A DNA stretch of 32,000 nucleotides from NCBI RefSeq assembly GCF_000145295.1, contig NC_014408.1, forward strand, positions 1,380,001 to 1,412,000, written 5' to 3'. Source of the DNA: Methanothermobacter marburgensis str. Marburg (GTDB lineage Archaea; Methanobacteriota; Methanobacteria; Methanobacteriales; Methanothermobacteraceae). A program made the position numbers and the translations under genes. Numbering within the stretch: the first letter of the stretch is position 1; every line of letters starts with the position of its first letter. The notes under the pieces were generated by a model. It saw only the letters and a program-made list of their open reading frames with translations, did no database searches and was not told the DNA's origin. Positions 1 to 32,000 of the stretch are shown here, piece after piece.

Positions 1-2
1 AG

Positions 3-344
3 GGTATTGTAGGGGCCTGCAGGTCCGATGATCCCCCCTTCAATGTTTCAGTCGACTATCTGAGGGTTCCTGAACTGGATGGTAAGGTAATGGTAATAGC
101 AGACCCCATGCTTGCAACCGGTAACACGATTATGGGGATACTTGAGGCTCTTGAGGCACACGGCACCCCTGAGAGGACCGTCCTCTTCAATGTTATATCC
201 TCAAGGCCCGGCATTGAGAGGATCCTTGAAATGGATATGGAGGTCTACACCTGCAGTGTTGAGGATGAACTCAACGACAGGGGCTACATAGTCCCCGGGC
301 TGGGGGATGCCGGGGACCTTGCATTCGGAAGACCATCAGAATAG
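3..344 (+). CDS. upp: Uracil phosphoribosyltransferase, C-terminal portion (5' end lies upstream of the window)
   Basis: Frame 3 is open from the window edge to TAG at 342-344. The translation ...GKVMVIADPMLATGNTIMG...YIVPGLGDAGDLAFG carries the PRPP-binding loop and C-terminal motif typical of UPRTases. Confidence 0.85.
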   Translation, partial: GIVGACRSDDPPFNVSVDYLRVPELDGKVMVIADPMLATGNTIMGILEALEAHGTPERTVLFNVISSRPGIERILEMDMEVYTCSVEDELNDRGYIVPGLGDAGDLAFGRPSE

Positions 345-420
345 ATAAAAATAGATGGCCATGGTGGTGCCAGTCACCTCCCACCACCTGAACAGCTAAC
401 AATGAACCGATCAGGGACCA

Positions 421-580
421 GCCACAATACCAGTACTCCAATGACAATACTGGGTGTGTGGGGACCTGCAAGGATCAGCTGCAAGGCCACAATACCAGTA
501 CTCCAATGACAATACTGGGTGTGTGGGGACCTGCAAGGATCAGCTGCAAGGCCACAATACCAGTACTCCAATGACAATAC
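421..580. repeat. 65-bp tandem repeat, two exact copies plus a 30-bp partial third copy
   Basis: The unit gccacaataccagtactccaatgacaatactgggtgtgtggggacctgcaaggatcagctgcaag at 421-485 is repeated exactly at 486-550. The third copy matches for 30 nt (551-580). The period of 65 is not a multiple of 3. The array lies in the convergent spacer between upp and the fumarase gene. Confidence 0.95.
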
Positions 581-627
581 CAGAATGAACCTATCACGGA
601 CGAAGTAATGGCTGGATTAACTGATCA

Positions 628-1122
628 TCAATCGTGGACTGACCTTCCGCCGGCTGCCGCCACTATACCAGGTATCCCCTCAACCCTGAGCTCAAATATG
701 GCCTCCATACCCTCCTCCTCGAATGCCGCGATTCTCCTTGATTTAATGCGGCTTGTGAGGAGTGCTGCAACAGGTGGTGTTACAATGAAAACCGCCCCAG
801 CATCACCGAGTGCCCTGACGGTTTCATCCTTAAGTTTTCCCTTACCTATATGGACCAGCACCCCCCTTGATGCCAGGTAGGGCATGCTCTCCTCTATGTC
901 CTCCTTGTTGCTGCTTGTGGGGGCTATCCCCGCCTGACTTACGGCCGTGTGCATTATCGCAGCACCCCTCACATCAAATGGCTCCTCACCCCTCTTAAGG
1001 GCATCCACAAGTTTAGGGAGCGCGGCATCCCTTCCAGTGTATATGATGCCATCTATGATAACACGGTCCCCGGGGCTGAGCCCCCCAAGTTCACCTCTGG
1101 TTGTGGGTGTAGATATCCTCAT
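628..1122 (-). CDS. Class I (Fe-S) fumarate/tartrate hydro-lyase, beta (C-terminal domain) subunit
   Basis: 164 aa from ATG 1122; the ORF-track start at 1134 adds MVVI. The N-terminus MRISTP...GDRVIIDGIIYTGRDAA and the ~165-aa size fit the beta-type subunit of Fe-S hydro-lyases. A GGTGGT SD-like sequence sits just upstream of 1122. Confidence 0.8.
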   Translation of the reverse strand: MRISTPTTRGELGGLSPGDRVIIDGIIYTGRDAALPKLVDALKRGEEPFDVRGAAIMHTAVSQAGIAPTSSNKEDIEESMPYLASRGVLVHIGKGKLKDETVRALGDAGAVFIVTPPVAALLTSRIKSRRIAAFEEEGMEAIFELRVEGIPGIVAAAGGRSVHD

Positions 1123-1181
1123 AATTACCACCATCCAGGATCCATTCTTTAACCAGCTGCAGATATCCTCATAATTACCAT
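1111..1181. repeat. 20-bp direct repeat duplicating the fumarase start region (copies 1111-1130 and 1161-1180)
   Basis: agatatcctcataattacca occurs twice, 50 bp apart. The first copy is the reverse complement of the first codons of the fumarase ORF (ATGGTGGTAATTATGAGGATATCT). The upstream copy reads ATGGTAATTATGAGGATATCTGCAGCTGGTTAA on the minus strand. Confidence 0.95.
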
Positions 1182-1201
1182 CAGGAATCCGCTTTAAGTT
1201 T

Positions 1202-1218
1202 CAGATCTTCAAGATCTG
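1202..1218. repeat. 17-bp palindrome cagatcttCaagatctg (8-bp arms, 1-nt centre)
   Basis: Read directly from the sequence. It lies 11 nt downstream of the mfnA stop on the minus strand and upstream of the fumarase gene. No oligo-T run follows it. Confidence 0.9.
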
Positions 1219-1229
1219 GTTTTAAATTC

Positions 1230-2375
1230 CTAAATAAGGGTTTTGAGATCATCAAGGAAGAGTTCAATGTGTTCCACCTTGATGTGGGGCATGACAACAA
1301 CCCTTATGGCTGGTGGGCATGCTGATACAGAGACAGCCCATCCCATCTCCTCAAGTCTGGAGGCAAGTTTCTCTGGACTCATGGATGGGTGATTGAATGC
1401 GACTATGTTGAGTTCCGGTTCAATTACCGGTTCATAGCCCAGATCCTTAAGGCCCTCATTCAACCTGGAGGTCACAGCCATCACCCTCAGAGCGAGTTCA
1501 CGGTAACCGCTGCGTCCCATGTGCCTGAGGACCGCCCATGTTGCAGCTGCAGAGGCCCCCGTCCTTGTGCCGACTATCGTTGACTGCTGCTTCTCTGTGA
1601 GGTAGGGGGTCTCTATGCTCATGGCATCGAGGTAGGTTTCGTCCCTGAAGAGTATGCAGCCACTTGGTATCGGGGCAAGGCCCATCTTATGGGGGTCTAT
1701 GGTGATGGATGAGACACCCGGTAGTTTAAAGTCAAATTCAGGGAGTTTGAAACCTGCATCCCTTAAGAAGGGTATTATGAATCCCCCGAATGCAGCGTCC
1801 ACATGGAGATGGACGCCCTCCTCAATGCAGATATCTGAGAGCTCCGCTATGGGGTCTATCCTCCCGAGTTCAGTGGTCCCTGCAACCCCAACGATGGCCA
1901 CGGTGTTATCTGATATCATCTCCCTGACAGACCCCACATCAACACGGTAGTCCCTGTCCAGCTCCGCCTCCCTGAGTTCAAGACCCATTATATCCGATGC
2001 CTTTCTGAAGGAGAAATGGGCGGATTTAGGGACGATTACCTCGGGTTTATCCGCTCCCGCCATGTTCCTGGCAGCCCTCATGGCCATGAGGTTGGCCTCG
2101 GTGCCCCCTGTTATTATGTGGCCAGCTGCAGCGGGTTCTGACAGGAGCTCCCCCAGCATCCCTATAACACAGGATTCCAGCTCCCTGGTTCCCCTGAAGA
2201 GCCCGGGGTCGCCAAGGTTGGACTCCAGGAAGTCACAGTAAACCCTTCGTGCAAGGGGGTGTGATGATGTGCACATGGATCCAAGTATTCTGCCTGAGGT
2301 GTAGGTCATGTCCCTTGACCTGAATTCCTCAAGAATTTCGAGGACCCTTTCCTCAGGGAGGCCCTTTTCATCCAT
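1230..2375 (-). CDS. mfnA: L-tyrosine/L-aspartate decarboxylase (group II PLP decarboxylase, methanofuran/CoA biosynthesis)
   Basis: 381 aa from ATG 2375 (MDEKGLPEERVLEIL...). It has the PLP-lysine motif SITIDPHKMG and overall resembles archaeal MfnA. The extra 44 N-terminal aa in the ORF track would overlap the ppsA 3' end and look non-native. Confidence 0.85.
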   Translation of the reverse strand: MDEKGLPEERVLEILEEFRSRDMTYTSGRILGSMCTSSHPLARRVYCDFLESNLGDPGLFRGTRELESCVIGMLGELLSEPAAAGHIITGGTEANLMAMRAARNMAGADKPEVIVPKSAHFSFRKASDIMGLELREAELDRDYRVDVGSVREMISDNTVAIVGVAGTTELGRIDPIAELSDICIEEGVHLHVDAAFGGFIIPFLRDAGFKLPEFDFKLPGVSSITIDPHKMGLAPIPSGCILFRDETYLDAMSIETPYLTEKQQSTIVGTRTGASAAATWAVLRHMGRSGYRELALRVMAVTSRLNEGLKDLGYEPVIEPELNIVAFNHPSMSPEKLASRLEEMGWAVSVSACPPAIRVVVMPHIKVEHIELFLDDLKTLI

Positions 2376-2409
2376 TTTTACGCCCAGCAAAATTATGTGA
2401 AAAAAGGTT

Positions 2410-4680
2410 TTAGAGAAGTTTTCTTGCCGCCTTAAGGAGTAGTCTCTGTTCTGCCCTTGCAACCGTCTTCCTAACCTCGGCAACCGCATCTGTGTTGGCG
2501 GATACACTGCTTATCCCGAGCTCCACCAGTTTCTCAACTATCCGCGGGATGCTTCCTGCCTGGCCACAGATGCTGGTTTTAACCCCGGCCTCATTGCATT
2601 TCTTTATAACCCTCTCAATGAGTTTGAGGACCGCAGGGTGACCCTCCGTGTAGAGGTCTGCCACATGCTCGTTGTTCCTGTCTATTGCAAGGGTGTACTG
2701 GGTGAGGTCATTTGTACCGAAGCTCACAAAGTCCACACCCTCTGCAATGAAGTCCTCGATTATAAGTGCGGCTGCAGGTGTCTCCACCATGATACCGAAT
2801 TCAACGTCCCTGTGGGGCCTGAGACCCGCCTCCTCTGCTATCCTCTTGGCCTTCCTGAGTTCATCAGGGTGCTGTACGAGGGGTATCATTATGCCTATGT
2901 TGGTGTAGCCCTGCTCATGGAGTTTCTTTATGGCCCTGAACTCTGCCCTGAGGATCTCCGGCTCATCCAGCTCCCTGCGTATACCCCTCCAGCCCAGCAT
3001 TGGGTTGTGTTCGTAGGGTTCATTCTCACCACCCTCAAGGGTTTTGAATTCATCTGTGGGGGCGTCAAGGGTCCTGTACCATACGGGGCGTGGGTAGAAT
3101 TCATCTGCAACCTTGAGGATGTTCTCTGCGAGGATCCTGACAAGTTCATCCTCACGTCCGTCCTCTATGAACTTCCTTGGGTGGACGCCGGTTGTGAGCA
3201 TCATGTGTTCGGTCCTCAGAAGTCCAACACCATCTGCACCTGTTGCTGCGGCCTTCCTTGCAGCCTCGGGCATGCTCACATTAACCTTGACCTCTGTAAC
3301 CGTGAGTATGGGTGATTCCACGGTCACGGATTCCGGGGCAGACTCCTTCTTCTCCTCCTCCACAACGCGGCCCTCGTAGACGAGTCCCTTATTACCATCG
3401 ATGCTGACAACCTGGTTCTCACTGAGAACCCCGGTTGCATTGCCTGTACCAACAACACAGGGTATTCCAAGTTCCCTTGATACTATCGCAGCATGACAGG
3501 TGACACCACCCTCATCTGTTATTATACCGCTGGCCCTCTTCATTGCAGGCACCATGTCAGGGGTTGTCATGACCGTGACCAGGATGTCGCCAGCCTGTAT
3601 CTTGTCCAGTTCATGGATCTCCCTTATTATCTTGACCTTGCCTGATGCAAGGCCAGGGCTTGCCCCGAGACCCCTGAGTATCACATCCCTTGATTTGACC
3701 TCTCCTTCCTCCACGGCTTCCCCGAGGGTTGTTATGGGCCTTGACTGTAACATGTAAACCTCCCCATCCATTATGGCCCATTCGGTATCCTGTGGTGAGC
3801 CATAGTGATCCTGTATCCTTCTGCCCATCTCTGAAAGGGCAGCTATCTCCTCATCAGAGAGGACCCTCCTGTTTCGAAGTTCAGGGGGGACCTCCTTTTT
3901 CACTGTCCTTCCATCCTCCCTTGTGAACATCACGTTCTTCTCACCAACAGTGAACTCAAGGAGTTTACCTGTGCTCTTATCAACCCAGTAGGTGTCAGGG
4001 GTCACTGAACCTGAAACCACAGCCTCACCGAGACCCCAGGAGCCCTCAATGAGGATCTTATCCTCCCCTGTTGATGGGTGGACGGTGAACATGACCCCTG
4101 CCTTTTCAGCGTCAACCATCTCCTGGACAACAACCGCTATGTAGACCCTGGAGTGGTCGAAGTTGTTCTCCTCCCTGTAGAAGATGGCCCTGGCCTCAAA
4201 CAGGGATGCCCAGCATTTCCTGACATACTCCATGACATCCTCGGCGCCCCTTATGTTAAGGAAGGTGTCCTGCTGACCAGCGAATGATGCCTCAGGGAGG
4301 TCCTCTGCTGTGGCTGAGGAACGTATGGCGACGTAAACATCATCCTTTCCTATCCTCTGGCAGAGTGCATTGTATGACTCTATTATGAGTGTCTGTATAT
4401 CCTCAGGTATCTCTGTGGATGTTATTATGTCCTTTATCTCCTCAGAAACCCTCTGCAGTTCCTTTGTATCATTGACGTCAAGGTTTTCAAGCATGTCCAT
4501 TACAATGGGCTGGAGTCCCGTGTCTGTCATGAACTTGTCATAGGTTGCCGCTGTCACCACGAACCCCGGGGGAACAGGTATGCCTGCCTGGGTAAGTTCA
4601 CCAAGGTTTGCACCCTTTCCGCCAGCGATTCCCACATCATCCTTACCGAGTTCCTCAAAAAACGCCACATACTTAACCAT
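2410..4680 (-). CDS. ppsA: Phosphoenolpyruvate synthase (pyruvate, water dikinase)
   Basis: 756 aa from ATG 4680 (MVKYVAFFEELGKDDV...), preceded by AGGGGAT. It has an ATP-grasp N-terminus, the phospho-His motif GGVTCHAAIVSRELGIPCV and the C-terminal PEP-utilising motif GTNDLTQYTLA. An alternative ATG at 4707 adds 9 aa. Confidence 0.9.
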   Translation of the reverse strand: MVKYVAFFEELGKDDVGIAGGKGANLGELTQAGIPVPPGFVVTAATYDKFMTDTGLQPIVMDMLENLDVNDTKELQRVSEEIKDIITSTEIPEDIQTLIIESYNALCQRIGKDDVYVAIRSSATAEDLPEASFAGQQDTFLNIRGAEDVMEYVRKCWASLFEARAIFYREENNFDHSRVYIAVVVQEMVDAEKAGVMFTVHPSTGEDKILIEGSWGLGEAVVSGSVTPDTYWVDKSTGKLLEFTVGEKNVMFTREDGRTVKKEVPPELRNRRVLSDEEIAALSEMGRRIQDHYGSPQDTEWAIMDGEVYMLQSRPITTLGEAVEEGEVKSRDVILRGLGASPGLASGKVKIIREIHELDKIQAGDILVTVMTTPDMVPAMKRASGIITDEGGVTCHAAIVSRELGIPCVVGTGNATGVLSENQVVSIDGNKGLVYEGRVVEEEKKESAPESVTVESPILTVTEVKVNVSMPEAARKAAATGADGVGLLRTEHMMLTTGVHPRKFIEDGREDELVRILAENILKVADEFYPRPVWYRTLDAPTDEFKTLEGGENEPYEHNPMLGWRGIRRELDEPEILRAEFRAIKKLHEQGYTNIGIMIPLVQHPDELRKAKRIAEEAGLRPHRDVEFGIMVETPAAALIIEDFIAEGVDFVSFGTNDLTQYTLAIDRNNEHVADLYTEGHPAVLKLIERVIKKCNEAGVKTSICGQAGSIPRIVEKLVELGISSVSANTDAVAEVRKTVARAEQRLLLKAARKLL

Positions 4681-4735
4681 TTTATCCCCTGAACTAGTTG
4701 GTATCATTAAAAATGTGAATGTGAAAAAAATAGAA

Positions 4736-5218
4736 TTATTTTACCAGTTCCTCGCCCCTGTCAATCACAATCCTGCATGGAACAGGGAACTTCATTGCAG
4801 CCCTTCTCAGGGCCTCCTTGGCATCCTTGAAGTTCTTCTTGTTTGTCTCGATTGTGATTATCTTCTGGTTCTTCTTAACAAGGGCCACTGTGCTTACTGG
4901 TTTCCCGAATGCCTTCCTCATACCGTCCTGGACACGGTCAGCCCCTGCCCCTGTCGCCATGGGGTTTTCACGGACTATGTGGTGGGGGTAGACCCTTATC
5001 TTAAGGTGGTAACCCATCCTACCGGCCTTCCTCTGCATGTAACGGTTTGAGGCTATCCTGGCTGCCTCCAGGGCATTGTGGGTTATCTGGGTTGGTGCCT
5101 TAACAGCAACGCTCAGTGAAATCGGGAATTCAGCTGAGAGGTTACCCATATCATATTGAACTATCTTTGAACCTGGAATCTTCTTGATGTACTCTCTTCT
5201 TGTGTATGCACGAACCAT
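4736..5218 (-). CDS. rpl10e: 50S ribosomal protein L10e (uL16)
   Basis: 160 aa from ATG 5218 ([26 protein letters not shown]...), with an AGGAGGA SD about 7 nt upstream. The rest of the 464-aa ORF-track entry is antisense to the cooC-like gene and is not coding. Confidence 0.9.
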
Positions 5219-5387
5219 AAATAATCCTCCTGTAATCATGTCCATGAGAATAACTATGAAATGAGTATCTCGGTAACCATTAATAAATATTGTCTTGGAA
5301 GCCAAACAGTTAATAAATCCAACCTGAAAAATATAAGGATACATATAATTAGCAGGGATGGTTTTTAAAAGTTTCCATGGTGTCATC

Positions 5388-6170
5388 ATGAAGATAGCCA
5401 TAACCGGTAAGGGCGGGGTGGGCAAGACAACCATAGCCGGTACACTTGCCTGCATATTCTCCAGAAAATTCAGGGTCTTTGCCATTGACGCCGACCCCGA
5501 CATGAACCTTGCATCCAGTATAGGCATAGAAGATGAGATAACACCCATATCCCATATGAGGGATATTATAAGGGAGCGCACTGGAGCGGAGCCTGGTTCA
5601 TCCTTCGGTGAGGTATTCAAGCTCAACCCAAGGATAAGTGACCTTCCAGATTCACTCTCCATCCAGCACCCCAGGAGACCCAACCTCAGGGTGATGGTGA
5701 TGGGCACCGTGGAGCATGGTGGCGACGGCTGTGTCTGCCCTGCCTCGGTGCTCCTCAAGGCCCTGCTCCGCCACCTGATACTAAGAAAGGATGAGATGGT
5801 GATCCTTGACATGGAGGCCGGAATAGAGCACCTCGGGAGGAGGACCGCAGAATCCGTTGATCTGATGGTGGTGGTTGTTGAACCTGGTCTCAAATCACTT
5901 GAAACAGCATCCAGGATAAAGAAGCTAGCGGCCGATATTGGGGTTAAGAGAATAATGGCCATAATCAACAAGGTATCAGGCAAAGAGGATGAAGAATTCA
6001 TGCGCGAAAGGCTGGAGGCAGCTGGAATTGACGTGCTTGGCTGTGTGCCCGCAGATAAGACCGTAGTGACTGCTGATATGAGGGGCGAGCCCCTTGCCAT
6101 GCACCCAGAATCGGCTGCCTTCAGGGCCATAGGAGAAATCTCCGAGAGGATAGCCTCAATGGAGAGATAA
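5388..6170 (+). CDS. cooC: CooC-type nickel-insertion accessory ATPase (MinD/ParA-class P-loop)
   Basis: 260 aa from ATG 5388 ([15 protein letters not shown], a deviant Walker A). It contains DADPDMNLA and the CooC-signature metal-binding GCVCP motif followed by [12 protein letters not shown]. By eye it is collinear with Rhodospirillum rubrum CooC as I recall it. Confidence 0.8.
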
Positions 6171-6207
6171 GTTAATGGGTGGTAACGTCACAGGACGGAG
6201 GCCTGAA

Positions 6208-6450
6208 ATGAGGATATCAGTAACCATAGAAGCGGAATACGAATCAGAGAAGGAAGCCGAAATAGTTATGAAGGCACTTGAACCCGAAAACAGATCATAC
6301 GTTGAATCTGAAATTGACGGATCAACAGTAAGGTTCACCATGGAATCAGATTCCATTGGAACAGCCCTGAACACCGCAGATGACCTCATATTCTCTGAGA
6401 TGATAGTCGAAAATATGATGGGCTTTAAATCCGAGAATTCAGAGAAGTAA
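6208..6450 (+). CDS. Small conserved protein, possibly KEOPS Pcc1-like fold
   Basis: 80 aa from ATG 6208, with GGAGG 7 nt upstream; the ORF-track start at 6175 has no SD. The pattern MRISVTIEAEYESEKEAEIVMKALEPE...VRFTMESDSIGTALNTADDLI resembles archaeal Pcc1/CTAG-family proteins. This is a by-eye match only. Confidence 0.4.
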   Translation: MRISVTIEAEYESEKEAEIVMKALEPENRSYVESEIDGSTVRFTMESDSIGTALNTADDLIFSEMIVENMMGFKSENSEK

Positions 6451-6490
6451 AGAATTCAGATTTAATCAAGCTTAAGCATGTGGTGATTGG

Positions 6491-8032
6491 ATGAAATTCA
6501 AACTTAAGGGAATAATAAAACTCAGTAAAGAGGTTCCAGAGGCCGAGAAAGACATTGAAGAGTTCCTGAAAGAGGCGGAAAAAGACATTCTCCGGAGGGG
6601 AGTCCCTGAGGGTCAGGAGAAGGAGGCTTCACATGTAAAATCATGGGAGCTCACGGGGGACACGCTGAAACTTGAAATGGAATCAGGGAGACGTGTGAGG
6701 GCCCATGACGGCCTTCTGAGACTCAAAAAGCCCCTGGGACAGCTCCTCGGACCCCGTTACAGGGTCGGTGTGAGGGGTGTTAAGGTTGAGGACTACACCC
6801 TTGAAATGGATGCCCCGGGGGTATCAGAAATCCCCGGCCTCAGGGAACTGCCATTTGTGGAGGACGCAGATATCTCACAGGGCATCATAAGGGTGAGATT
6901 CCAGCCCCTTGATGAGTCAGAGCTCAGGAAACACGTTGTGGACAGGGTTGTGAAGCACGCCCTCAGCCTCGTTGAATCCTCACAGGACCTCACAACCAGG
7001 GTCACAAGGGCAACCCCCGGTGAAATAGTTGCAAGAAGCGAAAAAAGGGAGTTCTTCTTTGATGGAGACCCCACAGAGGAGGCTATGAGGCTCGGGTGGG
7101 TTAAAAAGTTTCCCGGGCGTGGACAGTGGTTCTACGGGCCCCAGATAACCGCCCTACACCGTGCCCTGGAGGAATTCCTCATTGAAAGGATAGTGAAGCC
7201 CCTGGGATTCGTTGAGTGCCTCTTCCCGAAACTCATACCCCTGGATGTTATGAACAGGATGAGGTACCTTGAGGGCCTGCCTGAGGGGATGTACTACTGC
7301 AGCGCCCCAAGCAGGGACCCTCAAACCTTTGAGGAGTTCAAGAATGAACTCATCATAAACAGGGAGGTGCCAATGGACCTCCTCAAGAGGGGCCTGAAGG
7401 ACCCCGGTTACGTTATTGCACCGGCCCAGTGCGAGCCATTCTACCAGTTCCTCTCACATGAGGTGGTGAATCTGGATGACCTCCCCATAAAGTTCTTTGA
7501 CAGGAGCGGCTGGACCTACAGGTGGGAGGCAGGGGGAGCCAAGGGCCTCGACAGGGTCCATGAGTTCCAGAGGATAGAACTTGTATGGCTGGCATCACCA
7601 CGGGACACCGAGGAGATACGCGACCGCACCGTTGAACTCTCATATGACGCCGCCGATGAACTGGAACTTGAATGGTACACCGAGGTGGGAGATGACCCAT
7701 TCTACCTTGAGGGCAGAAGGGTTGAGGAGAGGGGGATAGAGTTTCCCGATGTCCCCAAATATGAGATGAGGCTCTCACTGCCAGGGCAGGAGAAGGGAGT
7801 GGCAGTTGTATCTGCCAATGTCCACGGGACACACTTCATTGAGGGATTCTCAATCAGGGAGGCCCGTAACATGAACATATGGACTGGATGCACAGGTATA
7901 GGTCTTTCAAGGTGGATATACGGTTTCCTGGCCCAGAAGGGCTTTGATACTGAAAAATGGCCAGAGTTCATAAGGGAGCGGGTTGATGGTGTTGAGGCCC
8001 CCCGTATAGTTACCTGGCCCGGCAAGGACTGA
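6491..8032 (+). CDS. serS: Seryl-tRNA synthetase, methanogen-type (type 2 SerRS)
   Basis: 513 aa, with a GGTGAT SD 3 nt upstream. The long idiosyncratic N-terminal domain and a class II core (motif-2-like RVHEFQRIELV) match my recollection of the atypical Zn-dependent SerRS found only in methanogens. Confidence 0.85.
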   Translation: MKFKLKGIIKLSKEVPEAEKDIEEFLKEAEKDILRRGVPEGQEKEASHVKSWELTGDTLKLEMESGRRVRAHDGLLRLKKPLGQLLGPRYRVGVRGVKVEDYTLEMDAPGVSEIPGLRELPFVEDADISQGIIRVRFQPLDESELRKHVVDRVVKHALSLVESSQDLTTRVTRATPGEIVARSEKREFFFDGDPTEEAMRLGWVKKFPGRGQWFYGPQITALHRALEEFLIERIVKPLGFVECLFPKLIPLDVMNRMRYLEGLPEGMYYCSAPSRDPQTFEEFKNELIINREVPMDLLKRGLKDPGYVIAPAQCEPFYQFLSHEVVNLDDLPIKFFDRSGWTYRWEAGGAKGLDRVHEFQRIELVWLASPRDTEEIRDRTVELSYDAADELELEWYTEVGDDPFYLEGRRVEERGIEFPDVPKYEMRLSLPGQEKGVAVVSANVHGTHFIEGFSIREARNMNIWTGCTGIGLSRWIYGFLAQKGFDTEKWPEFIRERVDGVEAPRIVTWPGKD

Positions 8033-8046
8033 TCTGAGGTGGTCAT

Positions 8047-8403
8047 TTGAACTGTGACAGGCACCCTGAACGTGAAGGTGTGGCGTCATGCATTATATGC
8101 GGAAGGATACTCTGCGAGGAGTGCCGTCTGAAGCTTGGAGGGAAGAATTACTGTGAGAGGTGTGCTGATAAACTGTTCAGGGAGCGGGTTGAGTCCGGTG
8201 AAGAGAAAAGGAAGGGAATGGGTCTTGGTGTTAAGATACTCATTGCCATCCTCATAATCCTGGGTATCCTTGCTGTTCTATCATACCTGATTTACAGTGT
8301 GTACCTTGCACCATACTATGGCAGCCCTGAAAACGTGCTCAGGATACTCATGAATGACCCTGAGAGGATAATCAGATTCCTGGGGACAAGGATATCCACC
8401 TAA
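8047..8403 (+). CDS. B-box/zinc-ribbon protein with a C-terminal transmembrane helix
   Basis: 118 aa. The only start that keeps the first metal-ligand pair is TTG 8047, with GAGGTGGT 4 nt upstream. The Cys/His pattern is CDRH-x9-CIIC-x4-CEEC-x11-CERC, followed by the hydrophobic stretch GVKILIAILIILGILAVLSYLIY. Confidence 0.55.
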   Translation: MNCDRHPEREGVASCIICGRILCEECRLKLGGKNYCERCADKLFRERVESGEEKRKGMGLGVKILIAILIILGILAVLSYLIYSVYLAPYYGSPENVLRILMNDPERIIRFLGTRIST

Positions 8404-9713
8404 ACCCTCCTGGGGTATCTGGGCTCCCTGAACTCTATCATGAATGATGTGCCCCCGGCCGACTCAAAGGTGAGTGTACCGTCAAGCTGCCTCACAAGGC
8501 CCCCAACAAGATCCAGACCAAGACCCGCGTTTTCCTTAAGGCTGAAGCCCTCTGGAAGGCCCCTCCCATTATCACTGACCCTGAGAAGGAAGGCATTACC
8601 GGTATCCTCGAGGGATACCCTGATGGTTCCGCCATCATCGAATGCATGCCTCAGGCTGTTTGATACAAGTTCATTTAGAATGAGTCCCAGCGGGACTGCC
8701 GTTTCAATGTCGAATTTCACATCAACAATGTCCACCTCAATCTGGACACCGGAACTGTGCATGTCGCGCAGGTAGGATAGGAGCCTTTCTGTGTAGGATG
8801 CAAAGTCTACTGTGCTGGCCTCTGGATTGGAGAGAAGGAGCTCATGGACCAGGGCCATCGCCCTTATCCGAAGCTGCAGAGCCCTCATGAGTTCACAGAA
8901 ATCCTGATCCATTCCCCGTGCCTGGAGGTTTATGAGGCTTGAGATGATCTGAAGGTTATTCTTGACACGGTGGTGGAGTTCTGATAGGAGTGTCCTGTTG
9001 GCCTCGAGGGACCTTCTTGCTGTCTCCTCTGACCTCTTTATATCGGTGATATCCTCAAAGATTCCCAGGAAATACCCATCAATCCTTCTTATGAGTACCC
9101 GTATCCATCCACCCCCCTGCCTTATCATGAACTCCTGACTTTTTCTGAAAGCTGCAAGGTCCTTGTGGAGTTCACCTATAAATCTGTTGTCTGCCGGTTG
9201 CCTGAAAATCTCCAGGATGGTGGGATTCGACTCCAGTATCTTCCCATCGGCATCCATGAGGACCACCCCAACCGGGAGTTCCATGAACAGTGACCTGAAC
9301 TTCCTTTCACTGATCCTCAGTGACTTCTCCTTATCACTCAGTGATCGCAGGTAGAGGCGCAGAACCGCAAAAAGAAAAAGTGATGTCAGTAGTATGAAGA
9401 GGGATCCCTTGATGATTGAGAGCTGGACAAGCAGAGGGGGCTTTGCTATGAGATAGAGGATGTGGTCTGATGAGAGTATCCATAGAAGGCTGAAGATTGC
9501 ATAATAGAGTGCTATCCTGAGCGCATCTCTCTCGGGATCCATATATACTGTTATCTTCAGGGGTCCTAATAATTTTTGGGAAAAGGTGAGTTCTGATACC
9601 GGAACATCAGTGAAATGGGGTAGAAGAAGCAATCCAGTCGGGAATAGAAGAAGCAACCCAGTCAAATCCAGAATCCCAGGTGCCCTGAAAGGATAGTTAA
9701 GGGAAACAACCAT
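8400..9713 (-). CDS. Membrane-bound PAS sensor histidine kinase (HisKA_2-type H-box)
   Basis: Contains the H-box ELHHRVKNNLQIISSLINLQ and the HATPase N/G boxes (LNELVSNSLRHAF, DNGRGLP, GLGLDL). A PAS-like segment (FRSLFMELPVGVVLMDADGKILESN) follows the hydrophobic helices. The start is uncertain: ATG 9713 gives 437 aa and ATG 9542 (MDPERDALRIALYY...) gives 380 aa. Neither has a clear SD. Confidence 0.8.
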   Translation of the reverse strand: MVVSLNYPFRAPGILDLTGLLLLFPTGLLLLPHFTDVPVSELTFSQKLLGPLKITVYMDPERDALRIALYYAIFSLLWILSSDHILYLIAKPPLLVQLSIIKGSLFILLTSLFLFAVLRLYLRSLSDKEKSLRISERKFRSLFMELPVGVVLMDADGKILESNPTILEIFRQPADNRFIGELHKDLAAFRKSQEFMIRQGGGWIRVLIRRIDGYFLGIFEDITDIKRSEETARRSLEANRTLLSELHHRVKNNLQIISSLINLQARGMDQDFCELMRALQLRIRAMALVHELLLSNPEASTVDFASYTERLLSYLRDMHSSGVQIEVDIVDVKFDIETAVPLGLILNELVSNSLRHAFDDGGTIRVSLEDTGNAFLLRVSDNGRGLPEGFSLKENAGLGLDLVGGLVRQLDGTLTFESAGGTSFMIEFREPRYPRRV

Positions 9714-9730
9714 GGTGGATTCTGAGGAGG

Positions 9731-10462
9731 TTATTCCTCTGAATCCTCCGCAGTCTCTTCCTCCCTCTTCTCAAATACATCAGAAAATTCAACCTTACTG
9801 ACACCCTCAATGTTCTCCCAGATGTCCTTAGCTATCCTGAACCTTGTGAGGGTAACATCCATGTAGGGCCTGTTATCAAATCGGGTCATCTCATCCATGC
9901 AGATCCTCACACGTCCATCATCTATTTCAACCTCTGTCTTGTCGATGTCCATGTTCTGGGAGGGGTAGTGGAGCTGGATCATGCTCTTTACCTTTTCAAC
10001 ATCATCTTTGATTATCTCCTTAACCTTCAGATCGTATTCGAGGGTTTTGCCTGCAAGTTCATGGTTGAAGTCCACCCTCACGCGTCCACCTGAGACGTTA
10101 AGGACCCTGCCCTCATGTCCCTCAACGGTCAGTGGCATCCCCGGGTAGGGCTTTATTCCCTGCCTCTTGAATTCGCCCATGGGTATGAGCTGGACAAGTT
10201 TAGGGTCCCTGTTACCGAATGCGTCCTCCGGTTCAATCTCAACGTGTTTTTCCTCGCCTTCCTCCATTCCAATAACGGCCTCGTCAAGACCCTTTATGAG
10301 GTGTCCACCTCCAACAACGACTGGTATGGGGCCAAAGGTCTTCTTTATCTGAAGTCCGGCCTCCTTAGCCACTTCCTCGTCTGTTGTGTCAAAGACCTCA
10401 CCGGTCTCCTTGACCTTGCCTGTGAATTCAATTTTTATAAAGTCTCCTTTATTCACTGCCAT
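9731..10462 (-). CDS. Long-type archaeal FKBP peptidyl-prolyl cis-trans isomerase/chaperone (~28 kDa)
   Basis: 243 aa. It has an FKBP core with an insert-in-flap ([21 protein letters not shown]...[20 protein letters not shown]...[18 protein letters not shown]), a C-terminal domain and an acidic tail. Confidence 0.85.
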
Positions 10463-11550
10463 ATCTCTAGCCTCCTGTGTGGTATTCTATCCTTAAATTC
10501 TTCAAGGATCTCTTTATCCTTAAATGCAAGAATTCGAATTACAGATGGATAATTTTCTATATATTTATGGACCAGTCCCTTATGAACCTTTGCCTCAAGA
10601 ACCGAGATTATGCGCTGCCTGTGGTGTCTGCTGAATGATGGGGGTATGGCCTCCTCGACCTCAGCAAGTGAACGGTATGGTCTTTTCCTTACGATTGCAG
10701 ATGCTGTTAAATCATCCAAGAGGTTGAGAACCTTAAGTTCATCAATTTCAAGGCTGTTTGCGTTTCTGAGTATCCCTGTCGAGAGCCTCAGATCATGCAG
10801 GGGTGCCCTTCCCTCCGAGATTTCCCTTTCAAGGACCTCAACCGTCTCAGGGGGAAGCATATGTGTGACTTCACCAATTTCGCCCCTGGATACTGCATCC
10901 CGTATTCTGGTTCCGCTCACACCCTCAAGTCTCCTTATGAACATGAACCTGTTTCTGAAGTTGAATCCAATCCTCCCGAGGGCCCCCGCAAGGGATGCTA
11001 TGACATAGTTGTCCTCCTCAAGTTTACCCTCAAGTACGGTCTCAGAGGTGTCAAGGTCCACTATCCTGTAGGGCCTTGGCACAACCCTGTGGCCCCTTCT
11101 GATCCTTTCAAGGACCTCATCAAATCCATCAACCGGCCTGTAGCCGCGGGGTATCCAGTCAGTATCGAGGGCCCTGAACATCCTCGCAAGGCAGAGGGAG
11201 TACTGACCTGAACCCATAACACCCATTGGGGGGCCCTCCACCACTATATCAGCCCCCGCCCTGATGGCTATCTCTGCCCTTGCCTGGCGGGTCATTATGT
11301 AGGGTACGCCCCTTCCACTCCTCTCAAGGGGCCCCGGTATGATAGCCACAAAGAGGGCGTCTGGTCTGAGCTTCCTGGCCTCCATCATGCAGTGCCTGTG
11401 GCCCCTGTGAAAGGGGGAGTACTCTGTGAAGTCTGCCATGATGCCGGGTTCAGATGCATGGTCACCGTATTCCGGTTTATTAATAGCATCCGCCCTGATG
11501 AGTTCAAGGTCCCTCTCAATTACACTCCCTAGAAATTTCTCTGAAGGCAT
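10453..11550 (-). CDS. HxGH-motif nucleotidyltransferase resembling bacterial TmcAL (UPF0348 family)
   Basis: 365 aa. [10 protein letters not shown] corresponds to EYNPFHNGH of B. subtilis TmcAL as I recall it. The next ~90 aa are collinear ([11 protein letters not shown]... versus NGADLVIELPY...), and an ISxTxIR-like VSGTRIRDA is present. It overlaps the FKBP gene by 10 nt. Confidence 0.6.
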
Positions 11551-11597
11551 GTTAATTAATATAAAGCCGGGGGTAAATAATTTAAGTGGATGATAGC

Positions 11598-12887
11598 ATG
11601 CCAGTTGACCTCTTCATTGAGAACTGCAGAACCGAGAGGGGAACCTTCAATATAGGTGTTGATGATGGTAAGATAGTGAAGATAACCCGTGGGAGAATTG
11701 ATGCATCTGAGAGGATTGACCTTAGGGGTTATCATGTGCTCCCTGGGCTCATAGATGCCCATGTGCACTTCAGGGACCCTGGGCTGGAGTACAAGGAGGA
11801 CTTCAGGACAGGTTCAATGGCCGCAGCTCATGGAGGCTTCTCAACAGTTATCGACATGCCCAATACACTTCCACCCACCGACACAGCATCTGAGTTCAAG
11901 AGGAAAATACAGATAGGTGAGCGTAAGAGCATAGTTGACTTTGGCCTGCATGCGGGTTACTCTGACCCATCAGAGGTTGAGGGAATACTCAGATTGGATC
12001 CGGCCTCATTCAAGGTATTCATGGATTCCCTTACCCTGGATAAGGTTGATGTTCTTTTCAGGAGACTCAGGGATCTTGGATCAATGGTGCCAATCACCCT
12101 GCACTGTGAAAACCGTGAAATAATAATGCATTACTGTGAAAATATTGGGGGTGTGGAGGACCCCTACGCCTACTCCATGGCAAGGCCACCCCTCGCAGAG
12201 GAGGTCTCGATTGCAGAGGCCACAGCACTCGCATATCATTACAGACACCCGGTCCACATATGTCACCTCAGCACCGGGAGGGCCCTTCGGCTTATTGAAC
12301 CCTTCAGGGAGTATGTGACCTGTGAGGTTACACCACATCACCTTCTCCTGGACTCAGGGTATCTGAGGAGGTTCGGTAATCTTGCAAAGACTAATCCCCC
12401 ACTGAGGTCAGCTGGAAGCGGATTATCCGTCGGGGATCTTCCTGATATAGATATAATTGGAACCGACCATGCGCCCCATACACTTCCTGAAAAGAAGAGA
12501 GGTGTCTGGGAGGCACCGCCCGGTATACCCAACCTTGAGGTCGTGCTAAGAGTGCTTCTCACTCTGGTTTCAGAGGGCAGGATGAACATTTCAACCATAA
12601 GGAGAATGCTGGCTGAGGGGCCTGCGAGGATCTTCGGACTGGGTTCCAAGGGATTCATAAGGGAGGGGATGGATGCTGATTTTACTGTTGTTGACCTTAG
12701 GAGGGAGGGAGAGATACGCGCCGATGAATTCTACAGCAGGGCCCATTACACGCCATTTGAGGGTTTCAGGTACAGGGGGGATGCTGTGATGACAATTGTC
12801 CGTGGGGCGGTTGTTATGGATGATGGTGAGGTCCTTGAAGGGAGGGGGAGGTATATAGCATGTCACAACCAGAAAGAACATGATTAA
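11598..12887 (+). CDS. pyrC: Dihydroorotase
   Basis: 429 aa from ATG 11598; GTG 11586 is an alternative start. It has the amidohydrolase metal motifs [10 protein letters not shown] and GTDHAPH. Confidence 0.9.
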
Positions 12888-12898
12888 TAATGAAAAAA

Positions 12899-12906
12899 TT
12901 TATATT
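12899..12906 (+). promoter_or_regulatory. TATA box (TTTATATT, preceded by an A-rich BRE-like run) for the CooT-like gene
   Basis: gaAAAAAATTTATATTgg lies ~47 bp upstream of ATG 12953. GGAGG at 12941-12945 lies between the predicted transcription start and the ATG. Confidence 0.5.
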
Positions 12907-12952
12907 GGAAAATCAATATACTCCCAAACTCAATACCAATGGAGGCCATGAT

Positions 12953-13135
12953 ATGTGTGAATCAAACCTATACTCTGAGGATGGAGACCTCCTAATGGAG
13001 GATGTTATACTCATCGAGGTCCTTGAAGATGGAATTAAAGCAACCGATGTCCTCAACTCAACGAAGAAGTTTGAAGGAAAACTCACAAGGCTGGACCTCG
13101 ATAAACACAGAATTTACATAAAGCAGAAAAAATAA
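12953..13135 (+). CDS. CooT-family small putative nickel-binding protein
   Basis: 60 aa from ATG 12953, with GGAGG 7 nt upstream. MCESNLYSEDGDLLMEDVILIEVLEDGIKATDVLNSTKKFEGKLTRLDLDKHRIYI fits the CooT family pattern (Met-Cys N-terminus, LMEDV, ...IDL..H.I). The ORF-track ATG at 12890 lies upstream of the TATA box. Confidence 0.65.
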   Translation: MCESNLYSEDGDLLMEDVILIEVLEDGIKATDVLNSTKKFEGKLTRLDLDKHRIYIKQKK

Positions 13136-13249
13136 CCTTTTTCTTAAATATATATTATTCAATAGATCCACCCAACCAGGTCAGTTAAACCACAGGAACA
13201 GGGAATTAGTTTTTGAAAAATTTCTAAATACAGAATTCTCTATCAGTAA

Positions 13250-13304
13250 CTTCTGAAACCTGTTTTTAAAAATAAAAGGTTTTATGCTGGAATTATTTTC
13301 CAGC
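13250..13304 (-). terminator. Putative mrt operon terminator: hairpin spanning the mrtA stop, then T-rich tract
   Basis: A perfect 7-bp stem GCTGGAA/TTCCAGC (13286-13292 / 13298-13304) has a 5-nt loop containing the stop codon. On the minus strand it is followed by ATAAAACCTTTTATTTTTAAAAACAGGTTT. Confidence 0.5.
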
Positions 13305-14954
13305 TGGTATGATGAGGTCCCTTTCACCCTCTGGCATGAACTCCCTGAGGGCACCTGCTGCGATTGACTTCCTTGGTGATGTGAAGTCAAAGGCGAGGTC
13401 CTTATCTGCAAATGCAACCTTTATAAGTGGGTTTGTACAGAAGGCGTCTCCCCTTGCAGCGTGAGGTGCCTGGGCTATACCAGCGTACTCTGGCTGGTGA
13501 CCCACGTTCATTGCGTAGTTCGGATAGTTAGGTCCACGGAGTTCGTGTATGAGTCCCTCGTCGCTCCTGATTGAGAGTGAATTGGATGCGCCGCACTGGT
13601 CCTGCAGGTCGTATCCGTAGAATCCGAGCCTGCTGTGGGCCTCCTTGTGGAGTATCTGGCTGAGGTACCATCCGTTGATACCTGCGTTTGAGTTTCCGGT
13701 TGCAAAGGCTGTTGAACATCCTGCTGCTGCGGCTGCAACAGCTGCCCTCTGTGATCCTCCGAAGTGGTCCTCCAGGAGGGTTGGGTATTCCTCGTACTGT
13801 TCGAGGCTGTAGAGTGTGACCTCTGTTGAGATGTCCCTGACGACATCCATTGTTGGTTTAGTTCCGCAGATGCCGTACTTGTCATCCACGTACTCCATAC
13901 CGTAGTAGACGAAGTCGTCAAGGATGTCGTCGGTGTAGGCTGCTGTTGCGTACTGGGTGAATCCGACACCACCTGACATGTAGGATCCGAGCCAGACCTG
14001 GTCGTAGAGTGCTGCTGCACCTGCTATGACCTCAAGTGAAACGTTTGCAGGGTCATCTGAAACCCTTGAGGTCTGGACTATGTCTGCGAATGTTCCGAAG
14101 GCAACTCCACCTGGCTCGTTTGGTCCCCTTGCCCTCCTTGCAGGCATTATTGTACCCATCTCGATAACGTCTGCGTGTTTTGCGGCGTATGAGAAGTCAG
14201 CGATCGCAGCTTCACCTGCACAGAGTTTGTAGGCGGATATGAAACTCATACCGATCTGCATTGCAGACCATCTTGAGACTGTACCGCCGTCACAGGTCCT
14301 CACGACTATTGTTGGGACCCTGTTAACCTGGTATGTCCTGTTTCCAATGTAGCTTTTGAGCTGCTCGGCCTGCTCTTCAGGGAACTCCTTGTTTATGTCT
14401 ATGAGTATCCTCTTGTCCAGTTCATCTGCCAGGTTGTCGTCTCCTGTGAAGATCTTGGCGTAGCAGTCCTCCACGAGTCCCGGGTGGACCTCCACCATGT
14501 GCTCCTGGACCACGGCACCGCCTGGGAGTGCGTGGTTGATTGCCTCCATGTACTCGTTGATTGTCTCAGGGGTTACCTCCACACCCAGCCTCTTCTCAAG
14601 GACGGCGTGTGCGGTGTCCATACCCACTATAACTGTCCTTTTTATGTCGTCCACCATCTGCTGGATGGCTGCGTTGTTCACGAAGTGGAGGTCGTCACCT
14701 TCAACGTAGGCGTCTGTTCCTGAAACCCTGTATGCCATGAGTTTCCTCTGACCCAGTGGCACACCTATGTCAGGGTTGTAGAATGGTATTCCGCCCCTCT
14801 TCTCTGCTGCCTTCTTGGCGTACTCTGTGAATTCTTTTTTACGTGCGGACTGTTCCCATCCGCCGAAGCAGTAGAAGTTTGTATATTTTTCGTCAGGGTC
14901 TTCCCCCTCAAACTTCTTCTTTAAAGCCTTAAGGAATAGTTTCTTTTCATCCAT
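13293..14954 (-). CDS. mrtA: Methyl-coenzyme M reductase II, alpha subunit
   Basis: 553 aa with unmistakable McrA sequence ([49 protein letters not shown]). It is assigned to isoenzyme II because the operon is B-D-G-A without C, sits directly downstream of mvhB, and diverges from the MCR I alpha sequence I recall. Confidence 0.95.
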
Positions 14955-15751
14955 TAATCATCACCTAGCCTTTTTCTTAGGTCATCCTTGAATACGTCCA
15001 TACCGAATCCGCCCAGGGTACGGCCGGTGTGTATGTTTTCAACAACCTCAATTGCCTCTTTATCATCCCTCATAGCGATGTTGTCCTTCCTGTAGATTGT
15101 GGTGATCTTCTTGAGTTCATCCTCACCGAGGGGCTGGCCCATGTCCACTGGCTCGTCAAGGGGCCTTCCTACCTGGTCCTTGACGTAGACCACATGGCCC
15201 TTCTCCTCATCGAAGACGTACCTCTGGAGGGCGTCGAACATTAGACCGTTTTCATCGAGCCTCAGGGAGTGTCCGTGAACTGTTGCACCCCTTATACCGG
15301 TTGTTGCAGGGTCAAAGAGCTCGGTTTCCACCAGTTCCTTTGAGACTCCCTCAAGGTCAAGTTCCCTCATCTCAATGACCTGCCTTCCTGAGAGCGTACC
15401 TGTGTCAACACCACGGTACCTCCACATGTAGGTCCTTGCCCTGTCATAGGGCTGGGCAGGTGCATTGTACATGGAGTCTGCAAACTGGATGTACCTGACC
15501 CTCACACCTTCCTTTGCACCCTGTATGGGTTCAACCATGTCCCTTACGATGTCCTCCTCGAAGTCCATCTCATCCAGTGGTGGGTGCACTGACTTGTAAC
15601 TTTCACCGGGGTTTCTGTGTCCCAGGACCTTGACCAGGTCCTCGTCTGATACTTCCCTTAATTTACGGAATTCGTAATCAGGGTCCATGTGTTTTCTTCT
15701 GTTTTCAGCTATCTGGGTTTCTCCAGGAGTGTACTGGGCTTTGTAAGACAT
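14954..15751 (-). CDS. mrtG: Methyl-coenzyme M reductase II, gamma subunit
   Basis: 265 aa of McrG-family sequence ([24 protein letters not shown]...). A TGAGGT SD lies upstream. Its stop overlaps the mrtA ATG by 1 nt (TAATG). Confidence 0.95.
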
Positions 15752-15766
15752 ATCATAACCTCACAA

Positions 15767-16252
15767 TCATTTTATGTTAATAACGGTGTCCTTCACCCTT
15801 GAACTTGGATCAGCCATACCTATTATCCTGGGGTCGATTTTGTCCTCAAAGTTGAGACCGTATTTGAGGTAATCGGATATGGTGATGTCCTTCTTTGTGA
15901 AGGCACCTATGAATAGCTTATAGGGACAGGGGAGCACTTCCCTCAGGATTTCATCGATTTTCTCCATGTTATCCTCCAGGGCCTCCGGGAGTATCCCGAC
16001 TATGAGCTCTCCGACCTTAACGCGGAGTTCAACCTCCTCTCCACGCACCCTTATTCTTCTCCGGTCACTGTGTTTAACCTCTGTGCCCCTTGCAGGTCCA
16101 TAGTAAACCCTGTCGGGTATCGACGGTCCATGAACCAGTACCCTGACTATACCCTCAAGGGCGTAGATGCTGTTCAGCAGTTTCTCAACGGTTTCCGGTT
16201 TCAGGAGCCTCTGGGGAAATATCTTCACATCGACGAATCCTGTTTCTGGCAT
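15767..16252 (-). CDS. mrtD: Methyl-coenzyme M reductase II operon protein D
   Basis: 161 aa, McrD family by size and position between the beta and gamma genes. A GGGGAG SD lies upstream. Confidence 0.9.
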   Translation of the reverse strand: MPETGFVDVKIFPQRLLKPETVEKLLNSIYALEGIVRVLVHGPSIPDRVYYGPARGTEVKHSDRRRIRVRGEEVELRVKVGELIVGILPEALEDNMEKIDEILREVLPCPYKLFIGAFTKKDITISDYLKYGLNFEDKIDPRIIGMADPSSRVKDTVINIK

Positions 16253-16271
16253 TTCAACTCCCCGTTTAAGC

Positions 16272-17603
16272 CTATAACTGGTCCTTTACCTCTGCAGCAC
16301 CTTTTGCAACGTTGACTATTGGTTCTCTGAAGTAGTCTATTTCGCTGTAAACTGATCCTATGAGTCCTGATGTCTTTTCAACTGAGAACATCTGTGTTCC
16401 TGCGTCAAGACACATGGCTGCAGCCACGCATGGGAGGGCGAATCCCTTACTGTGCCTTGTTACGACGTGGTTTCCGTGGAATATACCTGGACCTCCTCCA
16501 CCATAGATGGAGTGGCTGAAGAATGAGAATCCCACTGCTGTACCCATGGCCCTTCCGAAGTCCACGCCCGGGAGTCCTGTTTCGTATTCAAGGATGTCGT
16601 TGTAGTAGAGCACTGTTGATGCAACGCCCTGGGCTGCCCTTGCTGCTCCCACGTTGACTATTGTTGCTGCAAGGAGTCCTGTTGCTGCGTAGGCATTCCA
16701 TAGTGCCCAGTCGGCTGGTTCGTAGACCTTGTAGCCTGAGTTCATCTCCCTGGCCACTTTAACGACTCCGTCCTCAACTGCCCTTTCCACCAGTGAAGCT
16801 ATTACTGTACCTACTGTGCCCTTACCGTTCTCCTTAACCAGGTCAAAGAGAAGGTTGTTGGCGTTGAGTCCCTGGTATGCAAGTCCAAGGAGGTGCATCC
16901 TTTCGAATGCCCCGACAGCGTCACCTGTTTCGAACATTGCTGTCTGTTCGAGTATGGATGATAGTGCTGATGCGTTGAGTGTGTTCTTTCTTGTGATGGC
17001 AACGACGTGGTTTGCCATTATGTTCCTGAGACCGTATCCAAGTCCCTCAAGGAGCACAGGTGGTCCGAGGAGTGTTGAGAGGTTGGCTCCTGTGAAGTCC
17101 ACTGTCTGTGGGTATCTTCCCATTACAGCTGTTTTAACTGCATTTGCATCGAACATGTCCACGTCGAATTCGTCGATGATTGCCTGTACAACTGCTGCCC
17201 CTGTGACAAGTGCTGAGACGGTGTAGTCTGCTGCTACACCCATCCTTGTTGTTGGGACCTGTACCAGGATCTGCTGGCCGTTGTTTATGAGGCGTATGTT
17301 TGTGTCGTCGTCCTCTGAGGTCTGGACGAGTTTTTTGACCTTTTCAGCGATTGCCTCTGCGTTTTCAACGATTGGCAGTTCAACTTCCCTTCCCGGGATG
17401 AAGTTGGACTTTCCTCCAAGGGCTGCCTTCCTGAGGCTTCCCTCGATTCCGGCGAGGTTCACCGCAACTGACCTCTTCACGTCGCTTACCAGGTTTGCTA
17501 TTGTCGGGTTCTTAAGGGGGCTTATGGCTTCAAGAGGAACATCCTCCTCAAGGAGCTTACCATCTGCCCCATAGAGATCTATTCTGTCTTCATACATTGG
17601 CAT
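16272..17603 (-). CDS. mrtB: Methyl-coenzyme M reductase II, beta subunit
   Basis: 443 aa from ATG 17603 ([18 protein letters not shown]...), with GAGGTG ~9 nt upstream. The ORF-track start at 17612 is a GTG adding 3 aa. Confidence 0.95.
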
Positions 17604-17892
17604 GGTATTCACACCTCTTGGTTTTTATTTATTTATTAATAAAATTTATTAATTTATTATTGAATGTGAGGGGGTTATTGGTTTGGTTTATGGTCTTAAC
17701 AGTGTTCATCTCAGATTCGATGTCTCTAAATGTGCCTTCAGGTTATACCGAAGTTCATCCTCCAACCTCCAGAGCATAGCTCATTATAGAACAAGCCATA
17801 CTGCACATATCAGTATTAACCGGTATTAATCCAGATATAACCGCTTATGCTTCATTTTCTGGACATCTATGACTCTATTGAATAAGAAAGAA

Positions 17893-17910
17893 GGATAATA
17901 TAAATGTTTT
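17893..17910 (-). promoter_or_regulatory. Candidate BRE/TATA element (minus strand AAAACATTTATATTATCC) upstream of mrtB
   Basis: It closely matches the methanogen promoter consensus and is nearly identical to the flp promoter element (GGAAACATTTATATATGT). Using it implies a ~270-nt leader. An alternative AT-rich TATA-like block lies at 17621-17665, 20-60 nt upstream of the ATG. Confidence 0.35.
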
Positions 17911-18007
17911 CAAAAGGAAAAAAAGAAAAATTTTAAATATGAAAAAATGGGTTTCATAAAAATATTATTCTGGATAATAACATGTGGCATGTGAAGTCTG
18001 GAGTCAT

Positions 18008-18030
18008 CCTGAAAAACAAAAAAAGAAGTG
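18008..18030 (-). terminator. Oligo-T terminator candidate after mvhB
   Basis: The minus strand reads CTTCTTTTTTTGTTTTTC, starting 6 nt after the mvhB TAA. Confidence 0.5.
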
Positions 18031-18033
18031 GGT

Positions 18034-19272
18034 TTATTTCAGTGACAGTGCACCCTTCGGACAGGCGGGTATGCACTGGTCACAGAGTATACAGAACCCT
18101 TTGAGTGGAACCTTCTCATCGGTGAGTTTCAGCATGTCGTATGGACAGGCCTCTATACAGTCACCGCACTGGTCACAGAGGGCAGGATTGTACTGGACCC
18201 TCTTCCTCTTGACAACCTCACCATCAATGACCTTGTCCATATCCACAAGGCTGAGGGCTCCCTTTGGACAGGCCATGGTACATGCACCGCAGCGTGTACA
18301 CATGGCAAATGATGGCTCCTCATCCACCTTCTCATTGTCAGGGAGCTTCATGCCCTCCCTGGTTACAACCCTTATTGCATCGTTGGGGCATATGTTGGCG
18401 CATGCACCGATGAAGTCACATTTTCCTTCATCCCAGACAAGGCCCTCTTCACTTGCAGGTTTGGCGGGTCCGAGTTCCACATCAAGGTCTATGGCATCCA
18501 CTGGACAGAGCTGTTCACATAATCCGCAGGCTGTACAGATGGCTGGAAGTTCAACTGTAAGGTTTGATGACTTTGGAACTATGAAGTCACCGGGGCATGC
18601 CTCAACACAGGTGTTGCAGCCTATACATGCCTCCTCATCCAGTTCGAATTTCCTGATTTCCTTGGCCCTCTTCTCTGGTTTTTTGCCTGAGATGTAGACA
18701 GCGTTCCAGGGACAGGTCTGTGCACAGACACCACACTTTATGCAGGTGTCCTCATCGATCTCTATGACTCCACCCACCTTTTCAAGGGTTATGGCATCCA
18801 CAGGGCATTCGGGGACACACATTCCACAGCCAACACAGTCAGCAATGAATATGGGCCCCTCGATTTCCAGTTCAACCTTTGCTGGTTCCTTTATGCCCTC
18901 AACGCCTATGACACCCACAGGGCAGATGTCAACGCACTTCTGGCACATGACACAGAATCCCTGAAGCGGAATCTTTTTGACCTTACCCTCGTCAAGTTTG
19001 AGGATCTGTGGAGGGCAGACCTCCACGCAGTCCCCGCACTCATTGCACTTGTCAGGGTTGAAAACTATCCTGCCCTGTGTGTTACCAGCCTCGTCAACCA
19101 CCAGATCCTCAATTTTGAGGGCGCCTGTTGGGCAGGCATCGACACACTTGGGTTCCCCGCCGCAGATGTCACAGTAGATAACATCCTCCGGTGTTACCTC
19201 AATGGCTGCGGTAGGGCAGGTCCCCTGGCAGGCACCACACCTTATGCAGTCCTCTTTGTTGACAACTATCAT
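18034..19272 (-). CDS. mvhB: Polyferredoxin (12 x [4Fe-4S] motifs)
   Basis: 412 aa. I count 12 ferredoxin-type cluster motifs: ten canonical CxxCxxCxxxCP plus two variants ([15 protein letters not shown] and [12 protein letters not shown]). It is the last gene of mvhDGAB, with an AAGGTGGT SD. Confidence 0.95.
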
Positions 19273-19296
19273 TTTACCACCTTTACCCGGGTGAAA

Positions 19297-20715
<1,419 letters not shown>

Positions 20716-21642
20716 CTATTTACCCTCCTTCTTTATTTTCATTGGTATGAGTGCTGCTGGAAGTGTGAATGTGTAGAATGTTCCAACAATGTCATCCAGC
20801 TGTTCAGCCACTTCCTCAGGGTCGACGGTTTTGTCCTCTTCGACCTTGTAGTCAGAGGCTATGGCACTTATCATTTTGGCACCCTGGTCCTCGACACGTG
20901 CTGTTGGACCATAGCAGCCACGGCATGGTATGGCTATGCTTGGGCACTCTGCACCGCAGATTGATACAGTTGCTGGGCCCATGCAGATGAGTCCCTGTGG
21001 TATGAGACAGAGGTCATCCTCTGGTTTACCAACCTCGAACTGCCTCTTTATGAAGTCCATTGCAAGGCCTTCTGGTGGTTTTTCCCTTGGGCAGACTTCA
21101 CAGAGGTTTGTGCTTGGCAGTTCTATTTCTTCACCTTTGAGGAGTGCCATAACGACCTCAGCAGCAACATCTGACCTTGGTGGGCATCCTGGAACTTCAA
21201 AGTCAACGTCTATGACTTCACCCAGTGGTTTGACCCTTCCCTCAAGGTGTGGTACGTCTTCAGATGGTATGACGCCCTCTTCGTTTGGTGTTGTTATGGA
21301 GTTGATGTAGGCTTCCTCTATGACCTCATCCTTGTCCCAGAGGTTCCTGAGACCTGGTATGCCGCCGTATACAGCACATGTACCGTAACTTATGACAAAT
21401 TTGGCCTTTTCCCTTAGTTCCTCTGCGAATTCCCTGTTTTCATCGTTTACGATTCCTCCCTCAATGACCACAACATCGAGTTCAGGGATTTCATCGTATT
21501 TTGTGTCCATTAAAACAGGGCTGAACTCGAAGTCAGCGTGTTCCATGACATCAAGGAGCTTTTCATGGAAGTCTGCAATGGACAGGTGACAGCCGGAGCA
21601 TCCTCCAAGCCACATTGTTCCGATCTTTATTTTTTCAGCCAT
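20716..21642 (-). CDS. mvhG: F420-non-reducing [NiFe] hydrogenase, small subunit
   Basis: 308 aa with the proximal-cluster motif GGCSGCHLS and no Tat signal, consistent with a cytoplasmic enzyme. Its stop abuts the mvhA ATG with no gap. Confidence 0.95.
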   Translation of the reverse strand: MAEKIKIGTMWLGGCSGCHLSIADFHEKLLDVMEHADFEFSPVLMDTKYDEIPELDVVVIEGGIVNDENREFAEELREKAKFVISYGTCAVYGGIPGLRNLWDKDEVIEEAYINSITTPNEEGVIPSEDVPHLEGRVKPLGEVIDVDFEVPGCPPRSDVAAEVVMALLKGEEIELPSTNLCEVCPREKPPEGLAMDFIKRQFEVGKPEDDLCLIPQGLICMGPATVSICGAECPSIAIPCRGCYGPTARVEDQGAKMISAIASDYKVEEDKTVDPEEVAEQLDDIVGTFYTFTLPAALIPMKIKKEGK

Positions 21643-21654
21643 TTAACATCCTCC

Positions 21655-22080
21655 TTATGCTTCAGCTAGCTGTTTTTTGATTGGTGATGGACCAAGGGCC
21701 CTTATCCTGTCAACCATCATCTTGACGGTTTCGGCGAATTTTTCACCTTCTGATGCGGATATCCAGTCGTGGTGGATCCTTTCCCTGCCAATTCCAAGTT
21801 CATCTGCCAGTTTGTAGATCAGTCTCATTCTCCTGTCGAGCTTGTAGTTTCCTGCGTCGTAGTGGCAGTCACCGTGGTGGCATCCTGTTACGAGAACACC
21901 GTCAGCGCCTTCCCTGAATGCCTTGAAAACAAACTGTGGCTCTATCCTTCCTGAGCACATCACACGGATAACCCTAATGTTTGTAGGGTACTGCATCCTT
22001 GCTGTTCCCGCAGTGTCCGCTCCACCGTAGGAACACCAGTTACAACAGAACATCACAATTTTTATGTCATCTTCAGCCAT
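21655..22080 (-). CDS. mvhD: Mvh hydrogenase delta subunit ([2Fe-2S], HdrA-docking)
   Basis: 141 aa with [15 protein letters not shown]...MCSGR...GCHHGDCHY, the MvhD family signature. An AAGGAGGA SD lies upstream. Confidence 0.95.
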
Positions 22081-22140
22081 AGAGTTTCCTCCTTGCTTGG
22101 GTTGTACTTATAATTGTACTTGGTATATGGTTTAGGAGTG

Positions 22141-22195
22141 GCAAGTATAAAGGTTACTTATGAAACAATTTCGAAAATTTTATATGTGTGGTTAA
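22141..22195 (-). promoter_or_regulatory. mvh promoter region with two TATA-like boxes
   Basis: On the minus strand, CCTTTATACTT is the reverse complement of 22143-22153 and CATATAAAAT is the reverse complement of 22177-22186. They lie ~65 and ~100 nt upstream of the mvhD ATG. I cannot tell which one is used. Confidence 0.35.
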
Positions 22196-22248
22196 AATTT
22201 TTATTATTTTTAATACTGCCATCCCCCCATTAAACCGTTAAATGACGT

Positions 22249-23766
22249 TCATACAAGGGTCACAGCGTCTCTGAATTTCCCAGAAATTTTTGCAGCGATC
22301 TCCGGGATGGTTGTGGACACTATGGCTGAATCAGAATCCCTGTATGCATCCGCGTCACTGGAACCGCCGCATCGGACCTCGGTTTTAATTTCTGATCTGA
22401 GGTTGTCCACGCTAACCCATTCAACCCACGGGTCGCTGTCCACAAGTACGAATTCATCCACCATTCCATCAAGTTTCTTTGCAATCACCCATGATACGAA
22501 TCTTGCGCCGAAGATTGCCACTGTTCCATGTATGTCGCCGTTTCTGGTCATCTCAGCAAGCGTATCCACGTCCCTCTCTATATTCACCCTTTCATAGAGT
22601 GGAGTTGAGGGGAGGCATGCCCAGTGGGCGTCACCCACATATGTATGCCCGATGGTTTCTGGATAAACATTCTCTCTTCCTGAAGCCTTCACTGCAGCTG
22701 CAAGGGCCTCAAGCTGGGGCTTCTGTACTGGAACAGGTGTTAGAGCAGCCTCAACCTCCTCCCTCATTATCTTCATGACCCTTGGGAGGCCAAACTTACC
22801 CCTTCTTGCTGTGCCTGGACTGTAACCACACATGTAACCATGGTGGTTCTTTGGGAATCCTGTTATTATGGCGTTCAGCCCTGCCCTTAGTCCTATGCGG
22901 CACTCGTCCTCATATGCACCGTTGGTTGCAACAATTCTGCCTGGTGTGAGGATCCTTGCTGCAGCAACGGCCCCTGCAAAGGCGTCAAGTCTATCAGATG
23001 CAAGGTTGAAGGGGCCGCCCTCCAGTACGAAGACATCGACACCCATATCAAGTCCTGCCTCAAAGCCAGATATGAGGTCATCGTATCCGTCTCCAACGAA
23101 CATTATGGCCTCAACACCCTTACCATGCTTTCTAGCAAGTTCAAAAACCTCGCGTGCCTCATCAAGGGGTGCTGCATGGGTTTCAGCCCCCTGAACCGGT
23201 GTCAGGTTAACCGCCACAGAGGAGGCGAGTTCAACCCATTCGTCCCTGTCAGGCAGGCCCTCCCTTTCCTTTTCAAGGAGTCTTGAATGTATTCTTTCGC
23301 GGGGACAACCCTCAAATGGGGGTCCCTCAAGGTAACACTGTCCTCCGCATCCGGTTATTGATCTGGGGAACCTCATGGGACCGTATCTTCCAAAGTGGTC
23401 AAGGTCCAGGGGGACCTCTGTGGTCTCCCGCACCTCCCTCATGAGCTCCACAGGCCTCATACCGTAGTTCTCGGCTATATCTGCGAATGCATAGGCACAT
23501 ACGTGTATTGTTGCACCTATCGTGTCTGAAAGGATGCAGTTTCCAATAAGGTCCATCCTCTCAAGGTCAGATGCGCAGGTGCCCACGATGATCTCTGTGA
23601 GGTCACAGCCCAGGGGGAACCTCTTGAAGGTGGCCCCCAGCTTAATCTTATCCTCCCTTGAAAGGTCAGAAATTGCATCCACCACCTCGGTGACATCCCT
23701 GTCCATTTTCATGATTTCCCATGCAGCTTCAGGATTATCCACTGCTTCCCTGATGATATCGTGCAT
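22249..23766 (-). CDS. flpA: Conserved Cys-rich protein of unknown function, last gene of the flp cluster
   Basis: 505-aa intact ORF with an AAGGTGA SD 6 nt upstream. It has a CX3CX9C motif (ITGCGGQCYLEGPPFEGCP) and a C-terminal beta-alpha-beta, Rossmann-like segment (GTVAIFGARFVSWVIAKKLDGMVDEFVLVDSD). I recognise no characterised family. The flp letter is assigned from my memory of the published order flpECBDA. Confidence 0.75.
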   Translation of the reverse strand: MHDIIREAVDNPEAAWEIMKMDRDVTEVVDAISDLSREDKIKLGATFKRFPLGCDLTEIIVGTCASDLERMDLIGNCILSDTIGATIHVCAYAFADIAENYGMRPVELMREVRETTEVPLDLDHFGRYGPMRFPRSITGCGGQCYLEGPPFEGCPRERIHSRLLEKEREGLPDRDEWVELASSVAVNLTPVQGAETHAAPLDEAREVFELARKHGKGVEAIMFVGDGYDDLISGFEAGLDMGVDVFVLEGGPFNLASDRLDAFAGAVAAARILTPGRIVATNGAYEDECRIGLRAGLNAIITGFPKNHHGYMCGYSPGTARRGKFGLPRVMKIMREEVEAALTPVPVQKPQLEALAAAVKASGRENVYPETIGHTYVGDAHWACLPSTPLYERVNIERDVDTLAEMTRNGDIHGTVAIFGARFVSWVIAKKLDGMVDEFVLVDSDPWVEWVSVDNLRSEIKTEVRCGGSSDADAYRDSDSAIVSTTIPEIAAKISGKFRDAVTLV

Positions 23767-23810
23767 ATTGTTTCACCTTTTAGGTCACTGTGATTCACTC
23801 TGATACTGGA

Positions 23811-23824
23811 TGTTATAAATTTTG
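23811..23824 (-). promoter_or_regulatory. Candidate internal TATA box (minus strand AAAATTTATAACA) for flpA
   Basis: It lies ~50 nt upstream of the flpA ATG, directly after the hairpin and T-run. The predicted start near 23790 would leave a ~24-nt leader containing the SD. Confidence 0.4.
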
Positions 23825-23827
23825 ACA

Positions 23828-23872
23828 AAAATTATGGGTTAATAAGAAAATGCTGCTTTAACCCATAATTTT
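23828..23872 (-). terminator. 15-bp perfect inverted repeat (AAAATTATGGGTTAA-N15-TTAACCCATAATTTT) followed by a T-run
   Basis: The arms are at 23828-23842 and 23858-23872. The repeat lies 8 nt after the flpD stop on the minus strand and is followed by TTTTTGTC. It is the strongest hairpin I found in the window. Confidence 0.6.
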
Positions 23873-23880
23873 AATACCCG

Positions 23881-24294
23881 TTATTTTCCTGCCCTCTTCA
23901 GTGGCCCAAGGTATTTTACAGTCTCATAGAACTCCTGCATTGTCTTCTGAAATTTTTCACCCTCCGATGCCGATATCCACTCCCACCTGAATCTTTCCTT
24001 ATCTATGCCAAATTCAGGGAGTATGTCCTCAATGAACCGGGCCCTTCGTTTCCATTTGTAGTTACCTGAATCATAGTGGCAGTCCCCTATGTGGCATCCT
24101 CCCACAAAGACGCCGTCTGCACCCTCACTGAAGGCCTTTAGTATCATCGAGGCGTTGACACGGCCTGAACACATCACCCTTATGATACGGACGTTGGGTG
24201 GGTACTGCATCCTCGCTGTTCCCGCGGTGTCTGCTCCGCCATAGGAGCACCAGTTGCAGCAGAATCCAACTATCTTTGGCTCGAAACTCATCAT
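23881..24294 (-). CDS. flpD: MvhD paralogue
   Basis: 137 aa. Manual alignment to the mvhD product in this window gives 81 identical residues of ~125 aligned (~65%). All Cys of FCCNWC...MCSGR...GCHIGDCHY are conserved. Confidence 0.9.
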
Positions 24295-24301
24295 ATCACC
24301 C

Positions 24302-25444
24302 CTAATCCTTCTCCCCGCTGTACATTGGGGGCAGTTCTTGGCTCACCCCTGCTGTGAATCCTGTTCTGTCACGGTATTTTTTCTGTATCCTGTGGTAGAT
24401 TCTTGCAATGGGTATGTCCATTGGGCAGACATCCTCACACTGACCGCAGTTTATACAGCTGAAACCCATGTGCGAGAGCCTCACTCCCTGGAATGTAAGG
24501 GGGTCCGGTGCCTTTTCATCTGATTCCAGGAGGTAGTCCTTTTCAAGTTCACATTCCCTGCAGAAGCATACCGGACAGGCATCCCTGCAGGCAAAGCAGT
24601 TTATGCAGCGCTTCCAGTACTCATCCCATTCATCCAGTGAGGGGTATTCCTCATCAAGGTATTTATCCTGAAACTTCCTGGCCATGCTGATCATTGCATT
24701 TTCAATTTTCTCCCTTATCTTCACCATCTTCTCAGAGGGTTCCCTCGCCTCAATGTATCCGCTGCTGCGGGCACCTTCAATGATCTCCTGACCTCTTTCA
24801 GTGTTAACCTCTATGAAGGTCCATCCGTCATCTGCACCCCAGTTTCCACAGGCTAGGTCAGCGTTGCGTGGGACCATTATTTCGCATCGCTGACAGTTTT
24901 CCCGTCTCCCGAAACCCTCCTCCTCAAGGTAATCGATTGATATCTCCCTGTGACTTCCGTCCCTGAGTTCCACTATGAATTTACCCCTGTCAATCTCCTC
25001 ACTCACAACATCATCAGGGTCTATCTCATAGAAGGTCTCTATCATTTCCCGGGCGGATACAGGGGCAAGGGTTCCGCCGCAGTTCAGCCCGATCTTGTAT
25101 ACCTTATCAGGGTCTATCTGGTGCCTCTTCTCAAGCTCCCTTATTGCCATTGCATCACAGGGTTTTACAGCTACGGCCAGCCTCATATCACTTAGATAGC
25201 GGGATATGAGGTCCCCGAACATGGTGGGTGCGCAGTGCAGGGATCCGCAGGTTGATTCTATACCTGAAGAATCCTCAAGTAGAACGGGGATTCCATCATA
25301 CACGTCATATCCCCTTTCCAGTGTTAGTACAGCGTCCACAACTTCTTTATCCAGCATGTACTTGAATATGGCTGTCACCGCTCCTCCACATTCTCCTTTT
25401 CTCTGAATCTCCTCGTCTGTAGCCCGTGCAAGGAGGTACTTCAT
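24302..25444 (-). CDS. flpB: FdhB/FrhB-family F420-interacting Fe-S flavoprotein with a C-terminal 2x[4Fe-4S] domain
   Basis: 380 aa from ATG 25444, with an AGGTGAT SD and 1 nt after the flpC stop. It shows [26 protein letters not shown] and ADLACGNWG, typical of FrhB/FdhB. The C-terminus has [12 protein letters not shown] and [12 protein letters not shown]. Confidence 0.85.
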
Positions 25445-25445
25445 C

Positions 25446-26474
25446 TCAATCACCTGCCCTGAGTATTCTTTCAAATATTTCCATGTCTGAGAGAACCCCT
25501 TCTGGTGCCTGCAGTGCGGGTTCAAGTTTCATGGTGTATCCCGCTGTGCTGGTGTATGAACCTGATTTTTCACACCATGCTGCCACTGGAAGGAAAATAT
25601 CAGGTGTCAGACCTTCAGTTCTTATGGACTGGAGAACGAATTTTCCTGATACATCCACCGGCTCTGCAGCTGCACCGGGATCTATTAACCAGACAGAATC
25701 AAATTCTCCTTCATTAACGGGAGGTAAATGTTGCATCACCCCCCTCGTGTTGAAGTCTTCAAAGATGGGGAGAACATCAAATTCATTTTCAGATGAGAAC
25801 TCAAGAACGGGTCCTATAATTTCCGGTATTTCAGGTGTTATTATAATCAGAGATCCCCCTGGAAGTTGCTGGAGATCATTCAGTACCTCCCTCTCATCTG
25901 AGAAGGTTATGTGAAACCCTGAATTTACCGCCATTCTTGTTTCATCCCTTCTGTCATAGGATCTCACCTCTGCTCCGGCAGCCATTGCATGGAATATTCT
26001 CCTACCTATGAGTGGGGCGCATGTTATGGCATCTCCTATGACTGCAATGTTATCATAGTCCCTGATATTTCTGATATCAATTTCAGGATAATCAAATTCA
26101 GGGAAAACGGTTATTAAACCTGATTTTTTCACATTAAAGTTTTCTATGATTTCTCTGAGTTTGAGTGCCTCCTCATTGGTGAGGGTTCCTGTTGTCAGGA
26201 TGGATATGTCCTCTGATGAAAGAAGTTCTGTTAATTTATCCAGTGCCTCATCCCAGTTCACTCCACTTAGTTTCCCTGATTTTTTAACTCCAGGGGATGT
26301 TACTCTGTCCATCAAGGGGATTTCATAGCAATCCCTGCCTGCCCTGCATGTCTTTCCCTCATTGACCGGGTGTCTCCTGTAGGGGTAGGTTCCCACAGGT
26401 GCGCCACCCATCTCCACAATATTCACGCCACAGCCTGCACTGCAGGAAGGGCATAAGGTGTGTTTCACCATCAT
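25446..26474 (-). CDS. flpC: Truncated molybdopterin-oxidoreductase-family (FdhA-like) protein
   Basis: 342 aa. It has the N-terminal [4Fe-4S] motif C8-x2-C11-x3-C15...C43 and the MopB-like blocks NWDEALDKL, TGTLTNEE and LPVAAWCEKSGSYT. There is no Sec/Cys-His catalytic block and no C-terminal domain IV. Confidence 0.8.
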   Translation of the reverse strand: MMVKHTLCPSCSAGCGVNIVEMGGAPVGTYPYRRHPVNEGKTCRAGRDCYEIPLMDRVTSPGVKKSGKLSGVNWDEALDKLTELLSSEDISILTTGTLTNEEALKLREIIENFNVKKSGLITVFPEFDYPEIDIRNIRDYDNIAVIGDAITCAPLIGRRIFHAMAAGAEVRSYDRRDETRMAVNSGFHITFSDEREVLNDLQQLPGGSLIIITPEIPEIIGPVLEFSSENEFDVLPIFEDFNTRGVMQHLPPVNEGEFDSVWLIDPGAAAEPVDVSGKFVLQSIRTEGLTPDIFLPVAAWCEKSGSYTSTAGYTMKLEPALQAPEGVLSDMEIFERILRAGD

Positions 26475-26478
26475 TTAT

Positions 26479-26838
26479 CTACACCTCCAGATTTTTCACC
26501 TTACCCTTGAACTCATCAATACTGAGAAGTTCATTCTGGACGCTGATGGTCCTATCACGGGTTATGTTGAACATCTCCACCATGATGTTAAGTCCAAGGT
26601 CAAGCAGAAGTTCAGATAGGTTTCCGGGTAGTTTCTCAGAGTCTTCAAGAACAACCTTCCCCTCCACCTTGAATTTCAGGGGTACTCCTCTTTCTGATTC
26701 CATATAAAATGTGTATCCCACCGAGTTATTTCCAAAATCTGTGTAGTCAATTTTCCAGTCCATATCAAGGCTCAGGGTACACGATTTTGGGTTTTTCTCA
26801 GGGCGAAAAAGTCCAATCCTCTGAATCTGGATTTCCAT
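26479..26838 (-). CDS. flpE: Small protein of unknown function, first gene of the flp cluster
   Basis: 119-aa intact ORF with GGAGGTTGTGGTG upstream of the ATG. It ends 4 nt before the flpC start, and its last codons carry the flpC SD (GGAGGTG). I recognise no family. Confidence 0.65.
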   Translation of the reverse strand: MEIQIQRIGLFRPEKNPKSCTLSLDMDWKIDYTDFGNNSVGYTFYMESERGVPLKFKVEGKVVLEDSEKLPGNLSELLLDLGLNIMVEMFNITRDRTISVQNELLSIDEFKGKVKNLEV

Positions 26839-26895
26839 GCTTTCACCACAACCTCCGGTTTTATGTTTATCATAAGTATGTGCTAATAAGTATTA

Positions 26896-26913
26896 CATAT
26901 ATAAATGTTTCCA
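26896..26913 (-). promoter_or_regulatory. flp promoter BRE/TATA (minus strand GGAAACATTTATATATGT)
   Basis: A near-consensus archaeal TATA (TTTATATA) with an A-rich BRE, ~60 nt upstream of the flpE ATG. Confidence 0.6.
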
Positions 26914-27354
26914 AAATAAAAAAATGATTAAAATGCTTCAAAAAGAATTATATGAAATTTTTGGGTTTATTTTTTGAATTGAGTTCTTCTAAATGTTTAA
27001 AAATGAAAAAATAGTACTTAAGTGACCTGTAAACTCAGGATTAATATTTGGGGTCATGGAAATATGTTCATAATAAATATTTATTTTTTATTATTAATGC
27101 TGTTCCAGAGGGGGATCCAGCAAAATGAGGAAACAGCCCATCACTTTAACCCTGAGGGTGTCTCTCTGATCTTCTAAATGAAATTAAAAACCGGAAGGTG
27201 AGAAATTTTAATATTAATATTTTAATAATTATGAACACCATGTGTCCTGTAGCTGCTGTAAAGCACACAGGAACCCAGCGATGTTCCTGATGGCTACAGT
27301 TGCCCCTCCAGATAAAACAATTCCATTTATAAGCTTTTTGGTTTGAAAATTATC

Positions 27355-27371
27355 AAAAAATATATTTATAC
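27355..27371 (+). promoter_or_regulatory. hmd promoter candidate (AAAAAATATATTTATAC)
   Basis: A TATA-like box ~70 nt upstream of the hmd ATG. A second TATA-like ATTTATAA lies at 27325-27332. Confidence 0.45.
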
Positions 27372-27389
27372 TGGAAACCGATTAATCTG

Positions 27390-27412
27390 TACTACTAATA
27401 ATATGAGTAGTA
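27390..27412 (+). promoter_or_regulatory. 7-bp perfect inverted repeat TACTACT-N9-AGTAGTA at the predicted hmd transcription start/leader
   Basis: Read directly. The arms are at 27390-27396 and 27406-27412. It lies between the TATA candidate and the GGAGTGAT SD. Confidence 0.5.
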
Positions 27413-27434
27413 TTACAGAAATGGAGTGATAGAT

Positions 27435-28469
27435 ATGAAACTTGCAATACTAGGTGCGGGATGTTACAGGACCCACGCGGCCAGTGGAATAACAAACTTT
27501 TCCAGGGCCTGTGAAGTCGCTGAAATGGTTGGAAAACCAGAAATAGCCATGACCCATTCTACAATAACAATGGGTGCTGAGCTGAAGGAACTTGCAGGTG
27601 TCGACGAAGTGGTCGTTGCAGACCCTGTATTCGACAACCAGTTCACAGTCATAGACGACTTCGCCTACGAGGACGTCATAGAGGCCCACAAGGAGGACCC
27701 TGAAAAAATAATGCCACAGATCAGGGAAAAGGTCAACGAAGTCGCCAAGGAGCTTCCAAAACCACCAGAAGGTGCAATACACTTCACACACCCTGAAGAC
27801 CTTGGATTTGAAATAACAACAGACGACAGGGAAGCGGTTGCAGACGCAGACTTCATCATGACCTGGTTCCCAAAGGGTGACATGCAGCCAGACATAATAA
27901 ACAAGTTCATAGACGACATAAAGCCTGGTGCAATAGTCACACACGCCTGCACAATTCCAACCACCAAGTTCTACAAGATCTTTGAACAGAAACACGGCGA
28001 CCTGGTAACCAAACCTGAAACACTCAACGTAACATCCTACCACCCAGGCGCTGTTCCTGAAATGAAGGGACAGGTATACATTGCAGAGGGCTACGCCTCA
28101 GAGGACGCAATAGAAACCCTCTTCGAACTCGGACAGAAGGCCAGGGGTAACGCATACCGGCTACCAGCAGAACTCCTCGGTCCTGTCTGTGACATGTGCT
28201 CAGCACTGACAGCAATAACCTACGCAGGTATACTATCCTACAGGGATTCAGTTACACAGGTACTCGGCGCACCAGCAAGTTTCGCACAGATGATGGCCAA
28301 GGAGTCCCTGGAGCAGATAACAGCTCTCATGGAAAAGGTTGGAATAGACAAGATGGAAGAGAACCTCGACCCCGGTGCACTCCTGGGTACAGCTGACTCC
28401 ATGAACTTCGGAGCATCAGCAGAGATACTTCCAACCGTCTTTGAAATCCTCGAGAAGAGGAAGAAATAA
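27435..28469 (+). CDS. hmd: H2-forming methylenetetrahydromethanopterin dehydrogenase ([Fe]-hydrogenase)
   Basis: 344 aa from ATG 27435, with a GGAGTGAT SD. MKLAILGAGCYRTHAASGITNFSRACEVAEMVGKPEIAMTHSTITMGAEL and the FeGP-ligand cysteine context VTHACTIPT match Hmd. Confidence 0.95.
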   Translation: MKLAILGAGCYRTHAASGITNFSRACEVAEMVGKPEIAMTHSTITMGAELKELAGVDEVVVADPVFDNQFTVIDDFAYEDVIEAHKEDPEKIMPQIREKVNEVAKELPKPPEGAIHFTHPEDLGFEITTDDREAVADADFIMTWFPKGDMQPDIINKFIDDIKPGAIVTHACTIPTTKFYKIFEQKHGDLVTKPETLNVTSYHPGAVPEMKGQVYIAEGYASEDAIETLFELGQKARGNAYRLPAELLGPVCDMCSALTAITYAGILSYRDSVTQVLGAPASFAQMMAKESLEQITALMEKVGIDKMEENLDPGALLGTADSMNFGASAEILPTVFEILEKRKK

Positions 28470-28471
28470 CC

Positions 28472-28505
28472 GGGCCACGGCCCAAAAAATTTATTTATTT
28501 TTTTA
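28472..28505 (+). terminator. Short GC hairpin (GGGCC-AC-GGCCC) followed by TTTATTTATTTTTTT after hmd
   Basis: It starts 3 nt after the hmd TAA. The stem is weak (4-5 bp) and the oligo-T run is the main signal. Confidence 0.45.
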
Positions 28506-28573
28506 ACCAACTGGGTTTATAGAGATCCAACTGACTTTTATGTTCCCAAGCAGCTGAAACTGGTGTTAAATTG

Positions 28574-29602
28574 ATGGATAAAATACTCAAAAAGGCGGCT
28601 GATGGATGTCCCCTCGATGATAACGAGGTTATACAGTTATTCCAGATAAAAGACCCGAAAGATTTTGCCCTTCTAATGGAAACAGCATTCAGCATCATGA
28701 AGGAGCGCAGAGGGGTTATCAAGCTCACATCCACAGTCCACATAACAAATATGTGCCAGGTTAGGCCAAGGTGCGGCTACTGTGGATTTGCCGCCGGAAC
28801 ATCACGTGATGGATACTACAGTTCATTTTTCAAAACCGATGATGAGATCCTTGAAGCCGCCAGGATAATAGAAAAATCTGGAATACCCAGGGTCAGCTGC
28901 TCAGGCGCCCATGGATTCAACGGTGAACACGCTGTTAAGGCAGCGGAAATAGTGAAGGAGAACACCTCACTTGAACTGCTCATAAACGTTGGATCCGACC
29001 TTAACAGGGCATCAGTGGAAAAACTTGCGGATTACAGTACTGACACTGTATGCTGTAACCTTGAAACCGTCAACAGAGGACTTTTCAGGCGTGTGAAACC
29101 CGGGGAGAGGATAGAGGATCGAATAAGAATCTGTGAACTTGTATGTGAAAGCGGAATGGAACTATCAAGTGGTCTCCTTATAGGTCTCGGTGAGAGTTAC
29201 GCTGACCGCCTTGCACACCTGCGATTCCTTGGTGAATTTGAAACGCTTGGAGAGATACCCATCATGGGATTCAACCCCTACCCTGGAACCCCAATGGAGA
29301 ACCATCCTCCCTGCCCCCTGGATGAACAGATGAAGACCATAGCCATCACACGTATCATGTACCCCGATATAAGAATAACGGTTCCAACACCCACCATAGG
29401 TCCCGAAAATGTCCGTTTCTCACTCATGGCCGGGGCAGATAACCTTGCAACGGTTATACCCGACGGTTACCCCTATGATGTCAAGGGTGTAGGGTCCCCA
29501 AGATACGGAAACCTCAACGATGTGCTGAGGGTTGTGAATGAACTGGGACTGAAGCCCCAGATATCAGCAAACCCCGCTGCGGATGGGGTTGCCCTGCTCT
29601 GA
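28574..29602 (+). CDS. hcgA: Radical SAM enzyme for FeGP cofactor biosynthesis (non-canonical CX5CX2C motif)
   Basis: 342 aa from ATG 28574. It has a BioB-like fold with CQVRPRCGYC (CX5CX2C) in place of CX3CX2C, and sits immediately downstream of hmd. Confidence 0.9.
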   Translation: MDKILKKAADGCPLDDNEVIQLFQIKDPKDFALLMETAFSIMKERRGVIKLTSTVHITNMCQVRPRCGYCGFAAGTSRDGYYSSFFKTDDEILEAARIIEKSGIPRVSCSGAHGFNGEHAVKAAEIVKENTSLELLINVGSDLNRASVEKLADYSTDTVCCNLETVNRGLFRRVKPGERIEDRIRICELVCESGMELSSGLLIGLGESYADRLAHLRFLGEFETLGEIPIMGFNPYPGTPMENHPPCPLDEQMKTIAITRIMYPDIRITVPTPTIGPENVRFSLMAGADNLATVIPDGYPYDVKGVGSPRYGNLNDVLRVVNELGLKPQISANPAADGVALL

Positions 29603-29640
29603 TTCATAATACGCGTGTACACCAGATACCCCTGAGTCCC

Positions 29641-29719
29641 ATCAATAAGCAGTGGTGTGATCATCAACCAATGCCCCTGAATGCCCTTAACTCTTATCAA
29701 TAAGCAGTGGTGTGGTCAT
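29641..29719. repeat. 24-bp direct repeat (23/24 identical) duplicating the hcgB ribosome-binding/start region
   Basis: atcaataagcagtggtgtgatcat at 29641-29664 and atcaataagcagtggtgtggtcat at 29696-29719, period 55 bp. A 10-bp imperfect tandem atgcccctga/atgcccttaa lies between them (29671-29690). Confidence 0.95.
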
Positions 29720-30197
29720 GTTAGAGGATATAATAGCCAGCGCATACCTTGAGTCTGCAGAGGACCGTCGCAGAGGAGACCGTGAAGAGGAAGTCAGAGC
29801 AGTGAGGGACTATATAAGCGGCGCTCAAAGGATTGTGGTGCCAAACTGGAACAGGGAAAAGGTTGATGTGATAAACGAGGTCCTAAGATCCTTCAACCTC
29901 AGGGAGGCGGAGCACCTTCAGTTCAACACCAACTGGGCGGACCTCACAAGGATGCCGGCCGTTACAAAGGCCCTCATGGCACTGGACATCTCAGGGGCAG
30001 ATCTTGTTATTGCCCGCGGACGGCTTGGGGTTCCGGGTTCTGGATCGCTCCTTGTGATCATGGACTCCAGGGGGAGGATACTTTCAGCTGCCATGTCACC
30101 CCCCCACGTTATACACGAAATGGGGGTTCAGGAGGCCGTGAGATCAGAGATGACCCATGCCCTTGAACGGATAGGCTTCAAAAGAGGATCAGAATGA
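29718..30197 (+). CDS. hcgB: HcgB (guanylyltransferase of FeGP cofactor biosynthesis)
   Basis: 159 aa from ATG 29718; GTG 29712 is an alternative start. Assigned by position in the hmd-hcg cluster and by size. I cannot verify specific motifs. Confidence 0.65.
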   Translation: MLEDIIASAYLESAEDRRRGDREEEVRAVRDYISGAQRIVVPNWNREKVDVINEVLRSFNLREAEHLQFNTNWADLTRMPAVTKALMALDISGADLVIARGRLGVPGSGSLLVIMDSRGRILSAAMSPPHVIHEMGVQEAVRSEMTHALERIGFKRGSE

Positions 30198-30955
30198 AAC
30201 ACCATGAAACAGGCATAACCGAGACGGTTAAAACATTCTTCTCAACATACAGGGTATACGACATAATCAAGCACATATCGGCAGTTAAATCAGCCGCGGT
30301 TACTGAATGGCTCGCTGAAATCGATATGAAACCTGAAAGTGCCCTTATAATCGGCTCATACTTCACAGGTGCTGCGATTGCAGGTTCACTTGACTGTGAT
30401 GTGACCGTTGCAGATATAAACCCACAGACACGTTTTATCCTTGATGATAACGTGAATTTCCAGGAGGGTCTTATGGACCTCAGGGGTCACTGGGACCTTC
30501 TGGTTGATACAACAGGTCTCGGGGGTGTCACCGAGGATGAGCTGAGGGGCATCAGCGCGGACACATTCATCGTTGAGGACCCAGCATCAGATGGCAGCGA
30601 TGATACTATAAGGAGATTCAACAGAACACGTGAAAGGCTCAGAATGGTTGAATCTGACATTTCAGGGGCCCTGCACACCTATGGCATTGGCTCCAAGACC
30701 TCCGGTACAATGACTCTCACAGTTGATGTCCTGAGGAGGTCGATGGCCGATGCACTTGAATTTGAGGGTGTGCTCTATGCAACAGCAACCCTTGAATTTT
30801 TTGAGAGGATACTCTTTAAGGACAGGGACCCTGAAAGATTCCTGAGAAACCTTGAATCGCCTGCCCTTGTGGTTTCCTCACTTGAAGATCTTGAATGTGA
30901 TGGGATCATAGAGGGGAACCTTGAGATGATAAAATCAAGAATAATCCCTGAATAG
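30194..30955 (+). CDS. hcgC: HcgC (Rossmann-like SAM-dependent methyltransferase of FeGP cofactor biosynthesis)
   Basis: 253 aa. It shares an ATGA start/stop overlap with hcgB and has a Rossmann-like IIGSYFTGAAIAGSL...DVTVADINP. Assigned mainly by context. Confidence 0.6.
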   Translation: MKHHETGITETVKTFFSTYRVYDIIKHISAVKSAAVTEWLAEIDMKPESALIIGSYFTGAAIAGSLDCDVTVADINPQTRFILDDNVNFQEGLMDLRGHWDLLVDTTGLGGVTEDELRGISADTFIVEDPASDGSDDTIRRFNRTRERLRMVESDISGALHTYGIGSKTSGTMTLTVDVLRRSMADALEFEGVLYATATLEFFERILFKDRDPERFLRNLESPALVVSSLEDLECDGIIEGNLEMIKSRIIPE

Positions 30956-31032
30956 CAAATGCTGCCAGCAGTTTGAAGGTGACAGTATGAGAATGGAATC
31001 CGGATCAAAGACCCCAGGCTGCCATTTCATTC

Positions 31033-31746
31033 ATGTCCAAAGGTGATACCATCAGAATAGAATCATTTATAGAGTTCATGGAGAGCCTGGCACCGCCTGA
31101 AATTGCACTTCAAGGTGACAGGATAGGATACCATGGTCCTGAAATTGAGGTTGAATCCGTCCTGGTGCTCATGGACTACCTGGATGATGTGCCTGTGGAT
31201 GGATATGACCTCCTGGTCCTCCACCACCCACCCCAGGTTGAACCTCCGATTCCCTACTATGTCGCACATTCCAACTGGGACGTTGCCGATGGTGGTGCCT
31301 GTGATGCACTTGCAGATGCCCTTGGACTGGACGTTGAATCCTTCCTTGACCCTGAAACCGGACTGGGACGCATATGTCGTGGGGACATTACACTGGAGGA
31401 GCTCATGGAAAGAACATGTGATCTGAGACCAGGGACGGTGAGGGTGGTGAACCCCAGAGAATACCTGGACCGGGTGGCGGTTGTATCAGGTTTCGGTCTC
31501 TCAGACAGGGACCTCATAAAAAGGGCCTTCTCTGAGGGGGCCTACGTTTATCTATCAGGTGACCTCACCCATGCCTCGGCGGTTCTTGCAAGAAACCTCA
31601 ACATGACACTCATTGATGCGGGTCATCATGCAACGGAAATGCCAGGACTCCTGAGACTCTGTGATATGATAGAGGGCCTCGGGCTGGTGGTGGACATTAC
31701 TGATACAGGTACTCCATGGACAGAGTACCGCTATGAAACATTCTAG
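31033..31746 (+). CDS. hcgD: NIF3-family protein HcgD
   Basis: 237 aa. It has the NIF3/YbgI-type metal motifs LLVLHHPP and DAGHHATE, and an N-terminus typical of the family. Confidence 0.75.
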   Translation: MSKGDTIRIESFIEFMESLAPPEIALQGDRIGYHGPEIEVESVLVLMDYLDDVPVDGYDLLVLHHPPQVEPPIPYYVAHSNWDVADGGACDALADALGLDVESFLDPETGLGRICRGDITLEELMERTCDLRPGTVRVVNPREYLDRVAVVSGFGLSDRDLIKRAFSEGAYVYLSGDLTHASAVLARNLNMTLIDAGHHATEMPGLLRLCDMIEGLGLVVDITDTGTPWTEYRYETF

Positions 31747-31775
31747 TAGACTGGTTTTCACAGCTGGTGATATGA

Positions 31776-32000
31776 TTGGAGATCTCTGAACTTGAAGGTA
31801 AAAAGGTGCCCCATGGAGAGGTCACACTTGTCGGTGCAGGGAGGCTGGGCTTTCGCACCGCCCTCAACCTCATGCAGATCCACCGTGGGGGCCCTGAAAG
31901 GATAAAGGTCATCGACGGCCAGAAGGTATCTGCAGATGACCTGATATTCCGCCTCATGGGGGCGAAGATAGGTGAATACAAGGTGAAGTTCATTGAATCC
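31776..32000 (+). CDS. hcgE: ThiF/MoeB-like adenylyltransferase HcgE, N-terminal part (continues beyond the window)
   Basis: An open frame runs to the window end and encodes ...VTLVGAGRLGFRTALNLMQIHRGGPERIKVIDGQKVSADDL, a GxGxxG dinucleotide fold of E1-like enzymes. The start is TTG 31776 or GTG 31806. It is missing from the ORF track because no stop lies inside the window. Confidence 0.6.
   Translation, partial: MEISELEGKKVPHGEVTLVGAGRLGFRTALNLMQIHRGGPERIKVIDGQKVSADDLIFRLMGAKIGEYKVKFIES

Follow-up and report, generated by a model that had tools for sequence, protein, structure and literature searches.

The five co-oriented genes at positions 22249-26838 of the window (the whole 32-kb stretch of Methanothermobacter marburgensis DNA analyzed here) fall, with a probability of about 0.93, into two linked units that belong to the nickel-limitation programme: elpX-elpA-elpB-elpC, which encodes the Elp electron donor to heterodisulfide reductase (Hdr), and hcgG. 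We encountered no evidence that contradicts either the Elp or the HcgG assignment. A preliminary description of this DNA, which used the flp names for the same genes, considered the function of the cluster unresolved, with no assigned activity, and proposed an alternative electron-input module for Hdr that uses F420H2 or an unknown donor and whose catalytic subunit lacks the formate-oxidising site. The proposed mechanism, with F420H2 as the donor, is correct but not new: a paper of July 2025, in which 'flp' does not occur, had already described it as Elp (PMC12350162); the puzzle is largely solved.

Organization of the locus

All five genes are located on the minus strand, between hmd and hcgA-D at one end and mvhDGAB and mrtBDGA at the other. 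The ORF coordinates and the neighboring genes agree with the preliminary description in this respect, including the intergenic gaps of 4 nt (flpE-flpC), 1 nt (flpC-flpB), 7 nt (flpB-flpD) and 114 nt (flpD-flpA). The genes are:

26479..26838, minus strand: elpX (flpE, MTBMA_c15240), 119 aa, conserved small protein
25446..26474, minus strand: elpA (flpC, MTBMA_c15230), 342 aa, shortened FdhA that has a single [4Fe-4S] site and lacks the molybdopterin domain
24302..25444, minus strand: elpB (flpB, MTBMA_c15220), 380 aa, FAD subunit that oxidises F420H2 and carries [4Fe-4S] clusters
23881..24294, minus strand: elpC (flpD, MTBMA_c15210), 137 aa, MvhD-type [2Fe-2S] connector to HdrA
22249..23766, minus strand: hcgG (flpA, hmdC, MTBMA_c15200), 505 aa, FeGP-cofactor biosynthesis enzyme for the [Fe]-hydrogenase Hmd

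The longest ORF of elpB starts from a TTG at 25525; the solved chain begins with MKYLL, which corresponds to 25444. The deposited ElpC chain begins at the second Met (24291), which yields 136 aa and would extend the elpB-elpC gap to 10 nt.

Identity and function of ElpABC

The flp genes can be equated with the elp genes because FlpC (over 342 aa), FlpB and FlpD are 100% identical to the PDB sequences 8rvu_D, 8rvu_E and 8rvu_F, respectively. PDB 8RVU is the entry for the M. marburgensis ElpABC-HdrABC complex (Nomura et al., Nature 2025; PMC12350162; related entries 8RVV and 8RVY), and the same paper names MTBMA_c15240-c15210 ElpX, A, B and C. The domain searches substantiate what had been described for the three proteins from the letters alone. 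ElpB combines the F420-binding FrhB_FdhB_N and FrhB_FdhB_C domains (PF04422, PF04432) with a 2x[4Fe-4S] Fer4 dicluster tail; ElpC belongs to PF02662 (191 bits) and is a paralogue of MvhD, with 63% identity to the adjoining MvhD (21655-22080) against the ~65% claimed; and ElpA is a shortened protein of the molybdopterin-oxidoreductase family in which Pfam recognizes Molybdop_Fe4S4 (PF04879) and only the last ~47 positions of PF00384.

As nickel falls, the Elp proteins go up and Mvh goes down; under nickel limitation, Elp takes the place of the Mvh hydrogenase, reaches a Mvh-like abundance and forms an active complex (PMC12350162). The Elp proteins co-purify with HdrABC, the Elp-Hdr complex shows F420H2-dependent Hdr activity of 0.13-0.40 U/mg, and the electron path is given by a 2.2 Å cryo-EM structure, with the hydride transfer from F420H2 to FAD placed in ElpB (PMC12350162). 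The steps of the mechanism have been demonstrated in published work on these very proteins, and Elp is taken as an established Hdr donor module in a later paper. ElpB accepts the hydride of F420H2 on FAD, and the electrons drive the reduction of CoM-S-S-CoB together with the reduction of ferredoxin or polyferredoxin for CO2 fixation. When nickel is scarce, ElpABC thus substitutes for the [NiFe]-hydrogenase MvhAGD, with F420H2 regenerated from H2 by Hmd and Mtd. ElpA, a half-length FdhA with a retained N-terminal [4Fe-4S] site and no molybdopterin, acts as a scaffold and not as a catalyst.

It is extremely improbable that FlpCB is a genuine F420-dependent formate dehydrogenase converting CO2 to formate that serves purine synthesis and ribonucleotide reductase. 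In sequence, ElpB lies near true FdhB (511 bits to 9t1s_M), and the 2011 genome paper, which lists MTBMA_c15220/15230 as FdhAB, makes a case that an anabolic Fdh is required; the same paper, however, notes a second FdhA elsewhere (PMC3087415). Furthermore, ElpA consists of 342 aa compared to 674-686 aa in true FdhA, aligns only to FdhA residues 7-196 and a short C-terminal piece, and scores 79 bits against TIGR01591, below the cut-off of 666. Published activity and structure rule this reading out: Fdh activity is absent from ElpAB-containing fractions and cell extracts, and ElpA has no bound molybdopterin in the cryo-EM structure (PMC12350162).

Conservation of the elp genes

A relative of ElpA is encoded in 127 genome stretches. 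Phylogenetic profiling, proposed in the preliminary description, covered 79 species-level loci that span Methanothermobacter, Methanobacterium, Methanobrevibacter and Methanocaldococcus. Intact elpA-elpB(-elpC) is present in nearly all of these loci, with an ElpA of 332-368 aa throughout and a split ORF at two loci (L041 and L051); the position of hcgG is variable. In Methanobrevibacter, there is a second elpABC cluster without elpX.

The same data bear on the notion that the cluster is what remains of a decaying fdh, without any selected function. ElpA indeed retains only half of its ancestor and is fast-evolving (26-36% identity and 96-206 bits between genera, compared to 507-679 bits for ElpB), but the ORFs are intact and constant in length across four genera, the [4Fe-4S] cysteines C8, C11, C15 and C43 are kept across the ElpA family, and the complex is abundant and active under nickel limitation, as described above. 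Conservation and expression rule out such decay, and its probability is practically nil. The preliminary description had also envisaged that the proteins might not be expressed or might not co-purify with each other or with Hdr; they are expressed, and FlpBCD co-purify with HdrABC (PMC12350162).

hcgG as a separate unit

FlpA, for which no match had been recognized previously, is a full-length HcgG/HmdC: it scores 874 bits against PF10113 and 848 bits against the equivalog model TIGR03958 (cut-off 407), and MTBMA_c15200 is listed as hcgG (PMC3087415). Complementation data assign HcgG a function in the synthesis of the FeGP cofactor, the cofactor of Hmd (PMC10100467). The unit is four genes, elpXABC, plus the FeGP-cofactor maturase gene hcgG, not the one five-gene module initially proposed.

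In work of the 1990s, flpECBDA was reportedly described as one unit, under the now historical name 'flp', so read-through across the 114-nt gap is possible. The gap contains the following elements:

23828..23872, minus strand: 15-bp perfect hairpin with a T5 run at the end, 9 nt past the elpC stop, putative terminator
23813..23819, minus strand: TTTATAA box, 47 nt upstream of the ATG of hcgG and probably its separate promoter

The hairpin has a fold energy of -14.5 kcal/mol (z = -2.7; 3 of 200 shuffles fold as well), and an AGGTGA ribosome-binding site is located 6 nt ahead of the hcgG ATG. Thus, hcgG probably has its own promoter. The gene follows elpC only in Methanothermobacter; it is located after an hmd paralogue in Methanobacterium and between hmd and elpX in Methanobrevibacter, and is missing from the elp locus in many cases. 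The idea that the five genes, flpA/hcgG among them, work jointly on Hdr as one functional module is accordingly highly unlikely, given also the identity of HcgG and its absence from the Elp-Hdr fractions, even if the genes are co-oriented and adjacent here, carry the early unit name, and HcgG, like Elp, is induced under nickel limitation (PMC12350162).

Promoter and candidate operator

The preliminary description rightly placed a near-consensus promoter ahead of the flp genes. The relevant elements are:

26898..26905, minus strand: TATA box TTTATATA of the elpX promoter, with GGAAAC (BRE-like) before the TATA box
26889..26896, minus strand: GTAATACT box, 3 nt past TTTATA, candidate operator
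27388..27417, plus strand: palindrome TGTACTACT-N9-AGTAGTATTACA, located past the TATA box of hmd (27365-27370) and before the hmd ATG (27435)

The sole exact copy of TTTATATA in the window, 60 nt upstream of the elpX ATG, is not significant alone (0.6 copies expected in 32 kb). An equivalent TTTATA occupies the corresponding position ahead of elpX in Methanobacterium, Methanobrevibacter and Methanocaldococcus.

The GTAATACT box is kept in four genera while the flanking sequence diverges. The 3-nt spacing after TTTATA holds in 36 of 37 cases across loci, a statistic inflated by the many related Methanobrevibacter genomes. The 32 kb contain exact TGTAATACT only twice, with both copies lying in the hmd-elpX spacer, and the GTAATACT(AC) box recurs at the hmd and hcgG promoters. 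These sequence patterns suggest that the GTAATACT(AC) box may be a nickel-regulon operator; one repressor bound to a box common to elpX, hmd and hcgG next to the TATA box could then co-regulate all three.

In the hmd palindrome, which belongs to the context outside the elp operon, the right arm (AGTAGTATTACA) matches the elpX box in reverse complement. The same inverted repeat, as TGTACTAC-N9..12-GTAGTATTAC, is retained upstream of hmd in 6 of 7 Methanobacterium-type loci.

ElpX

The earlier statement that FlpE matches nothing holds for sequence searches of Pfam, NCBIfam and PDB; the protein is, however, the published ElpX (PMC12350162). ElpX represents a family new to Pfam and NCBIfam, with 36 remote homologues found and 100 by profile search. 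Among 75 testable elpA genes from four genera, 54 have elpX directly upstream and 21 lack it. ElpX is induced under nickel limitation, and its levels are plotted alongside those of ElpABC; it was not detected among the proteins of the purified fractions of 1 MDa and of 0.5 MDa (PMC12350162), so what ties it to Elp is synteny and co-induction.

No DNA-binding motifs, cofactor motifs or conserved cysteines were found in ElpX. The AF2 model (pLDDT 72, medium confidence) has a predicted topology in which a long helix comes after four antiparallel strands, and its top Foldseek matches are SecB chains (E 7e-4, probability 1.0; TM 0.41-0.49). ElpX does not match PF02556, and the comparison of its profile with E. 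coli SecB is not significant, so the model only weakly suggests a SecB-like fold. The similarity to SecB and SecB-like chaperones (1QYN, 5JTL, 5MTW) lies in the predicted strand-helix topology; ElpX differs in being an archaeal, cytoplasmic protein without a Sec link. The likeness does not amount to membership.

ElpX is most likely an assembly chaperone, that is, a conserved, non-stoichiometric accessory of the Elp operon. It is possible, but rather doubtful, that ElpX serves as a regulator instead, or as a loosely bound subunit that is lost when the complex is purified, such as an adaptor between Elp-Hdr and MvhB/Fmd in an unstable 1-MDa supercomplex. The 1-MDa complex does dissociate on re-chromatography, with Fmd not resolvable (PMC12350162), ElpX levels were plotted jointly with those of ElpABC, and the SecB-like assignment is weak. 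Conversely, absence from both fractions, the lack of the motifs and cysteines searched for, and the second Methanobrevibacter elpABC cluster, which manages without ElpX, argue against this alternative.

Relation to known systems

The ElpABC-HdrABC complex (8RVU, 8RVV, 8RVY) is the same system, with chains D, E and F encoded in the window at 100% identity; Nomura et al. name ElpX and give it no role, and do not treat hcgG as a cluster member. HcgG/HmdC (TIGR03958, PF10113), of which FlpA is a full-length equivalog, has nothing in common with Fdh or Hdr. The Methanospirillum hungatei FdhAB-MvhD-HdrABC(-Fmd) supercomplex (7BKB-7BKE) carries on HdrA the same donor arm of three subunits (FdhA-like, FdhB-like and MvhD-like), and the positions of FAD and Fe-S clusters in the B subunit are conserved. 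In contrast to the 342-aa ElpA, which has neither the site nor the activity, M. hungatei FdhA (686 aa) contains a Mo/W-bis-pterin site and oxidises formate; the donor of Elp, unlike that of the Fdh supercomplex, is F420H2 only. In MvhAGD-HdrABC (5ODC and related), encoded immediately downstream by mvhDGAB (18034-22080), the MvhD subunit is the paralogue of ElpC; H2 oxidation by Mvh takes place at a [NiFe] site and requires nickel, whereas Elp is nickel-free and replaces Mvh when nickel is limiting.

The flp genes encode ElpX, ElpABC and HcgG

The five minus-strand ORFs of the flp cluster were re-found, with the gaps of 4, 1, 7 and 114 nt reported in the preliminary description.

Genes of the flp cluster in the window
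26838-26479, minus strand: flpE (elpX), ORF call
26474-25446, minus strand: flpC (elpA), ORF call
25444-24302, minus strand: flpB (elpB), ORF call
24294-23881, minus strand: flpD (elpC), ORF call
23766-22249, minus strand: flpA (hcgG), ORF call

The longest flpB ORF begins with a TTG codon at 25525; the solved ElpB chain starts with MKYLL at 25444, the start that had been assumed. The deposited ElpC chain starts at the second Met (24291), with which the third gap would be 10 nt. The neighborhood is also as first described: the cluster is flanked by hmd and hcgA-D to one side and by mvhDGAB and mrtBDGA to the other. The promoter box recognized ahead of flpE is present as TTTATATA, preceded by GGAAAC and located 60 nt upstream of the ATG. 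The window holds no second exact copy, and one copy per 32 kb is within chance; what gives the box weight is its position, together with its conservation at that position in other genera.

FlpC, FlpB and FlpD are 100% identical, over the full length, to chains 8rvu_D, 8rvu_E and 8rvu_F of 8RVU, the structure of the ElpABC-HdrABC complex of Methanothermobacter marburgensis (Nomura et al., Nature 2025, PMC12350162), which places the origin of the window in this organism or a near-identical strain. Thus, FlpC, FlpB and FlpD are ElpA, ElpB and ElpC, respectively, and FlpE is ElpX. The domain composition proposed from the sequence holds in all three cases. The 342-aa ElpA is a shortened relative of the molybdopterin oxidoreductases, with Pfam matches to PF04879 (the Fe4S4 domain) and to profile positions 305-351 of PF00384, the extreme end of the molybdopterin-oxidoreductase domain, only; PF01568 is absent, and the alignment with FdhA covers FdhA residues 7-196 only. 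It is accordingly a truncated FdhA that retains the N-terminal [4Fe-4S] domain, with the cluster cysteines C8, C11, C15 and C43 conserved in the family, and has lost the molybdopterin-binding domains. ElpB combines the F420/FAD module (PF04422, FrhB_FdhB_N; PF04432, FrhB_FdhB_C) with a two-cluster ferredoxin tail (Fer4_8/9). ElpC is of the MvhD type (PF02662), and its paralogy with MvhD, which is encoded 1.8 kb downstream, stands, with the identity adjusted from about 65% to 63%. An F420-dependent formate dehydrogenase, FdhAB, is ruled out as the identity of these proteins: FlpC scores 79 bits against the equivalog TIGR01591 (cut-off 666) and is half the length of FdhA, molybdopterin is absent from ElpA in the structure, and no formate dehydrogenase activity was found in the Elp study (PMC12350162).

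The function of these exact proteins, which the preliminary description treated as unresolved, has been known since July 2025. MTBMA_c15240, c15230, c15220 and c15210 were chosen for study since their levels in the proteome rise, and that of Mvh falls, with decreasing nickel (PMC12350162). ElpABC, which is induced by nickel limitation, associates with HdrABC, and the resulting complex has F420H2-dependent heterodisulfide reductase activities of 0.13 and 0.40 U/mg (PMC12350162). In the structure of (ElpABC-HdrABC)2, solved at up to 2.2 A, F420H2 is oxidized at the FAD of ElpB, and the electrons pass through ElpB clusters 1, 2 and 4 and a further two clusters in the N-terminus of HdrA, reaching the ElpC [2Fe-2S] cluster and then the partner HdrA, at its bifurcating FAD (PMC12350162). 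The mechanism put forward from the sequence, an alternative electron-input module for heterodisulfide reductase that uses F420H2, is therefore correct for identical proteins, and the published data exclude both a lack of co-purification and a lack of expression. The prediction of the Elp function is itself not novel, and the observation is confirmed; the main result here is a check rather than a discovery, in that a description made from the sequence alone foretold a function established in 2025. The word 'flp' occurs nowhere in the Nature paper (PMC12350162), which may be why the link between flp and Elp is easily missed.

hcgG, a probable separate unit next to the elp operon

FlpA, said earlier to match nothing recognizable, is a full-length HcgG/HmdC protein, with 874 bits over the full length against PF10113 and 847.8 bits (cut-off 407; residues 1-505 of 505) against the NCBIfam equivalog TIGR03958 ('HmdC'); MTBMA_c15200 is already denoted hcgG in the 2011 genome paper (PMC3087415). 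A sequence search of the PDB gave no match for HcgG. HcgG is one of the two radical-SAM enzymes in the synthesis of the FeGP cofactor and, in the Methanococcus maripaludis system, acts at a step later than the guanylylpyridinol stage, with a part in CO formation (PMC10100467). The gene co-occurs with hmd and hcgA-D (27435-31746 in the window), and in 18 of the loci examined it adjoins hmd, elp or both. The HcgG level goes up under nickel limitation (PMC12350162), a response in keeping with the role of Hmd as the supplier of all electrons under nickel scarcity. HcgG works for Hmd, however, and not for Hdr.

Within the 114-nt gap between elpC and hcgG, the stretch 23813-23872 (minus strand) carries a perfect 15-bp hairpin, which lies 9 bases past the elpC stop codon and ends in a run of five T, and then a TTTATAA box; between this box and the start codon of hcgG is an AGGTGA ribosome-binding site. 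From this arrangement, hcgG is probably transcribed from a separate promoter, and elpC is probably followed by a terminator-like signal; read-through transcription from elpC into hcgG is possible. The position of hcgG shifts among genera: it directly follows elpC only in Methanothermobacter, comes after an hmd paralog downstream of elpC in Methanobacterium, lies between hmd and elpX in Methanobrevibacter, and is missing from many of the examined loci. HcgG also does not appear among the Elp-Hdr fraction proteins (PMC12350162). Taken together, the hairpin and TATA-like box in the gap, the shifting position of hcgG and its absence from the Elp-Hdr fractions indicate that the region should be read as elpXABC plus hcgG, a 4+1 arrangement in place of a single five-gene module.

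The Methanobacterium hmd paralog found between elpC and hcgG is distant, scoring about 70 bits against Hmd, and might be an HmdII/III-type protein. It is present at the following loci (L-numbers denote elpA-bearing loci, from one genome per species).

Loci with an hmd paralog between elpC and hcgG
L012, 11824-12849
L014, 11743-12789
L016, 12141-13181
L018, 11751-12779
L019
L080, 11654-12766

Conservation of elpABC across methanogens

A scan of one genome per species with the ElpA alignment, with ElpX sought in the flanks by HMM, yielded 127 stretches that encode a relative of ElpA; 79 loci were examined. Intact ORFs in the order elpA-elpB-elpC are present in almost all of them. The Methanocaldococcus loci consist of elpA-elpB without elpC, in agreement with the published remark on Methanococcales (PMC12350162), and MvhD is encoded elsewhere, in the mvh cluster. 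Throughout, the ElpA homologs are 332-368 aa long and keep the four N-terminal cluster cysteines. A decaying fdh remnant, frameshifted or absent in most relatives, is ruled out by these intact ORFs, the steady length of ElpA and the retained cysteines. In comparisons across genera (loci L005-L083), ElpA (25446-26474 in the window) scores 96-206 bits, at 26-36% identity, compared with 507-679 bits for ElpB (24302-25444); this faster divergence fits a subunit that has lost catalysis and is kept as a scaffold.

Two split genes, ElpA at L041 (8965-10044) and ElpB at L051 (10006-11084), each broken into two ORFs, are either rare frameshifted copies or MAG assembly errors. Many Methanobrevibacter genomes carry two elp clusters, one an elpXABC beside hmd-hcgG, the other an additional elpABC that lacks elpX (locus pairs L046/L052, L049/L057, L062/L072, L068/L083 and L070/L071); at L065, elpXABC and an elpX-less elpABC lie in tandem (5018-7995 and 8995-11575).

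A promoter box shared by elpX, hmd and hcgG

The 32-kb window contains two exact copies of the 9-mer TGTAATACT, both of them in the 587-nt hmd-elpX spacer. One copy starts one base after the elpX TATA box (box at 26889-26896, minus strand); the second forms the right-hand arm of a palindromic sequence, TGTACTACT-N9-AGTAGTATTACA, at 27388-27417 on the plus strand, between the hmd TATA box and start codon. Upstream of elpX, the corresponding sequence is TTTATA-N3-GTAATACTAC in Methanobacterium, AGTAATACT-N9-TTTATAT-G-GTTATTACTAC, with the box on both sides of the TATA box, in Methanobrevibacter, and GGTAATACT-N9-TTTATAT in Methanocaldococcus, such that the box recurs across genera while the flanks differ. 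In four genera (L007, L009, L012, L014, L016, L018, L080, L033-L083, L024, L030 and L032), the GTAATACT(AC) box flanks the elpX TATA box on one side or both, 3 nt away on the downstream and 9 nt away on the upstream side. This spacing is nearly fixed: downstream of TTTATA it is 3 nt in 36 of 37 cases, and upstream it is 9 nt in 25 of 26. The hmd palindrome is recognizable in six of the seven Methanobacterium-type hmd promoters examined, the one in L016 being degenerate, and the Methanobrevibacter hcgG promoters contain AGTAATACT-TTTTATTT.

Over 1.02 Mb of loci, the 8-mer is found 231 times, compared with 77 expected from composition, and about half of the copies fall in the 450 nt that precede elpX, hmd or hcgG; it is present in 30 of the 50 elpX upstream windows compared with 2.8% of random and 16% of AT-rich windows. 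Relatedness among the Methanobrevibacter genomes, which contribute most of the sequences, inflates these counts, and the P-values for k-mer enrichment are not independent evidence; the real evidence for the candidate box is its recurrence across genera at a fixed spacing. A metagenome-wide scan for TTTATANNNGTAATACT matched at least 120 stretches, with no elp or hmd genes among the matches listed, and says nothing on the regulon, given that fourteen specified bases are too few for a metagenome collection.

ElpX, ElpA, ElpB, ElpC and HcgG all rise under nickel limitation (PMC12350162), and nickel regulation of hmd is known from the literature, so that the box marks the promoters of three units induced by nickel limitation. 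Because hmd, elp and HcgG respond to nickel, a repressor site over the region between the TATA box and the start would be the natural reading, and we regard GTAATACT(AC) as a candidate operator of a nickel-limitation regulon. A single nickel-sensing repressor, possibly a NikR homolog, would act through it at the elpX, hmd and hcgG promoters, and the whole Hmd/Elp electron-flow program would be switched on when nickel runs out. Three NikR homologs (MTBMA_c07330, c09830 and c11340) are encoded in the M. marburgensis genome, one of which is induced under nickel limitation; the NikR link is circumstantial. In the 2025 proteome, mtd, nikR1, cobN1 and the Ni transporter are induced as well. No account of the element was found in a literature search that did not cover the comparison of NikR sites by Rodionov et al. 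2006.

The complete elpX-type promoter module, AGTAATACT-N9-TTTATAT-G-GTTATTACTA, also occurs without a downstream ORF of at least 60 aa, at L066 (12265-12300, plus strand) and L039 (8155-8215); such orphan modules might place a small RNA or a very short protein under this control. The hmd-elpX spacer is unusually long and, apart from a GC-rich island at 27235-27310, AT-rich. No Rfam match was detected in the spacer, and the island contains no ORF longer than 51 aa and has a predicted fold no more stable than those of shuffled sequences.

ElpX, a conserved protein and proposed accessory of the elp operon

In the Elp study, ElpX is named and its induction is plotted, with no role stated, and the protein is not listed in the complex fractions (PMC12350162); our literature search found no further mention of ElpX in this sense. 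It matches no Pfam or NCBIfam family and, in sequence and profile searches of the PDB, no solved structure; none of the 63 family members has a Pfam match, PF02556 (SecB) included. A word-index search recovered homologs from Methanothermobacter only, an exhaustive HMMER search 36 remote homologs, and a profile search 100 homologs, in Methanobrevibacter, Methanothermobacter and Methanocaldococcus. The family is characterized by the N-terminal motif I-x-(K/R)-I-x-x-x-R-P-x-x-N-P-K, an invariant D-W, a conserved G and a helix with S-x-x-I-L-D. An ElpX homolog directly precedes elpA-elpB-elpC in two Methanobrevibacter contexts, and, among the 75 elpA genes with enough upstream sequence, 54 have an ElpX ORF immediately upstream, including all four Methanocaldococcus-type loci; the 21 without it mostly belong to the second, paralogous elpABC of Methanobrevibacter genomes that also hold elpXABC. 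The elpX gene is the first of elpXAB(C), an arrangement conserved from Methanobacteriales to Methanocaldococcus.

Several Methanobrevibacter homologs (the P0060, P0061, P0062, P0067 and P0031 set) carry the NCBI name 'pilus assembly protein', and JGI lists one of this set as an 'ACT domain-containing protein'. Pfam detects no pilus-related domain in ElpX homologs, and the label may come from a mix-up of the old name FlpE with Flp pili.

An AlphaFold2 model built from 63 sequences, which replaced a poor one from eight close sequences (pLDDT 55), has medium confidence (pLDDT 72, pTM 0.65); in it, a long helix comes after four antiparallel strands. Its best Foldseek matches in the PDB are Escherichia coli SecB (E 7e-4) and the SecB-like chaperone Rv1957, with TM-scores of only 0.41-0.49. 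ElpX was rejected as a member of the SecB family: it has no PF02556 match, and comparison of its family profile with E. coli SecB by hhalign is not significant (probability 0.13, E 0.45; the SecB sequence used was confirmed as a PF02556 member). We consider ElpX to be a conserved accessory protein of the elp operon and tentatively, at somewhat less than even odds, an assembly chaperone of the donor arm, the most likely of its roles. A loosely bound adaptor that is lost on purification is an equally good candidate. The broader proposal, that ElpX is a dedicated SecB-like chaperone for the nickel-free donor arm of Hdr and, jointly, that GTAATACT(AC) is a shared nickel-repressor operator, has in our estimate a probability of roughly 35%.

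Elp among the donor modules of heterodisulfide reductase

Beyond the check on function, the value of the analysis lies in the mapping of flpE/C/B/D/A to elpX/A/B/C plus hcgG, the 4+1 structure, the ElpX family and the candidate nickel-regulon operator, of which the ElpX family and the shared promoter box may go beyond published work. The mapping also exposes misleading database labels, 'formate dehydrogenase alpha/beta subunit' for elp genes and 'pilus assembly protein' for some ElpX homologs, and the conserved promoter box offers a concrete handle on the sensing of nickel limitation and the co-regulation of hmd, hcgG and elp. Mvh, Fdh and Elp are described in a 2026 paper as the three donor modules of Hdr, and Elp allows electron bifurcation without the [NiFe]-hydrogenase Mvh in hydrogenotrophic methanogens at the nickel levels of many natural habitats. 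For ElpX, the predicted strands and helix may weakly resemble the SecB fold, a four-stranded antiparallel sheet packed against a long helix.
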